DNA from: an uncultured Candidatus Saccharibacteria bacterium
GTDB taxonomy: Bacteria; Patescibacteriota; Minisyncoccia; CAIUEV01; JAHKAQ01
Reading direction: 5' to 3'
DNA length: 64,000 bases
NCBI GenBank assembly: GCA_964598205.1
Contig: CAZRBB010000005.1
Coordinates: 5,721 to 69,720 of the forward strand
In this document: positions 1 to 64,000 of the stretch, in pieces
Numbering within the stretch: position 1 is the stretch's first letter
Layout of the letters: every line of letters begins with the position of its first letter
The notes under the pieces: generated by a model
Told to the model about the DNA's origin: nothing
What the model saw: only the letters and a program-made list of their open reading frames with translations
The model's database searches: none
Position numbers and translations under genes: made by a program

Positions 1-695
<695 letters not shown>

Positions 696-705
696 TTAAA
701 TTAAT

Positions 706-1680
706 TTAACTCTCCAAAACCACCATGCCACCGCTGATTTCGGCCAACTCGGCCGTAATTGCTGCTTGTCTGGCTTGGTTGTATTGAAGAGAAAAATTAT
801 AAATCATGTCTCCCGCCGTGTCGCTAGCATTCTTCATGGTCAACATTCTAGAAGAAAATTCCGCCGCTTGGAATTCCAAAAAAGCCTGGTAGATTTGACT
901 CTCCACCACCTTGGGTAGGATCGCTTTTAAAATCTTTTCCTTACTCGGTTCAAAAAGATAGCTTCGTTCATGCACTTCTTTTTTTAATTCTTCCATTTCT
1001 TCTTTTTCGGAAATTCCCCGACCCAACTCTTCTAGTTGGCGTTCCAAATCTTTTCTAGAAACCGGCAGTACCTGTCTTAGTCTTGGCTTATTGACCGCAG
1101 TAGAAATAAAGTCGGTATAAGCTAGGATCACTTTGTCGTAGCGTTTTTCCTTGTAGCCATCAATGGCGATCTTGGCTACTGGTCGCAAATCATAAAAGCC
1201 CGATTGGTCGTTAAAATCAGTAAAAGAAGCCACCAAATTTCTTCCCCGACGCACCATTTCTTCTCTCCCCTTTTTCCCTATCACCACCACCTCTGTTACT
1301 ACTTCGGAAGGATTGATCTTAGGCATAATCTTTCTCCCCCAAGTCCGATTAATCATCATGTTGTAAGGGTTGTCTAAATTTTCGGCCACCTTTCTTAAAA
1401 GTTGAGAATTCAACCCTCCACAAAGACCTTTATTGGAAGTAATAAGAATCAAACAGATTCGCTTTACATTACGAATTGCCAGAAGCGGATGCGTCTTGGC
1501 CGCCGCTTCCGAAATCTTAGTCAAAATTTCCCAAGCAGTTTGCGTGTATTCTCTGGTACAAAGCGCCCGTCCAATCACCTTCTTCATTTTAGAAGCAGCC
1601 ACCATTTCCATTGCCTTGGTGATTTTCTTGGTGTTCTTAATAGATTTTAGCCGGACCCTTAATTGTTTGGTGTTGGCCAT
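706..1680 (-). CDS. atpG: ATP synthase gamma subunit
   Basis: 324 aa, MANTKQLRVRLKSIKNTKKITKAMEMVAASKMKK... is a typical gamma N-terminus. The gene sits between atpA and atpD in the operon. Confidence 0.9.
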   Translation of the reverse strand: MANTKQLRVRLKSIKNTKKITKAMEMVAASKMKKVIGRALCTREYTQTAWEILTKISEAAAKTHPLLAIRNVKRICLILITSNKGLCGGLNSQLLRKVAENLDNPYNMMINRTWGRKIMPKINPSEVVTEVVVIGKKGREEMVRRGRNLVASFTDFNDQSGFYDLRPVAKIAIDGYKEKRYDKVILAYTDFISTAVNKPRLRQVLPVSRKDLERQLEELGRGISEKEEMEELKKEVHERSYLFEPSKEKILKAILPKVVESQIYQAFLEFQAAEFSSRMLTMKNASDTAGDMIYNFSLQYNQARQAAITAELAEISGGMVVLES

Positions 1681-1704
1681 AAATAAATTTAACCGCGAAA
1701 CAAT

Positions 1705-3285
1705 TTATTCTTTCTTGGAAGAATCAATCTTTTTTTCAAAGAAATGTTCCTTGCTCTCTTTTTCTACTTGATCCTTTTTGTCTACCTTTAATTTCTTAAA
1801 ATCATTCAGCGCTGCTTTAATTTTTTCCTTTAATTCATCGGCTAGAATTCCCGTAGTTTCTATCTCTTCTAATTCTTTAGATAAATTTTCCACCGCATAC
1901 TTTAACCATTCTTTTTCGTACTTCTGAATCGCTTCTATTTTTATGTCATCAAAAAAACCTTCGTTAACTGCCAAAATGGAAAAAACCTGCTGCGCCACCG
2001 GCATTGGCTGGTATTGGTCTTGTTTAATAATTTCTGTTAATCGTTTTCCCCGTTCTATTTGAGCTTTAGTCTTGGGATCTAAATCAGAAGAAAATTCGGC
2101 AAAAGCCGCCATTTCTCTGAATTGCGCCAAGTCCAAACGCATTTTTCCGGCTACCGCTTTAATCGCCTTAATCTGCGCCGCCGAACCTACCCGAGAAACC
2201 GAAAGACCAACATTCACCGCTGGTTTAATTCCCTGATAAAACAAATCGGATTCCAAATAAATTTGACCGTCGGTAATAGAAATAACATTCGTTGGAATAT
2301 AAGCAGAAACATCGCCAGCTTGAGTTTCAATGATTGGCAAAGCCGTTATAGAACCGCCACCCGCTTCTGGACTTAGGCGCGCTGCCCGCTCCAAAAGCCG
2401 AGAATGAAGATAGAAAATATCTCCAGGATACGCTTCTCGTCCTGGTGGACGGCGAAGCAATAAGGAAACCTGCCGATAACTCCAAGCGTGCTTGCTTAGA
2501 TCATCGTAAACCACTAAAACATCTTTTCCTTGATCCATAAAAAATTCAGCCATGGCACAACCAGCGTAAGGAGCAATAAAAGAAAGCGATGCTGGATCAG
2601 AAGATCCCGCCAAAACCACAATGGTGTGCTCCATTGCTTCTCTTTTTTCTAATTCGTGAACAATCCGTGCCACCTTAGACTTTTTTTGACCAATCGCCAC
2701 ATAAATACAAAGACAATCTTTTCCTTTTTGATTAATAATGGCATCTATGGCCAATGCCGTTTTCCCCGTTTGCCGATCACCAATAATTAATTCCCGTTGA
2801 CCGCGACCAATCGGAATTGTTAAATCGATTGCCTTAATGCCGGTTTGTAAGGGAACAGTTACCGATTTTCTAGCCATTACTCCCGGCGCTATCTTTTCTA
2901 TTGGATAAAATTGATCACTCTTTAATTCGCCTTTGCCATCTAACGCAAAACCCAGTGGATTAACCACTCTCCCCACCAATTCATTGCTTACCGGCACCGA
3001 AAGAATTCGTCCAGTAGTCTTTACCGGATCTCCTTCTTTGATTCCAGAAGCGTCTCCTAAAATCACCGCTCCTACGCTATCTTCCTTTAAATTCATTGCC
3101 ACTCCAAAAACATTGTTGCCAAAATCCAAAAGCTCAGAACTCATTGCTGCTCCTAAACCAGAAACCAAGGCAATCCCGTCTCCGGTTTCAATTACCCGAC
3201 CCACACCAACCGTTTCGGTTTGGGGATCAAAGCCTTCAATTTCCTTTTTTAAAAGCTCAATTATTTCGTCTTTTTTTTGAACCAT
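1705..3285 (-). CDS. atpA: ATP synthase alpha subunit
   Basis: 526 aa with the GDRQTGKT P-loop and full alpha-subunit homology. It carries a Lys-rich C-terminal tail. Confidence 0.95.
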
Positions 3286-3315
3286 CTTAAGTTTTAAAAA
3301 CTAAATTGTTAATTT

Positions 3316-3717
3316 TTAAGCATCAACACTGGAGCGCCAACGACTAAGCGCACCCCGAAAAGATCCGTCAATCAACCGATCAGGAAAACTTATCTTAAAA
3401 CCTCCAATCAGATCTTTATTTTCCTTGGCTTTAATCAAAATTTCTTTATCTGGATAAACCGCTTTTAATGTTTTTTCAACTTCCGCCAAAGGAGATCCGG
3501 AAGCATATTCCAAAAAAGCTTTTACAGTAAAATCAGGATCGGTTTCGTATTTTTTCTTAATGATTTCTAAAACCAAAGACCAATCCCCTAAACGATGGTG
3601 CTTTTTTAAAAGTCGCCATAAATTTTGACTAAGCCGAGAAAGTTCTTCCTTTTCCCCAGAAGAAGCAATCGCCGCTTCGTAAAAGGCCGAGGCGTATTTT
3701 TCAAGAGCCAAGGCCAT
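3316..3717 (-). CDS. atpH: ATP synthase delta (OSCP) subunit, short form
   Basis: 133 aa at the operon position between atpF and atpA, with an OSCP-like C-terminal region. It overlaps atpF by 17 nt. Confidence 0.65.
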   Translation of the reverse strand: MALALEKYASAFYEAAIASSGEKEELSRLSQNLWRLLKKHHRLGDWSLVLEIIKKKYETDPDFTVKAFLEYASGSPLAEVEKTLKAVYPDKEILIKAKENKDLIGGFKISFPDRLIDGSFRGALSRWRSSVDA

Positions 3718-4228
3718 TGTTTTTGGTGTTACCTTTTCTTAGTAGATCTTCTAATTCACCAATCGCCGCTGCTTCTCCTTCGGAAGAAATGCTTTGTTTA
3801 AGTATTTTCCCGGCAAGCATTACCGAAAGATCCGCAATCTCTTTCTTAGCCGAAAGAACTAGGGCTTCCTTTTCTTGAGCAATTTCTTTTCGCGCTTTTT
3901 CTTTTAATTCTTCTAGTTGCCGTAATAACTGTTCCTTGGTTTTTAATCGTTCTTCTTCCGCTTCTTTCTGAAAAATTTCTCTAGAAGCAGCTGCTTCTTT
4001 CTTGGCTTTTAGAATTCTTTTTTCCATTTCTAAATCAGCCTGAGCCGTTTTTTCGGCCAACTCCTCTGCTCCTTTTAGACTTTCCGCTATTTTTTTTCGG
4101 CGCTTTTCTAAAACCGAAAGTAAAGGATGATAAAGAAACTTATAAAGCACTATTAAAAGAAGAAAAAAATTAACAATCTGCGCTAAAATAATTTTTCCAT
4201 CTATTCCTAATTTTTCAATTAATTCCAT
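3701..4228 (-). CDS. atpF: ATP synthase Fo subunit b
   Basis: 175 aa with an N-terminal TM helix followed by a long charged coiled coil (EELAEKTAQADLEMEKRILKAKKEAA...). Confidence 0.8.
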   Translation of the reverse strand: MELIEKLGIDGKIILAQIVNFFLLLIVLYKFLYHPLLSVLEKRRKKIAESLKGAEELAEKTAQADLEMEKRILKAKKEAAASREIFQKEAEEERLKTKEQLLRQLEELKEKARKEIAQEKEALVLSAKKEIADLSVMLAGKILKQSISSEGEAAAIGELEDLLRKGNTKNNGLGS

Positions 4229-4306
4229 AATTGAAGCTCAAAATTTGAAACTTGCTTTTTGTGTTGCGGGACCAAATAAAATACCTAATCCCACCTTAAA
4301 AATAAA

Positions 4307-4561
4307 CTAGGCTACGAATTTAATAATCAAAGCCACTACTAAAGAATAAATTGCAATTGCTTCTGCAAAGGCAATCGCCACGACCATTGCTCCTTGAATC
4401 TTAGAAGCAGCTTCTGGATTGCGACCAATTGCTCGCATTGCTTTTCCGGCTAAAACTCCGATTGCAATTGAAGGACTGATTCCTCCAACAGCAATTGCCA
4501 AGGCGCTAGCCAAGTCTTTTAACTGCATTCCGGCTTCTACTGCTTGTTTGGTTTCTTCCAT
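4307..4561 (-). CDS. atpE: ATP synthase Fo subunit c
   Basis: 84 aa two-helix proteolipid. The GRNPEAASKIQG loop and conserved acidic residue are typical of the c-ring subunit. Confidence 0.9.
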   Translation of the reverse strand: MEETKQAVEAGMQLKDLASALAIAVGGISPSIAIGVLAGKAMRAIGRNPEAASKIQGAMVVAIAFAEAIAIYSLVVALIIKFVA

Positions 4562-4619
4562 ATAATTTTTTAAAACTTATTATTTATTAAATTAAGTTAT
4601 TTATCTTAATAAAACAACT

Positions 4620-4715
4620 TTCCTAATTATGAATTTCTAATTTTGAATTTCGATTAAAATTTGAATTCTAAATTTTAAATTATTTCGAAACTCAAAATTA
4701 GAAATTCAAAATTAA
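4620..4715. repeat. AT-rich GAATTTCGA / ATTTCGAAACTCAAAATTAGAAATTCAAAATT motif cluster between atpE and atpB
   Basis: Contains ctaattttgaatttcgattaaaatttgaattc and ttatttcgaaactcaaaattagaaattcaaaatt, read directly. Confidence 0.7.
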
Positions 4716-5450
4716 TCAATGGTGCGCTTCTGTAGCCATTTTTATAAAGAACAAAGAAAGCATGGTGAAAACCAAAGCCTGAACCACTCCCACAAAAAGC
4801 TCCATTCCGTAAAAAGGCAAAGGGACTAAGAACGGAGCAATACTGGTAATTACCACTAAAAGAACTTCTCCAGCAAAGACATTGCCAAAAAGCCGAAAAC
4901 TAAAAGAAACAATTTTTGCCGCTTCACTAACTATTTCTAAAATTCCCATAAAAAAATCAATCGGACTTTTAAAATTAATAAATTTTTTTAAATAGTCACG
5001 ACCTAGAGTCGCCACTCCAAAAAACTGAACTAGCACCACAGAAATCAGCGCCCAGCTTAAAGTAGCATTTAGGTCAGAATTAACACTTCTAAAAAGTGGA
5101 ATAAATTTTTCGTGGCCAGCCTCTCCTTCCCTAAAACCAATACTCCCAATTCCTGGTAAAAGACCGAACCAGTTAGAAAACATAATAAAGATAAAAAAAG
5201 TAGCCAAAAGGGAAAAATATTTTTGGGTTTTTTTTCGATCTTCCCAAATGGAATCAAAAAAATTAAAAAGACCCTCTATAATGGCCTCAAAAAAATTCTG
5301 CATTTTCCCAGGAATCATTTTAGTACCGCGACCACCAAAATAAGCCAGTACAGATAGAATAATCACCACCAACCAACTAGTTAGCAGGGCATTATTTACC
5401 CCAAAAGATCCTATTTTAAAAATTGGTTCAGCCGCTAGGGAAACATGCAT
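4716..5450 (-). CDS. atpB: ATP synthase Fo subunit a
   Basis: 244 aa polytopic membrane protein carrying the conserved Arg motif (...FSFRLFGN...) of subunit a. Confidence 0.85.
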   Translation of the reverse strand: MHVSLAAEPIFKIGSFGVNNALLTSWLVVIILSVLAYFGGRGTKMIPGKMQNFFEAIIEGLFNFFDSIWEDRKKTQKYFSLLATFFIFIMFSNWFGLLPGIGSIGFREGEAGHEKFIPLFRSVNSDLNATLSWALISVVLVQFFGVATLGRDYLKKFINFKSPIDFFMGILEIVSEAAKIVSFSFRLFGNVFAGEVLLVVITSIAPFLVPLPFYGMELFVGVVQALVFTMLSLFFIKMATEAHH

Positions 5451-5535
5451 CTTTTGTTCATTTAGAATTTAGGCGTTTAAGTGCGCAAATTCTTAACTTA
5501 ATTAAATAAACCAGTCAATTGACTGCTTTTATTAT

Positions 5536-5793
5536 TTATTTAATTTTTTCCAAATACTGTTTAAACTTTCTAACCAGTCCCACACTAGAAATAACGCTGG
5601 CCAAAAACATAGAGCTCAAAAGAAAAAGTGGAGACTTGCCAGTTTTTTGATCTAGCCACATTCCTCCCCAAACCGCACCCAAAAGAGGAATCACAATTAC
5701 ATAACCCATTGTCCAAGCAATTTCTAAAGCCTTAAATAACGCACCAGAATCTTTTTTAAAAACCTCTTTTTTGCTTGGTTCTTTATTTTCCAT
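5536..5793 (-). CDS. AtpZ/AtpI-like small membrane protein at the head of the atp operon
   Basis: 85 aa with two TM helices, sitting immediately upstream of atpB. This position and size match the AtpZ/AtpI family. Confidence 0.5.
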   Translation of the reverse strand: MENKEPSKKEVFKKDSGALFKALEIAWTMGYVIVIPLLGAVWGGMWLDQKTGKSPLFLLSSMFLASVISSVGLVRKFKQYLEKIK

Positions 5794-5831
5794 AGCAGAA
5801 TATCTTCATCATAGCGAGGAAATAATGAATG

Positions 5832-6902
5832 TCAACCTCTCTTTTCTTTCCACCAGATCAAAAGTGGACTGGCTACAAAAATGGAAGAATAGCTACCTAA
5901 GGTAATTCCCACAATCAAGGCTAGCGCAAAATAAAAAGTACTAGCACCTCCCCAAATCAAAATCGCAAAAAGAGTTATTAATGTGGCAAAAGAAGTGTTA
6001 AGAGAACGCGTTAATGTCTCATTGATGCTTCTATCTACTAAATCCCGAAAATTATCTTCCTTTCCTGCTAAAACATTTTCCCTAATCCGATCAAAAATAA
6101 TTATAGTGTCATTGACTGAATATCCCAAAATAGTTAAAAGTGCTGCAATAAAAAATGAATTAACTTCCACTCCCCCAAATCTCCCAAGTACCGAAAAAAC
6201 TCCAACAGTGATTAAAATATCGTGCGCCAAAGCAATAATCGCCACCGTTCCATAACGAAAAGATTCATATTTATTAAAACTTCCAGAAATTCCCCGAAAA
6301 GCCCAAGCCACATAAATTAAAATAGAAATCAACACCAAGATAATTGCTGACTGGGTTTTTTGCCTTAATTCTTTTCCAACTTTAGCCCCGATCGACTGAA
6401 AATCAACCTCCTCTACTGATTCACCGGAAGTTGATTTAATTTCTTCTTGAGTATTTTCTTCTTTTGATTTTTCGGCCACTTTTTGGCGTAATTGACTTAA
6501 GACCAGTTGATGTTCTGGCTCTGTGAGTGATCTCATTTTAATCAATACTTCCCTTTTTCCCACCGGCTGAGTCGTAATTTCTCCTAAATTACCCAAAGCA
6601 GTAGGAGAAGATTTTTCCGAGTTAAGATTTTTTAATAATGGATCATTAGACAAAACTGCTTTTTCTTTTTGGGTTGCTCCCTGTGTTACTGCTCCTCCCC
6701 CACCAAGCGCTTGCTTAATTTCTACAGCCGAAAGCTCTGCTTGATTAAATTTTACTCGCAAAAGCGAACCACCGGTAAAATCAATTCCGGGTTTTAACCC
6801 CCAAAACATTAAAGAAATCAAAGAAAGAACCATTAAAGATCCAGAAATAGAAAGCCAAATTTTCCCTCTTGCAACAATCTTCATCTTTGAATTTAGAATC
6901 AA
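5832..6902 (-). CDS. secF: Protein-export membrane protein SecF
   Basis: 356 aa with an N-terminal TM, a periplasmic domain and a C-terminal 5-TM bundle typical of SecF. It lies directly downstream of secD. Confidence 0.9.
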   Translation of the reverse strand: MILNSKMKIVARGKIWLSISGSLMVLSLISLMFWGLKPGIDFTGGSLLRVKFNQAELSAVEIKQALGGGGAVTQGATQKEKAVLSNDPLLKNLNSEKSSPTALGNLGEITTQPVGKREVLIKMRSLTEPEHQLVLSQLRQKVAEKSKEENTQEEIKSTSGESVEEVDFQSIGAKVGKELRQKTQSAIILVLISILIYVAWAFRGISGSFNKYESFRYGTVAIIALAHDILITVGVFSVLGRFGGVEVNSFFIAALLTILGYSVNDTIIIFDRIRENVLAGKEDNFRDLVDRSINETLTRSLNTSFATLITLFAILIWGGASTFYFALALIVGITLGSYSSIFVASPLLIWWKEKRG

Positions 6903-6937
6903 AAATTATTTCTTCTCTAACTATCTTTACACTTTCT

Positions 6938-7100
6938 AACAGCTATGGTTTGTTTTTCCAAGGAGAGCATATCGGAAAAATTGCTCGGTTCCGGAATTTA
7001 TAATTTTTTCCAAATAAATTCCGGAAATTTTTCCGATATTCTAGCAAGATTTTTCGCCGGAAAAAATCGAGCGTCTCCTTAAAAACAAACCATAGCTGTT
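6938..7100. repeat. Perfect 20-bp inverted repeat (AACAGCTATGGTTTGTTTTT / AAAAACAAACCATAGCTGTT) enclosing an internal TTCCGGAA-rich nested palindrome
   Basis: The arms were read directly at 6938-6957 and 7081-7100. The ~123-nt interior holds a second hairpin, ttccggaatttat...ataaattccggaa. The element lies in the secD-secF intergenic region. Confidence 0.8.
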
Positions 7101-7117
7101 AAAAAGTTATTTGCTTG

Positions 7118-8827
7118 TTATTTTTTCTCATCGTCCGTAATTCGTGATTTCCTTACTAGTCCCCAAGCTAATTTTTTCCCCATGAACTGCTCCAAAAATC
7201 CTAAAATAGTTTGGGAAACAAAAATTGCCGAAAACATGGAAAAAATAATACCCACTCCTAAAGTAATGGCGAATCCCTTAACCGATCCCGTACCCATCCC
7301 CGCTAAAATAACACAGGTTATAAGAGTAGAAAAATTGCCATCCCGAATAGACGGCCAAGCTCTTTTTTCGGCATTTTTTAGCGCCGTCTTCATGTTTCTA
7401 CCTTCCCTTAACTCTTCTTTCATCCGCTCAAAAATTAGAACATTGGCATCCACTGCCATTCCCAAAGACAAAACAAATCCCGCAATTCCAGCTAAAGTTA
7501 AAGTTACTCCTAAAATTTTAAAAACCGCTACTAAAGTTACCGCATAGAACGCCAATGCCAAAACCGCTATTAATCCTGGTAAAAGATAAAAAGCAATCAT
7601 AAATCCAGAAACCAAAGCCAAACCAAAAGCACCAGCAGTAAGACTTTGCTGTAACGAAACCTTTCCTAGACTTGCACCCACCAATTCCTGGCTCAAAAGT
7701 TCAATCGGTACCGGCAACGCTCCGGAATTTAATCGCTTGGCCAAATCCTTAGCTTCTGCTAAATCCCTAGAACCAGTGATTACTGCTTGACCATCGGCAA
7801 TCACCGTTCGCACCACTGGCACAGTAACCGGCTGTCCGTCTAATAAAATAGCTACTCTCTTTTCCTGATTTCTTTCGGTGATTTCTCTAAAAAGATTTTT
7901 GCCTTCTTCGTCGAATCGCAAAGAAACTTGGGGTTCTTGCGTATTCTGATCAAAAACTACTTGCGCATCTTTTAGGTTTTTACCAGAAAGTCCCGTTGGT
8001 TTAAAAGGAAACCCTGTAGTTTCTTCTTTCTTTTCTTCGTCCACCAAAAGAAATAGAATATGACTCGTCCTTACTTCTTTCCCATCACCCTCACCCCTTT
8101 CATTGGTCTTTTTAAGAATATGATAACCAAAAGGACTCTTTACTAATTCCCGCCAAACCGAACCTTTTATAAAACGAGAATTAAAAAAAATCGTTTCTAA
8201 TTCGGGAACAAAAGCTTGTTCACCATTCTTCTTGTAAAAATCCAAATCACCGCCCGCCTCTTTGCTCCCAGGATCTTCTGAATATTTCTTAGCTAATTTG
8301 GAAAAATCTTCTCCACTTAAAGCTCTTTTTAAAACCGCTTCAGCTTCAACTTTTTTTGCTTGATTCTGCTCCTTTCTTAGTGTCTTTTCGGAATCGGTTA
8401 GGGCATAATCTTTGTCTGTTTTTTCTTCCCAAAATTCCAAAATGGGAGTCTCCCCAATCATTTTCACAGCCAAAGAGATATCTTTAGCGCCAGCCAAATC
8501 CACTGTAATTCGCTGCTCCCCGCCCGATTGTGAAGTAGTTACTTCTGGTTCAGAAATACCATAAGCATTGACTCTTCTTTCAATTACATCTCTAGCTCCG
8601 CTTAAGCTTTCTGCCACCCGATCCGAAGGAATCCGGCTCATGTCCGCCTTGTAAACCAAGTGCGCCCCTCCTTCTAAGTCTAGCCCTAGATCAATTTTTA
8701 AATCTCTTAAATACTTTCCAATATTTTTACCAAAAATAGAAAAATCCGGCATTACAGGACTAGCTATCGCCGCAAAAGCAATAAACATTAAGCTAATCAA
8801 AAAAAGTCTGGAATTTATCTTTTTCAT
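7118..8827 (-). CDS. secD: Protein translocase subunit SecD with an embedded parvulin-type PPIase-like domain in its periplasmic head
   Basis: 569 aa with SecD N- and C-terminal homology and a 6-TM bundle. The central segment ...SKEAGGDLDFYKKNGEQAFVPELETIFF...SPFGYHILKK...VRTSHILF matches the parvulin GGDLG...FGYHII signature. Confidence 0.9.
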   Translation of the reverse strand: MKKINSRLFLISLMFIAFAAIASPVMPDFSIFGKNIGKYLRDLKIDLGLDLEGGAHLVYKADMSRIPSDRVAESLSGARDVIERRVNAYGISEPEVTTSQSGGEQRITVDLAGAKDISLAVKMIGETPILEFWEEKTDKDYALTDSEKTLRKEQNQAKKVEAEAVLKRALSGEDFSKLAKKYSEDPGSKEAGGDLDFYKKNGEQAFVPELETIFFNSRFIKGSVWRELVKSPFGYHILKKTNERGEGDGKEVRTSHILFLLVDEEKKEETTGFPFKPTGLSGKNLKDAQVVFDQNTQEPQVSLRFDEEGKNLFREITERNQEKRVAILLDGQPVTVPVVRTVIADGQAVITGSRDLAEAKDLAKRLNSGALPVPIELLSQELVGASLGKVSLQQSLTAGAFGLALVSGFMIAFYLLPGLIAVLALAFYAVTLVAVFKILGVTLTLAGIAGFVLSLGMAVDANVLIFERMKEELREGRNMKTALKNAEKRAWPSIRDGNFSTLITCVILAGMGTGSVKGFAITLGVGIIFSMFSAIFVSQTILGFLEQFMGKKLAWGLVRKSRITDDEKK

Positions 8828-8886
8828 AGAACAGAATAATAAAGCTATCTTTTATTTGTGGCAAGCTTTTGCCTCTTAATTTCGCT

Positions 8887-11610
8887 TTATTGTTTTTTTC
8901 CGCAACACTTCTTATATTTCTTTCCCGATCCGCAGGGACAAGGACTGTTGCGACTTACTTTTGGAGTAAAATTAGCTCCAACATTAACACTAGCCGCTTC
9001 TGCGGTATCCTTTCCGGGAACGCCCTTTAATTCTAGTTTAGAAGGAGGAGGTAGAATATTTTTTTCTTCTTCCTCTTTTCCCTTAACCATTATTTCTGTT
9101 TTAAAAAGCGCTTCTACGGAAGAAAAAAGAACACTACTAAAAAAGTTTTGGAACATTTCAAAACCATCTTTTTTGTATTCCACCAAAGGATCTCTCTGAC
9201 CATATCCGCGAAGTCCAATTCCTTCTCGTAAATGTTGCATATTATCCAAATGCTCCATCCATAAAAGATCAGAATTTTTTAGAATAATCACCCGCTCCAA
9301 ACTGCGAAAAACACTGGCGCCAAACTTCTCTTCTTTCTCTTTGTAAAGAGAAAGAACATAGTCATTAATTGTCTTTTTGATTTCTTTAATTTTTTCTTCA
9401 CCACTAAAATGCGAATCATTAAAAATCTTCTCTAACTTTTCTTCTAAATCTTCTTTGGCATTAAAAACAGCCCGACAGTTTTCTTTGATTTCCCCTAAAT
9501 TCCAGGAGCGTTCTTCTTCTCCTAGGGTATGCGCCTTAACAACTCTCCCTACTACTTCTTTGATCATACCTAAAACATCTTCCTTCTGTAATAATCCTAA
9601 AAGATTTTCCCTTCGTTTTTGGTAAACTACTTCCCGTTGGCGGTTAATTACATCGTCGTATTCCAAAACATGCTTTCTAATATCAAAGTTAAAACCTTCA
9701 ATTTTTTTCTGCGCTGATTCTATGGAACGATTTACAATTTTATTTTGAATCGGCTGGTCTTCTGGTAGCCCCAAAGCATCCATCATTTGCTTTATCTTTT
9801 CTGAACCAAACCGTTTCATTAATTCATCTTCCAAGGAAACATAGAATTGCGAACTCCCAGGATCTCCTTGCCGACCAGCACGACCACGAAGCTGATCGTC
9901 TATTCGCCGTGCTTCGTGTCGCTCCGTTCCAATAATATGTAGTCCTCCCAAAGAAGCTACGCCCTCTTCTAGCTTAATATCTGTTCCTCGACCGGCCATA
10001 TTAGTAGCCAAAGTGATTGCTCCCTTTTCTCCCGCTTTGGCAATAATTAACGCTTCTTTTTCGTGATTCTTAGCGTTTAGGATTTCGTAATCCAACCCTT
10101 CTCGCAAAAGATACTCAGCCAGTTCTTCTGATTTTTCTACCGAAATAGTTCCCACCAAAACTGGTTGACCTTTTTTATTTCTTTTTTTGATTTCCTTAGC
10201 AATTGCTTCCATTTTCCCATGCTCGCTTTTGTATATTTTGTCTGAAAAATCTTGTCTTACCATTGGCCGATTGGTGGGAATAGAAAGAACGTCTAGTTTA
10301 TAGACCTTAAAAAGTTCTTCAGCAGAAGTCATTGCCGTTCCGGTCATTCCCGCTAATTTTTTATAAAGCCGAAAATAATTCTGAAAAGTGATTGTGGCCA
10401 GTGTTCGACTTTCTTTTTGGATCGCCACTCCTTCTTTTGCTTCTAGTGCTTGATGCAACCCCTCAGAAAAACGCCGTCCAGGCATTAAGCGACCAGTAAA
10501 ATCGTCTACAATAATCACTTCTCCTTCTTGCACCACATATTGCTTGTCTCTTTTAAAAATAGCGTGCGCTTTTAATGCTTGATTCAAATGGTGTACAAAC
10601 CGCATATTCTCCGCAGCGTACATATTACTAATACCCAATTTCTTTTCGATTTTCTCCATACCGCTTTCCGAAAGAGAAACCGCCTGCATTTTTTCGTCTA
10701 AATTGTAGTCCTTTTCCGGGATTAAAATCGGCACTACCTTGGCAAACTTAAGATAAAGTTTGTTAGATTCTTCGTCTGCGGCAGAAATAATTAAAGGCGT
10801 TCGCGCCTCGTCTATTAAAATACTGTCTACTTCGTCTACAATGGCAAAATTCAAATAATCTTTTTTAAAAAAGCCTTCTTTTTTTTCATCCTTTTTTTGT
10901 CGCTTCTCTTCTTCTTCTTTTAAAAGTCCCAAGTCTCTCACTTGAACCATTTGCGCCAAATCTAAAACCATATTGTCTCGCAGGTAATCAAAGCCAAATT
11001 CATTATTAGTCCCATAAGTAATATCGGCCGCATAAGCTTCTCCGCGAGGCACTGCTCTTAAATTATCGTACTCAATACTCACCTCTTCTTGATCCGATTT
11101 AACTAAGGAGGAATATAAGTAAGCAGTATCGTGCTGAACACAACCTACCGAAAGCCCTAAAAAAGAATAAACGGCTCCCATCCAATTAGTATCCCGCCTA
11201 GCCAAGTAATCGTTCACCGTAATTATGTGCACTCCCCTTCCTTCTAGGGCGTTTAGGTAAACAGCAAAAACAGCGGCTAAAGTCTTTCCTTCACCGGTTT
11301 TCATTTCTGTGATTTTCCCCTGATGCAATCCTATTCCTCCCATAATTTGTGCATCGAATGCCCGCTGACCAATTGCCCGCTTGGCTCCTTCTCGGCAAAC
11401 AGCAAAAGCCCCTGGAAGAATTTCGTCTAGCGTCTTTCCTTTTCTTATTTGCTCCTTTAATTCAAAAGTTTTAGAACGCAGTTCGTTGTCGGAAAGCTTT
11501 ATTAAATCAGCTTCTAGTCCATTTATCCTTTCAACCAAAACTTTTATTTTCTTTATTTCTTGATTGTTGGAATCAACAAAAATATTCTGGATTTTTTTTA
11601 AAAAATTCAT
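8887..11610 (-). CDS. secA: Preprotein translocase ATPase SecA
   Basis: 907 aa with DEAD-like motor motifs and a C-terminal zinc-binding tail CPCGSGKKYKKCCGKKQ. Confidence 0.95.
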   Translation of the reverse strand: MNFLKKIQNIFVDSNNQEIKKIKVLVERINGLEADLIKLSDNELRSKTFELKEQIRKGKTLDEILPGAFAVCREGAKRAIGQRAFDAQIMGGIGLHQGKITEMKTGEGKTLAAVFAVYLNALEGRGVHIITVNDYLARRDTNWMGAVYSFLGLSVGCVQHDTAYLYSSLVKSDQEEVSIEYDNLRAVPRGEAYAADITYGTNNEFGFDYLRDNMVLDLAQMVQVRDLGLLKEEEEKRQKKDEKKEGFFKKDYLNFAIVDEVDSILIDEARTPLIISAADEESNKLYLKFAKVVPILIPEKDYNLDEKMQAVSLSESGMEKIEKKLGISNMYAAENMRFVHHLNQALKAHAIFKRDKQYVVQEGEVIIVDDFTGRLMPGRRFSEGLHQALEAKEGVAIQKESRTLATITFQNYFRLYKKLAGMTGTAMTSAEELFKVYKLDVLSIPTNRPMVRQDFSDKIYKSEHGKMEAIAKEIKKRNKKGQPVLVGTISVEKSEELAEYLLREGLDYEILNAKNHEKEALIIAKAGEKGAITLATNMAGRGTDIKLEEGVASLGGLHIIGTERHEARRIDDQLRGRAGRQGDPGSSQFYVSLEDELMKRFGSEKIKQMMDALGLPEDQPIQNKIVNRSIESAQKKIEGFNFDIRKHVLEYDDVINRQREVVYQKRRENLLGLLQKEDVLGMIKEVVGRVVKAHTLGEEERSWNLGEIKENCRAVFNAKEDLEEKLEKIFNDSHFSGEEKIKEIKKTINDYVLSLYKEKEEKFGASVFRSLERVIILKNSDLLWMEHLDNMQHLREGIGLRGYGQRDPLVEYKKDGFEMFQNFFSSVLFSSVEALFKTEIMVKGKEEEEKNILPPPSKLELKGVPGKDTAEAASVNVGANFTPKVSRNSPCPCGSGKKYKKCCGKKQ

Positions 11611-11617
11611 AATTTTA

Positions 11618-11971
11618 TTAAAAACGAGCCCCCTTATCTATGGAGAAGAGTTTTTTTAGGCTCAAAGTTCCCCTCTTAAAAAGAGTTCTTTTCTTTTTTT
11701 GTTCTTTATTAATTTGCGATTTTAGTTGCTCAACCACTAAATCCCCGGCTACTTCTACAACTTCCGCCTTCTCTCTGGCCAAATAATGCTGACCAGATCC
11801 CCTAATCTGCATTTCCACTAGAAAAAAACCCTGCTTGTCTTTCTCTACCTCTATTTCTAAAATTTCTTCCTTATTCTTAAAAAATTTTTCTAACTTCTGA
11901 ATTTTTTCTTCTAAATAAGTCTTGTTTTTATCCGAAAGCACAACTCCCTTTTGGCGATACTTGATTTGCAT
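11618..11971 (-). CDS. hpf: Ribosome hibernation promoting factor / RaiA family protein
   Basis: 117 aa, MQIKYRQKGVVLSDKNKTYLEEKIQKLEKFF... is a typical YfiA/HPF beta-alpha-beta-beta-beta-alpha fold sequence. Confidence 0.8.
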   Translation of the reverse strand: MQIKYRQKGVVLSDKNKTYLEEKIQKLEKFFKNKEEILEIEVEKDKQGFFLVEMQIRGSGQHYLAREKAEVVEVAGDLVVEQLKSQINKEQKKKRTLFKRGTLSLKKLFSIDKGARF

Positions 11972-12078
11972 GGCGGTTTCTTAATATTTATTTCTATAGT
12001 TCTTAGGACTTACGCATTTGGTATAGCAGACCCTAATTTATTCTACTTGTTTTTCTTGGTAAAGCAATTCATCCAATT

Positions 12079-12400
12079 TTGAATTTCGAATCAACAGTTT
12101 TGATTCATAGCTTTTCTGAACCAATGTTCTTCTCCCAGTTCGTTCGTCCTCGACCAGGACTCGCTCCGCCTTGTTCCTGTTTTACTTTACCTAAAAAGCT
12201 TAAGACTTTAGAGACTAGAAGAATAACTGTTTCAAGCAGAATTGAGTTGTTTCTGCTTGAAACAGTTATTCTTCTAGTCTCTTTCTGTTGTGGGAACAAG
12301 GAGCCTCCTCTAAGAACATTGTTTCAGAAAAGCTTGATTCATAATTCTTTATTCAAAATTATTTCGAAATTCAAAATTAGTCATTCGTAATTAAATAATG
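12079..12400. repeat. Large palindromic intergenic element copy A (~320 bp) with a central perfect 31-bp-stem hairpin
   Basis: The hairpin gagactagaagaataactgtttcaagcagaa-ttgagttgtt-ttctgcttgaaacagttattcttctagtctc lies at ~12221-12292. The flanking arms are mutually reverse-complementary. A second copy is at 18700-19035. The ORFs 12079..12390 and 12105..12299 on this element are probably spurious. Confidence 0.8.
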
Positions 12401-12431
12401 TATACTTGCTTGGTTTTTATTAAGAAAAATC

Positions 12432-15248
12432 ATGAAAAAAATCGTTATTCAAGGAGCCAGAGAAAATAACTTAAAAAATATCAGTTTAGAGTTGCCTCGA
12501 GGCAAGTTTATTGCTTTTACGGGTGTTTCCGGTTCCGGCAAATCCACTCTAGCCTTAGACACCATTTTTGCCGAAGGTCAAAGAAGATACCTAGAAAGTC
12601 TTTCTAGTTACGCTCGGCAATTTTTAGGGCAAATGGACAAGCCAGATGTAGATTTAATAGACGGCCTTTCTCCCGCCATTTCTATTAGCCAAAAAACTGC
12701 CGGTGGCAATCCTCGCTCTACCGTTGGTACCGTAACCGAAATCTACGATTATCTGCGACTTCTTTTTGCCAAAGCAGGAACACCCCATTGCCTTTTTTGC
12801 GGAAAAGAAATCAAAAAAATCTCTAGCGACGAAATGCTCTGTGAAATCCTAGATCAATTCCCAGAAAAAGAAACCTTAGAAATTTACGCCCCAATCGTCC
12901 GTGGTCGCAAAGGAGAATACCAAGGACTCTTAGAAAATCTTTACCGAGAAGGTTACGAAGAAGCACTTGTTAATGGTCGCGTCTTTAAACTTTCCGCTCA
13001 TCGATTTGCCAACCTGGACCGTCATAGCCGTCATCGCATAGAAGTTTTGGTAGACAGACTAGAACTTGAACCCGGTAACTTAGAACGGCTAAACGAAAAT
13101 GTTGAGCAAGCACTAAAGCTAGCAGGAGGAACTGTTACTATTAAAAACAAAGAAAAAACAGCAACCTTTAATCGCAATCAAATCTGCCCCGATTGTAACT
13201 ACAGTTCGCCAGAAATTGAACCCCGCTCTTTCTCCTTCAACAGTCCATACGGCGCCTGCCCCGACTGTGACGGATTAGGAAGAAAACTAGAACTTTCCGA
13301 AAAATTAATTATTCCCGATTACACAAAAACTATTGGCCAAGGCGGTCTTTTGCCTTGGAGCTACCGAACAGGTAATTGGATTGCTTCTATTATTAACGCC
13401 GTGACCCAAGAATTAAAAATTTCTACTCACGATCGCTTAAAAGACATTCCCGCTCACAAGATGGAACGCCTATTAAAAGGCGACGAAGAACCAATCTTAA
13501 TCAAAGTTCGCCTTCATAGTCACCATCAACGAATTTGGCGCTTTCGTTTTTCTGGATTGCTAAATTATTTAGAAAAACGACACCTAGAAACCGATTCCGA
13601 AAAAGTAAGAAAAGAAATAGAAAAATACATGATTCGCCGAGTTTGCCCCGCCTGCCAAGGAGCCCGACTTAAAAAAGAAAGTCTCTTGGTTAAAATTGGT
13701 GGAAAAAACATTAGCCAAGTAACTGAATTTTCCATTCAAGAAGCCGTTAAGTTTTTTAGTGATTTAAAATTAACCAAAACTCAAGCAGCTATTGCCAAGA
13801 GTATTAATAAAGAAATTCAAAACCGACTTTCTTTCTTAGAAAATGTTGGCTTGTCTTACCTTTCACTAAGCCGCGCTTCTAATACCCTTTCCGGCGGCGA
13901 ATCTCAACGCATCCGCTTAGCCAGTCAAATCGGTGCTGGACTAACCGGCGTACTTTATATCTTAGACGAGCCGTCTATTGGTCTTCATGCCAAAGACAAT
14001 CAAAAATTACTCACAACTCTTCACCATTTACGCGATCTAGAAAATACCGTCATTGTAATTGAACACGACGAAGAAACTATTCTAAGTGCCGACTGGCTCA
14101 CAGATATTGGTCCAGAAGCCGGAAAAAAAGGTGGCAATATCGTGGTTAACGCCCCTCTAAAAAAAGCACTAAAAAATTCTGATTCGCTTACCGTCCGCTA
14201 TTTGACCGGTGAAGAAAAAATTGCCGTTCCCGCCACTCGTCGTCGAAAAGGAAAAAATATTTTAAAAGTAGTAGAAGCCGAAGAACATAACTTAAGAAAG
14301 ATTAGTCCAGAAATCCCGCTTGGTTCGTTTACGGTTGTTACTGGAGTTTCTGGTTCCGGCAAGTCTACCTTGGTCAACGAAATTATTTACAAAACACTTG
14401 CCCGCCATTTTTACCGATCCTTAGAACAGCCGGGGCGATGCAAAGAAATCAAAGGATTGCACCATTTAAAAAAAGTAATCAATGTTGATCAATCTCCTAT
14501 TGGTCGCACTCCCCGATCCAACCCGGCCACTTACACCAAGGTCTTTACCCCTATTCGGGAACTTTTTGCCCAAACCAAAGATGCCCGCCAAAAAGGTTTT
14601 GGACCAGGAAGGTTTAGTTTTAATGTTAACGGCGGTCGTTGTGAAAATTGCAAAGGAGAAGGGTTTCTTAAAGTATCTATGCAGTTTTTGCCAGATGTTT
14701 ACCTACCCTGCGATATTTGCCAGGGACAACGCTTTAAAAAGGAAACTCTAAAAATCCATTACCGAGGAAAAAACATTGCCGAAGTTCTAGGAATGACTGT
14801 AACCGAAGCTTTTGAATTTTTTCACGACATCCCTCAAATTGCCGATATTCTAAAAGTAATCGACGAAGTTGGTCTGGGATATATTCAATTAGGACAAGCA
14901 GCCACCACTCTTTCTGGAGGCGAAGCCCAGCGAGTTAAGCTAGCTTCGGAGCTGGCTAAAAGAAGTGTTGGTCAAACACTCTACATTTTAGACGAACCGA
15001 CTACGGGTCTTCACTTTGAAGATATTAAAAAATTACTTTCAGTTTTACAAAAACTAACCGATCAAAACAACACCGTCTTGGTTATTGAGCATAACTTAGA
15101 TGTAATTAAATCTGCCGATTGGATTATTGATCTTGGTCCCGAAGGAGGCAAGCAAGGCGGAAAGATCATTGCCCAAGGATCGCCAGAAGAAATCATTAAG
15201 TATCCCGAAAGTGCTACCGGCCAATTCTTAAAAGAAAAATTAGTTTAA
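12432..15248 (+). CDS. uvrA: Excinuclease ABC subunit A
   Basis: 938 aa with two ABC ATPase modules (GVSGSGKST twice), LSGGE signatures and zinc-finger Cys pairs. Confidence 0.95.
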   Translation: MKKIVIQGARENNLKNISLELPRGKFIAFTGVSGSGKSTLALDTIFAEGQRRYLESLSSYARQFLGQMDKPDVDLIDGLSPAISISQKTAGGNPRSTVGTVTEIYDYLRLLFAKAGTPHCLFCGKEIKKISSDEMLCEILDQFPEKETLEIYAPIVRGRKGEYQGLLENLYREGYEEALVNGRVFKLSAHRFANLDRHSRHRIEVLVDRLELEPGNLERLNENVEQALKLAGGTVTIKNKEKTATFNRNQICPDCNYSSPEIEPRSFSFNSPYGACPDCDGLGRKLELSEKLIIPDYTKTIGQGGLLPWSYRTGNWIASIINAVTQELKISTHDRLKDIPAHKMERLLKGDEEPILIKVRLHSHHQRIWRFRFSGLLNYLEKRHLETDSEKVRKEIEKYMIRRVCPACQGARLKKESLLVKIGGKNISQVTEFSIQEAVKFFSDLKLTKTQAAIAKSINKEIQNRLSFLENVGLSYLSLSRASNTLSGGESQRIRLASQIGAGLTGVLYILDEPSIGLHAKDNQKLLTTLHHLRDLENTVIVIEHDEETILSADWLTDIGPEAGKKGGNIVVNAPLKKALKNSDSLTVRYLTGEEKIAVPATRRRKGKNILKVVEAEEHNLRKISPEIPLGSFTVVTGVSGSGKSTLVNEIIYKTLARHFYRSLEQPGRCKEIKGLHHLKKVINVDQSPIGRTPRSNPATYTKVFTPIRELFAQTKDARQKGFGPGRFSFNVNGGRCENCKGEGFLKVSMQFLPDVYLPCDICQGQRFKKETLKIHYRGKNIAEVLGMTVTEAFEFFHDIPQIADILKVIDEVGLGYIQLGQAATTLSGGEAQRVKLASELAKRSVGQTLYILDEPTTGLHFEDIKKLLSVLQKLTDQNNTVLVIEHNLDVIKSADWIIDLGPEGGKQGGKIIAQGSPEEIIKYPESATGQFLKEKLV

Positions 15249-15250
15249 AA

Positions 15251-15505
15251 TCTAAATCTAAAACCCCAAAGTCAATATTCTCTTTTAGACAATAGCTCCC
15301 AAGAGACTCGCTTGGGCAGACAAGGCTCTGAGTCTGCCTACGCGAGTCTCTTGGGAGCTATTGAAGCTTAAAATAATATTTGAGGACTAAGGATATATCT
15401 GTTCAGAAGACTAAGAGCCTTGTCTTCTGAACAGATATATCCTTAGTCCTCTTTCCATAATAAAAGCATCTCAAAAGAATATTGGTTTTTGGGGTTTTAG
15501 ATTAT
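15251..15505. repeat. Nested palindromic element: an outer inverted repeat enclosing two perfect hairpins
   Basis: The outer arms are aatctaaaaccccaaagtcaatattctctttt (15255-15286) and aaaagaatattggtttttggggttttagatta (15473-15505). Inner hairpin 1 spans 15294-15359 with an 18-bp stem (agctcccaagagactcgc). Inner hairpin 2 spans 15382-15451 with a perfect 30-bp stem (gaggactaaggatatatctgttcagaagac). Confidence 0.8.
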
Positions 15506-15568
15506 TGCGCTTTTTTGCTATAATTTACCCGCAAGAATTAATCGTCGATTAAAATAAAAACACAGTTA

Positions 15569-15943
15569 ATGTTTCATTTTTTCTCTTTTTATCTTTCTTC
15601 TGTTTCCGAGACTGCTTCTTCTTGGATTGTCTCTTTTTTGTTCTTTTGGCTTGTAGAAGCTCCTCGCCGTTTTTGGGAAAAAGCAATTGCCATGTCCTTG
15701 GTTTTTGAAAAGTCTTGGGCCACCTATATTACTTTTAGAAATTTATTCGCCCCTCTTTATCAAGATTACTCAATAATCGGTCGAATAATTGGTCCATTTT
15801 TTAGATTAGGACGCATTGTCATTGGCATCTTGATCCATTTATTGCTCCTTTTATTTTGGCTTTTTTCGTTCCTTATTTTTTGCTTGGTGCTTTGGGGATC
15901 GCCGATTTTCTTTTTGATCAATCTTTTTATCTGGAATCAATAA
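15569..15943 (+). CDS. Hypothetical small polytopic membrane protein
   Basis: 124 aa, very hydrophobic with about 3-4 predicted TM segments. It lies immediately upstream of, and abuts, the Clp-like gene. Confidence 0.4.
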   Translation: MFHFFSFYLSSVSETASSWIVSFLFFWLVEAPRRFWEKAIAMSLVFEKSWATYITFRNLFAPLYQDYSIIGRIIGPFFRLGRIVIGILIHLLLLLFWLFSFLIFCLVLWGSPIFFLINLFIWNQ

Positions 15944-18676
15944 ATGAGTATTGAAAAAACAAAAAATAAAACAAAAGAGTTTTCTTGTTCTTCTTGCCAA
16001 GGAACCGGTCGTGCTGGTCAAACCGAAGGAACTTGCCCCAATTGTAATGGCAAAGGTTTTTACCAAAAAATCCGCGGATTGGTTCTTTTTTGGGGAAAAA
16101 AACAAAAAGGAATCCCTAGTGTAATTCAAAAATCATTAGAAAAAACTGCCGAAACAATAGAAATTATTATTTTTGTTTTAGGAACACTGTTTATTTTCTT
16201 GGGAGCAATTAATCTTTGGGACAATCTGAAAGCTCACGACAGTATTCTCTTTGATTTGAATCTATTTTTTGACATTTTTTTTGCAGGCTACGCCACCGCC
16301 CCTCTCTGGTTGGGAATATTTCTTCTTTTGGTTCTTTATTTTCATCGGTTCGTTTTTAGAAAGCCCAATCCTATTAACGCCAAAAATCCTTTTTACCGTT
16401 ATCTTTTAGCTGAAAACCCATTCTCCCAAGACAAAAAACAAACACCAAAAGCACTAGATATTTCCACTTCCGCTTCTAAAAATATTATTAAAATCCTCGC
16501 CGATTCATTAAATCTAGCTTTTAGGCGTCAACAAAAACCAGAACTTACTCATTTGCTTTTTGCCCTTATTCAAAAAAAAGAAATCCAGTCCGTCTTTTAT
16601 AAATTAGAAATTCCACCATTAGAATTCATTGAAGAGGCCTTAAAAAAATCTGCCGGATTCACACCGGAAAATTTTTTTCTACTTCCTAAAGAATATAAAA
16701 AAATTCTTTTAAGATCTTTCTGGGAAGCAGTAAGAAACGAAGACGAGACCATTCTCCCGGAACATCTTTTGGCGGCACTAGTCGATGAAAAAGACTTCAA
16801 ATTGGTCTTAAACCGCTTTGGGGTCACTGTAGAAGATTTTCGTAATGTTATTTTTTGGATCAAGTATCAAAAAAAGAGAACCGAAGGATTCCTAGAAGAA
16901 GACTCTTTTCGTCGACCACCGCATAGAATAATGAACAAAAGCTGGAGTGCCGTAATGACCAAAACCTTAGACGCTTTTTCCACGGATATCACCGACTACG
17001 CCCGAGCAGGATTGCTTTTCCCAATTGCCAACCGAGTAGAAGAAATTAGATCCTTAATTCAAATTCTAGAAAGAAGGAGTCGCAACAATGCCCTTCTAAT
17101 TGGAGAAGAAGGCAGCGGCAGAGAAACATTGGTCAGAGGCTTGGCCCAGAAAGTAGTTCGAGGAAAAATATCTGGATCACTTTTTGACAAACGAATCGTC
17201 AAGCTAAACTTGGCCAGCCTTGGTAGCGGTTTAGGATCTGATGGTGGTCTTCTTAAAAATAGGATCGAAGTTATTATGAGAGAAATAATCCACACCCAGA
17301 ATGTTATCCTTTATATTCCAGAAATTCACGAACTAGCCAAGGTAACTAGTTTTTCTTCTTTCGATATTCTTAGCTACCTAGCGCCGCTTTTCTCTCAAAG
17401 CATTATCCAAGTGATTGGTTCTACTTCCCAAGAATACTATCACGACTACTTAGAACCACGAGGAGAATTTGCTCAAATGTTCGACATTATTAAAATACCA
17501 GAACTCTCCTTGGACGCATCTCTTAAAGCAGTTTCTCTACGCGTACCACTCTTGGAAAGACAAGAAGGAGTTTCTATTTCTTACCGTGCCGCCGAAGAAG
17601 CCGTGAAAAAATCTGCTAGATACATTACCGACCGACTCCTTCCTCAAAAAGCCATAGACATTTTAGCCGAGGCGGTAGTTAGAAGTAAAAACATTAAAGG
17701 ACAAGGCTTTGTTACAGAACAAGAAGTCCAAGAAGTTTTTTCCGAAAAGACCGGTATTCCACTAACCGCCATGAAAGAAAACGAAGCCGATGAACTTTTG
17801 CTTTTAGAAGAAAAAATAAGAAAACAAGTAATCGGTCAAGAAAGAGCAGTCTCCGATGTTTCGGCCGCTATTCGCCGTGCCCGCGTAAGGATCGGAGAAA
17901 TAGAACGACCCATTGCCGTCTTTTTATTTGTTGGACCAACAGGTGTTGGTAAAACGGAATTAGCCAAAGCACTTGCCGAAATTTATTTCGGCGCCAAAGA
18001 AAAAATGATTCGCCTAGACATGAGCGAATTCGCCACTCCCTACGACATTGAAAGACTACTGGGCAATACTGGCGGTTCCGTCTCTGGACTCTTAACCGAA
18101 CAAGTTCGCAAAAGCCCCTTCTCCTTAGTCCTTTTAGATGAATTTGAAAAAGCTTCTTCTAATATTTGGGACCTCTTTTTACAAATCTTCGATGACGGCC
18201 GAATCACAGACGGTATGGGAAGAGTGGTCAACTTTACCAACACCATTATTATTGCCACTTCCAATGTTGGCAGTCGGCAAATTCTAGAAAACTTAGCTCA
18301 AGGAGGATCGCAAGAATCTATTCAAGAATTAGTTCAAAAAGAACTCCTCACCGTTTTCCGACCAGAATTTATTAATCGCTTTGACGATGTAGTAACTTTT
18401 AATCCGCTTTCCAAAGACAATATTAAAGAAGTTTCTCTTTTGGAAATTAAAAACTTAAACCAGCGACTTGGCGAAGAACAAGGATTAACCGTTGTCTTGG
18501 CCGAAGATGCACTAGACCATTTAGCAGAAATCGGCTATAGTCCCAAGTTCGGTGCCCGCTTCTTAAAACGCTTAATGAGAGAGAAAATAGAAGACGCTCT
18601 GGTAGTAGGAATCCTAAAGAATCAATACCCGCGGGGCAGCGTCGTTACAATTACGAAAGAACAGCTAGTAAAGTAG
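15944..18676 (+). CDS. Membrane-anchored Clp/Hsp100-family AAA+ protein with an N-terminal DnaJ-type CxxCxGxG zinc finger, a degenerate D1 domain and an intact D2 domain
   Basis: The N-terminus carries CSSCQGTGRAGQTEGTCPNCNGKGF, followed by two hydrophobic TM segments and a Clp_N-like repeat. The D1 domain reads LLIGEEGSGRETLV, where Walker A K/T are replaced, and ILYIPEIHEL, where the Walker B Asp is Pro. The D2 domain has GPTGVGKTELAKALA, LLDEFEKA and NTIIIATSN. No M-domain or IGF loop was seen. Confidence 0.8.
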   Translation: MSIEKTKNKTKEFSCSSCQGTGRAGQTEGTCPNCNGKGFYQKIRGLVLFWGKKQKGIPSVIQKSLEKTAETIEIIIFVLGTLFIFLGAINLWDNLKAHDSILFDLNLFFDIFFAGYATAPLWLGIFLLLVLYFHRFVFRKPNPINAKNPFYRYLLAENPFSQDKKQTPKALDISTSASKNIIKILADSLNLAFRRQQKPELTHLLFALIQKKEIQSVFYKLEIPPLEFIEEALKKSAGFTPENFFLLPKEYKKILLRSFWEAVRNEDETILPEHLLAALVDEKDFKLVLNRFGVTVEDFRNVIFWIKYQKKRTEGFLEEDSFRRPPHRIMNKSWSAVMTKTLDAFSTDITDYARAGLLFPIANRVEEIRSLIQILERRSRNNALLIGEEGSGRETLVRGLAQKVVRGKISGSLFDKRIVKLNLASLGSGLGSDGGLLKNRIEVIMREIIHTQNVILYIPEIHELAKVTSFSSFDILSYLAPLFSQSIIQVIGSTSQEYYHDYLEPRGEFAQMFDIIKIPELSLDASLKAVSLRVPLLERQEGVSISYRAAEEAVKKSARYITDRLLPQKAIDILAEAVVRSKNIKGQGFVTEQEVQEVFSEKTGIPLTAMKENEADELLLLEEKIRKQVIGQERAVSDVSAAIRRARVRIGEIERPIAVFLFVGPTGVGKTELAKALAEIYFGAKEKMIRLDMSEFATPYDIERLLGNTGGSVSGLLTEQVRKSPFSLVLLDEFEKASSNIWDLFLQIFDDGRITDGMGRVVNFTNTIIIATSNVGSRQILENLAQGGSQESIQELVQKELLTVFRPEFINRFDDVVTFNPLSKDNIKEVSLLEIKNLNQRLGEEQGLTVVLAEDALDHLAEIGYSPKFGARFLKRLMREKIEDALVVGILKNQYPRGSVVTITKEQLVK

Positions 18677-18699
18677 CTTCACTTAATTATTTTTAGACA

Positions 18700-19035
18700 A
18701 TTTCAAAAATTATCTCTACATTCTTTCCCGAACTAATGTTCTTAGAGGAGGCTCCTTGTTCCCGCTAACAGAAAGAGATTAGAGGAATAACTGTTTCAAA
18801 CAGAAACAACTCAATTCTGTTTGAAACAGTTATTCCTCTAATCTCTAAAACCTTAAGCTTTTTAGGCAGAGTAAAACAGGAACAAGGTGGAGCGAGGCCC
18901 GGTCGAGGACGAGCGTACTCCGAGAAGGACATTGGTTCGGGAAAGAATGCTTAATTCAAAAAATTCCTTAATTAATACGCTTAAGCTTTTTCAAAATTAA
19001 TCATTTGAATTTTAATCAAAATTAGTAATTCAAAA
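18700..19035. repeat. Large palindromic intergenic element copy B, the reverse-orientation homolog of 12079-12400
   Basis: Identity to the reverse complement of copy A is about 85-90%. It includes the hairpin gagattagaggaataactgtttcaaacagaa-acaactcaat-ttctgtttgaaacagttattcctctaatctc, which carries compensatory stem substitutions relative to copy A. Confidence 0.8.
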
Positions 19036-19039
19036 TTTA

Positions 19040-20098
19040 ATGAAGGTCCTTTCCCTAGAAACTTCCTGCGACGAAACTTCTTTTGCCTTAGGAGAAATCA
19101 ATAAAAGAAGCGGGCAATTGCTCACCTCTACCACTTTGTCGCAAACCGAAACCCATCGCCCTTTTGGCGGTGTTGTTCCCAATCTTACCGCCAGAGAACA
19201 TCTTAAAAATTTTAAACCACTACTCAACAAAACTCTTAAAAAAGCTGGAATTGAACTTTCCCAGATTGATCTTTTTTCCGTCGCTGCCGGACCAGGGCTA
19301 ATTCCAGCACTCTTAGTTGGGGTAAGTATTGCCAAGGCTTTTTCTTTTTTCTACCAAAAACCACTCTTAGGGTTAAACCACTTAGAAGCCCATCTTTATT
19401 CCGGTTGTTTAGAAAAATCAGGCCGAATTAATCCGGAACTAAAATTTCCCGCTATTGCTCTAATTGTTTCCGGTGGCCACACTCAACTTGTTCTTTTGAC
19501 CGATTTTTTTAATTATCAAATATTAGGAGAAACCATTGACGATGCCTGTGGCGAAGCCTTTGACAAAGCCGCCAGAATTTTAAAGCTAGGTTACCCAGGT
19601 GGCGCAGCAGTCGCCATAGCCGCCGAAAAAGGAGACCCTCATCGCTTTAACTTTCCCCGACCCATGATTCAAAACCCCAATCTTAATTTTAGTTTTTCTG
19701 GCTTAAAAACCGCCCTTCTGTATCAAGCCCAAAAGGAATTTTCTCTGAAAAAACACAATCCCCAAACTGTTTACGATCTGGCAGCTTCTTTTTCCGCCGC
19801 CGCCCTAGAAGTTTTGATTAAAAAAACCGAACGCGCTAGTCAAAAATTCAAACCAAAAACCTTAATCTTAGGAGGAGGCGTTTCTGCTAATAAAAACCTA
19901 AGAAAAGACTTTCAAGAATTGGGGAGCAAACTTGGTTGTAACCTAAAAATCCCCCTTCTTTCGTTTGCCCAAGACAATGCCGCCATGCAATTGCCACTTG
20001 TCTTCTTTCTAAATCAAAAAGATAAAATCAAAAAACTAGAAACAGACTTTTCAAAGATAGAAGCGAAAGCTAATATGGAGTTGGTTAGCTTAGTCTAA
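19040..20098 (+). CDS. tsaD: tRNA N6-adenosine threonylcarbamoyltransferase TsaD (Kae1/YgjD family)
   Basis: 352 aa, MKVLSLETSCDETSFAL...GVVPNLTAREH... together with the HLEAH motif. Confidence 0.9.
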   Translation: MKVLSLETSCDETSFALGEINKRSGQLLTSTTLSQTETHRPFGGVVPNLTAREHLKNFKPLLNKTLKKAGIELSQIDLFSVAAGPGLIPALLVGVSIAKAFSFFYQKPLLGLNHLEAHLYSGCLEKSGRINPELKFPAIALIVSGGHTQLVLLTDFFNYQILGETIDDACGEAFDKAARILKLGYPGGAAVAIAAEKGDPHRFNFPRPMIQNPNLNFSFSGLKTALLYQAQKEFSLKKHNPQTVYDLAASFSAAALEVLIKKTERASQKFKPKTLILGGGVSANKNLRKDFQELGSKLGCNLKIPLLSFAQDNAAMQLPLVFFLNQKDKIKKLETDFSKIEAKANMELVSLV

Positions 20099-20110
20099 GT
20101 TTAAAGAATT

Positions 20111-20794
20111 ATGAAAAGATTTGTTATTTTGGATTGGGACGACACTCTAATGGACACCCATTCCTTTAAAGCCGAGCTTAATAAAATCTTAGCTAGTCTA
20201 AACATCTCTCCTAAAAAAGTAGAGCAGTTAGTTAATCAAAAATTTATAAAAGAACGACTCCCCTCTTTTATTTATTCTCCAGAATTTGTTGGAAACACCC
20301 TCCTAAAAGCCGGTCTTGTTGATTCAGAAAAAAAACGCCTGCTATTAGGAAAAATAAACACTAGTCTAAAAGAATCTTTTAGATTCCTGCCAGAATCTTC
20401 TATTAAATTTATTTTAGAATTAAAAAATGAGTTTAAAATAGAACCAATTATCCTTTCTTTTGGAGATCAAAAATTTCAGGAAAATAAAATTAAAAATAGT
20501 AAGCTTTTAGAAAAGATAGGACCACTAGAAACCCATATTATCCAAGAAAATAAAGCCAACTATCTTGCCAAAAAAATTATTCCCCAAAAAGGTAATCAAA
20601 AAATTCTTTATTTTATCAACGACAAAAAAGCAGAAAATAAAGAGGTGGAAGAAAAAACCAATATTAAGACAATTTTAAAACTTCCCTTTTACAAAGAAGG
20701 AAAAACTAAAAAACTAAAAACAGCAACGAGATTAGAAGGCCAGGGATATACTTGGAAAGAAATTTTAGCTAAACTTAAACAATCTCTTTCTTAA
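20111..20794 (+). CDS. Putative HAD-superfamily hydrolase
   Basis: 227 aa. The N-terminal ILDWDDTL matches HAD motif I (DxDxT). The remainder is weakly conserved. Confidence 0.4.
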   Translation: MKRFVILDWDDTLMDTHSFKAELNKILASLNISPKKVEQLVNQKFIKERLPSFIYSPEFVGNTLLKAGLVDSEKKRLLLGKINTSLKESFRFLPESSIKFILELKNEFKIEPIILSFGDQKFQENKIKNSKLLEKIGPLETHIIQENKANYLAKKIIPQKGNQKILYFINDKKAENKEVEEKTNIKTILKLPFYKEGKTKKLKTATRLEGQGYTWKEILAKLKQSLS

Positions 20795-20810
20795 ACCATT
20801 AATTATTTTT

Positions 20811-22637
20811 ATGTGTGGCATTATTGGTTATGTCGGAAAAAAACCAGCAACACCCCTTTTAATTGCCGGCCTTCGGCGCTTGGAATATCGTGGCTACGAT
20901 TCAGCAGGAATTGCACTTCTTTCGCAAGGAAAAATCACTCGCATTCGCTCTGTGGGTAATATCCAAAAATTAGAAGAAAAGATTGGAAAAAAAATCCTCA
21001 CAGGCACCACTGGCATTGCTCATACCCGCTGGGCTACCCATGGAGGAGTTACTCAGGCCAATGCTCATCCTCATTTTGGTCCTAAAGAACACATTGCCTT
21101 AGTGCATAATGGCATTATAGAAAACTATCAAGAATTAAAAGCCAAATATCTTAAAGATCATCAGCTCTCTTCTGAAACCGACACTGAAGTCTTGGCTCAC
21201 TTGATCGAGCTTTTTTGTGAAAAATTACCACTTAAAAAAGCAGTAGAAAAAACTCTAAAAAAAGTTCGCGGCACTTATGGTCTAGTAGTTTTTTCCAAAG
21301 ATGAACCAAATAAGATTATTACTGCCCGCCGTGGTAGCCCGATTGCTATTGGCGTTGGCGATGATGAATATTTTGTAGCTTCAGACGCCTCGCCGATTCT
21401 CCCTTATACCAGGAAAATAATTTACCTAGACGACGGCGAAATGGCAGAGATTACTCCTCAAAGTTGCGATCTGTTTAAAATTGGAGTCGGCTCTATTACT
21501 AAAGAAGCCGAACAAATAGAATGGAACACCGAAGAAACCCAGAAAGGTGGTTTCCCTACTTTTATGTTAAAAGAAATTTTTGAACAACCGGCCGTCTTTT
21601 TAGATGCTATTCGTGGCCGGATTAGAGACAAAGAAGCCTCTGCTAGAATGGGAGGTTTTAACATGACAGACGAACAATCAAGAAAAATAAAAAAAATTGT
21701 TCTTATTTCTTGTGGCACTGCTAATTACGCCGCCATGATTGGTAAATACTTAATAGAAAAAATTGCTCATATTCCCACAGAAGTTGAGATTGGTTCTGAA
21801 TTCCGTTATCGCAATCCAATAATCAACAAAAGCACTTTAGTTTTTGCTATTTCTCAATCCGGAGAAACTCTAGACACCTTAGCCTCCCTTAAAGAAGCAA
21901 AACGAAAAGGCGCCCAGGTCCGAGGAATTGTCAATGTAGTCGGCTCTACCATTGCTAGAGAGGCAGGAGCCGGAACTTACATTCATGCCGGACCAGAAAT
22001 GGCAGTCGCTTCTACTAAGGCCTTTGTTAATATGATCGCCATCCTTGTTCTTTACGCCCTTTACTTTGGTCGCCTTAAAAAAACCTCCTTCGAAACCGGC
22101 GAACATATTCTAAAAGCCCTAAAAGAAATCCCAGAAAAAATGAACCGCATCCTTGCTCAGGCAGAAACTATTAAAAAAATAGCTAAAAAATATAAGCGGT
22201 TTGGAAATTTTCTTTTCTTGGGACGAGGCTTAAATTATCCCATTGCCCTAGAAGGCTCTCATAAATTAAAAGAAATTTCCTACATTCATTCTGAAGCTTA
22301 CCCTGCCGGAGAAATGAAGCACGGCGTTAATGCTCTTCTTTCTAAAGACTTTCCGGTTCTTGGCATTGCCACACAAAACGGCCTCTACGAAAAAATGATT
22401 TCCAATTTAGAAGAAGTTCGTGCCCGTCGCTCTCCTCTAATTGCTTTGGCTTCCGAAGGCGATCAAGAGATTGGAAAAATTGCCAACGATGTAATTTTTG
22501 TTCCCAAGACATTAGAAATCTTAGAACCTCTTTTAAACACCGTCCCCTTACAACTTTTCGCCTATTACCTAGCCACTGAATTAAAAAGAGATGTTGACCG
22601 TCCGCGCAACTTGGCCAAAAGCGTTACCGTGGAATAA
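20811..22637 (+). CDS. glmS: Glutamine--fructose-6-phosphate aminotransferase
   Basis: 608 aa with the MCGIIGY N-terminal nucleophile Cys, two SIS domains and the C-terminal ...KSVTVE. Confidence 0.95.
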   Translation: MCGIIGYVGKKPATPLLIAGLRRLEYRGYDSAGIALLSQGKITRIRSVGNIQKLEEKIGKKILTGTTGIAHTRWATHGGVTQANAHPHFGPKEHIALVHNGIIENYQELKAKYLKDHQLSSETDTEVLAHLIELFCEKLPLKKAVEKTLKKVRGTYGLVVFSKDEPNKIITARRGSPIAIGVGDDEYFVASDASPILPYTRKIIYLDDGEMAEITPQSCDLFKIGVGSITKEAEQIEWNTEETQKGGFPTFMLKEIFEQPAVFLDAIRGRIRDKEASARMGGFNMTDEQSRKIKKIVLISCGTANYAAMIGKYLIEKIAHIPTEVEIGSEFRYRNPIINKSTLVFAISQSGETLDTLASLKEAKRKGAQVRGIVNVVGSTIAREAGAGTYIHAGPEMAVASTKAFVNMIAILVLYALYFGRLKKTSFETGEHILKALKEIPEKMNRILAQAETIKKIAKKYKRFGNFLFLGRGLNYPIALEGSHKLKEISYIHSEAYPAGEMKHGVNALLSKDFPVLGIATQNGLYEKMISNLEEVRARRSPLIALASEGDQEIGKIANDVIFVPKTLEILEPLLNTVPLQLFAYYLATELKRDVDRPRNLAKSVTVE

Positions 22638-22680
22638 ATTACAAATTTTGATTTCCGAATTTCGATTAAAATTAGAAAAT

Positions 22681-22790
22681 CAAAATTCAAAACAATTTAT
22701 AAATTATAATTTCAAGCTTTAGTCAAAATTCAAAACAATTTATAAATTATAATTTCAAGCTTTAATCAAAATTCAAAATTCGTAATTCAA
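22681..22790. repeat. 43-bp AT-rich tandem repeat (~2.5 copies)
   Basis: The unit caaaattcaaaacaatttataaattataatttcaagcttta(g/a)t occurs at 22681-22723 and 22724-22766, followed by a partial third copy. Confidence 0.85.
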
Positions 22791-22810
22791 AATTAAGGTT
22801 AAGCCCCCTT

Positions 22811-23830
22811 ATGAACAACAATCCCAATCAAAAATCTACCCCCAAAAACCTAGTATTAATCGGCGGTACCGGCGCCGCAGTGATTGGTAAAGTCGCCAAA
22901 AAAAATCCTAATTGGCTCGTTTCTCTTTTGGTTTCTTTGGTAGACGATGGCGGTTCTACTGGTCGCCTGTCTAAAACCCTAAACATCCCTCCGGTTGGCG
23001 ATATCCGTAAAGCCTTAGCTGCCCTTTCTACTTGGTCCCCCAAAGCCATTACCCATTTTGAAGCTCGCTTTCTAGACGGAGAATTGAAGTGCCACCCCTG
23101 GGGTAATCTATTTCTGGCAGGACTCCTGCTCCAAAACAAAGATATCAATCAAACATTAAAAAAAGCCCAAAAAATTCTAAAAACCAAAGGCCAAGTAATC
23201 ACCACCACCAAAGAACCGACCAAGCTCAATACTCGTTTTAAAAACGGAAAAGTAATTAAAGGAGAAAATAATTTAGATGAAAATAAAATCACCAGTTTTG
23301 GGCCACCGGTAGAATATTTCTTAACTACCCCCACACCCAAAGCCAACCCCAAAGCAACTCAAGCACTTAAAAAAGCCGACTGGATTGTCTTGGGGCCGGG
23401 AGATTTAGGAGCCAACACCATTGCCCCTATTCTAACCCCAGGCATTGCTAGTGCCATTCGCCAATCAAAAGCCAAAATAGTTTACATAGCTAATCTAATG
23501 ACAAAACTCGGAGAGACCGATCAATTAACCCTGTCCGACTGCTTGCGCCTAATAGAAAAAACCCTCCAAAGAAAAATTGATTACCTTCTTTTGAACCAAG
23601 CCCCTCTTCCCCAAAAAGCGCTCTCTCGCTACCATAAACAAGGAGAAGTTCCTTTTCCTTTAGATTTTTCTCTGCTTAAAAAAGAAAGCTATCAAGTTTT
23701 TTTGGCCGATCTTCTAAATCCCCAACCGCAAGAAAAATCCACCGCCGACAAGCTGCGTCGTAGTTTATTAAGGCATTCTGGAGAAAAAACTGTTCGCCTT
23801 CTAGATAAAATAATTAAAGAATTAAAATAA
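22811..23830 (+). CDS. YvcK/CofD-family protein (UPF0052, gluconeogenesis factor-like)
   Basis: 339 aa. LVLIGGTGAAV...VSLVDDGGSTGRLSK matches the YvcK/CofD GGGTG and DDGGSSG motifs. Confidence 0.75.
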   Translation: MNNNPNQKSTPKNLVLIGGTGAAVIGKVAKKNPNWLVSLLVSLVDDGGSTGRLSKTLNIPPVGDIRKALAALSTWSPKAITHFEARFLDGELKCHPWGNLFLAGLLLQNKDINQTLKKAQKILKTKGQVITTTKEPTKLNTRFKNGKVIKGENNLDENKITSFGPPVEYFLTTPTPKANPKATQALKKADWIVLGPGDLGANTIAPILTPGIASAIRQSKAKIVYIANLMTKLGETDQLTLSDCLRLIEKTLQRKIDYLLLNQAPLPQKALSRYHKQGEVPFPLDFSLLKKESYQVFLADLLNPQPQEKSTADKLRRSLLRHSGEKTVRLLDKIIKELK

Positions 23831-23838
23831 TAAACCCC

Positions 23839-24510
23839 ATGGAAAAAATTAATTTCGCTGACTTTTTTGGGGAAATTCCCCAGGAACTAAAACCACTTCT
23901 AGAAGAATCAAAAAATATCTGGGACATTTTTAAAAACCTGAATTCTTTTTTGGAATCTTTAGTCAAAGAGCAAAACGATACCGATAACCCCTCTTATTTT
24001 GGAAAAATCGGTGACGCCTATTTAGCAGAAAATGTTTTTATTGGCGAAGGAACTGTTGTTGAACACGGCGCCATGATCAAGGGTCCAACCTTTATTGGTC
24101 AAAATTGTCAAGTAAGGAGCGGCGCTTATATCCGCGGCGGCGTTTTTACCGGAGACAATGTGATTCTTGGCCACGCCACCGAAATTAAAAATTCTATTTT
24201 ACTTGAAGGCACCAATGCTGGCCATTTCAACTACTTGGGAGACAGCTTTTTAGGGAAAGAGGTCAATTTAGGTGCTGGCACAATTTTGGCCAACCTCCGC
24301 TTTGACAAGCAACCAATTGTTGTGGGAGATTTTAACACTGGCCTAAAAAAGCTTGGTGCCATCTTAGGAGATTATTCTCAAACAGGCTGCAACACCGTTC
24401 TTAACCCAGGAACTTTCTTTAAACCCAATACTTTTTATAGTGGCATGACCCTAAAAGGAGGAATCTATGACAAGGAAGCTATTAAAGAGATTATTCGGGC
24501 AAATAAATAA
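23839..24510 (+). CDS. Left-handed beta-helix (hexapeptide-repeat) transferase-family protein
   Basis: 223 aa. The C-terminal two-thirds consists of [LIV]-G-x-x-x-x hexapeptide repeats (IGEGTVV, IGQNCQV, LGHATEI, LGAGTIL...). Confidence 0.6.
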   Translation: MEKINFADFFGEIPQELKPLLEESKNIWDIFKNLNSFLESLVKEQNDTDNPSYFGKIGDAYLAENVFIGEGTVVEHGAMIKGPTFIGQNCQVRSGAYIRGGVFTGDNVILGHATEIKNSILLEGTNAGHFNYLGDSFLGKEVNLGAGTILANLRFDKQPIVVGDFNTGLKKLGAILGDYSQTGCNTVLNPGTFFKPNTFYSGMTLKGGIYDKEAIKEIIRANK

Positions 24511-24556
24511 TCGTCACTTATCCTAGAATTATTTTTCGTTTAATAATTAGAATTCC

Positions 24557-27223
24557 ATGGAACCTCGTTTTAATTTTCAAAAAGAAGAACCAAAAATTTA
24601 CTCTCACTGGGAAAAATCCGGCGCCTTTTCTCCAAAAAAAAACAAAAACCAAAACCGTTTTTCAATTGTTATGCCACCACCTAATGTTACCGGAACGCTC
24701 CACGCTGGCCATGGGCTTTTTCTGGCACTTCAAGACTTAATGACCCGTTACGCCAGACTTTTAGGTAAAGAGACTCTCTATCTCCCAGGCACCGACCACG
24801 CCGCCATTGCTACTCACGCCAAAGTAGAAAAAGAACTGTTTAAAAAATCCGGCCAAACTAGGCACGATTTGGGCCGAGAAAAATTCCTAAAAGAAATAGA
24901 AAAATTCGTTGAAGAATCCAAAAGCACCATTCATTCCCAAATCAGAAAAATGGGTACTTCTTGCGACTGGGACAAGGAAGCTTACACCATGGATGCTATC
25001 CGCAATAAGACCGTCCGGCTGATGTTTGTAAAAATGTACCACGACGGCCTAATTTACCAAGGAGAAAGAATTGTTAACTGGTGCCCCCGCTGCCACTCTA
25101 CCCTAGCAGACGACGAAGTGGAGCATCGCGAAGAAAAAGGAAAACTTTATTGGATTAAATACGGTCCATTTATCCTAGCTACCAGTCGACCAGAAACCAA
25201 GCTAGGCGACACCGCGGTAGCTGTTCACCCCAAAGACAAGCGCTATTCCAAGCTCGTTGATAAGGAGTTCATGATTAAAGGCGTTCTAGGAGAATTTAAA
25301 ATAAAAGTGGTCGCCGACTTAGCCGTAGATCCCCAATTCGGATCGGGTGCCATTAAAGTTACCCCTTCCCACAGTTTTACAGACAACGAAATTGCTCAAA
25401 GACATAACCTCCCCTACCGGCAAATTATCAATGAAGACGGGCGCATGATGCCTAACTGTGGTAAATACCAAGGACTCACCACCAAGGAAGCCAGAGAAGC
25501 AATTGTTCATGATATGGAAAAAATAGGAATCATGGATCACATTGAAGAAAATTATCTACATAATTTATCCGTTTGTTACCGTTGTGGCGAAACCATTGAA
25601 CCGATTCCTTCCAAACAATGGTTTGTGGCCGTTAGTAAAAAAAGTTCAGCAGTCGGCACCAAGAACAAACCTCTTTCCTTAAAAGAAAAAGCCCTAAAAG
25701 TTGTTAAAAACGGAGAAATCAAAATCGTCCCTGATCGTTTTAATAAAATCTATTTTCACTGGATCAAGAATTTGCATGACTGGTGCATTTCTAGACAAAT
25801 CTGGTTCGGTCACCGCATTCCCGCTTGGTACTGCCAAAAAGAACACGGTGGTTGTGGAGAAATAATCGTCGATTCCAAAACTCCCACCCATTGCCCAAAA
25901 TGCCAAAACACTAAGCTGATTCAAGACCCAGACACACTAGACACTTGGTTTTCTTCTGGTGCTTGGTCTTTCTCTACTTTTTACCAAAAAGAAAAAGAAG
26001 TAAAGCTTACCCCCAATGGACTTTTTGCTTCTACTCCACTTCTTTCCCGCTTCCACCCAACTTCAATTCTAGAAACCGGTTACGACATTCTACCTCTTTG
26101 GGTTTCTCGAATGATCCTAATGACCACCTATGCCAGAAACGAAGTCCCCTTTAAAACCGTTTACTTCCACGGCTTAGTCAAAGACAAGCTTGGCAGAAAA
26201 ATGAGTAAGTCCTTAGGTAATGGTGTTGACCCGGTAGAAATGATCCAAAAGTACGGCGCCGACGCCGTTCGCTTAGCCTTGGTCTTAAATAACGCTCCCG
26301 GAAACGACTTAAAAATTTACGAAGAAAAAATCAACGGCTATTCCAAATTCATTACCAAAATTTGGAACATTAGCCGCTTTATTTTAAAACAGGAGCCAAC
26401 CTTTGTTTCCAAAAAATTGATTCTAAAAACGCCCATCGACCATTATCTATTTTCTCGCTTCTCTGAACTAAAAAAATCCGTTAAAAAAGATTTAGACTCC
26501 TTTTGCTTTGCTTCTGCCGGCGAAAAATTAAAAGATTTTACCAAAAACGAATTTGCCGATTGGTACCTAGAAGCTTCCAAAGTAGAACCAGAAAAAAAGG
26601 AACTGTTAGGAGTAATTCTAAAAGAACTTTTAGTCCTTTGGCATCCCTTTATTCCTTTTGTTACCGAAGCTATTTGGAGTGAACTTCCTAGCGCTAAAAG
26701 AAGAGGCTTCTTGATGGCTGGCAATTTCCCTAAAGCTGACTCCCTTCCTATTGGCCAATCTAAAACAGCTCAAAGATTTAAAAAAGTAATGGAAATTACT
26801 CAAAAAATAAGAAGTTTAAGAAACTTACTCAACCTTTTGGAAAAAGAAAAACCAGCTTTATTTTTAAAATGTTCAGATAAAGAATTAAAGAAAGTTATTC
26901 TAATCACTGAACCACTTTTGCAAAAGCTCGCCGGCATTGATCAGTTCATCACCAAGAAAAAAGAAAAAGAAGAAGGTTTGCCGTTAACTTTTGGAAAAGG
27001 AACTATCACCATTTATCCTTCTAATAGCGCCGATTGGAAAGAACCATTAAGGCGCCTTAAAGAAGAAGCTCAACAATTAAAAAACCGCATCAACGGTCAA
27101 AAAAAGAAATTAAAAAACCAAGCCTTTTTAGAAAAAGCCCCAGCCATAATTGTTCAAAAAGAAAAAGACAAATTACTTTTTTGGGAAGAAAAATCAAAAG
27201 AGATTAGTGCTTTTTTAGGATAA
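24557..27223 (+). CDS. valS: Valine--tRNA ligase
   Basis: 888 aa with the class I motifs PNVTGTLHAGHG (HIGH) and KMSKSLGN, an editing domain, and a C-terminal coiled coil. Confidence 0.95.
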   Translation: MEPRFNFQKEEPKIYSHWEKSGAFSPKKNKNQNRFSIVMPPPNVTGTLHAGHGLFLALQDLMTRYARLLGKETLYLPGTDHAAIATHAKVEKELFKKSGQTRHDLGREKFLKEIEKFVEESKSTIHSQIRKMGTSCDWDKEAYTMDAIRNKTVRLMFVKMYHDGLIYQGERIVNWCPRCHSTLADDEVEHREEKGKLYWIKYGPFILATSRPETKLGDTAVAVHPKDKRYSKLVDKEFMIKGVLGEFKIKVVADLAVDPQFGSGAIKVTPSHSFTDNEIAQRHNLPYRQIINEDGRMMPNCGKYQGLTTKEAREAIVHDMEKIGIMDHIEENYLHNLSVCYRCGETIEPIPSKQWFVAVSKKSSAVGTKNKPLSLKEKALKVVKNGEIKIVPDRFNKIYFHWIKNLHDWCISRQIWFGHRIPAWYCQKEHGGCGEIIVDSKTPTHCPKCQNTKLIQDPDTLDTWFSSGAWSFSTFYQKEKEVKLTPNGLFASTPLLSRFHPTSILETGYDILPLWVSRMILMTTYARNEVPFKTVYFHGLVKDKLGRKMSKSLGNGVDPVEMIQKYGADAVRLALVLNNAPGNDLKIYEEKINGYSKFITKIWNISRFILKQEPTFVSKKLILKTPIDHYLFSRFSELKKSVKKDLDSFCFASAGEKLKDFTKNEFADWYLEASKVEPEKKELLGVILKELLVLWHPFIPFVTEAIWSELPSAKRRGFLMAGNFPKADSLPIGQSKTAQRFKKVMEITQKIRSLRNLLNLLEKEKPALFLKCSDKELKKVILITEPLLQKLAGIDQFITKKKEKEEGLPLTFGKGTITIYPSNSADWKEPLRRLKEEAQQLKNRINGQKKKLKNQAFLEKAPAIIVQKEKDKLLFWEEKSKEISAFLG

Positions 27224-27256
27224 ATAGAAAAAATAAATAGACTTCTACATAGAAAA

Positions 27257-27302
27257 AGAGGATTAGGCGTACAATTAAGTAAATACGCCATAATCCTCTT
27301 TT
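27257..27302. terminator. Putative bidirectional intrinsic terminator hairpin between valS and a convergent small gene
   Basis: The imperfect stem agaggattaggcgta / tacgccataatcctct is followed by TTTT. Confidence 0.45.
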
Positions 27303-27334
27303 AGCCGAACAAAAAACGGAAGATCAGATAAAGA

Positions 27335-27652
27335 TCAGATTGCGAAAAACTTATTCCGTTCTTCGTCCGGAACCTTTGTTCCGCAGATAGCACAAAAGTT
27401 GGCTAGCTGCGTAATTTTATGCCCATTCGGGCATTGCACACTTACATCTAATATTTGCTGCTTCCCGCACTCAGGGCAAAAATTTGCCTCGGGATCCCAA
27501 GTGGCATGCCGGCGGGATTCGAAATCGTTCTTATTTTCTCTTCGGATAATAAATATCCAAAGAAACACCCCCACCAAAAAAGTCATAATCACAAAAAACA
27601 TTAAGATGTAATCGAACATATACTTTCCTCCCTTAAAAAAATTAATGTGCAT
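27335..27652 (-). CDS. Hypothetical membrane-anchored zinc-ribbon protein
   Basis: 105 aa with an N-terminal TM helix and two CxxC pairs (CPECG...CPNGH; CAICG). Confidence 0.4.
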   Translation of the reverse strand: MHINFFKGGKYMFDYILMFFVIMTFLVGVFLWIFIIRRENKNDFESRRHATWDPEANFCPECGKQQILDVSVQCPNGHKITQLANFCAICGTKVPDEERNKFFAI

Positions 27653-27813
27653 TTTTCCGCTCTCCTGCCAGAAGACTTTTCTTCTGCCGAGCCATCCTTT
27701 ATGCCATAAAAAACAGCAAATGTAAACAAAATTAAAATAAAGACTTGATTGTTAAAAATCATTTTTATATAATGGGAGAAAGCCGAAAATAATTAGTAGC
27801 TTATTTTTTCCTC

Positions 27814-28368
27814 ATGGCCAAAACAAAACGCTCTTTCCTTCAGCGACTAATCGGTAAAGAAAGCGCCGAAGAAACTCAAGAAGTTAATTACCAAAACTTA
27901 GAAGAAAGCCAATCTTTTGAACCCCAGCCACTCCAAGAAAACATGGAAGTTCCCATAAACCAAGAAGCTGCTAGTTATCCGGCCATGGCTCAAGAGGAGG
28001 CTCCAGAACAAGGTCACAATTCCTGGGTTGCCGATCAAGAAGGCCAATTAACAATCGATGTTTACCAAACAGAAACCGAAATTGTAATTAAATCAACCAT
28101 TGCCGGAGTTAAACCAGAAGACCTAGATGTCCAAATCAATAACGACATGGTCACTATTAAGGGAGAAAGAAGGCAAGAAGAATTAGTTTCCGAAGAGAAT
28201 TATTATTATCAGGAATGTTATTGGGGATCTTTTTCCCGATCTATAATTTTACCGGTAGATATTCAAGCCAATAAAGCCGAAGCCGCCATGAAGAATGGCA
28301 TCCTAACCATTCGTCTACCAAAAACGGATTCTGCTCAATCCCGTAAAATTCAAGTAAGAGGATTTTAA
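27814..28368 (+). CDS. Hsp20/alpha-crystallin family small heat-shock protein
   Basis: 184 aa. The alpha-crystallin domain runs ...DVYQTETEIVIKSTIAGVKPEDLDVQINNDMVTIKGER...GILTIRLPK. An acidic N-terminal extension precedes it. Confidence 0.85.
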   Translation: MAKTKRSFLQRLIGKESAEETQEVNYQNLEESQSFEPQPLQENMEVPINQEAASYPAMAQEEAPEQGHNSWVADQEGQLTIDVYQTETEIVIKSTIAGVKPEDLDVQINNDMVTIKGERRQEELVSEENYYYQECYWGSFSRSIILPVDIQANKAEAAMKNGILTIRLPKTDSAQSRKIQVRGF

Positions 28369-28378
28369 GGTCGCTAAA

Positions 28379-30217
28379 TTGTTTAAAAAAATTAAAGCCA
28401 TCTTTTTAAAAATCAACAAAAAAAAGGTCTTTTTGTTTTTGTTCATTACTCTTTGGTTTGCAGTTTTTGCCGGAATTTTCTTAACTCTTGGATATTTAAA
28501 AAAATATCAAGGGAAAATTTATCCCCATGCTTCTTTCTACGGAGCCGATCTTGGAGGCAAAACCCAAGAAGAATCCTTGGTTTTGATTCGAAAAAAGTCT
28601 GCTGATTTAGAAAACAAAGAATTACTGCTAGTTAAGGAAGGAAACACTATTAGCGCCTCTCTTTCCGAATTGGGCGTTAATTTAGAAACCGAAACCGTTT
28701 CCCAAAATGCATTTTCAATAGGAAGAAAAGGGAATTTGCTTTCTAAGTTAAAAGAAATTATTCAGTCTCGTTTTTTAAGCTTACCAGTTGAAATTTCTTT
28801 TTCCTTGGACAAGGGAAAATTTGAACGGTTTACTTTAGAAAACTTAAATCAAGACGAACTCTTAGCTCGCCCAGCAGAAATCGTTTACTTAGAAAATAAA
28901 TTTGTTGTTAATCCACCGCAAGACGGATTCGGCATAGATAAACTAAATCTCTTGGAAAAGATTGCTTTATATCTCTCCCAATCAGAAGGAAAAAATTCAT
29001 TAGCAGTTTCTGTCCTAAGCAATAAAACCCCCTCTGTTACCAAAGAAGAAGCCATTCCTGCAGCAGAAAAAGCTAATTTGTTAATTGCTAAAACCTATCG
29101 ACTCTCTGCCGGAGAAAAAACCTGGGAAATGAGCCAGGAATTTTTAGTAAAAATGCTGGACTTTAAAACTCCCACAGAAGAAAAAAATCAAGAGAAAAAA
29201 GAAATCCTTACCCCAAAAACTTTTGCTAATTCTGCCACCTACCACTTTTTTAGTAAGCAAAATAAAAAACAAGCCCCAGAAACAATAGAAGTTTTTCTAA
29301 AAGAAAAAGAAGTCTTAGATTATCTTTCCACCATTGCTCCCGGCATTGAACAAGCATCGGTTAGCGCTATCCTAGGATTCACAGACAACCAATTAAAAGT
29401 TGTAAGCCCAGGCCAAAACGAAATAAAATTAAACATTCCCGAAAGCGCTAAATACTTAACAGTTAAGATTCTTGCTGGAGAAGAAAATATTTCTTTTCCT
29501 GTTGTTTCCATGCCAGCCACCGTCTCAGAAAGCAACCTCAATACCCTAGGCTTAAAGACTCTGCTTGCTCAGGGAGAATCAAATTTTGTTGGCTCGCCCC
29601 AAAACAGAAAACACAACATTGCCACTGGCGCCGCCCGTTTTAACGGTGTTCTTATTAAACCAGGAGAAGAATTTTCTTTCATAGAAAGATTGGGGCCAGT
29701 AGATAAAAGCACCGGCTACCTGCCAGAACTCGTAATCAAAGAAAATAAAACCATTCCTGAATATGGTGGCGGTATGTGCCAAGTTTCTACAACCGCTTTC
29801 CGTGGTGCAGTTAATGCCGGCTTAGCAATCACTGAACGCCGGAATCACGCTTACCCTGTTCAATATTACGCTCCCCAAGGAACAGACGCGACTGTTTACA
29901 TTCCCAACCCCGATTTAAAATTTAAAAACAACACTCCTGCCCATATTTATATTCAAACTCGTATTGAAGGCACTAAATTATTTTTTGAATACTACGGCAC
30001 CAATGATGGCCGCATAGTTAAAACCGAAGGTCCTATTACTTACGATCGCACCGGTGATGGCGGTATGCGCGCCAAATGGATTCAGAAAGTATATAATCCA
30101 GACGGGAGTCTTCTTTTTGAAGACACTTTTTTGTCCAAGTACGATTCCCCAAACAAATATCCCCACCCTGGTCAGGAACCCCAGCCAGTAGAAAAAAAGA
30201 AAAAGAAAAAACATTAA
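28379..30217 (+). CDS. VanW-family protein with an N-terminal TM anchor
   Basis: 612 aa. The C-terminal region PEYGGGMCQVSTTAFRGAVNAGLAITERRNH matches the VanW signature GGG(V/M)CQVSTT. Confidence 0.7.
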   Translation: MFKKIKAIFLKINKKKVFLFLFITLWFAVFAGIFLTLGYLKKYQGKIYPHASFYGADLGGKTQEESLVLIRKKSADLENKELLLVKEGNTISASLSELGVNLETETVSQNAFSIGRKGNLLSKLKEIIQSRFLSLPVEISFSLDKGKFERFTLENLNQDELLARPAEIVYLENKFVVNPPQDGFGIDKLNLLEKIALYLSQSEGKNSLAVSVLSNKTPSVTKEEAIPAAEKANLLIAKTYRLSAGEKTWEMSQEFLVKMLDFKTPTEEKNQEKKEILTPKTFANSATYHFFSKQNKKQAPETIEVFLKEKEVLDYLSTIAPGIEQASVSAILGFTDNQLKVVSPGQNEIKLNIPESAKYLTVKILAGEENISFPVVSMPATVSESNLNTLGLKTLLAQGESNFVGSPQNRKHNIATGAARFNGVLIKPGEEFSFIERLGPVDKSTGYLPELVIKENKTIPEYGGGMCQVSTTAFRGAVNAGLAITERRNHAYPVQYYAPQGTDATVYIPNPDLKFKNNTPAHIYIQTRIEGTKLFFEYYGTNDGRIVKTEGPITYDRTGDGGMRAKWIQKVYNPDGSLLFEDTFLSKYDSPNKYPHPGQEPQPVEKKKKKKH

Positions 30218-30268
30218 AACGCGTAAGTCCTAGCTAAATATAAAAATTACCCCTAAAAACAAAAAATC

Positions 30269-32038
30269 ATGAAAAAACTAAACCAGCTCGCTCCTTGGAT
30301 TGCCACGGCTATTCTCTCTTTTACCTTTATTGTCTCTCTAGGAAGCATGAGTGAAGATTCCGCTGTTCGCGACGAAATGCCTCATATTGTTGCTGGCTAC
30401 ACTTACCTAAAATACGCCGACTATCGCATTAACCCCGAACATCCACCGCTAATCAAACAATTAGCAGCCATCCCTCTTTTTTTTCTCCATGTCAAATTCC
30501 CAGAAGATAATCCTGCCTGGAAGGATCGTGTTAACGATCAATGGTCATTAGGTGATACTTTTCTTTACAAATCCGGAAACAATGCCGACCAAATGTTATT
30601 CTGGGGCCGATTACCAATAGTCTTTTTAATGCTTCTTACAGGCTGGATTATTTTTGTTTGGACCAAAGAAATTTTTAAGAGTCCACTCGCTGGATTAATT
30701 GCTCTTCTTCTTTTTGCTCTTTCCCCAAACATTATTGCTCATGGTCGCTTTATTACCACCGATATGGGCGTAGCCGCTTTTTCTGTTTTTGCCCTTTATT
30801 CTTGGTGGAAGTTTCTAGTTAAACCTTCTAAAATAAAGTTCACCATTGCTGTTTTATTACAAACCTGTCTCCACTTAGCTAAATTTTCTAGTCCACTTTT
30901 TTTACCGATCATTGGCTTAATGACTTTAGGTGCCGCTTTTTTTGGCGGAGAAAAAGGTGAAAGCATTAAAAAAAGATTTTGGTTTTATTTGGGAGCAACT
31001 GTTGCCGCCACAGCCCTAGCTTTTATCTTGGTTGGCATTTGGTATCAAATATTCACCAGAGAGATGCCCCTTGCTGTTCAGCAACAACTAGTTTCCGAAT
31101 CTATCTTTGACAACAACTTTAAAAACGCTGGCCTAGCAACCAAGCTTGGGAGAATGACCAACTTCCCAATTCTCCGACCATACGTTCAATACCTATTGGG
31201 TTTCTTTATGGTAGCTGCTCATGCTTCTTATGGTCACTCCACCTATTTTATGGGAGAGGTCGGCCAAAACTGGAAAGAATATTACTTCATCACTTATTTA
31301 CTAAAAGAACCAATTGCTTCTCAGATTTTGGTTTATATTTCTTTTACCGTTGCTCTTATTTCTTTCTTCCGCTTTCTTTTTTCTTCCCAAAAAGGCAAAA
31401 AAGTCCGTGCCTTTTTAAAAAATTATTTCGTCCTCCTAGCTTTTGTTATTTTAATTTCCCTTTTCCTTTATATGGGAGCAATAGCCAGGCTCCAGTTAGG
31501 TATTCGCTATGTTGTTCCTATCTTCCCTTATCTTTATATGATTGCCGGAGGAATTCTGGGTGCTTGGTTTACCCGCCTTTCTAAAAACCATGTCACTTCT
31601 ATCTTTGGAAAAGGATTAGCCATAGTCCTTTTTGGTTGGCTCTTCTTGGCCAACATTCTTACTTATCCTAGCTACCTCTCTTACTTTAATGAATCAGTTG
31701 GCGGGAATAAGAATGGCTGGCTTTACTTGGTTGATTCCAATGTTGACTGGGGGCAAGATTTAAAACGCCTTAAAACATACGCCGATCAAAACGGCATTAA
31801 AGATTTAAAGATAGATTATTTTGGAGGTGGCAATTTAGATTACTATTTTGGCCAAGGAAACTACACTCCTTGGGGATTCGAAAAAGGTCCCGCCAAAGGG
31901 TGGTTCGCTATTTCCGCCAGCGCCATTCAATGGAATTCCCAAAACGCGGAAATTAATAAAAGTTACCATTGGCTAACCGATCACTATGAACCAAAAGCCA
32001 AAATTGGTTCTTCAATCTTTGTTTACAAAATAGAATAA
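30269..32038 (+). CDS. Family-39-like (ArnT/PMT-type) polytopic glycosyltransferase
   Basis: 589 aa with about 11 TM segments. The first extracytoplasmic loop, AVRDEMPHIVAGYTYLKYADYRINPEHPPLIKQL, is typical of GT39/GT83 lipid-carrier-dependent glycosyltransferases. Confidence 0.65.
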   Translation: MKKLNQLAPWIATAILSFTFIVSLGSMSEDSAVRDEMPHIVAGYTYLKYADYRINPEHPPLIKQLAAIPLFFLHVKFPEDNPAWKDRVNDQWSLGDTFLYKSGNNADQMLFWGRLPIVFLMLLTGWIIFVWTKEIFKSPLAGLIALLLFALSPNIIAHGRFITTDMGVAAFSVFALYSWWKFLVKPSKIKFTIAVLLQTCLHLAKFSSPLFLPIIGLMTLGAAFFGGEKGESIKKRFWFYLGATVAATALAFILVGIWYQIFTREMPLAVQQQLVSESIFDNNFKNAGLATKLGRMTNFPILRPYVQYLLGFFMVAAHASYGHSTYFMGEVGQNWKEYYFITYLLKEPIASQILVYISFTVALISFFRFLFSSQKGKKVRAFLKNYFVLLAFVILISLFLYMGAIARLQLGIRYVVPIFPYLYMIAGGILGAWFTRLSKNHVTSIFGKGLAIVLFGWLFLANILTYPSYLSYFNESVGGNKNGWLYLVDSNVDWGQDLKRLKTYADQNGIKDLKIDYFGGGNLDYYFGQGNYTPWGFEKGPAKGWFAISASAIQWNSQNAEINKSYHWLTDHYEPKAKIGSSIFVYKIE

Positions 32039-32085
32039 AGAGCAGTCAATACTTACTACCCTTTCTGTTTCTAGATTTTCATTTT

Positions 32086-32907
32086 CTAAGATTTTTTAAT
32101 TTTTCCCTTGCTAAAATCAGCGATCATTTTTTTTAATTGAACCATTTTCTCTTGAGTCGCTTCTTCCCCGGCCAAAATTAAATCTTTCCCCTTTAAGAAT
32201 CGATGCCAGCGAGTACCGTTAGTTTTTGGCTTAATCACCAAATCTGCGTTTTTAATGTTCCCCAAAGTTAAATGATGGCGCAAAATATTTAGCGAATTTT
32301 CCGCTACCTGATAAAAATTAGGTTTCATTTCTTTATTTGGCGCGTAACGATCTAAATCAACGGCAATCACCAAATCTGCTCCCATCTTTTTGGCAGTCTC
32401 TACGGGAATTGGCGACGAAAGCCCACCATCAATCAATAAACGATTTTCAATCTCTACTGGTTTAAAGACTAAGGGAATAGAAATGCTAGCCCGAATGGCC
32501 GGCGCTAACTCTCCTTTTTTTAGAATAACTGCTTCGCCAGTCCTTAAATCCGTTACCGCAATTGCTAAAGGAATTGCACAGTCTTCTATTCTTATCCCAT
32601 CAACACATCCCTCTATAAACTTTCTAACCTTTCTTCCACTAATTAGCCCTTGTCTAAAATGCGGATCAACTAGGGAAAATAAAAGACGCCAATTGGTATC
32701 ATTGGCAATTTTCTCTATTTCCAAAACAGTTAAGCCAGAGGCATAAAAACCGCCAACCATTGCTCCAATACTAGAGCCAGCAATGTAATCAATATTAATC
32801 CCCTCTTCCTCTAGGGCTTTAATTACTCCAATCAGAGACAATCCTCGCGCACCACCACTCCCAAGCGCCAGGCCAATCTTGGGCTTTTTGGTTTTACATT
32901 TCCGCAT
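32086..32907 (-). CDS. Patatin-like phospholipase
   Basis: 273 aa. It has the oxyanion GxGxxG element (LGSGGARG), the GxSxG nucleophile motif (GSSIG) and a DGG(L) Asp-containing motif. Confidence 0.85.
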   Translation of the reverse strand: MRKCKTKKPKIGLALGSGGARGLSLIGVIKALEEEGINIDYIAGSSIGAMVGGFYASGLTVLEIEKIANDTNWRLLFSLVDPHFRQGLISGRKVRKFIEGCVDGIRIEDCAIPLAIAVTDLRTGEAVILKKGELAPAIRASISIPLVFKPVEIENRLLIDGGLSSPIPVETAKKMGADLVIAVDLDRYAPNKEMKPNFYQVAENSLNILRHHLTLGNIKNADLVIKPKTNGTRWHRFLKGKDLILAGEEATQEKMVQLKKMIADFSKGKIKKS

Positions 32908-32918
32908 CTTTTAGAATT

Positions 32919-34703
32919 TTATTGGTCAACTTTCGTCTCAAAATAACATCCCTTCTTATTTGGCACAACACTTAAATAGCTATCACAAAAAACACTAGCT
33001 TGTTCCGGAACCAATAGAGTCGGCTGATATTTTTTTATATCATAGGGAAATAAATAGAATTCTGTTTTTTCCCCACTAAAAACAACCCCTACTCCAAGAC
33101 CTTTGTTTGTTTCTTTGCCAACTTGATCAAAAATAAAATTACCCAAAGAATAAAAGATAGCTTTATTTTTATATATTTCCATCGGTTGGATAACATGAGG
33201 ATGATGGCCAATTATTACATCTACCCCACTATCAACTAAGGAATGAGCAACACCCTCCTGAATTTCCGATTGGTTTTCATGATACTCGTATCCCCAATGA
33301 ATATTTACCACCACAAAATCATTGTGCTCCTTTAGTTCCCTAATCAACTCATAATCTTGCGTTAAGTCACCAGAATGAACCGTGGTATCAATTCCAATAA
33401 AAACAATTTTCCTACCATTGATTTCTTTCTCAATATATTTTCTATTAGCATAAAAGCTACCAAAAAAATCAATCCCCTCTTTTAGCAAATAATCTTCCGT
33501 ATCTTTTAATCCTTCAGCCTTGCAGTCTCCTGTATGATTATTAGCCAAATTAACTATATTGATTCCATTCTTAGCAATCAGACCAGTGACCGTTGGATCA
33601 AACTTAAAACTATACGCTTTCTCCAAACAATTACTTTTCTCGGTAATTGGCCCTTCCAAATTCGCCGAAATAAAATCAACCCCTTTTAAAAAATTACCCT
33701 CCGGTCCTTTAATTTTTTCAAAAGGATTTACTCCATTTTCCATAGACTTTTCTACATCTCGAGAAAACATCATGTCTCCAAAATTAAGAACAGAAACTTT
33801 CCTATCTTTTCTTTGACCACCTCTAATAAAATGAGCAAAAAAATAACTTGTAACATCTCCAAAATTCTCCTTGCCCATAAAATCTGCCGAATTAGTATTT
33901 TTGTAAATTATCTTTTTCGCCTCTCTTAATTCTAAATATTTAAGTAGTGCATAAATTGAAGATGGACTGTCTATCTCACTGTTAAAAATTCCCTCATAAT
34001 TAAAATCTTTAATCGCTGAAATGCTTTTTTTGTCATGAAAATTAGCCGCTGTTTTGTTTAGGTGATGAGAAAAATCAACACTAGCAATAACCACCGCATC
34101 TTCTGGTAGAATTTGATCCAGATTTTTTGCCAACAATTCCGCTTTTTCTTTGGTTGTGCTTCGTTTTACAATAATGGGAATTATTTTTGCATCAGGTAAA
34201 AAGTATTTAACAAAACTAACCAAAGACGAAATAGAGTGCTCACTAGAAAAAGGGTCTTCCTCATTAAAAACCGTTCCCGTGTTCAATAATTCATTAATAT
34301 ATTTCTCTTCTGACTCCACCACGCCCCAAGGAGTTTTGTAAGGATATTTTGATAATAAAATATCTCTCTTCCCAACATTAAAATGATTTGGCCCAATAAT
34401 AACAATCGTTTTAGGCGATTGCTTTTTAAAAGCACTAAAAAACTGAGCAATTTCTTTAGCCACTAACAAATGGTGAGATACTATTCCGCCGTAAATTTTC
34501 TCTTCACTAACATTTGCCGGAACTATTTTGTCTAGATCCCCGTAAAATTGCTTATCCACATAAAAAGAAGAATGGAACCGAGTCGCCCCATCTGAAAACT
34601 CTATAGGGTTTTTCTTTATTTTTCTAACTATTGAATAACAAAAAAAGACCCCTGCCAAAAAAAACACGATCATTACCAAAAACAGCAGGAGTCTCTTTTT
34701 CAT
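32919..34703 (-). CDS. Membrane-anchored fusion of a Memo-like (AmmeMemoRadiSam system protein B) domain with a CapA/PgsA-family metallophosphatase-like domain
   Basis: 594 aa with an N-terminal TM. The Memo-like part includes GGIVSHHLLV...VIIGPNHF. The CapA-like part includes GDMMFSRDV..., NLEGPI, NLANNHTGDC, NIHWGYEYH, IIGHHPHVIQP and SLGNFIFDQ. Confidence 0.6.
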   Translation of the reverse strand: MKKRLLLFLVMIVFFLAGVFFCYSIVRKIKKNPIEFSDGATRFHSSFYVDKQFYGDLDKIVPANVSEEKIYGGIVSHHLLVAKEIAQFFSAFKKQSPKTIVIIGPNHFNVGKRDILLSKYPYKTPWGVVESEEKYINELLNTGTVFNEEDPFSSEHSISSLVSFVKYFLPDAKIIPIIVKRSTTKEKAELLAKNLDQILPEDAVVIASVDFSHHLNKTAANFHDKKSISAIKDFNYEGIFNSEIDSPSSIYALLKYLELREAKKIIYKNTNSADFMGKENFGDVTSYFFAHFIRGGQRKDRKVSVLNFGDMMFSRDVEKSMENGVNPFEKIKGPEGNFLKGVDFISANLEGPITEKSNCLEKAYSFKFDPTVTGLIAKNGINIVNLANNHTGDCKAEGLKDTEDYLLKEGIDFFGSFYANRKYIEKEINGRKIVFIGIDTTVHSGDLTQDYELIRELKEHNDFVVVNIHWGYEYHENQSEIQEGVAHSLVDSGVDVIIGHHPHVIQPMEIYKNKAIFYSLGNFIFDQVGKETNKGLGVGVVFSGEKTEFYLFPYDIKKYQPTLLVPEQASVFCDSYLSVVPNKKGCYFETKVDQ

Positions 34704-34705
34704 TT

Positions 34706-36442
34706 TTATTTAAGCAGAGTTCCTCCCCATTCTACAGCCGTAAAACCATTTCGCCTTGGAATTTTTGCTGGGAGAATTTGTTCGGAAATATTAGCATAAT
34801 CATCTAGCTCTTCTGCGGTCATCATCACTCTAATAAACACATCTGGCTTTATAGGATTAAATTCTACCGGAGCTAAACTATCAAACTGTTCTCGACTCAA
34901 AAAAGATATCTTATAAAAAGGTTTTTCGTTAAGTCTAGCTAGCCAATATTCTTTAAAATCACTTGCTTCTTTTTCGTTAAGTCCCAATATTTGCAATTTT
35001 TCACTTAGAAACAAATTTAAATCTTCCCGCTTTACTACCCAACCTTTGTCTTGTTTTGGATAATTTGCACCAATCCCCTCCCACAGTAAATAATCATATT
35101 CTTTACCACCTTCTAGATTTTTTATTTTTCCATTAGGCAAAACATTTACCGTCCATCCATTATTATATGCTGGATCAGTATGCGTAAAGCCACCATTCGG
35201 ACTAACTTTTACGCTTAGATTAATTTCATTCTGAGGATAAAGATAAATAACCGGCTTACACATTTCGGCCGCTGGGCTAAACTTACTATTTTTAAATTCT
35301 ATCCATTTCCCTAAAGGATTTTTCCAATAAAGATAGGGATTTGATTTAATAAATTCTTCATAAGTATATTTGCTTCCTCCTTGCTGTTGATTATCGTTGC
35401 CACCGTAATAGGCTAGAGTTTGTTCGTTGTTATATAGATCTTTTAGATATTGATCGTTCGGATCCTTAATTCCCAAAATGTCCTCTCCATTAACTGTTTT
35501 TCCAACTACTTGTAGCCTTTCTTCTGGCTTAAGATCATTTGGATCCATCTCCAATAAATTCGTACAGACACCTCCGCAAGTATGGTTAATATAGTCGTAC
35601 TCATCTTGATTCTTTTTGCCATCGTTAAAAGTCACATTGATCACTCTATCTTCATTGTTCACGAACGGAATAACAAGATTGTAAGCAATCGCCGTATGAT
35701 TAGGAAGTTCCGCCACAATACAACCTTCCCCTTCTGTTAAATAAAAATCTCCAATTTCTTTGTTGGTAAATAATTTATTTTTTATTTTTACTTCAGAGAA
35801 TAAATAAGTCGGAGAATAATATTTTTTTAATTGATAGCTAGTTTCCGGTAAAGGTATTTCTTCTGGGAGGTCATCTATCCCCACAATCGTTGCCTCAGTC
35901 CCTGCCTCTTGCAAACCCTCGTTGATATACAGCTTATTTTCGGTAATCCCATCGGATCCCTTTTCGATTATAAAATATGTCATTTCTGAACCCCCCATAG
36001 ACGGCGTCACTTCAAGATAAAAATCCTTCCCTTTATATAGCGGATCGTCGTTGGCTATTTTCCCCACCAAAAAACACCGAGCAACTCCATTACAATTTTC
36101 TTTTACCTCAATAGTTTTTTTCTCCCAATCCACCAAAATCTTTTTCAACTTTATTGTAGGAATCTCTGCAATTTCTTGCGAATTACTAGCATTCCCTTGA
36201 ATATTACTACTTAAATCTTGCTGATTTTGTTGTTTAAACTGATTCTGTTGTCTTTGCAAGCTTTGAATTTGTTGTTGGTATCTTTTTTCTAGTTGATTAG
36301 TTTTTTCTTTGTAAAAATAAGCAACATAACCAAAAAACAGCATTATTATAACCACCAAGGAACCAACAATTATCCAGAAATTGACCCTTTTTTTACTATT
36401 ATCCACAAAATTTACCTCACCACCCCCTAATTTTTTTTCCAT
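34706..36442 (-). CDS. Hypothetical membrane-anchored extracytoplasmic protein (Gln-rich linker)
   Basis: 578 aa with an N-terminal TM, followed by a QQIQSLQRQQNQFKQQNQQ low-complexity stretch and a large domain with no recognised motifs. Only 3 nt separate it from the Memo-CapA gene, so the two are probably co-transcribed. Confidence 0.4.
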   Translation of the reverse strand: MEKKLGGGEVNFVDNSKKRVNFWIIVGSLVVIIMLFFGYVAYFYKEKTNQLEKRYQQQIQSLQRQQNQFKQQNQQDLSSNIQGNASNSQEIAEIPTIKLKKILVDWEKKTIEVKENCNGVARCFLVGKIANDDPLYKGKDFYLEVTPSMGGSEMTYFIIEKGSDGITENKLYINEGLQEAGTEATIVGIDDLPEEIPLPETSYQLKKYYSPTYLFSEVKIKNKLFTNKEIGDFYLTEGEGCIVAELPNHTAIAYNLVIPFVNNEDRVINVTFNDGKKNQDEYDYINHTCGGVCTNLLEMDPNDLKPEERLQVVGKTVNGEDILGIKDPNDQYLKDLYNNEQTLAYYGGNDNQQQGGSKYTYEEFIKSNPYLYWKNPLGKWIEFKNSKFSPAAEMCKPVIYLYPQNEINLSVKVSPNGGFTHTDPAYNNGWTVNVLPNGKIKNLEGGKEYDYLLWEGIGANYPKQDKGWVVKREDLNLFLSEKLQILGLNEKEASDFKEYWLARLNEKPFYKISFLSREQFDSLAPVEFNPIKPDVFIRVMMTAEELDDYANISEQILPAKIPRRNGFTAVEWGGTLLK

Positions 36443-36532
36443 TTATTTTTAAAAAATTATTTACACTGCCACATGCTCATTCGACATTATTTTTCACATA
36501 CTTCCTGCTTAAAACATAAAACAGAATTACCC

Positions 36533-37753
36533 CTATTTCACTTCTCCTTTCAACAAAAAATCAATTAGCTTCATATGCTTGATGCCCTGATATTCATTGA
36601 CTACTGGATCCATTGAAATAACTATTTTCTCAAAATTATCCTTAATTTTCAATAAATTTCCAAATTCTCGTTCTCTGGTTTTTGTATCCCCGATTGTCAG
36701 CGCCACTTGAATATATTTAATTTTTGTATTTTTAATTGCCACAAAATCGATTTCCCTGCCTTCCAATGTTCCTGTATATATTTCATACCCATCGCTTTTC
36801 AATTGCATAAAGACAATATTTTCCATCACTTGATTAGTCATCGCCTCATTGAAGCCAGCGAGGGCGTTTCTTATTCCAATATCATTCACATAATATTTGG
36901 CATTTTGCTTAAATACTTTCTTGCCCACTAGGTCATACCTTTTCACCTCATGGAGAAAATAGCCCGCGCGCAAAGCATATAAATAGTCCAAAATAATACT
37001 CGGCGTCACTTTAATGCCTTCATTTTTTAAATATTTGCAAATTGAATTGGCAGAAAATTCATAACCAATATTACCACATAAAAACATAACCAATTTTTCC
37101 AGCAATGCGATATTGCGTATTTCAAATTTTTTTATCACATCCTTCAACAAGATGGAATTGAAAATATTTTTAGCATATGTAAAAACCACCTCGTCATTTA
37201 GTGGCATATTGTGAATAAAAGGTAAGCCTCCATAGCGGAAATATTTCTCAAGACTTTCATGATTCGTTCTCAATCCAGAAAACTTCAAAAATTCCTTGAA
37301 GTCCAACGGTGCAATAAAATTTTCGATATATCTTCCTCCCAAATAAGTACTCAGCTCGGAAGAAATGATTTCAGAATTGCTACCTGTAATATAGATATCG
37401 AATTTTTTATTTAGCGCGTAACTCCGAATGGCTTTTTCAAATCCGCTTATTTCCTGAACCTCATCAATCAGTAAATAAATCTTTTTATTTTTATTCGCCT
37501 TTTGCAATTTAGTTTCAATAAAAATATGCAACTCTTTATAGGAAATAATCTTATCGAACTGCAAATCCTCCTTGTTTAGATAGATAATATTTTTTTTTAA
37601 AACGCCCTGCAATTCCAACTCACCGATAATGCTTTTTAAAATATAGCTCTTACCGGTTCGTCTCTGTCCCGTTATCACTTTAATGACAGCTTGATTTTTA
37701 AAAAGATATATTTTTTCAAGATATTTTTCTCTGCGGATAACCTCATTTAACAT
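36533..37753 (-). CDS. AAA+ ATPase of the COG1373/DUF4143 family
   Basis: 406 aa. The Walker A is GQRRTGKSY and the Walker B is LLIDEVQ. The C-terminal region is DUF4143-like. Confidence 0.75.
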   Translation of the reverse strand: MLNEVIRREKYLEKIYLFKNQAVIKVITGQRRTGKSYILKSIIGELELQGVLKKNIIYLNKEDLQFDKIISYKELHIFIETKLQKANKNKKIYLLIDEVQEISGFEKAIRSYALNKKFDIYITGSNSEIISSELSTYLGGRYIENFIAPLDFKEFLKFSGLRTNHESLEKYFRYGGLPFIHNMPLNDEVVFTYAKNIFNSILLKDVIKKFEIRNIALLEKLVMFLCGNIGYEFSANSICKYLKNEGIKVTPSIILDYLYALRAGYFLHEVKRYDLVGKKVFKQNAKYYVNDIGIRNALAGFNEAMTNQVMENIVFMQLKSDGYEIYTGTLEGREIDFVAIKNTKIKYIQVALTIGDTKTREREFGNLLKIKDNFEKIVISMDPVVNEYQGIKHMKLIDFLLKGEVK

Positions 37754-37784
37754 GTTATTCCTACCTTAATGTTTATGTTTATAG

Positions 37785-37827
37785 TATAAGCTAAACTTTT
37801 TTAAATGTCAAGAAAGTTTAGCTTATA
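37785..37827. promoter_or_regulatory. 15-bp inverted repeat (tataagctaaacttt / aaagtttagcttata) upstream of the AAA+ ATPase gene and downstream of the LysM pseudogene
   Basis: The repeat was read directly. The spacer is 12 nt, and a direct repeat of agctaaact follows. It could act as an operator or a terminator. Confidence 0.4.
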
Positions 37828-37842
37828 AGCTAAACTCGTTAA

Positions 37843-38790
37843 TCATCCCTCCCCAAAACATCCACCGTCGCTTGCATTACTTAAATCAATAATTTTTTGA
37901 TATTGATTTGCATCACCATAAACTTTCTTGGCAATACTCCAAAGAGTGTCGCCGGATTCTAGAACATAAGAGCAAATATTGGGTTTACTTGTATTGCTCG
38001 CCTCCAGACCTGATGTTTGATTGTCTAAATTATTTGCTGGCGTATTTTTATTAACATTAGCTATATTTAATAGTTTTCTGCGATATTCAAAATAGTTTTT
38101 TCTTCGACATAATTTCCTGCTTTGTCATAAGCTCTAACTATAATAATATCCGCCTGATCTAAGATGCTTTCCGGAATAAAATAGAAACTCTTGATTTGTT
38201 TTTTCCAGGCTCTGACAACATGACCTTGATTATTTAAAATTTTAATTTTGTAATAATCCACTCCTGTGTCATCAGTCGCTTCAAAATTTATTTTGTCGTT
38301 TTTTTGGATAGTGATGGTTTGGAAATGTGCCTGAAGGATATCTCCGCGATGTTCTCCATATCTTCCCTATATGGCCCGGGCATTCACCAGTTATTGTGAT
38401 TCGTGAATTTTCATCATCACCTAAATATGCCTTGAGACCCGTAAAATAAAAAATAGATCCAGACCCTACATCGCCATGTTCGTCACATATGTGCAATGTG
38501 TCACCAGACTGTATTCCGCCCGTTCCCGCCCAAACAGGGCCAATCGTCGCAATATGAACGCCAGATCCTTGGTTTGTAAATTTAACCTGATTCACCAGTG
38601 CCTGATCTGTGTATAATTTGTAGACATAGGTACTTACCCATTTTGCATAATACACAGTCCCTGCCTGCAAAATTCCAGAAGCGCCGCCAACTGTTATAGA
38701 AGGTAACGCCCCAGTTGTTTTGAATGTGACAGGCTGTCCATTAACAGCAAAATTGCCAGGACCTGCTGTAATAGTATTGGAAAGACGATT
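37843..38790 (-). pseudogene. Frameshift-disrupted gene for a LysM-domain cell-wall-binding protein (three frames: 38670-38281, 38261-38067, ~38066-37843)
   Basis: The C-terminal fragment translates to ...ESGDTLWSIAKKVYGDANQYQKIIDLSNASDGG*, a LysM signature. The three ORF pieces lie in different frames. One junction sits beside a T7/A7 homopolymer at 38297-38303. The first piece lacks an ATG and begins directly after the tRNA-Val 3' end. Confidence 0.5.
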
Positions 38791-38809
38791 TTACTATTCT
38801 AGATTATTG

Positions 38810-38884
38810 TGGGCAGTACAGGGTTCGAACCTGTGGCCTTACGAGTGTGAATCGTACGCTCTAAACCAACTGAGCTAACCGCCC
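38810..38884 (-). tRNA. tRNA-Val (anticodon CAC)
   Basis: The reverse complement folds as a cloverleaf: acceptor GGGCGGT/ACTGCCC, D-arm GCTC..GAGC, anticodon stem TACGA/TCGTA with loop TTCACAC, T-arm ACAGG TTCGAAC CCTGT, and discriminator A. No CCA is encoded. Confidence 0.85.
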
Positions 38885-39000
38885 GAATAATTACGAATTA
38901 TGAATTTTGAATTTCGATTAAAATTAGAAATCTGAATTTAGAAATGATTTTTAAATTCTAATTTATAGTTTATTTCAAAATTCAAAATTCATAATTCGTA
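38885..39000. repeat. AT-rich GAATTTCGA / ATTTCAAAATTCAAAATT palindromic motif cluster
   Basis: Contains ttttgaatttcgattaaaattagaaat and ttatttcaaaattcaaaattcataattcgtaattc. It belongs to the same family as 4620-4715, 12340-12400, 18950-19035, 22640-22800 and 43840-43995. Confidence 0.7.
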
Positions 39001-39004
39001 ATTC

Positions 39005-40045
39005 TTAATCATCCTTAGTATCCTTGTTTTTAATCTGAACCTGCTCTAAATTTATTTCCTGTCTTTCTTCTTGATTTGAATCTTGTCCTTGTCCTTGTCC
39101 TTGACTCTGTTCTTGTGTCTGATTCTTATTCTTCTTTAATTCCTCACAATCGTCAAAGTATTTATAGTAGACCCGCTTAGGAATTCGCAAGTCTAAATAT
39201 TCTAAACAAACTCTGTTTTCTGGTCCAATTTCCTTAGCTAAAATTACTTTTAAGGTCTCTGACAATTGCAATAGAGGCATTTTAACATCTACCAAAAGCA
39301 GCCATCCTTCCTCCATTTTCAATTTTAACTCCGAAGCAAAAATTAAAGGAGAAAAAATATCGTTAATTTTTAATCGATTATTTTCTTCTAAATATTTTTT
39401 AACATTGCTAGCAAAATCCACATAAACAGCCGTATTAATTCCCCGGCCAGCTTCTGTAACACTTCCCGACTCGTCTCTTACTAAAACAAATCGTCCACCA
39501 TATCGTGACAAATCTGTTAGAGGGAAAACATCGATCGCCGTTCCCTCTTTGTCTAAGGCAGTACATCTTTCGTTCCCACAAAAAACAACCGTCACCGATT
39601 TTATCGTAGCAGTCACCCTTAACTTATCTGGAAACTTTCTTTCTACCTGAGCTTCATTTACATTTTTAAATTTATCTAGAATATCTTTTTTAATCGCCAC
39701 CGCTGGCACCCAAAATAAATGATCCTTACGCAAAAAAACAAACCGCTTTCCTAAAAGTTGCTTGTCTACCTCTACCTTAATAGCTGCCACATCCACTCCC
39801 TCATCTCCTTTTACAATCACCTCCTTCACCATTAAAAAAGGTGAAATAAAAATCAAATAAAAAATAAGCGAAAGAACAAAGGCAATAGAAAAATGATAAA
39901 AAAACACTGCCAAAACCAAGCGATACTTTGGCAAATTTGTTTTTTGAGTCACTAAATCAATCTTTGGTTTTCTCTTGAAAAAAGATTTTTTCCTAACAGA
40001 AGGAGTCGGTCGCCTGCGTGTTCTTTTTTTTGGTAAGAAAGCCAT
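39005..40045 (-). CDS. ftsQ: FtsQ/DivIB-like cell-division protein (POTRA domain)
   Basis: 346 aa with a basic cytoplasmic tail, one TM, and a POTRA-like region (VKEVIVKGDEGVDVAAIKVEVDKQLLGKRFVFL). The C-terminal tail is Q/E-rich. Confidence 0.55.
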   Translation of the reverse strand: MAFLPKKRTRRRPTPSVRKKSFFKRKPKIDLVTQKTNLPKYRLVLAVFFYHFSIAFVLSLIFYLIFISPFLMVKEVIVKGDEGVDVAAIKVEVDKQLLGKRFVFLRKDHLFWVPAVAIKKDILDKFKNVNEAQVERKFPDKLRVTATIKSVTVVFCGNERCTALDKEGTAIDVFPLTDLSRYGGRFVLVRDESGSVTEAGRGINTAVYVDFASNVKKYLEENNRLKINDIFSPLIFASELKLKMEEGWLLLVDVKMPLLQLSETLKVILAKEIGPENRVCLEYLDLRIPKRVYYKYFDDCEELKKNKNQTQEQSQGQGQGQDSNQEERQEINLEQVQIKNKDTKDD

Positions 40046-40057
40046 ATCAATTAACCA

Positions 40058-41374
40058 CTATTTCTTGGTTATTTTTTCCATTCCTCCTGGCAAATACTTT
40101 CTTAAAACTTCTGGAATAATCACCGAACCGTCTTTTTGTTGATAGTTTTCTAAAATGGCGATCAATGGCCGGACCGAAGGCAGCGCCGTATTGTTTAAAA
40201 GAAAAGCATATTTCTTTTCTCCATCCTTGGTAACATACTTAATATTCATGCGTCTTGCCTGCCAATCAGTAAAGTTAGTTGCCGATCCGGTTTCTCCCCA
40301 ACGATTCAAACCCGGCATCCAAGCTTCCAAATCAAAAGCCCGATATTTACCAGGAGACATATCACCAGTACAAATTTGCAATCTACGATAAGGTAGTCCC
40401 AAGTCGCGATGAATCTCTTCAGAGATCGCCACCATCTCTTCTTGAATGGCGGTAGACTTTTCCACATCCGCCGAACAAACCACCACCTGCTCTACCTTCA
40501 TAAATTCATGCACCCGATAAAGCCCCCTTGTGTCTTTTCCATAACTTCCAATTTCACTCCTATAACAAGGACTAAATCCGCAAACTCTAATTGGTAGATT
40601 TTCTTCCTTTAGGACTTCGTCAGAAAAATAAGCCAAAAGACTTGGCTCGGCCGTTCCCACTAAAAACTTTTTTTCTTTGCTCTTCTCTCCATCCGCTTCT
40701 TTATCTGAAGTTGCCACCTGATAAATCTCGTCTACTTCTCCGTCATATTCTGTCCCCTTAAAATAACCGCTGCCAAAAAGCGGAAAGCCCTTAACCAATG
40801 TCGGCGGAATCATCGGTGTATAACCCTTCTCTGCCATTTTATGAAAAGCAAACATCATTAAAGCCATAGCCAAAAGCGCCCCTTCATTTTTTAAGTAATA
40901 ACCACGGTAACCACCTACCTTGGCGCCTTTTTCAAAATCAGCTAAATCCAAATCCAAAGCAATTTTTATATGCGTCTTTACCGGAAAATCAAAAACAGGA
41001 ATTTTCCCAAAACAAGAAATCTGCTGGTTTTCGTCACAGTTTTTCCCTACGGGAGTATCCGCCGAAGGAATAGCCGGAACCCTAACCATTAATTCTTGAT
41101 AAATCTTTTCAATCTCTTTCTCCTTCTTTTCTAAAGTTACCAATTTTTCTTTAATTTCCCGACCTTCTTTAATTTCTTTTTCTTCTGGCTTTCCTTTTTT
41201 ACCGGCTTCTGCCAATTCGTTTCTTTTTTTTCGCAAACTATCAATCTCCCCTAAAATTTTTCGACGGTTATCGTCAGCCACCAAAAGTTCGTCTAAATTT
41301 AGGGTGACATTTTTATTTTCAATCGCCTTCCGCAATGCCTCTTGGTTTTCTCTAATAAATTTAATGTCTAACAT
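40058..41374 (-). CDS. serS: Serine--tRNA ligase
   Basis: 438 aa with an N-terminal coiled-coil arm and a class II catalytic core carrying motifs 1-3. Confidence 0.95.
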   Translation of the reverse strand: MLDIKFIRENQEALRKAIENKNVTLNLDELLVADDNRRKILGEIDSLRKKRNELAEAGKKGKPEEKEIKEGREIKEKLVTLEKKEKEIEKIYQELMVRVPAIPSADTPVGKNCDENQQISCFGKIPVFDFPVKTHIKIALDLDLADFEKGAKVGGYRGYYLKNEGALLAMALMMFAFHKMAEKGYTPMIPPTLVKGFPLFGSGYFKGTEYDGEVDEIYQVATSDKEADGEKSKEKKFLVGTAEPSLLAYFSDEVLKEENLPIRVCGFSPCYRSEIGSYGKDTRGLYRVHEFMKVEQVVVCSADVEKSTAIQEEMVAISEEIHRDLGLPYRRLQICTGDMSPGKYRAFDLEAWMPGLNRWGETGSATNFTDWQARRMNIKYVTKDGEKKYAFLLNNTALPSVRPLIAILENYQQKDGSVIIPEVLRKYLPGGMEKITKK

Positions 41375-41454
41375 CTCTATTTGATTACAAATTAATTTTC
41401 AATTGCGATTTTTGATTAAATTTCTCTATATTCATAGCAATAACTTAGAACCGA

Positions 41455-42375
41455 TTAAAGTTGCCAGCTGTTCATTTTAAAACGCACCACCTCTTTAATA
41501 AACTTAAAAGTAGCATTCTTAATTCTAGGCAACCGTGCCGGCTCTTTGATTAAACGGAAAAGCCATTCTAACCCTCGTTCCCTCATCCATCGTGGTGCTC
41601 TTTTTTTAGTATGTGCCAAAAAATCCAAAACCCCGCCAATTCCCACCGCCACCTTAACGCTTGGCATTCGATCCATGTTTTTAAAAATCCACTCTTCTTG
41701 CTTAGGACTACCAAGACCGACCAAGAGAATATCTGGCTGCGCCTTATTCACTGCTTCAAATAGTTTTTCCTTGCTTCCCTTCTTTACAAAACCGCCACGA
41801 CTGCCAACCACCAAACCTTTAGGGTATTTCCTCTCTAGTTCCAACTGGGCTCTTTGAGCTACTCCTTTTCCCCCACCCAAAAGATAAACCGAAAAGTTTC
41901 CTTCTTTAGTTAAATCCATTAACAAATTAACCAAGGAAGAACCGGTAACCCGCTCCGGAATTACCGATTTTATGAATTTTGGGAAAAGCGCCACCGCCGA
42001 AAGACTATAAAAAGCCTGAAACAAAGCGATCATTTTATAACGATAGATCCGCCATTTCCGTGAACGGGAAAAATTATCGTTAATCTTTAAGCTTAAATAC
42101 TTAGCCGCCCAAAGCACACCAATTCCATCGGCCAAATTCAAATCAGAAAAATTAAGAATTCGCAGAAACCGGTCATTAGTCTGTGCCTCTATTACAAATT
42201 CAGCATTAACTGTTGCTAAAAAATGTTGTTTTTTGTCTCGTAGGAAACCGTTTAGAATTCTTGCTAATTCGCTCTTTCTAAAAGAATCCACACCCACGCC
42301 CAAAATACCAATCCGATCACTACCAAGCTCACTACCAAACTCATTTTTTAAAATCGATTTTTGCCCTGTTTTCAT
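41455..42375 (-). CDS. WecB/TagA/CpsF-family glycosyltransferase
   Basis: 306 aa. ...ILGVGVDSF...LATVNAEFVIEAQTNDRFLRILNFSDLNLADGIGV... is typical of the WecG/TagA family. Confidence 0.8.
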   Translation of the reverse strand: MKTGQKSILKNEFGSELGSDRIGILGVGVDSFRKSELARILNGFLRDKKQHFLATVNAEFVIEAQTNDRFLRILNFSDLNLADGIGVLWAAKYLSLKINDNFSRSRKWRIYRYKMIALFQAFYSLSAVALFPKFIKSVIPERVTGSSLVNLLMDLTKEGNFSVYLLGGGKGVAQRAQLELERKYPKGLVVGSRGGFVKKGSKEKLFEAVNKAQPDILLVGLGSPKQEEWIFKNMDRMPSVKVAVGIGGVLDFLAHTKKRAPRWMRERGLEWLFRLIKEPARLPRIKNATFKFIKEVVRFKMNSWQL

Positions 42376-42469
42376 GGCTTCATTTTAGCTTAAACCAAGG
42401 CGAAATTCAAACCGAGCATTATTTTTGGTGGACATAAAAAACAAAAAAAGCTAGATTAAAAGCCAAATT

Positions 42470-42541
42470 GCCGAGTTCGTCTAGGGGTTAGGACGCCAGG
42501 TTCTCATCCTGGTAACACGGGTTCGAGTCCCGTACTCGGTA
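42470..42541 (+). tRNA. tRNA-Glu (anticodon CUC)
   Basis: Cloverleaf: acceptor GCCGAGT/ACTCGGT (G1-U72 wobble), anticodon stem CCAGG/CCTGG with loop TTCTCAT, T-arm ACGGG TTCGAGT CCCGT, and discriminator A. Confidence 0.85.
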
Positions 42542-42639
42542 CACTGTAAAATCCAACCAAATTGAGACTCAAAAAAGCCCCTAATTTCTCGCCAAAACAA
42601 TCGCGAAGAATCAGGGGCTTAGTTTTTATTAAAAAAGTC

Positions 42640-43827
42640 TCACCTCCGACTCTTGGCCACTAAAATTTCCAAATACGAATCAGTCGTAAAGTCTTCCGTA
42701 GAAAGACCAAGTTTTTTTAATAAGTTATCTAGCTTTTCTTTTTCCATTTCTTTTTCTTCATCTAAAAATATCTCCACAAAATAGCCTAGCTCTTGTTCTG
42801 CCAGTTCCCCTTTCCGACCAAACACTCGATCGGTAGAAAATTTTATTCCATCCAATTCAAAGACTCGCCTTTCCTTGGTAACCGTTGCCGCTCTAAACCC
42901 ATAAACATCCACAAATCGTTCTGCCGAACGCCTGCTCAGTTTAAACTTAAACGCCGCTCGCTTTTTAAAGTCCGAATCAATGGGTGGCCCTTCGTAGATA
43001 AAAAGAAAATTCTCTTTCTCCTTCCTAATTCGCAGCGTCTCCCCTGTTTCTCCAAAGTTTCCCCGAAAAGGATAGTAATAAGCGTCTGCTTGTTTTAATA
43101 ATTCAATTTCTCTTCCTCCGGCTTCTTTTATTTTCTTTGGATCTAGTTTTCGTTTAAATTTAAACTGCACTCGATACAAACCAAACTTTTCTGCTTCTTT
43201 TTTGGGATCATAATCATTTTTTACCACCCAATCGGCACTCAATCGCCCTGGCTCCACAAATTCTTGGTGCATTGGCTCCACAATTTCCGTAAAATAGCGA
43301 ATAATGTTTTCCGGACTACGACCAGTCTCACTTATGTAATGAAAAAGTCGCCGCACAATCCGACCGTGCTTTTGAGCGTCTATAAAAATCTTTAAATCAT
43401 AATTGGCAATAAATTCAGCCGAAAGCGCAAATAATCCCTCTACTAAAATCACTCGAGTCGGCGCAAACAATTCCTCACCCACTCTTTTATTAAATCTTTT
43501 GTCGTAAATCGGCTTCTTGACTGACCGCCCTTTTTTAATTTCCTCCAAGTGACGAATAAAAAGATTCAAGTCCAATGCTTTTGGACAGTCCCAATTCACC
43601 AAACCATTTTCCTTTTTTAAATCTTTTAAGTCCAAATAATAACTATCCATGGAAAGAACTGCCGCTTTTTTTCCCAACCGATTTTTTATTTCCGCACAAA
43701 AAACATTAGTCTTGCCAGAAGAAGAGCCACCCGCCACCCCAATAACAAAAGGACTTTTAAGCGATTTTTTACTTACCGCCCTAATTACGCTTTTGATTCC
43801 TTCTTTTAAGTTAAATTCTTGAGACAT
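42640..43827 (-). CDS. Fusion of a uridine-kinase-like P-loop kinase with a C-terminal CYTH (triphosphate tunnel) domain
   Basis: 395 aa. The N-terminal half has VIGVAGGSSSGKTNV and the LSMDSYYLD udk/PRK motifs. The C-terminal half, ...GGREIELLKQADAYYYPF...RFVDVYGFRAATVTKERRVFELDGIKFSTDRV..., is CYTH-like. Confidence 0.6.
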   Translation of the reverse strand: MSQEFNLKEGIKSVIRAVSKKSLKSPFVIGVAGGSSSGKTNVFCAEIKNRLGKKAAVLSMDSYYLDLKDLKKENGLVNWDCPKALDLNLFIRHLEEIKKGRSVKKPIYDKRFNKRVGEELFAPTRVILVEGLFALSAEFIANYDLKIFIDAQKHGRIVRRLFHYISETGRSPENIIRYFTEIVEPMHQEFVEPGRLSADWVVKNDYDPKKEAEKFGLYRVQFKFKRKLDPKKIKEAGGREIELLKQADAYYYPFRGNFGETGETLRIRKEKENFLFIYEGPPIDSDFKKRAAFKFKLSRRSAERFVDVYGFRAATVTKERRVFELDGIKFSTDRVFGRKGELAEQELGYFVEIFLDEEKEMEKEKLDNLLKKLGLSTEDFTTDSYLEILVAKSRR

Positions 43828-43839
43828 GGGAGATTAATT

Positions 43840-43995
43840 TCTAATTACTAGTTTTGAATTTCGAAATAAATTTTAATAGTTAATTTTAAAACAGTTCGAT
43901 TTTACTAAATGAAACTTTTCCGAAGCTTGTTTTAAAATTTAAATTTCTAATTTATTTCGAAATTCAAAATTCAAAATTCAAAATTATCCAATTCC
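43840..43995. repeat. AT-rich GAATTTCGAAAT / ATTTCGAAATTCAAAATTCAAAATTCAAAATT motif cluster
   Basis: Contains ctagttttgaatttcgaaataaatttt and ttatttcgaaattcaaaattcaaaattcaaaatt, read directly. Confidence 0.7.
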
Positions 43996-44100
43996 CTCTC
44001 TAGAATCCTAGCCTGCCTTGCTCAAAACGGCAAATTAACCTAACTTTAAGGCTAAAAAGAACCTTACCAACCACCAACCAAAACCCGAGGGAGGGCTATC

Positions 44101-44925
44101 ATGATCAAGCTAGTTGTAATGGATCTAGACGGAACCTGCTTGGTTCCAGATCCAATCATTGGTTTAGGCGGCAAGGAGGAACATTTTCCCAAATCATTAA
44201 TAAAATGTTCCAAAAAGATTAACATACCGTTCACTCTGGCCACCGGAAGAACTTTTTCCGGATTAAGTGTTCTCTTGAGCAGAGAAAACCCGCTCCATTC
44301 CAGGACGCCAATCATTACAGATAACGGTTCCAGAATGGCAAAGCACTGCGGTGAACTCCATTGGGAGAAAAAACTTTCCGAAGCAGAAATTGCAGCCACC
44401 TTGGAATCTTTCGATTCTCAAAGAAAAGGCAGTGATGCAATCCTGTTTTTCCCCCACAAGGCCGAAGGAGTTTTCTTCTCAAGAAGTAAAAAAACACTGA
44501 AAATCTGCAGACATTATGTTAAGCAATATTTAAAAGATTTTAAGGAGTTTTCTGCTTCCGCTCTTACCCAGGAGCCAGCTCAAATCATCATCCGAGGCAC
44601 CGAAAGATCGTTCCGTTTCCCGGAACACCTTAACCATTCGGGCAACGGCGGGAACAATGGCAAGCACACCTGCCATTGGCAAAACATCCAGCCGACCGGC
44701 ATTAACAAGGCGGAAAGCATTAAGCGACTACTGGAACTGACCGGTATTCTCCCCGAAGAAATGATTTTTGCCGGAGACGACACCAATGACCGAGTAGTTT
44801 TTCGGGATCCGGTCCTGGCTCCAGCCAAAAAAATCGTAGTCGGTTCCAAGCTAAGGGAGGAGTCAGCAGATATCCGCATTGACTCACCGCACCAGCTGGC
44901 CGAAGCGATTTACAAAATCGTCTAG
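44101..44925 (+). CDS. Cof-type HAD-IIB phosphatase, in a GC-enriched segment
   Basis: 274 aa. It has MDLDGT (motif I), LATGR (motif II), GINKAESI and GDDTND (motifs III/IV). The local GC content (~47%) and codon usage differ from the flanks. Several spurious opposite-strand ORFs overlap it, as is typical of higher-GC DNA. Confidence 0.75.
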   Translation: MIKLVVMDLDGTCLVPDPIIGLGGKEEHFPKSLIKCSKKINIPFTLATGRTFSGLSVLLSRENPLHSRTPIITDNGSRMAKHCGELHWEKKLSEAEIAATLESFDSQRKGSDAILFFPHKAEGVFFSRSKKTLKICRHYVKQYLKDFKEFSASALTQEPAQIIIRGTERSFRFPEHLNHSGNGGNNGKHTCHWQNIQPTGINKAESIKRLLELTGILPEEMIFAGDDTNDRVVFRDPVLAPAKKIVVGSKLREESADIRIDSPHQLAEAIYKIV

Positions 44926-45274
44926 AACCAGAACCTAAATCCAAAGACATTCCCAATTCGCTAAAAATCAATCAACCAACCCAACCTCAACCAAGAAGCG
45001 CTCTGTTCTAATTATTATCTTAGAAAAAAGCGCTTCTTTAATTTTCCCCCATTTCCCCTAATTCCTCTCCATATTCTCCTAAGAATCAAAGCCCTAATCT
45101 ACTATCCTCGCTTGGATTGCAAAAAAAACCTACAATTAAGCGTATTAATTCATGGTGCTATTTTTGAAGATAAGCCTTCGTATAGCCAGACTGCCAAGAA
45201 TAAAGAAATGTGCCAAACTCGTAAGTCCTTATTAATAGAATAAATGTTGTTCGGAATGACACTAACAGTGATTA

Positions 45275-45862
45275 ATGGCCAAAAAATCAAACAATAAACT
45301 AAAATCAGACGCCGAACTTCTTTTAATGGCTCAAAAAGACCCTGAACTTTTTGGCTCCTTAATAGAACGCTATGCTGACCCCCTAAAACGCTTCCTAAGA
45401 AGAACTTTCTTTCTTCTGCCAGAAGACCTAGAAGATATTACCCAAGAAGTTTTTGTTAAAGTTTACCAAAAAAGTAACGCTTACAATCCTTCCTTAAAAT
45501 TTTCTAGCTGGATCTACCAAATCGCCAGAAACCATGCCTTAGACTTTTTAAGAAAAAACAAAAAACGCCGCGGCGATTTTTATTTAGAAGAAAAAGATTT
45601 AACAAAAATTATCCGCTCCAGTTCTGACTCAGAAAAAGAAATTTTTATTAAAGACTGCTTTTTAAAGGTAAAAAAAATAATTAGTAACCTGGATTCTAAA
45701 TATCAGGAAATACTTATCCTCCGTTTCTTAGAAGAAAAAAACTACGAAGAAATTGCCGATATCTTAAAGAAGCCCCCAGGAACAATTGCCTCTTTGGTTG
45801 CTCGTGGCAAAAAAATACTCCAAAAAGAATTAAAAGCCCAAAACATTAACTGCCTTAATTAA
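45275..45862 (+). CDS. ECF-type sigma-70 family RNA polymerase sigma factor
   Basis: 195 aa. Region 2 reads ...ITQEVFVKVYQKSNAYNPSLKFSSWIYQIARNHALDFLRK. Region 4 reads ...EILILRFLEEKNYEEIADILKKPPGTIASLVARG. Confidence 0.85.
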   Translation: MAKKSNNKLKSDAELLLMAQKDPELFGSLIERYADPLKRFLRRTFFLLPEDLEDITQEVFVKVYQKSNAYNPSLKFSSWIYQIARNHALDFLRKNKKRRGDFYLEEKDLTKIIRSSSDSEKEIFIKDCFLKVKKIISNLDSKYQEILILRFLEEKNYEEIADILKKPPGTIASLVARGKKILQKELKAQNINCLN

Positions 45863-45866
45863 GCTC

Positions 45867-46583
45867 ATGAACAAAGAAAAAACCGCTTCCGCGGTGATCA
45901 AGAAAATCAAAGAAGAAAAAATTGCTCCCGAACCTAAGTGGAAAATAAAAACCAGGGACGGAGCAGTTTGGTTTTTGTTTTTTCTTTTTATTTTTTGGGG
46001 TGGCTTAATTTCTTCACTTCTTTTTTCCTCTGTTTCGGAAATAGAAAATGATCTCTTTTGGAACTACCATTTATTATTAGAAAATAGTATTCCCCTCTTA
46101 TGGCTTCTCTTGGCCTCTTTATTCCTAACCCTTGCCCTTATTATTTTTCAAAAAACGGCTAGGGGATACCGCTACCATTGGGAGCTAGTGCTTTTAATCT
46201 TAATCTTGGCCGCCGGAGCGCTAGCTCTAGGATTAAAATTAACCAAACCCGGAAGGAATATTGAAGGAATCTTAAACTGCCCTTATCACAAGTTCCAAGA
46301 AGGAACTAAAAAAAAGCAGTGGTCAAAACCAGAAACCGGTTTCTTAGGAGGGAAGATACAAACCATTCAACCAGAAGCTTTTATTTTAGAAGATTTTAAA
46401 GGAAATACATGGTTAGTTCCTTGCTGTTTAAATGTTCGAATCAAAGGAGGCCTAAAACTAAAAGAAAATCTGTTAATCAAAATAATCGGCCAAAGAACCA
46501 ATAATAAAGATGAATCAGAAATCTTTGAAGCAGAAGAAATCAGACCATGGCAAAGGAATGGAACTCTCTTGCAATATTTTTAA
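45867..46583 (+). CDS. Hypothetical polytopic membrane protein immediately downstream of the ECF sigma gene (possible anti-sigma)
   Basis: 238 aa with about 4 TM segments. It starts 4 nt after the sigma gene stop. No zinc-binding anti-sigma motif is recognisable. Confidence 0.35.
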   Translation: MNKEKTASAVIKKIKEEKIAPEPKWKIKTRDGAVWFLFFLFIFWGGLISSLLFSSVSEIENDLFWNYHLLLENSIPLLWLLLASLFLTLALIIFQKTARGYRYHWELVLLILILAAGALALGLKLTKPGRNIEGILNCPYHKFQEGTKKKQWSKPETGFLGGKIQTIQPEAFILEDFKGNTWLVPCCLNVRIKGGLKLKENLLIKIIGQRTNNKDESEIFEAEEIRPWQRNGTLLQYF

Positions 46584-46650
46584 GAAAGAAGCGTATTAAT
46601 AGACAGAGGAGCCTAGGAACCTCAAAAAATTTAAGCAATAATCAAAGCAA

Positions 46651-47049
46651 ATGAATCAAAGAAATAAATTAATCTTAGGAAGTATTATTGGTTTGGGAGT
46701 CGTTGCTTCCGCTTCCGCCTTCGCCCTTTCTTCTTTTAATAACGCCCAGGCAGAAACCAACGGTCCTGGCACTAGAATGGGACCCAACTATTCACCAGAA
46801 AGACACGCCCAAATGGAAGAAGCGTTTAATAACAATAACTATGCTCAGTGGAAAGAACTGCAAGGAAATCGTGGTCAAGTAAGCCAAGTAGTCAACGAAC
46901 AAAATTTTGCTCGGTTCGCCGAAGCCCATCGCTTAATGATTCAAGGTAAAACCGAAGAGGCCACTAAAATAAGAGCCGAATTGGGACTCAAGAATCAAGC
47001 AGGCGGAAGAATAAGAGATGGAGGTTGCAACTGCGCTAACCAAAAATAA
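46651..47049 (+). CDS. Small secreted protein with a C-terminal CNCANQK Cys motif
   Basis: 132 aa with a signal peptide (LILGSIIGLGVVASASAFA) and a hydrophilic body. It ends ...DGGCNCANQK. Confidence 0.4.
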   Translation: MNQRNKLILGSIIGLGVVASASAFALSSFNNAQAETNGPGTRMGPNYSPERHAQMEEAFNNNNYAQWKELQGNRGQVSQVVNEQNFARFAEAHRLMIQGKTEEATKIRAELGLKNQAGGRIRDGGCNCANQK

Positions 47050-47077
47050 ATTTTTTAGATATATCCTTTTTGTTTGG

Positions 47078-47110
47078 CACTCCCGGGTTTAAGCTCGGGA
47101 GTGTTTTTTT
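47078..47110 (+). terminator. Intrinsic terminator: GC-rich hairpin cactcccgggtttaagctcgggagtg followed by T7
   Basis: Read directly at the 3' end of the 46651..47049 gene. The hairpin overlaps the last codons of the convergent lgt gene. Confidence 0.65.
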
Positions 47111-47982
47111 ATTCCTTTTTTTTCCAACCGATTAATAAAAAACCAAAGAACCGCTCCTGTAATAATCATTAAAAAGCAAAGCAACTGCCCCAAACTCAAT
47201 TTACCCAAAAGAAAACCCAAATGCTCGTCTGGCTCTCGCCAAAACTCAATCACAAAACGAATCGTTCCATAACTAAAAAGATAAAGAGGCAATAAATAAG
47301 CTTTCGCCTTCTTCTTATTTCTTAAATTCCAAAGCAAAATAAAAATAAAAATACCTTCACCCAAGGCTTCGTAAAGTTGTGACGGATGCCGCAAAAAACT
47401 TTCTCCATCTAAAAAATAGGCATTGGGAAAATACATCCCCCAAGGTTTTTGAGTAACCCTCCCCCACAATTCACCATTAAAAAAATTGCCCATCCGCCCC
47501 CAAAAATAACCTAATGGCACGGCCGGTAAAATAAAATTAAGAGCCGAAAAAAAAGGTAAACCACTTTTTTTAGAATAAAACCAAAAAGCCAATAGACTTC
47601 CAATTAAACCGCCATGGTAACTCATTCCGTAAATCCCCCGATACCTAAATCCACCTTCCTCCCAAACAAATGGACTAAAAACGCCCAGCGGATGAGAAAA
47701 AAAACCAGATAAATCGTAGAAAAAAACATACCCTAGTCGTGCCCCTAAAATCAATCCCCCAAAAACCCAAAAAAGACTTTCTATTAATTTTTCACGATCC
47801 AAAGAAGAAGTATCTTTCCAAAAACGATACAGCACTAAAAGATAAACTGTAAAAAATCCCAAAAGATAGCCCATAAAATACCAACGCACCGTAAAAAATC
47901 CCCAGCTAAAAATCTCAGGATTAATTTTATACGGCAAGAATTGCCAAAAAGAAATCAGATTTTCCATTATGACATTAACCAT
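47089..47982 (-). CDS. lgt: Prolipoprotein diacylglyceryl transferase
   Basis: 297 aa polytopic protein with the Lgt signature GYFWGRMGNFFNGELWGR. Confidence 0.9.
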   Translation of the reverse strand: MVNVIMENLISFWQFLPYKINPEIFSWGFFTVRWYFMGYLLGFFTVYLLVLYRFWKDTSSLDREKLIESLFWVFGGLILGARLGYVFFYDLSGFFSHPLGVFSPFVWEEGGFRYRGIYGMSYHGGLIGSLLAFWFYSKKSGLPFFSALNFILPAVPLGYFWGRMGNFFNGELWGRVTQKPWGMYFPNAYFLDGESFLRHPSQLYEALGEGIFIFILLWNLRNKKKAKAYLLPLYLFSYGTIRFVIEFWREPDEHLGFLLGKLSLGQLLCFLMIITGAVLWFFINRLEKKGIKKHSRA

Positions 47983-49268
47983 TCCTCTTCCTGTCTAATC
48001 AATAAAGACGGAGCTTTGCTGGGATCTTCTAGAATTTCTTTTACAATTTTTTCCATCCGCATTCCCTGAGATCCCTTCACTAACGCTACCACCTTTTTAT
48101 CTAAGAGAAGTTTTAGGGCCTCAATCAATTCTTGCTGAGTTAAAAAATGTTCGGCTATTTTTTTATCAGAAGCACCAATTTTCTTCTTAACCATTCTATG
48201 AATTTCTAACGCCGCTTCTCCTATGGTAAAAATAACATCCGCCGAACCAGCCGCCGCCAGCCCTACCTCCCTATGAGCCAAAACTTCTTTTTCTCCCAAC
48301 TCAAGCATGTCTCCCAAAACAGCAATCCGCAAAACAGCCGGCGCTTCTTTTAGGATTTCTAAAGCATTGACCATTGATTTTGGCGCAGAAGCATTGTAAG
48401 TATCGTCTAAAACAATGCTCCCGTTCATTCCCTTTAAAATATTTAATCTCCCCCTAGGCGAGCGATATTTAGAAAGTGCTTCTCCAATCTCCAAAAGATT
48501 CATTCCTAAAGCCGTTCCCACTGCCGCTCCAGCCAAGACGGCGTAAATCTGGCTCCTTCCTAATGCTCCCCAAAGCCTAACCGGAATCACCCTCTCTTTA
48601 TACATCAATTTAAAGCTCATTCCCCATTCCTCGGGATGCGTAAAACGACCAAAATTTAGAATAAGATTAGAAGCCCTAATTAAATTTTTTTCTCCCAAAC
48701 CAAAAGTTAAGACAGCGGCCTTGGTTTTTCCTAGATTATTTATTAATCCCAAATCATCACCACAAACCACCGCCCAACCGTCAACTGGCAGATTTTTAAT
48801 GATTTCTGTTTTTTCGCTTAGTGTTGCTTCTAGGTTTTTAAAATATTTTAAATGACTAAAGGTAGCGTTGGTAATTACTGCTATTTTTGGTGGCGCTATT
48901 GCTACTAATTTTTTAATATCTCCTGGTTTTCCCGCTCCCATTTCTAAAATCAAAAACGGTTTTATTTTCTCTTTTCCAGAAGCAATATTCCTTAATTTTT
49001 TCAAAGCCCCTAACCAAAAAGCAGTATCTGTTTTTTTCCCCTCGGCAAATCCAGCAATCGCCAAAGGCAATCCTAGTTCGCTATTCAAACTTCCCCGAGA
49101 ACGAGAAACAGAAAAACGGCTTTTTAGGACAGTGTAAATTGCCTCTTTGGCGCTAGTTTTCCCCAAACTACCAGTTACCCCAACAATCAAAGGATTATTC
49201 TTTTCCACCGCTTTTTTAGCTAACCTCCCCGCTGACATTTCTACAATTTTTTTAAATACTTTTTTCAT
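47967..49268 (-). CDS. murF: Mur ligase, probably UDP-MurNAc-tripeptide--D-Ala-D-Ala ligase (short N-terminus)
   Basis: 433 aa. The P-loop is VGVTGSLGKTS, the central domain is Mur-ligase type, and DDTYNASAPKSM matches the MurF DDSYNANP motif. It overlaps lgt by 16 nt. Confidence 0.75.
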   Translation of the reverse strand: MKKVFKKIVEMSAGRLAKKAVEKNNPLIVGVTGSLGKTSAKEAIYTVLKSRFSVSRSRGSLNSELGLPLAIAGFAEGKKTDTAFWLGALKKLRNIASGKEKIKPFLILEMGAGKPGDIKKLVAIAPPKIAVITNATFSHLKYFKNLEATLSEKTEIIKNLPVDGWAVVCGDDLGLINNLGKTKAAVLTFGLGEKNLIRASNLILNFGRFTHPEEWGMSFKLMYKERVIPVRLWGALGRSQIYAVLAGAAVGTALGMNLLEIGEALSKYRSPRGRLNILKGMNGSIVLDDTYNASAPKSMVNALEILKEAPAVLRIAVLGDMLELGEKEVLAHREVGLAAAGSADVIFTIGEAALEIHRMVKKKIGASDKKIAEHFLTQQELIEALKLLLDKKVVALVKGSQGMRMEKIVKEILEDPSKAPSLLIRQEEEWLMS

Positions 49269-49320
49269 ATTTTTTTATTATTCCTTCTCTTTACCTTTTA
49301 CTCTTTATAAGCTCGCAATC

Positions 49321-51240
49321 TTACAAAGAGAATCCTTCTTGTCCCGCCGCTGCTTCTTCCCTAGCCTTCTTTAAATCTTCTTCGTTGAATTGCATTAAGC
49401 GATCGTAATATTGTTGCTCTTCTGGCTTAATCTCTTTGGTTGGGAAAATATGATAAAAATCGAGCAGAAAATTATTTAATTTTCCCGTAATCGGCGCCGC
49501 TGAGTCAGAAGAAAAATTAACTTTTCTTGCTCTATCCAATCGTACCAATGTTACAAACCGTGGATCTTCCGCCGGTCCAAAGCCCATGTAACTATGAATA
49601 GTATCATTCCCATATCCAGGACCGTCTAGATTAGGCATCTGTGCCGTCCCTGTTTTTCCGCCCACTTCATAACCGGGAATATTCGCTTTTTTACTCCAAC
49701 CATTCTTCACCACAGAAACCAACATCTCTCTCATTTTCTTAGAAGTCTCTGGGCTAATCACTCTCCTTTTTGCTTCTGGAAAAACTTTTTCAATTTTTCC
49801 GCCAGGATAAATAAAGCGTTCCACTATTTGCGGTTTCATTAATTCTCCTCCATTCACCACTGCCGAAAAAGCCGTAACCAACTGCAAAGAAGTCACCGAA
49901 ACGCCCTGACCAAAAGCAGAAGTGGCAAAATTAATATCCCGTAAAAATTTAAGATTAGCCAAATCTCCACTAGCTTCTCCCGTAAGCTCAATCCCTGTTG
50001 TTTCTCCAAAACCATATTTCTTTAAATAATCTAAGAATTTTTCCTTAGGAACAGATTGCATTGCCCAAATCGCTCCAGTATTTAAAGAAAGTTCCAAGGC
50101 TCGAGTAAGCGTTGTTTCTCCGTTAGCCACCATGTTTGCATTGTGAATATTAAACCCTCCCACCGAATAAACTCCTTTATCAAAATAAGTAGAATCCGGC
50201 TTTAATCCTCCTGCTTCTAGTGCAATAGAAAAGGTAAAAGGTTTAAAAATAGACCCCGGCTCAAACTGATAAGCAATACTATTATTCTTAAAAAGAGCAC
50301 TGTCTTCTACTAACCCAAAATCATTATTGTTAAATGTTGGCTGATTAGCCATGGCAATAATCGCTCCCGTTTTGGGATCCATCACTAAAATTGAACCAGA
50401 AGTGGCTTCATATTTAGCGAGCGATTCTTTTAAAAGTTTTTCTACAAAATACTGGACTGTTTGATCAATCGTTAAAACAATCTCTGCTCCATCCTTGGGT
50501 TGTTCTAGGACTCTTTCTTTAATAGGAATCCACCGGCCAGCAGTATCTTTTTCGGCTTTCATAAATCCCGACTCTCCTTCTAAAATATTGTTAAAATAGT
50601 TTTCAATCCCATAACGCCCCTCCCGTTTCTCTCCATTATTACCAACAAAACCCAGCACCTGAGAAAGAAATTCCCCCTCAGAATAATAGCGCCAATCTTC
50701 ACCTAAAAGCCCTACCCCCTTCATCTTTTTTTCTAAAAGCTGCCGAGATTCTTCTTTTGTTAACTTTTTTTTGATTACCTCATAAGGATCATTCTTCTTT
50801 AAAACTTTTTGTCTAATCCCCTCTTCATCCAAACTTAAAATCGTAGCCAGCGTTTTTACCGTTCCTTCAATATCTTCTATTTCTTTAGGCACAATAAAAA
50901 CTAAATCGCGTTTTTCATTAGTAGCTACCGGAATAAAATTATCCGTTCCATCTTTTAGGTAAACTTGCCCACGAGAAGGAGCTAATTGTTCAGAAAATTG
51001 ATACTGTTTCTGAGCTCTAGCACTTAGTATTTTTTGACTAAAAATCTGTAAAAAAAACAACCGTCCTCCAATAGTCAGTGTAGTAGTAAAAAAAAAGAAA
51101 ATAACTACCCAGCATCGCCAATCATTTTTTGGAGAAGCATTCCTCCCTCGCGATTTCTTTTCGTAAGAAACAGAAATCACCCCCGGCCGGCAATGTTTCA
51201 TTTTTAAGACCAGTCTTTTCTTTTTTTTGAATATCCTCAT
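49321..51240 (-). CDS. ftsI: Penicillin-binding protein 2 / FtsI-type transpeptidase
   Basis: 639 aa with an N-terminal TM and a dimerisation domain. The transpeptidase motifs are GSIFKPF (SxxK), SLN and GKTGTAQ (KTG). Confidence 0.9.
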   Translation of the reverse strand: MRIFKKKKRLVLKMKHCRPGVISVSYEKKSRGRNASPKNDWRCWVVIFFFFTTTLTIGGRLFFLQIFSQKILSARAQKQYQFSEQLAPSRGQVYLKDGTDNFIPVATNEKRDLVFIVPKEIEDIEGTVKTLATILSLDEEGIRQKVLKKNDPYEVIKKKLTKEESRQLLEKKMKGVGLLGEDWRYYSEGEFLSQVLGFVGNNGEKREGRYGIENYFNNILEGESGFMKAEKDTAGRWIPIKERVLEQPKDGAEIVLTIDQTVQYFVEKLLKESLAKYEATSGSILVMDPKTGAIIAMANQPTFNNNDFGLVEDSALFKNNSIAYQFEPGSIFKPFTFSIALEAGGLKPDSTYFDKGVYSVGGFNIHNANMVANGETTLTRALELSLNTGAIWAMQSVPKEKFLDYLKKYGFGETTGIELTGEASGDLANLKFLRDINFATSAFGQGVSVTSLQLVTAFSAVVNGGELMKPQIVERFIYPGGKIEKVFPEAKRRVISPETSKKMREMLVSVVKNGWSKKANIPGYEVGGKTGTAQMPNLDGPGYGNDTIHSYMGFGPAEDPRFVTLVRLDRARKVNFSSDSAAPITGKLNNFLLDFYHIFPTKEIKPEEQQYYDRLMQFNEEDLKKAREEAAAGQEGFSL

Positions 51241-51258
51241 TAAATAAAATCATTTGGT

Positions 51259-51705
51259 CTAAAATGTTGCTGCCTTTTTAATAACAGATTTTCCTCTAGT
51301 CTTGTAATGATCAACTCCTGACGACTCATCCCAGTCATAAGAATAATGAAGAATTTTTTCTTCTATTTCGTAGTAACTGATTTTTGCAGGGTCCACTTCC
51401 CACATATTTATCTTTTCTAAATTTTCTTTTATTTGATTAGTGGAACGCAACTTAGCCGCCTCCAATTCCAAGCTCGCCCTTTCCTTTTTTAGTTCAGACA
51501 ATTTATTATCATATTTTTCTATCTCGTAACCATAGGTCGCTGTCCGGTTAGCCTGAACCAAATAAAACAATGAAAGAAGGCAAATAATTAAAACAGTTGC
51601 CAAACCAACGGCCGTTGTTCCACATTTAAAAGGAAGACTAAGCCGTGAACAGCGAGCATTCCCCGGTTTAATTTTCTTTTTAAAAATATCAATTTTTTCT
51701 ACCAT
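51259..51705 (-). CDS. ftsL: FtsL/DivIC-like septum-formation protein
   Basis: 148 aa with a single TM and a coiled coil (ELKKERASLELEAAKLRS). It occupies the expected dcw-cluster position between rsmH and ftsI. Confidence 0.5.
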   Translation of the reverse strand: MVEKIDIFKKKIKPGNARCSRLSLPFKCGTTAVGLATVLIICLLSLFYLVQANRTATYGYEIEKYDNKLSELKKERASLELEAAKLRSTNQIKENLEKINMWEVDPAKISYYEIEEKILHYSYDWDESSGVDHYKTRGKSVIKKAATF

Positions 51706-51713
51706 TTTTATTT

Positions 51714-52637
51714 TTAGATCTTCTCTACTACTCTTAATTTGGCGCTCCGTGATCGAGGATTTTCTTTTCTTTCTTCCTCGCTCGGAGTTATTGGTTTTTT
51801 ATTTAGCCTTTTTAAAACTGGCCGATGACCGCAAGTGCATTGCCAAGCATCTTCTTCGCAAATACACCCTTGACTTTCCTTTCTAAAAAAATTCTTAACC
51901 AATCGATCTTCTAGGGAATGAAAGGAAATTATTCCTAATCGACCACCTTTTTTTAAACATCCCACCGCTTCCGGTAAAAATTCTTCCAAATTAGAAAGCT
52001 CCTTATTAACCGCAATCCTTAGTGCCATAAAAATCTTGGTCGCTGGATTAATTTTAAAATTTCGACTTTTCCCCTTGTAATGCTTTTCTATTAACTCTTT
52101 TAGCTCCTGCGATTTTTCCCAGAGCTTTCTTTTCCTCCGCTCAACAATTAATTTAGCTATCGGTTCTGCCTCCCTTTCCTCTCCATATTCCCTAAAAATC
52201 CGCACCAGTTCATTTTCTTTTTCTTCATTTAAAATTTCCGCAGCCGTCTTCTCTATTGAACTGTCTAATCGCAAATCCAGTTTTTCATCTTTTTGAAAAC
52301 TTAAGCCCGGAGTTCTTTCTAATTGATCAGAAGAAAATCCCAAATCCGCCAAAATCATTGATACTGATTCAATCTTTAATTTTTGAATGATCTTTTTAAT
52401 ATTTTTAAAATTCCCTAAAACTACCTTAAAATTTTTCCCAACTACCAATCTTTGACCAGCATTCTCCTGATCAAAGTCAATTCCCGCTACCATTCCCTCG
52501 GAACCAACTCTTTTTAAGATCTCCTTAGCATGACCGCCACCGCCCAAAGTACAATCCACAAAGATTTCCCCTTTCGCTGGATCAAGCAATTTCAAAACCT
52601 CCTCTAAAAGAACCGGGGAATGCTTTGTTTCTGGCAT
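51714..52637 (-). CDS. rsmH: 16S rRNA (cytosine1402-N4)-methyltransferase RsmH/MraW
   Basis: The motif HSPVLLEEV...FVDCTLGGGGHA is typical of RsmH. The track ORF extends to 52733, but the conserved protein starts at the internal M (MPETKHSPVLL, codon ending 52637), which abuts mraZ without overlap. Confidence 0.85.
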   Translation of the reverse strand: MPETKHSPVLLEEVLKLLDPAKGEIFVDCTLGGGGHAKEILKRVGSEGMVAGIDFDQENAGQRLVVGKNFKVVLGNFKNIKKIIQKLKIESVSMILADLGFSSDQLERTPGLSFQKDEKLDLRLDSSIEKTAAEILNEEKENELVRIFREYGEEREAEPIAKLIVERRKRKLWEKSQELKELIEKHYKGKSRNFKINPATKIFMALRIAVNKELSNLEEFLPEAVGCLKKGGRLGIISFHSLEDRLVKNFFRKESQGCICEEDAWQCTCGHRPVLKRLNKKPITPSEEERKENPRSRSAKLRVVEKI

Positions 52638-52639
52638 TC

Positions 52640-53074
52640 TTAGTAAGCTCCCAGTTCTCCTAATTTTTCTGCTACCTTTTCGGTATCTTTCTCCGCTTTT
52701 TCTTTGTAGGCTTTCCATTGTTTTTCTTCCCAAATTTCCAATCTATTAAAAAGTCCGTTGATCACCGCATTTTTTCCTAAAACAGCATAGTCCTTTAAAT
52801 ATTCAGGAATTAGAATTCTTCCCAATCCATCTAGTTTCACTTCCGAAGCTCCAGCTAACATTAAACGCACAAAACTACGAGTTCCTCCTTCTCCAATCGG
52901 CATCTTCCCTAACTTAAAAGCAATTTCTTCCCATGCTTTCTTGGAGTACAAAAACAAACAACGATCCAATCCCCTAGTAATAACGGCTGATCTACCCAGT
53001 TCATCTCTAAATTTAACCGGCACCGCCAACCTGTTCTTAGCATCTAAGTTATGACTGTACTCTCCAATAAACAT
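52640..53074 (-). CDS. mraZ: Transcriptional regulator MraZ
   Basis: 144 aa. MFIGEYSHNLDAKNRLAVPVKFR... is part of the duplicated MraZ domain. Confidence 0.9.
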   Translation of the reverse strand: MFIGEYSHNLDAKNRLAVPVKFRDELGRSAVITRGLDRCLFLYSKKAWEEIAFKLGKMPIGEGGTRSFVRLMLAGASEVKLDGLGRILIPEYLKDYAVLGKNAVINGLFNRLEIWEEKQWKAYKEKAEKDTEKVAEKLGELGAY

Positions 53075-53184
53075 TCTGGAATATTAACACTTTTACCCAC
53101 TTTTAAACACTTAAAAACATTTTAACCCACAATAAAAAGAGAGTCAACTAAGAACAATCAGAACCGTTTTTCCCAAAAAGCGCC

Positions 53185-54036
53185 TTATTTTTTAATTTTT
53201 GACTTTTTTCCTAAAGAAAGAGAAAGAGCTTTTATTTGTTTATCTTTTTGATTCAATTGATCTTCAAAAAAGATAAGGTTTCTAGTCACCTCTTCTTTCA
53301 TTCCTTGCTTTTCTTTTTCTAAAATTTTAGTCTTTAGTGAAAGTTTTTTATTATTTTTTTGAAGCATTGCTAAATCTTCTTGTAGCGCAGAAACAGCCAA
53401 GCTATGAGCCATAATAGCCGCTTTTAATTCTTTTTCCCGTCCCGAAAGTGCCTCTTCTAAAAAACTCATTTCTTTCTTCCAAGAACTTTTTTGACTATTT
53501 AAATTTCCTTCTTTTTCTAAAAAACTTTTCCTCTCTCTTGCCACTTCACTCTTTAGCTCATCATTTTTTTTCCTCGCTACTAACAGCTCTTTTTCTAATA
53601 CTATCTTTGCAATTTCCCCTTCTTTCTTTTGATTTTCCTCTTTTTTCCGCAACTCTTTTTTAAAAAAAAGTAATTGCTCCGCCTTTGCGGAACTTTCTTT
53701 TAAAGTTTCTAACCGATTAATATTTTCTCCTATTAGTTGATCCTTCTTCTTTAATTCTTCTTCTAAAACATTAAGACTTTCCTTGACCAAACTTTCTAAC
53801 TTTTCCTTTTCTTCCCTTACTTTTTGAATCTCTGTAGAGAGTTTTTTTTGATTCGCCTTCTTTTTTTTATTCTTAATCTCTGTCTTTATCTTTTTCTCTT
53901 GGGGAAAAATTTTAGTTTCCACGGCAAAGCCCCAATCAATAAGAACCGTCCCCTTCTCTTTATCTTTTTGACTCTTGCAAAAATGAGTCTCCCCTTTTTG
54001 GTATTTACCCAAATCTTTTGTAAATTTAATCAACAT
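53185..54036 (-). CDS. Hypothetical K/E-rich coiled-coil protein
   Basis: 283 aa with a globular N-terminal ~45 aa followed by a continuous heptad-like charged coiled coil. Confidence 0.4.
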   Translation of the reverse strand: MLIKFTKDLGKYQKGETHFCKSQKDKEKGTVLIDWGFAVETKIFPQEKKIKTEIKNKKKKANQKKLSTEIQKVREEKEKLESLVKESLNVLEEELKKKDQLIGENINRLETLKESSAKAEQLLFFKKELRKKEENQKKEGEIAKIVLEKELLVARKKNDELKSEVARERKSFLEKEGNLNSQKSSWKKEMSFLEEALSGREKELKAAIMAHSLAVSALQEDLAMLQKNNKKLSLKTKILEKEKQGMKEEVTRNLIFFEDQLNQKDKQIKALSLSLGKKSKIKK

Positions 54037-54649
54037 TGGTTTTCTTTATTTTTGCTAATTTTAAAAAACACCAAAATTTTAAGTTAGATAATTTTACCTT
54101 CTCCTTCTCCTTTTCTTCTTCTACTTCCTTTTGATCTTCTTCCTGATTCAATGTTAATGTTTCCGTTTCCAATCCCTTTGAGTTTTCTGTTCCCGGCTCC
54201 ACTAAAAAATCCATCAAACTACTTTCTGTTTCTTCTCTAATGTTTTCTACTGGCACTTCCTTGGAAACTACCTTCTCAATCTTAAAAGATTCTTCTTCTG
54301 CTTCTTTTAAAAATTCGCTTACAGTTTTTTCGGCTTGATAAAGCTCTTCATTTAAAAAACTAAGCTGTTCCCTCTTTTTATCTAGCTGATTTCTTAACAC
54401 CAAAAACTTTTTTTCAAAGAAGAAAATTTCATCCTTCCCTTCGGTTAAACCAGCCAAAAGCCGATCCTGTTCTTTTTTAAAACGGACTAGTTCTTCTTTT
54501 TTAAACTTATATTTTCCATTTTTTTCTTCTGGATTCAAAAAAACCGGTCGCAATATTTTTTTATCAATAAAAGCCAAAAGATCTTCTTCTTTAATGTCCA
54601 AGAACTCCAAAGCCTCTTTTATCTTTACTAATGCCAATTTTGATTCCAT
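54026..54649 (-). CDS. Hypothetical coiled-coil protein
   Basis: 207 aa, charged with coiled-coil character. It overlaps the downstream coiled-coil gene by 11 nt. Confidence 0.4.
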   Translation of the reverse strand: MESKLALVKIKEALEFLDIKEEDLLAFIDKKILRPVFLNPEEKNGKYKFKKEELVRFKKEQDRLLAGLTEGKDEIFFFEKKFLVLRNQLDKKREQLSFLNEELYQAEKTVSEFLKEAEEESFKIEKVVSKEVPVENIREETESSLMDFLVEPGTENSKGLETETLTLNQEEDQKEVEEEKEKEKVKLSNLKFWCFLKLAKIKKTNVD

Positions 54650-54802
54650 TTTTTAAATTCTAGATTTGCTTAAAGGACCTAGTTTTGTAGCACAGCCCTT
54701 TCTTATTGGCAAGAGGAAGGCTATAATTATTCAAAGGTCGAATCACTGTTTATCTAAAAACAAAATATTTACTAAGCTTAAAATCTAAATAAATCAACCT
54801 TT

Positions 54803-55804
54803 ATGGAAAAAATAATAAAAATAATTCCCGAAAAATTAAAAGAAGGCGATGAAATAAGAGTAATCGCTCCGTCTCAGTCTTTGGCTATTATTTCCGAAGA
54901 AATCAAAACAATAGCTTTAGAGCGTTTTTTTGAAATCAACATTCAAATAACTTTTGGAGAAAACGCAGAAGAAAAAGACGAAACCAATTCCAGTCGAATT
55001 GATTCCCGCATTAAAGACTTGCACCAAGCTTTTAGCGACCCCAAGGTTAAAGGAATATTAACGGTCTTGGGTGGTTTTAATAGCAATCAGCTCCTAGATT
55101 ATTTGGATTGGGAACTAATCAAGAAAAATCCCAAAATCTTTTGCGGTTTTGCCGACATCACCGCCCTAAATAATGCCATCTTTCAAAAAACGGGTCTGGT
55201 CAACTATTCTGGTCCCGACTTCTCTACTTTTGGTCAAAGACTTTATTTTGAATACACGCTAGAATATTTTAAAAAATGCTTGTTTCTGAATTACCCTTTT
55301 TATTGTGGCGCCTCCAAGGAATGGAGCGACGATTCCTGGTTTTTGGATCAAAACAACCGAAGTCTAACCACTAATAGTGGCCTATCTTTAATCAAAGAAG
55401 GAGAAGCAGAGGGAACAATTGTTGGAGGTAACCTAAGTACTTTTAGGCTACTTCAGGGAACACAATATTTTCCAAGCTTGGAGGGTACCATTCTTTTTAT
55501 AGAAGAAGACGGCGAAATTCCACTAGAAAAACTAGATAGGGATCTACAATCACTGATCCATCTTCCTGATTTTAAGGGGGTAAAGGGAATGATTTTTGGC
55601 CGATTCCAAAGAGGAAGTAGTTTAGATGAATACAAAATCAAACAGTTAGTTGATTCCAAAAAGGAACTTGCTAATTTACCCATGATTGCTGGAGTAGACT
55701 TTGGCCATACCGATCCTAAAATCACTTTTCCTATTGGCGGCAAAGCCAGAATCAAAGCCTACGAAGCAATGGAGCATTTAGAGCTAGAGATATTAGAACA
55801 CTAA
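54803..55804 (+). CDS. Peptidase S66 family (LD-carboxypeptidase LdcA / microcin-C immunity MccF-like) homolog with Ala at the predicted nucleophile position
   Basis: 333 aa. EGDEIRVIAPSQSL, LTVLGGFNSN and CGFADITAL correspond to the S66 G(F/Y)SD(I)TAL block, with Ser replaced by Ala. LFIEEDGE carries the Glu, and GVDFGHTDP carries the His. Confidence 0.75.
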   Translation: MEKIIKIIPEKLKEGDEIRVIAPSQSLAIISEEIKTIALERFFEINIQITFGENAEEKDETNSSRIDSRIKDLHQAFSDPKVKGILTVLGGFNSNQLLDYLDWELIKKNPKIFCGFADITALNNAIFQKTGLVNYSGPDFSTFGQRLYFEYTLEYFKKCLFLNYPFYCGASKEWSDDSWFLDQNNRSLTTNSGLSLIKEGEAEGTIVGGNLSTFRLLQGTQYFPSLEGTILFIEEDGEIPLEKLDRDLQSLIHLPDFKGVKGMIFGRFQRGSSLDEYKIKQLVDSKKELANLPMIAGVDFGHTDPKITFPIGGKARIKAYEAMEHLELEILEH

Positions 55805-55810
55805 TAAGCC

Positions 55811-56776
55811 ATGCCCACACTACAACTCTATTCTAATTGGTGGTGGATTCGTTTTCTTTTAACACAAAAGTGCAACCAAAAATGCCCCGACTGTTCTCTT
55901 TGTGAGCTTAAAAAAAACAAGGATGATTTTATAGATCCCAAAAAAATTATTGATGCTTTTAGAGTCTTTTCTCTTTGGGGTTATCGGAATGTCACTCTTT
56001 ACGGAGGAGAACCACTGCTTCATCCTTCTTTCCTTAATATTTACAACAAAGCTCAGCACTTTTTCCCAAATATCCAAGTATTTACCAACGGAACAATTAC
56101 CTTCCCAATAAAAATTGTTCCTAGAAAAACAGATTTTTTTATTTTCAATTTTGACTTTAATAAAAATAAAACCTTTATTAAAAATGTTTTCTTTTTAAGG
56201 AAAAATATTCATCCTCACTTGAATTTTAGCATTATTGTTCAGAAAGAAACCGATATTAATCAATTAAAAGCTGATTTGAATTTTTTTGTTAAAAACAATC
56301 TTCAGGATTTTTCTGTTCGTATTTCCATGAACTGTTTTGCAGATATCCTAAAAGAAAAGAAAATTCTTAATCAGAAAATAGTCAGTTTAATAGGCGTTCT
56401 GCAAGAATTGGGTATCCCTTGTGGAATGGCACAAAAAATCCCTCTCTGTTTTTTTCTTTTTCCACTAAAAAAAATCATTAAGTCAACAGTGAATCCCTTT
56501 TGTGGGAAAGAATGTGGTGGTCTTATAGACCCGAATTTTAATATTTTATCTTGTGGAGCGCTATATCGTTACGAGATTAACCCTAGAGATATTAAACCAA
56601 AAAATATGTTTTATAAAAACAAAATTATTTCTCGCAAAAAACATCAAGAAGTGCTTAAACAAATTCTTAAAATTAAATTAAAAAGAAAATCTCCTGATCC
56701 AAAATGCCAAGCTTGCGAATACTACAAAAGAAGAGATTGTGACAGTACCGGCTGTTTTCCTTATACTAAACCATAG
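55811..56776 (+). CDS. Radical SAM protein with a Cys-rich SPASM/twitch-like C-terminal region
   Basis: 321 aa. FLLTQKCNQKCPDC provides the CxxxCxxC motif, and GGEPLLHP is the SAM-binding GGE motif. The C-terminus carries CGMAQKIPLC...CGKECGG...SCGALY...CQACEYYKRRDCDSTGC. It lies 7 nt downstream of the S66 gene. Confidence 0.75.
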   Translation: MPTLQLYSNWWWIRFLLTQKCNQKCPDCSLCELKKNKDDFIDPKKIIDAFRVFSLWGYRNVTLYGGEPLLHPSFLNIYNKAQHFFPNIQVFTNGTITFPIKIVPRKTDFFIFNFDFNKNKTFIKNVFFLRKNIHPHLNFSIIVQKETDINQLKADLNFFVKNNLQDFSVRISMNCFADILKEKKILNQKIVSLIGVLQELGIPCGMAQKIPLCFFLFPLKKIIKSTVNPFCGKECGGLIDPNFNILSCGALYRYEINPRDIKPKNMFYKNKIISRKKHQEVLKQILKIKLKRKSPDPKCQACEYYKRRDCDSTGCFPYTKP

Positions 56777-56781
56777 ACAAA

Positions 56782-58488
56782 TCATTTCTGTTTTTCTTTA
56801 TTCACTTTTTTCTCTTTTTTATTTTTAAATTTATCAACAATTATTTTCTTTACCATTATTAACCAAGGAAAAAATAAAGTCACCCCCAAAAGCGTCCAAA
56901 AAACTCTCCTATTAAACTGGTCACGGAGACAGACCACTCCTTCAATTTTTTTACAATCATAAATCTCTTTCATTGTCTTTTTTGATTCTCCCTTACTATT
57001 GTAAGAACTTACTTCTAATTCTAAATAATCAAGGTCTTTTGGAGCTTTAATCTTATTCCTCCATCCCTTTATCACTCCGTCTATTTTCCCCACATAAACA
57101 GCTCTTCCAATTTCTCCTCCTTCTTTGTCTTTTAATAAAAGTTCTATTCTTGAAACATTATTTTCATTGGCTAGTGATTGTTTTTTTTGAATATCCTGAA
57201 AAAATTCATATAAACTTAAATCAAAAAAACCCGTAAAAAGATCCACCGTTTCTCCTTTTCTTATTGGAAATTTATTAATACCAGTACCAATTAAACATGG
57301 CACATCTCCTTTATACTCAAGAAAGATCGGAAAATAAACAATATATTTCCTCCCTTCGCCTTCAATTAAAACCTGGAGAGAGGAGCCACCAAAAGTATTG
57401 TCCGCTCCATAAAATCCCTTCTCCTTAAAAGTTTTTTGAGCCCTCTCAATATAATCGTCCAAATTGAACTCATGAGAAACTTCTTCTGTTGACCTTGGTT
57501 TTACTGCAAAAGAACGCCTTTCGGCAATTTCGTTCAAATCCTTATCCAAGCCCGCAAATCTTCCGCCAAAAAAATTAATCAAATCATAACGAACATTAAA
57601 ATTCTTTGCTTCTTGTGAATTATTAAACATTTTAAAACGAACTGTTACCTGAGAATAGCTAATAATATTCTGGATATTTTTGATAAAAAATCTATTCTCT
57701 TTATTTATCATTTCAAAATCAAAACCCCCATCCTTGGAAACCAAGCCAAAACTTTTATCACCCTTTAATACGGAAAAAATAAAAGAACCTCTAGAAAGTT
57801 TTGGGAGCCACTGACGAGGATTAGCATAAAGCATGGAACCCTCAAGTCTCCGCGAAACACTACTATCAACAGCTCCTACATCTAAGGAATAATTTCCTGG
57901 GGGAATATTTTCTGGAATAGTGTATAAAAAAGAAATCTTCTTTTCCCTTCCCCCTGTCAAATCAAAAGAATTGGGAGTTATTAGAAATAAATCATTCAAC
58001 AATTCAGTAGGATAATAATTTGCACCTAGTGTCTTTAATGATCCATGAATTTTTATATTAACTAACGGATAGCTTTCTGGATTTTTTAATAAAATATTCA
58101 AAATAATCTTCTCCCCACCTTTTAGCTCTTTATTGTTTTTATCACCATTCTCTTTTACTGCAGAAACTAGCTCAAGAACAGATTGCTGATTGGATTTTTG
58201 ATACCCCGCTCTATTTACCAATTCTCCAAGATAAAAAGGTTCACCAATAGACCCTTCCCTTACATAATTCCCTCCCAAACCAAAAGAAGGATCTTTTAGC
58301 AAAAAAGCATCAGGGGCCAGTCGTTCATTTTTTATAATTTCGTTCTTGTGATTACGAAAATACAGAACGAGAAAAACGATTAGTATCCCAATTGAAAGAA
58401 CAGTAAGTACTTTCTGCCAAGCAAGTATTTTTTTTACTTTTTTGTCTTTATTCATAAGACCGCTTAATAAAAAGTATCTAAGGGACAT
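56782..58488 (-). CDS. Paralog 1 of a three-member family of bitopic (TM at both ends) surface/extracytoplasmic proteins
   Basis: 568 aa. The likely true start is at M12 (MNKDKK, ~58455), by alignment with the paralog N-termini. It has an N-terminal TM, a large hydrophilic body sharing blocks with 58498..60054 and 61315..63000, a conserved C-terminal YDCKKIEGVVCLRDQFNRRVFW, and a second TM. Confidence 0.6.
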   Translation of the reverse strand: MSLRYFLLSGLMNKDKKVKKILAWQKVLTVLSIGILIVFLVLYFRNHKNEIIKNERLAPDAFLLKDPSFGLGGNYVREGSIGEPFYLGELVNRAGYQKSNQQSVLELVSAVKENGDKNNKELKGGEKIILNILLKNPESYPLVNIKIHGSLKTLGANYYPTELLNDLFLITPNSFDLTGGREKKISFLYTIPENIPPGNYSLDVGAVDSSVSRRLEGSMLYANPRQWLPKLSRGSFIFSVLKGDKSFGLVSKDGGFDFEMINKENRFFIKNIQNIISYSQVTVRFKMFNNSQEAKNFNVRYDLINFFGGRFAGLDKDLNEIAERRSFAVKPRSTEEVSHEFNLDDYIERAQKTFKEKGFYGADNTFGGSSLQVLIEGEGRKYIVYFPIFLEYKGDVPCLIGTGINKFPIRKGETVDLFTGFFDLSLYEFFQDIQKKQSLANENNVSRIELLLKDKEGGEIGRAVYVGKIDGVIKGWRNKIKAPKDLDYLELEVSSYNSKGESKKTMKEIYDCKKIEGVVCLRDQFNRRVFWTLLGVTLFFPWLIMVKKIIVDKFKNKKEKKVNKEKQK

Positions 58489-58497
58489 TCTTGTTGA

Positions 58498-60054
58498 CTA
58501 GTCACGAAGACAAGCCACTCCTTCAATCTTTTTGCAATCGTAAATCTCTTCCGTTGTTTTATCTAATTTCCCTTGATTGTTATAAATGCTCGCCGTTAAC
58601 TCTAAATAATCAAGGTCTTTTGGAGCTTTAATCTTATTCCTCCATCCCTTTGTTGATCCGTCTATTTTCCCCACATAAACAGCTCTTCCAATTTCTCCTC
58701 CTTCTTTGTCTTTTAATAAAAGTTCTATTCTTGAAACATTATTTTCATTGGCTAATACTTGCTTCTCTTTGCTATTTTGAAAGGATTGAGACAATCTTAA
58801 ATCAAGAAAGCCTGTAAAAAGATCTACCGTTTCTCCTTTTCTTATTGGAAATTTACTAATATTGGGAACAGTCAAGCAAGCCGCATACCCCTTAAATTCA
58901 CGAAACAGGGGAAAGTAAACAATATATTTTCTTCCTTCGCCCTCAATTAAAATCTGGAGAGAAGAGAATCCAAAAATATTATCCGCCCAAGAAAAATCCT
59001 TATCATTAAAAGATTTTTGAGCCCTTTCAATATAATCGTCCAAATTGAACTCGTGAAAAACTTCTTCTGTTGACCCTGGTTTTACTGTAAAAGAACGCCT
59101 TTCGGCAATTTTGTCCAAGTCTTTATTAAAATCCATAAACAATCCACCGGCAAGATTAATTAAATCATAACGAACACTAAAATTCTTTGCTTCTTGTGAA
59201 TCATTAAACATTTTGAAACGAACCCCTACTTGAGGATAACTAACAATATTCCAAGAACTTTTTAATGAAAATTTGTTCTCTTTGTTTATTATTTCAAAAT
59301 CAAGATCCCCATCCTTAGAAACCAAGCCAAAACTTTTATCACCATCTAGCACGGAAAAAATCAAAGAACCTTTAGGCGGCTTCTTCCACCCCCAATTACG
59401 ATAAAAAGTGAAACCGGCCAAATAACGATGATTATTCCCCTCAGTGGCTCCCAATTCTAAGGAATAATTTCCTGGAGGAATATTTTCTGGAATAGTGTAT
59501 AAAAAAGAAATCTTTTTTTCCTTTCCCCCTGCTAAATCAAAAGAATTGGAAGTTATTAGAAAAAAATCATTCAAAAAACTGGTTGGAAGATTTTTATCGC
59601 CCACTATCCCTCTTAGAACCCCAGCAATTTTTATATTAACTAACGGATAGTTTTCTGGATTTCTAAATAAAATATTTAGAACAATCTTCTCCCCACCTTT
59701 TAGCTCTTTATTGTTTTTATCACCATTCTCTTTTACTGCAGAAACTAGCTCAAGAACAGATTGCTGATTGGATTTTTGATACCCCGCTCTATTTACCAAT
59801 TCTCCAAGATAAAAAGGTTCACCAATAGACCCTTCCCTTACATAATTCCCTCCCAAACCAAAAGAAGAATCTTTTAGCAAAGATGATTCAGGAGAAACAA
59901 AAGACTCTTTTTCAAAAATCAATCTTTTGCGACTGCGAAAAAAAAGAACGAGAGAAGCAACTAATACCAAAACCAAAAAAACAACAAATATCTTTCGCCA
60001 AAAAAAAACATTTTTTAATTTTACTTCTTTCTCTTTATTTTTTATTATATCCAC
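58498..60054 (-). CDS. Paralog 2 of the surface-protein family, lacking the C-terminal TM
   Basis: 518 aa with the same N-terminal TM and conserved blocks. It ends ...YDCKKIEGVACLRD* at a TAG that is in frame with the start of paralog 1. Confidence 0.6.
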   Translation of the reverse strand: MDIIKNKEKEVKLKNVFFWRKIFVVFLVLVLVASLVLFFRSRKRLIFEKESFVSPESSLLKDSSFGLGGNYVREGSIGEPFYLGELVNRAGYQKSNQQSVLELVSAVKENGDKNNKELKGGEKIVLNILFRNPENYPLVNIKIAGVLRGIVGDKNLPTSFLNDFFLITSNSFDLAGGKEKKISFLYTIPENIPPGNYSLELGATEGNNHRYLAGFTFYRNWGWKKPPKGSLIFSVLDGDKSFGLVSKDGDLDFEIINKENKFSLKSSWNIVSYPQVGVRFKMFNDSQEAKNFSVRYDLINLAGGLFMDFNKDLDKIAERRSFTVKPGSTEEVFHEFNLDDYIERAQKSFNDKDFSWADNIFGFSSLQILIEGEGRKYIVYFPLFREFKGYAACLTVPNISKFPIRKGETVDLFTGFLDLRLSQSFQNSKEKQVLANENNVSRIELLLKDKEGGEIGRAVYVGKIDGSTKGWRNKIKAPKDLDYLELTASIYNNQGKLDKTTEEIYDCKKIEGVACLRD

Positions 60055-60110
60055 AAAAATCTAATAATCTATTGCTAAAGAAGCTCTAAAAAAATTATTT
60101 ATGTTTTTCT

Positions 60111-61337
60111 TTATCCCTTTGGTCCACCGTTCTGGTAGGTACTCGCTAAAAATCCTTCGGCAAAGAAATTAGTCTCTCCGTCTATCTTCCAAAGATTAAA
60201 GGTTCGTATTTTCTTTTTTAGTTCCTTAATTTTTACTATCTTAATCCACTCTTTCTTTAGACTAAAAAGCTCGTCTCCTTCTTTTAATTCAAAAGGATTT
60301 TTAACATGAGTAGCAATCTTACATTTTTTAAAATTCTTTTTACTCAAAACACCCCAACCAATTTTATCTTTCTTTTTTGAATACAATGGGTGCTCTGCAG
60401 ACACTACTAATCTTTTACCGTTTTCCATTAGTAATTCAAACATGTCTTCCCGTTGAGCAGTGGTAATAGTTCTAATAACTTTTTTTTCTAATTTATTTTC
60501 ATTAACATTGTAAGAAACCACCTTTTGTCCAATTTTTAATTTATCAATAGGAAGAGACTTGTTTTCGTAAAGAGCAATTTTGGTATTACTAGCAAAGCAT
60601 TGGTCACTGCCGCTATCGGCTGTGGTGCAGTTGGTGGTGTAATCGATGGAGGTAGTGGAGGTAGTTTCGGTAGTGGAGGTAGTTTCGGTAGTGGAGGTAG
60701 TTTCGGTAGTGGAGGTAGTTTCGGTAGTGGAGGGGGCGGGAATGTAGAGGTAGTAGAGGTAGTAGTAGTAGTCGTAGGTGTCGGAGTAGGTGTTGGAGTA
60801 GGTGTTGGAGTAGGTGTTGGAGTAGGTGTTGGAGTAGGTGTTATGATAATTATTAACATACTGGCTGGTAGTGGCGGTAGTGGCGGTAGTGGCGGTAGTG
60901 GCGGTAGTTTCGGTGAAGGTAGTGGAGGTAGTGGAGGTAGTGGAGGTAGTGCTGGTAGTGGCGGTAGTACAGTCGCAATCACAGGTTGTTCCTGCTGGAG
61001 TAATTGTTGGATACGCTTCATCCCAAGAACTAGCACTCCCTGTCCAACTACCACTGTTCGTAGGAACAGCATAAACCCTGTCCCCTTTAAACAATTGACT
61101 AACGCTGCTTAATAAAACATCATCGTTCTGGTGAACCCGATGAACCATAAAAGTATAATCCGTCCTTGCAGAATAATTAAAACCAGCGGAAATATTACTT
61201 CCAGTGCAGGAAGAACTTGCAGATTGATTGGTAGGAGAAGCCGCTAAGACGCTCTCCCCCTTTTCTTGATTCTTAGAAGCCAAAAAAGAAGAAGCGCAGA
61301 GAAGAGAAATAAGTTTAGCAATGTCCCTTTTTTTCAT
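60111..61337 (-). CDS. Secreted Ser/Thr-rich tandem-repeat protein with a C-terminal Hint (Hedgehog/intein-like) domain
   Basis: 408 aa with a signal peptide, then repeats (TTS)n, (TTA)n, (YSNT)5, YYYYLYYLY and (TTETTS)4. The Hint-like domain runs CFASNTKIALYENKSLPIDKLKIGQKVVSYN...VVSAEHPLYS...KEGDELF...TFNLWKIDGETNFFAEGFLASTYQN. Confidence 0.65.
   Translation of the reverse strand: MKKRDIAKLISLLCASSFLASKNQEKGESVLAASPTNQSASSSCTGSNISAGFNYSARTDYTFMVHRVHQNDDVLLSSVSQLFKGDRVYAVPTNSGSWTGSASSWDEAYPTITPAGTTCDCDCTTATTSTTSTTSTTSTTFTETTATTATTATTATTSQYVNNYHNTYSNTYSNTYSNTYSNTYSDTYDYYYYLYYLYIPAPSTTETTSTTETTSTTETTSTTETTSTTSIDYTTNCTTADSGSDQCFASNTKIALYENKSLPIDKLKIGQKVVSYNVNENKLEKKVIRTITTAQREDMFELLMENGKRLVVSAEHPLYSKKKDKIGWGVLSKKNFKKCKIATHVKNPFELKEGDELFSLKKEWIKIVKIKELKKKIRTFNLWKIDGETNFFAEGFLASTYQNGGPKG
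60648..60960. repeat. Perfect in-frame coding tandem repeats (18-nt x4, 15-nt x5, 9-nt x7) inside the Hint-protein gene
   Basis: ggaggtagtttcggtagt repeats 4 times at ~60648-60735. gtaggtgttggagta repeats 5 times at ~60774-60843. ggtagtggc/ggtagtgga repeats 7 times at ~60866-60960. These produce ORFs in all frames (60536..61072, 60600..61112, 60871..61074). Confidence 0.9.
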
Positions 61338-63000
61338 TTTTCTTTTTTAATTTATCAACGATAATTAAGGCTAGCACTAAACCGGAGAAAAATAAAGTCA
61401 CTCCTAAAAGCGTCCAAAGAACTTTCCGGTTAAACTGGTCACGGAGACAAACGGCTCCTTCAATCTTTTCACAATCGTAGACATCTTTCATTGTCCTTTC
61501 CAATTCCCCTTGATTGTTATAAATACTCATCGTTAACTCTAAGTAATCAAGATCATTTTGAACTTTTATTTTATTTCTCCAACCTTTTGTTACGCCATCA
61601 ACCTTTCCTATATAAACGGTCCTTCCTATTTCATTTCCATCTTTATCTTTTAATAAGAGCTCTATTTTAGAAACATTGTTTTCGCTAGCTAATGATTGCT
61701 TTTTTTGAATATCTTGGAAAAATTCAAACAACATTAAATCAAAAAAACCCGTGAAAAGATCCACCGTCTCCCCTTTTTTTATAGGGAATTTACTAATACC
61801 AAAATTATGCGAATATGTCCCTGCCATTTCAAATTCAAGATACAAAGGAAAGTAAACAATATATTTTCTTCCTTCACCCTCAATTAAAACCTGAAGAGTA
61901 GAAGAACTAAAAGAATTATCCGCCCAATAAAATCCCTTTTCCCTAAAAGCTTTCTGAGCCCTTTTAATGTAGTCTTCCAGATTAAACTCATGAAGAACTT
62001 CTTCGGTTGATCTCGGTTTTACCGTAAAAGAAGCCCTTTCGGGAACTTTGTCTAAATCCTTATCCAGATCCGCAAATATTCCACCAAAAAGATTAATTAA
62101 ATCATAACGAACACTAAAATTCTTTGCTTCTTGTGAATCATTAAACATTTTAAAACGAACCCCTACTTGAGGATAGCTAATAATAATCCAAGGATTTTTT
62201 AATGAAAATTTATTCTCTTTGTTTATCACTTCAAAATCAAGATCCTCATCCTTAGAAACCAAGCCAAAACTTTTATCACCATCTACTACGGAAAACACCA
62301 AAGAGGTTCTGCCAACCTGTATCTCCCGATCGATATAAACAAAACCACTTCCATCTAAATATCGCAAAGCATTACTATCAACGGCTCCTACACCTATAGA
62401 GTATTCTCCCGGAGAAATGTTTTCTGGAATAGTATATGGAAAAGAAATCTTCTTTTCCATTCCTCCCGCCAAACTAAAAGAATTAGGAGTTATTAAAAAG
62501 AAATCATTCAGCAATTTAGTAAGTCTGCCTGCATGTCGCGTCTTTAATGCTCCATGAATTTTTATATTAACTAACGGATAGCTTTCTGGATTTTTTAATA
62601 AAATATTCAAAATAATCTTCTCCCCACCTTTTAGCTCTTTATCGTTTTTTATATCACCATTTTCATTTTCTACAGAAATTAGTCTGAGTATAGCTTGATT
62701 TTTGCGGTTTTTCCACCATCCTCTATTTATCAATTCTCCAAGATAAAAAGGTTCACCAATAGACCCCTCTCTTACATAATTCCCTCCCAAACCAAAAGAA
62801 GGATCTTTCGATAAAGATGTTTCATGAGAAACAGAAGTCTCTTTTCTAAAAATTCCGCTTTTACGATTGCGAAAGAAAAGAACAAGAGAAGCAACTAATA
62901 CCAAAACCAAAAAAACAACAAATATCTTTCGCCAAAAAAAAATATTTTTTAGCTTCCCTTTTTCATCTCCACTTTCGTTTTTGTTTTTGTTTTTGTCCAT
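61315..63000 (-). CDS. Paralog 3 of the bitopic surface-protein family
   Basis: 561 aa with an N-terminal TM (FFWRKIFVVFLVLVLVASLVLFF, identical to paralog 2). It has conserved blocks and a C-terminal YDCEKIEGAVCLRDQFNRKVLW followed by a TM. Confidence 0.6.
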   Translation of the reverse strand: MDKNKNKNESGDEKGKLKNIFFWRKIFVVFLVLVLVASLVLFFRNRKSGIFRKETSVSHETSLSKDPSFGLGGNYVREGSIGEPFYLGELINRGWWKNRKNQAILRLISVENENGDIKNDKELKGGEKIILNILLKNPESYPLVNIKIHGALKTRHAGRLTKLLNDFFLITPNSFSLAGGMEKKISFPYTIPENISPGEYSIGVGAVDSNALRYLDGSGFVYIDREIQVGRTSLVFSVVDGDKSFGLVSKDEDLDFEVINKENKFSLKNPWIIISYPQVGVRFKMFNDSQEAKNFSVRYDLINLFGGIFADLDKDLDKVPERASFTVKPRSTEEVLHEFNLEDYIKRAQKAFREKGFYWADNSFSSSTLQVLIEGEGRKYIVYFPLYLEFEMAGTYSHNFGISKFPIKKGETVDLFTGFFDLMLFEFFQDIQKKQSLASENNVSKIELLLKDKDGNEIGRTVYIGKVDGVTKGWRNKIKVQNDLDYLELTMSIYNNQGELERTMKDVYDCEKIEGAVCLRDQFNRKVLWTLLGVTLFFSGLVLALIIVDKLKKKNEKKGHC

Positions 63001-63150
63001 AAATAAAAATAAAATAAAGTAAGATAAAATAAAACCCTACCAAAATTACACTACAAATATACCATGCCCCACATTTTCTAGCAAATTAATCATCCTTCTC
63101 AGTCGTACTTTATTCATGTAGAATCACTAAGACAATAAAAAGCCCAAAAA

Positions 63151-64000
63151 ATGGAAAAATTTTTCTCAAATTTAATATCCCCTTTCCGCTCAACAATAAA
63201 AAAGAAGATTAGATTCAAGAAAGAAATCTTCACCAATACTCTAAAAATTAATTTAACTCAAAGCTGCAATCAAGAACATCTTTCTTGTTACTCTAAATGC
63301 CCAGAAGAAAACAACAACACTTTCATAAAAAAAGAGAAATTACTAAAAACAATGAAAGAATTCTCTTTTTGGGGGTTAAAGAGAATTTCCTTTTCAGGAG
63401 GAGAGCCCTTGCTTCATCCGGACTTCTTTTTTATTTATAACCAAGCCCAAATACTATTTGAAGAAGTTCGAGTTTCCACTAATGGAACCATTCCCCTACA
63501 AGGAGAGCTGGTAGCTAGACAAAGCGATGTCTTTATTTTTAATTTTAAATTTTCAAAAGATGAAAATTTTATTAGAAACTTACATTTACTAAACAATAAA
63601 ACAAACCCTAAAATATTATTCAACATTTTAATAGAAAAAGACACTAACATTCCTCTTTACAAGGAACAGATTCTCCTTTTAAAAAACATTAATTTAAAAA
63701 GAATACTCTTTTCTCTTTCCTTTGATTCCAAAAAAAACATTAACCAAGAAAAAGAAATTCTTAACGAAAAAACTTTTGAAATAGTTAATTTCATTTATAA
63801 CAATAGACAGAATTGCATTCTTCATCAAAGAGTTCCTTACTGCTTTCTCCTTCCAAAATTAAAAGAATTACTAAAAATAAAGACTCCCCAAGGCTATAGC
63901 CTAGAATGCTTAGGAATGCTGGATCACAATTTCAACATCTACCCCTGCCCTCAACACCACCAAGAAAAAAATCCCAAAAACATGTTTTCTAAAAACGACA
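63151..64000 (+). CDS. Divergent paralog of the 55811..56776 radical-SAM protein with a non-canonical Cys spacing (3' end beyond the window)
   Basis: ATG is at 63151 and no stop occurs before 64000, which is why it is missing from the ORF track. The translation runs MEKFFSNL...INLTQSCNQEHLSCYSKCPEEN...FSGGEPLLHPDFFFIYNQAQ...FIFNFKFSKDENF...CFLLPKLKELL...ECLGMLDHNFNIYPCPQ. It is clearly homologous to rSAM1 (GGEPLLHP, FIFNF(D/K)F, NMF(Y/S)KN), but the cluster motif is Cx6Cx3C. Confidence 0.65.
   Translation, partial: MEKFFSNLISPFRSTIKKKIRFKKEIFTNTLKINLTQSCNQEHLSCYSKCPEENNNTFIKKEKLLKTMKEFSFWGLKRISFSGGEPLLHPDFFFIYNQAQILFEEVRVSTNGTIPLQGELVARQSDVFIFNFKFSKDENFIRNLHLLNNKTNPKILFNILIEKDTNIPLYKEQILLLKNINLKRILFSLSFDSKKNINQEKEILNEKTFEIVNFIYNNRQNCILHQRVPYCFLLPKLKELLKIKTPQGYSLECLGMLDHNFNIYPCPQHHQEKNPKNMFSKND

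Follow-up and report, generated by a model that had tools for sequence, protein, structure and literature searches.

Three tandem paralogous genes in DNA from an uncultured Candidatus Saccharibacteria bacterium (the window, 64,000 nt of contig CAZRBB010000005.1) are mosaics of shared and divergent segments, and the mosaic is statistically significant, includes synonymous sites, and is present in independent assemblies. It is best explained, with high probability, by tandem duplicates of a surface-protein gene having been patchworked by ectopic gene conversion. The process behind the mosaic is well known, and in pathogens the conversion of one surface-protein paralog by another is a textbook phenomenon; to our knowledge, there are hardly any accounts of it from ultra-small bacteria that have not been cultivated and that live by contacts made at the cell surface. 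A literature search returned no paper combining gene conversion, Patescibacteria, and paralogs.

Paralogs, apparent operon, and protein family

The paralogs P1, P2, and P3 are co-oriented minus-strand open reading frames (ORFs) whose proteins share 68 to 71% identity, and all three are intact, with start codons and N-terminal transmembrane (TM) anchors. P3 (61315-63000, minus strand) codes for a full-length protein of 561 aa with an N-terminal TM segment, an ectodomain of ∼470 aa with a beta-sandwich fold, a C-terminal TM segment, and a basic tail; its hydropathy segments span residues 17-47 and 526-552, and the protein is identical in the NCBI and JGI contigs. P1 (56782-58455, minus strand) is also full-length, with both TM segments evident by hydropathy and a divergent N-terminal TM, and codes for 557 aa from the ATG at 58455, the start called by both JGI and NCBI (P0002 and P0006, each 557 aa). 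The mechanically called ORF is longer (56782-58488; 568 aa from the ATG at 58488), and the ATG at 58455 is likely the true start. P2 (58498-60054, minus strand) has a GTG start and codes for 518 aa with a single hydrophobic segment (residues 13-43), which is the N-terminal TM; it has no C-terminal TM. When the DNA of the three gene tails is aligned, the P2 stop corresponds to a change from CAG, as found in P1 and P3, to TAG, with a deletion beyond it. Some ∼28 nt at 58470..58497 (minus strand) are still homologous to the part of P1 and P3 that encodes QFNR..W.. and are a relic of what once coded for the C-terminal tail of P2. This relic contains the ATG at 58488.

The first-pass annotation of the window had described three tandem paralogs with an identical N-terminal TM in the second and third, and both observations are borne out, with the FFWRKIFVVFLVLVLVASLVLFF segment having the same residues in P2 and P3. 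Its description of the central region (residues 150 to 330) as highly divergent is only partly accurate: divergence is concentrated in patches that are short (∼96-115, 149-166, 205-240, 391-410, and 421-445), are separated by well-conserved stretches, and lie partly outside that region.

P3 is the first gene of an apparent operon in which P3, a Hint-domain gene that is not a paralog, P2, and P1 are separated by overlaps or gaps of 9 to 56 nt, and the paralogs are probably cotranscribed. A consensus scan finds one promoter candidate upstream of the four-gene block, a promoter-like site at 63056..63084 (minus strand; TTGCTA-17-TATATT with a TG extension) that precedes the P3 start by 56 nt. This site might serve as the promoter, with promoter-like matches in the region being no more frequent than in shuffled sequences.

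The predicted protein architecture is a row of four beta-sandwich domains with a TM helix at either end, based on hydropathy, an AlphaFold model, and Foldseek matches to arrays of MG/Ig-like domains, and the proteins are likely located at the cell surface. The model of P3, built from a 10-sequence alignment, has a pLDDT of 77 and a pTM of 0.73 (an earlier attempt with a four-sequence alignment gave a pLDDT of 41.6 and was unusable). The divergent patches map to predicted loops and turns, and the most variable of them, residues 213-229, has a pLDDT below 50. Like the MG/Ig-like arrays (Pfam MG2, DUF4625, and CARDB-like), the paralogs are predicted to form a string of four beta-sandwich domains, and Foldseek matches include complement C5/C4, alpha-2-macroglobulin, and transglutaminase Ig-like domains. 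However, the TM-scores are only 0.13 to 0.24, the window proteins have no thioester or bait region, and double TM anchoring is foreign to those families.

Pfam and NCBIfam scans of the paralogs give only subthreshold matches (DUF4625 and DUF2002) and no family above its cutoff; DUF4625 scores for P1 and P3 are 15.8 to 17.6 bits versus a cutoff of 27. A scan with Pfam MG2 has no match among the window proteins, and a distant relative, P0011, does pass (33.2 versus 32.8 bits). Membership of MG2 or DUF4625 was rejected, as the Pfam gathering threshold is not reached and the fold-level likeness is generic. The paralogs belong to a rare and uncharacterized family: word-indexed homologue searches, one with P3 and one with a profile of 10 sequences, retrieved nothing beyond the three paralogs, scans of genome and metagenome contig collections with the family alignment found nothing, and a search with a P1-specific 38-mer gave no match. 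Relatives surfaced only through an exhaustive HMM search, which found 89 at an E value of ≤1e-3 but only 4 at ≤1e-30.

Mosaic structure of the paralogs

By sliding-window identity, the closest pair of paralogs changes at least 10 times along the genes, and the three groupings have about equal support, with 161-179, 114-128, and 139-144 three-taxon informative sites. These sites are clustered, forming 182 to 195 runs versus the ∼284 to 288 expected (z = -9.5 to -10.4), and the longest runs contain 23 to 28 sites versus a maximum of 15 in 10,000 permutations. Sawyer-type longest concordant runs give P values of <1e-4 for P1-P2, 0.003 for P1-P3, and <1e-4 for P2-P3.

An exact-match scan of the window identifies the shared blocks (all coordinates are on the minus strand), and permutation tests show that they far exceed chance at the background divergence of ∼17 to 30%. 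P1 and P2 share a 98-nt block (57076-57173 = 58657-58754) adjoined by a 51-nt block (57020-57070 = 58601-58651), and P1 and P3 share a 92-nt block (58042-58133 = 62551-62642); all three are in all assemblies. Exact matches of 36 to 38 nt between P1 and P3 also lie at 62731-62808, and P2 and P3 share exact blocks of 63 nt (59152-59214 = 62089-62151) and 58 nt (59951-60008 = 62885-62942), the latter spanning the shared TM segment. The near-identical block previously noted in the third paralog at ∼62590-62800 corresponds to the 92-nt block together with the 36- to 38-nt blocks. Identity of ∼95 nt between 57089-57183 and 58648-58742 had also been claimed, and the 98-nt block does exist, but those intervals are ∼20 nt out of register and match at 25 of 95 bases. 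The mosaic is the same in JGI contigs from other samples, apart from one tract at 58166-58230, and so is not an artifact of the window assembly.

A reading without recombination, in which the blocks reflect purifying selection or codon constraint and the divergent segments relaxed constraint, can point to long blocks whose encoded segments are conserved among the three proteins as well, such as SFGLGGNYVREGSIGEPFY. Constraint, however, sets whether sites vary and not which pair agrees, and the agreeing pair switches in long runs. Synonymous differences still cluster when a runs test is restricted to codons with the same amino acid in all three copies (z = -4.6), and pS for a given pair is 0.04 to 0.11 in some segments and 0.68 to 0.80 in others. 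Within a single segment (columns 446-485), pS is 0.11 for P1-P2 versus 0.79 for P1-P3, a ∼7-fold difference. This synonymous-site evidence contradicts the selection-only reading, leaving it a negligible probability. Since the sites supporting each grouping cluster, synonymous sites included, recombination among the paralogs by ectopic gene conversion is indicated rather than selection or chance; the equal grouping support, the clustered runs, the synonymous clustering, and the segmental range of pS all support the gene conversion proposed at first pass.

Recombination could instead have acted mainly by repeated unequal crossing-over, which yields single-breakpoint chimeras and changes copy number. 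The copies are direct tandem repeats, and the deletion at the P2/P1 junction, by which P2 lost its tail and the relic became fused to the start region of P1, is in keeping with such events. However, the topology switches at least 10 times within 1.6 kb and many of the segments are only 60 to 150 nt long, which would demand many rounds of expansion and contraction, each of which would have to keep three copies and the intervening Hint gene. The candidate recent event discussed below, moreover, affects an internal patch and leaves the flanks on both sides as they were, a signature of conversion or double crossover. We thus consider unequal crossing-over improbable as the main source of the mosaic and infer conversion, the two processes being inseparable on three consensus sequences.

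Gene conversion among tandem duplicates, the reading that we prefer, would begin with a lineage-specific tandem duplication giving three copies of a gene for a rare cell-surface protein anchored by TM segments at both ends, the N-terminal one in N-in orientation, with four extracellular Ig/MG-like beta-sandwich domains between them. Homologous recombination between these direct repeats would then have repeatedly copied tracts of ∼60 to 300 nt between copies, as nonreciprocal and presumably RecA-dependent ectopic gene conversion. The outcome would be patchwork genes whose segments have different nearest relatives and in which a few short loop-encoding patches stay divergent. No recA or other recombination gene is among the genes of the window, nor is recA in the flanks, and the conversion machinery is therefore assumed.

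In our view, the mosaic is chiefly a product of concerted evolution among probably cotranscribed paralogs, with surface loops shuffled only incidentally, although it may have adaptive value. Concerted evolution by RecA-dependent conversion is familiar from the duplicated housekeeping genes tufA and tufB, whose copies are near-identical throughout. As in tufA/tufB, blocks of the paralogs are homogenized and synonymous divergence is reset to zero within tracts; unlike in tufA/tufB, homogenization is patchy and divergent patches persist.

A 65-nt tract that differs between assemblies

Global alignment of the window (an NCBI contig) with JGI contigs L001, L002, and L003 (samples 3300045131, 3300044991, and 3300044951), which represent independent assemblies of one and the same clonal organism, reveals only two differences in the ∼48.7 kb compared, with no other substitution. 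The first is a 65-nt tract in P1 (58166..58230, minus strand) with 23 substitutions between the window and all three JGI contigs, and the second is one unit of a 12-nt tandem array in the Hint gene (60774..60842, minus strand; identified by TRF), whose perfect periodic run is 60 nt in the window versus 72 nt in the JGI contigs. Within the tract, the window P1 matches P2 exactly, whereas the JGI P1 carries its own sequence, which is nearer to that of P3 (GWWRKRNDQDTLILA); comparison of the P0002 and P0006 proteins shows the same difference. The longest P1/P2 block (58105-58289 = 59683-59867, minus strand) is consequently an exact 185-nt match in the window assembly only, and in the JGI contigs it is interrupted, with exact blocks reduced to 59, 21, and 61 nt. 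The ∼185-nt identity reported by the first-pass annotation is thus present, with coordinates 2 to 4 nt off, but in this one assembly.

The 185-nt block represents either a recent P2-to-P1 conversion, with a tract of 65 to 185 nt, or an assembler collapse, at roughly even odds. If real, it would be the most recent event, with P2 as donor and P1 as recipient. The alternative, that this block is an assembly artifact and the remaining mosaic is real, has an even chance of being right. If k is ≤55, the 65-nt divergent P1/P2 middles between their 59- and 61-nt flanks form a de Bruijn bulge, and an assembler masking "strain variants" would project one path of the bulge onto the other; small k also loses one unit of the 72-nt array. 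In metaSPAdes, larger bulges are collapsed aggressively for consensus building (PMC5411777). All three JGI assemblies hold the divergent P1 tract and the P2-like tract is in the NCBI contig only, which otherwise matches the JGI contigs over ∼48.7 kb. The flanks are just above k = 55, this is the sole P1/P2/P3 site with two shared blocks of ≥55 nt close together, and the change of the array from 72 to 60 nt is exactly what the shortest route through a loop at k = 55 would give (72 > k+p-1 = 66; exit k+5 = 60). However, k = 55 is assumed for the source contig, and the NCBI contig (116,983 nt) exceeds the JGI contigs in length and bridges their break point, which does not suggest a poorer assembly. 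Real conversion and real slippage would moreover leave the identical two differences, and in a clonal population these two classes of mutation should be the quickest to arise.

The candidate recent event counts against the conversion account to the extent that it is precisely what a de Bruijn assembler run at k = 55 would be expected to collapse. Assembly collapse, which the first-pass annotation had named as the outcome that would undo its claim, plausibly applies to the 185-nt block and not to the rest of the mosaic. As metagenome assemblers can create false identity between paralogs in exactly the form of the most eye-catching block, claims of mosaicism from a single metagenome-assembled contig need cross-assembly or read-level checks. 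The paralog consensus from three to five samples is identical apart from this one tract and so gives no direct evidence of continuing exchange. If the P1 tract is real, the locus would be the fastest-changing sequence of an otherwise clonal population and a natural marker for interaction with a host or phage.

Possible surface variation and the Hint-domain partner

Among the closest known parallels are the Helicobacter pylori babA/babB/babC and Neisseria opa genes, full-length paralogs coding for outer-membrane adhesins that undergo gene conversion. Those paralogs are expressed, and there, too, intact copies rather than silent cassettes swap internal segments by homologous recombination, so that each gene becomes a mosaic in which framework blocks are conserved and patches exposed at the surface vary. 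The bab and opa genes, however, are dispersed, code for beta-barrel outer-membrane proteins, and often have repeat-mediated phase variation, whereas the window copies are tandem, are probably cotranscribed, and, in what is probably a Patescibacteria-type bacterium, code for predicted beta-sandwich proteins anchored by TM helices, with no on/off repeat tract seen in the paralogs.

In cassette-type systems (Neisseria pilE/pilS, Borrelia vlsE/vls, Treponema tprK, and Mycoplasma genitalium mgpB/MgPar), one expression site is accompanied by promoterless truncated donors, usually many, often with dedicated cis elements, and there is heavy heterogeneity within populations. They resemble the window locus in short-tract nonreciprocal transfer of variable segments and in conserved flanks that are the recombination substrate, but at the level of consensus contigs the locus showed none of their donor cassettes, cis elements, or heterogeneity.

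The first-pass annotation had invoked cassette variation and likened the pattern to antigenic or surface-variation families. A programmed system of the cassette type would have one expressed antigen, the other copies as donors, and frequent unidirectional segmental conversion generating population heterogeneity. The predicted surface location and the divergent patches in loops and turns fit such a system, and P2, with no C-terminal anchor, could serve mainly as a donor. One possible conversion versus zero point substitutions in 48.7 kb also fits, as does one patch with Nd of 10.5 versus Sd of 0.5 (P1 JGI allele versus P3, columns 96-115). Against it, searches of the window plus 10 kb beyond it (74 kb; blastn and tblastn) found no extra copies or fragments and no silent, partial, promoterless, or truncated cassettes. 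There is no G4 motif in the 55- to 64-kb region, no inverted repeats of ≥30 nt, no flanking short direct repeats, and no recombinase or reverse transcriptase among the Pfam-annotated neighbors. Whole-gene dN/dS among the paralogs is 0.30 to 0.42, and the variable patches have pN/pS mostly of 0.2 to 1.1 on three sequences, all but one being below ∼1. Assemblies from several samples share a near-identical consensus and assemble through the locus, and in distant relatives the family is present as one or two copies that diverge strongly (29% identity in L005) and not as cassette families. Given the lack of these elements, the three intact ORFs in one apparent operon, and the dN/dS values, programmed antigenic variation is not supported, and we regard it as quite unlikely. 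A diversity-generating retroelement was rejected, as there is no reverse transcriptase among the annotated neighbors and the 23 substitutions in the P1 tract are of all types and not adenine specific.

The locus might conceivably act as a surface-variation module in a Patescibacteria-type episymbiont. Segmental conversion among the three coexpressed, membrane-anchored paralogs would then be orders of magnitude faster than point mutation, with one tract of 65 to 185 nt versus zero substitutions in ∼48.7 kb, and would remodel the exposed loops of a protein that operates with a self-cleaving secreted Hint partner and radical-SAM enzymes. We think this unlikely; if true, it would amount to a kind of cell-surface system not yet described, with variability as an inherent property.

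The Hint-type protein is a conserved partner of the paralog family, whose members are always encoded beside one, with orthologues adjoining family members in contigs L005, L006, L096, and L098. This pairing with a secreted Hint-type protein, within gene clusters where radical-SAM genes abound, is a distinct lead and may be the more original one; a literature search on Hint plus radical-SAM clusters returned nothing relevant, and NCBIfam scans named no family above its cutoff for the radical-SAM neighbors. The window Hint gene (60111..61337, minus strand) lies between P3 and P2, overlaps the P3 stop by 23 nt, and codes for a predicted secreted protein of 408 aa with a signal-peptide-like N terminus, a conserved N-domain, tandem repeats rich in Thr, Ser, and Tyr, a CFASNT... 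motif, and a bacterial intein-like Hint module. It matches Pfam Hint (1.8e-7; 31.4 bits versus a threshold of 29.7), Vint, and Intein_splicing, as well as the Hint-domain structures 6y75 and 6tmm in the PDB. Like other secreted bacterial intein-like (BIL)/Hint proteins, its C-terminal Hint module begins with Cys (QCFASNT), has an xxEH motif, and resembles solved bacterial Hint domains. Unlike in those proteins, the domain is terminal rather than inserted in a host protein, with cleavage or ligation only putative, and in most orthologues the C terminus reads ...FLASTY(D/E/Q) and not HN.

Organization and mosaic structure of the paralogs

The three paralogs P1, P2, and P3 of an uncharacterised membrane-anchored surface-protein gene, together with a gene for a Hint-domain protein, are co-oriented on the minus strand. 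P3 (61315-63000) codes for 561 aa, and its end is overlapped by 23 nt by the start of the Hint-protein gene (60111-61337; 408 aa), beyond which lie P2 (58498-60054; 518 aa, with a GTG start) and P1, which as a mechanical ORF spans 56782-58488. JGI and NCBI both start P1 at the ATG at 58455 (557 aa), and this is the more credible start because the mechanical start, an ATG at 58488, sits inside a ∼28-nt relic of the P2 tail located between the P2 stop and the P1 start. The P2 stop is a TAG at the position of a CAG in P1 and P3, and is followed by the relic and a deletion of the C-terminal transmembrane (TM) region (58470-58500); P2 lost its C-terminal anchor through this CAG-to-TAG change and deletion. 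The intergenic distances in the P3-Hint-P2-P1 block are −23, 56, and 9-42 nt, a promoter-like site at 63084-63056 is the only one upstream of the block, and the four genes, which are not separated by any terminator-like site, likely form a single operon.

The P1, P2, and P3 proteins have 68 to 71% mutual identity, and an exact-match scan finds long identical DNA blocks in every pair. P1 and P2 share 185 nt (58105-58289 and 59683-59867), 98 nt (57076-57173 and 58657-58754), and 51 nt (57020-57070 and 58601-58651), P1 and P3 share 92 nt (58042-58133 and 62551-62642), and P2 and P3 share 63 nt (59152-59214 and 62089-62151) and 58 nt (59951-60008 and 62885-62942). The first-pass annotation, which had described such blocks, is thus partly borne out: its longer P1/P2 block is present as claimed to within a few bases, and the shorter one exists, although its two intervals as quoted are offset by ∼20 nt, with 25 of 95 positions matching. 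The N-terminal TM peptide is common to P2 and P3, as reported, but the divergent centre is not one region; there are instead five short divergent patches (residues ∼96-115, 149-166, 205-240, 391-410, and 421-445) in a conserved framework.

In a codon alignment of the three genes, with each variable site classed by the pair of copies that agree, the three possible groupings are nearly equal in support (161-179, 114-128, and 139-144 sites), and sites of the same grouping are strongly clustered (182-195 runs versus ∼284-288 expected, z = −9.5 to −10.4), with longest runs of 23-28 sites versus a maximum of 15 in 10,000 permutations. Sliding windows show that the closest pair switches at least 10 times along the genes; P2 is nearest P3 at the N-terminal TM segment, P1 is nearest P2 in columns 66-120 and nearest P3 in columns 121-150, and the switching persists along the remainder of the genes. 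Sawyer-type longest-fragment tests on all sites give P values of ≤0.003 for every pair, and the synonymous divergence of a single pair varies by segment from 0.04-0.11 to 0.68-0.80. Selective constraint without recombination would govern whether sites vary, not which pair agrees, and it is contradicted by the 106 synonymous differences in codons specifying the same residue in all three proteins, which are still clustered (z = −4.6, with 0 permutations as extreme). The clustering, present at synonymous sites too, shows that the mosaic is the product of repeated exchange among P1, P2, and P3, and gene conversion, as first proposed, is a well-supported and highly probable reading for the family as a whole.

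Other assemblies and the 185-nt block

The status of the longest block is less secure. A JGI allele of P1 recovered in the homologue search (P0002) differs from P1 of the window exactly within the 185-nt block, and contigs encoding proteins of this type were fetched and aligned to the window. Those of samples 3300045131 and 3300044991 match the window base for base over 12.7 kb and 6.7 kb except in two places: 23 substitutions are crowded into 58166-58230, and the Hint-gene repeat of the JGI contigs has one additional 12-nt unit; a contig of a third sample (3300044951) has the same divergent P1 tract. Further JGI and Logan contigs cover 14557-36662 and 37393-53827 of the window at 100% identity, and in the ∼48.7 kb compared the only differences are at two repeat-associated sites, the P1 tract and the Hint-gene array. 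The tract product is GWWRKRNDQDTLILA in the JGI allele, which is nearest P3, and AGYQKSNQQSVLELV in the window, which is the P2 sequence. The existence of the divergent P1 allele is certain, because three assemblies carry this unique sequence; the converted allele is carried by one contig alone.

The window allele could stem from a P2-to-P1 conversion of 65-185 nt that took place very recently in a population that is clonal in other respects, or from an assembly artefact in which the assembler collapsed a bulge. Four points make the artefact plausible. Given the JGI allele, P1 and P2 match exactly over flanks of 59 and 61 nt, so that at k ≤ 55 both middles form a bulge between shared nodes, and no other site in the three genes has a pair of shared blocks, each of at least 55 nt, lying close together. 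metaSPAdes explicitly collapses larger bulges, and does so aggressively, for consensus (PMC5411777). Moreover, the 12-periodic perfect run in the Hint gene is 72 nt in the JGI contigs versus 60 nt in the window, the latter being the shortest-path yield of a k=55 loop. The two explanations are about evenly balanced, and the 185-nt block is doubtful, with a roughly even chance of being an artefact. The mosaic outside this block is present in all assemblies, and all of the statistics hold with the JGI allele of P1.

At least six other samples (JGI 3300045131 and 3300044991; Logan SRR12261224, SRR12261227, SRR35365835, SRR35365870, and SRR35365923) yield contigs that match the window at 100% identity over tens of kilobases (14557-64000; L001, L087, L088, L089, and L091-L095). 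The organism is an essentially clonal population found in many samples. Its UvrA has 57 to 58% identity to the closest proteins, which are from Patescibacteria/Parcubacteria metagenome-assembled genomes, and the host is thus probably a member of the CPR that lacks a closely related genome representative.

Protein architecture and the proposed antigenic variation

Hydropathy identifies one N-terminal TM segment in all three paralogs, P1 and P3 have a further segment at the C terminus, and basic flanks at both ends imply an N-in, C-in topology with most of the protein predicted to lie outside the cell. An AlphaFold model from a 10-sequence alignment (pLDDT 77, pTM 0.73) places four beta-sandwich domains between an initial and a terminal TM helix, with the most variable patch (residues 213-229) in a low-confidence loop. 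Foldseek matches are to MG/Ig-like arrays (complement C5/C4, alpha-2-macroglobulin, and transglutaminase C-terminal domains) with TM-scores of only 0.13-0.24, so the fold assignment is generic, and no Pfam or NCBIfam family scores above threshold. The family is rare, with 89 matches at E ≤ 1e-3 and four at E ≤ 1e-30 among 1.84 billion representative proteins. Some 80 weaker matches (P0019-P0095), many of 850-1,450 aa with LVIVD, PKD, fn3, or InlB B-repeat domains, cover only the last two beta-sandwich domains and the C-terminal TM region (profile ∼370-555), which suggests a widespread C-terminal anchoring module that the family shares with large surface proteins.

The mosaic had also been likened to antigenic-variation families, a framing that finds no support. 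Neither the window nor the 10 kb beyond it contains further copies or cassette fragments, no inverted repeats or G4 motifs were found, and the neighbouring genes include no recombinase or reverse transcriptase. All three genes are intact and seem to be transcribed together, several samples give concordant consensus sequences outside the P1 tract, and whole-gene dN/dS is 0.30-0.42, with an excess of replacements hinted at in one small patch only (Nd 10.5 versus Sd 0.5). A programmed antigenic-variation system is thus improbable. In babA/babB and opa, exchange is between full-length paralogs, and by analogy the locus would work like these, unlike pilE/pilS or vlsE, or by plain concerted evolution.

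The Hint-type partner and neighbouring genes

The Hint-protein gene, although it lies among P1, P2, and P3, is not a fourth paralog. Its product begins with a signal-peptide-like N terminus, continues with a conserved N-domain and tandem repeats rich in Thr, Ser, and Tyr, and ends in a C-terminal module that scores 31.4 bits against Pfam Hint (cut-off 29.7) and matches Hint domains in the PDB. Perfect 12-, 18-, and 9-nt tandem arrays (60774-60842, and also 60647-60733 and 60862-60968) code for the TTS/TYSN/TTE repeats; the 12-nt array is one unit shorter in the window, giving 408 aa versus 412 aa in the JGI contigs, through either slippage or small-k assembly collapse. Long Pro/Leu-rich and Gly/Ser-rich ORFs in other frames and on the other strand (60536-61072, minus; 60600-61112, plus) were rejected as genes, being low-complexity shadows of these repeats.

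Every distant locus recovered has a family gene followed by a Hint-protein-gene homologue, or one nearby. Contig L005 has a family gene, a Hint gene (1703-2653), and a second family copy without TM segments that is 29% identical to the first; L098 has a family gene and then a Hint gene (11604-12521); in L096 the family gene is followed by an N-domain-only gene without a Hint module (3055-3513); and in L006 the Hint gene (13611-14513) is two genes away. The partner proteins share an N-domain of ∼120 aa and a Cys/Thr-rich linker, usually with a C-terminal, intein-like Hint domain starting with Cys, which in L098 has a canonical VHN at its end and a Cys/Gly-rich tail beyond it. The family gene and its secreted Hint-type partner look like a conserved, undescribed two-protein surface module. 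The family-Hint-family order is therefore old, and the three copies at ∼70% identity with homogenised blocks are specific to this lineage.

The distant loci usually lie amid several radical-SAM/SPASM-like genes and a PQQ-type beta-propeller gene, the latter found in L005 and L006. Two paralogous radical-SAM genes with 37% identity (55811-56776, plus; 63151-64000, plus, continuing past the window end) flank the window operon, with an orthologue in L006. Radical-SAM regions, some SPASM/twitch-like, are at 4076-10304 in L005, at 5216-9927, 11623-12996, and 14616-16253 in L006, and at 1715-9122 and 13138-14106 in L098; all radical-SAM proteins scanned fall short of the NCBIfam cut-offs. The conserved pairing of the family with a Hint-type secreted partner in radical-SAM-rich clusters is a side lead that deserves separate study.

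Elsewhere in the window, two contigs from JGI sample 3300045131 break off at 36662 and 37393, both inside a gene for a 406-aa AAA_14/DUF4143 protein (36533-37753, minus) that the window contig bridges, and which may be multi-copy or variable in the genome. A 578-aa ORF (34706-36442, minus) scores 27.8 bits, versus a cut-off of 125, against the NCBIfam Mycoplasma MG_279/MG_280 two-TM family, and may code for another membrane protein of unknown function.
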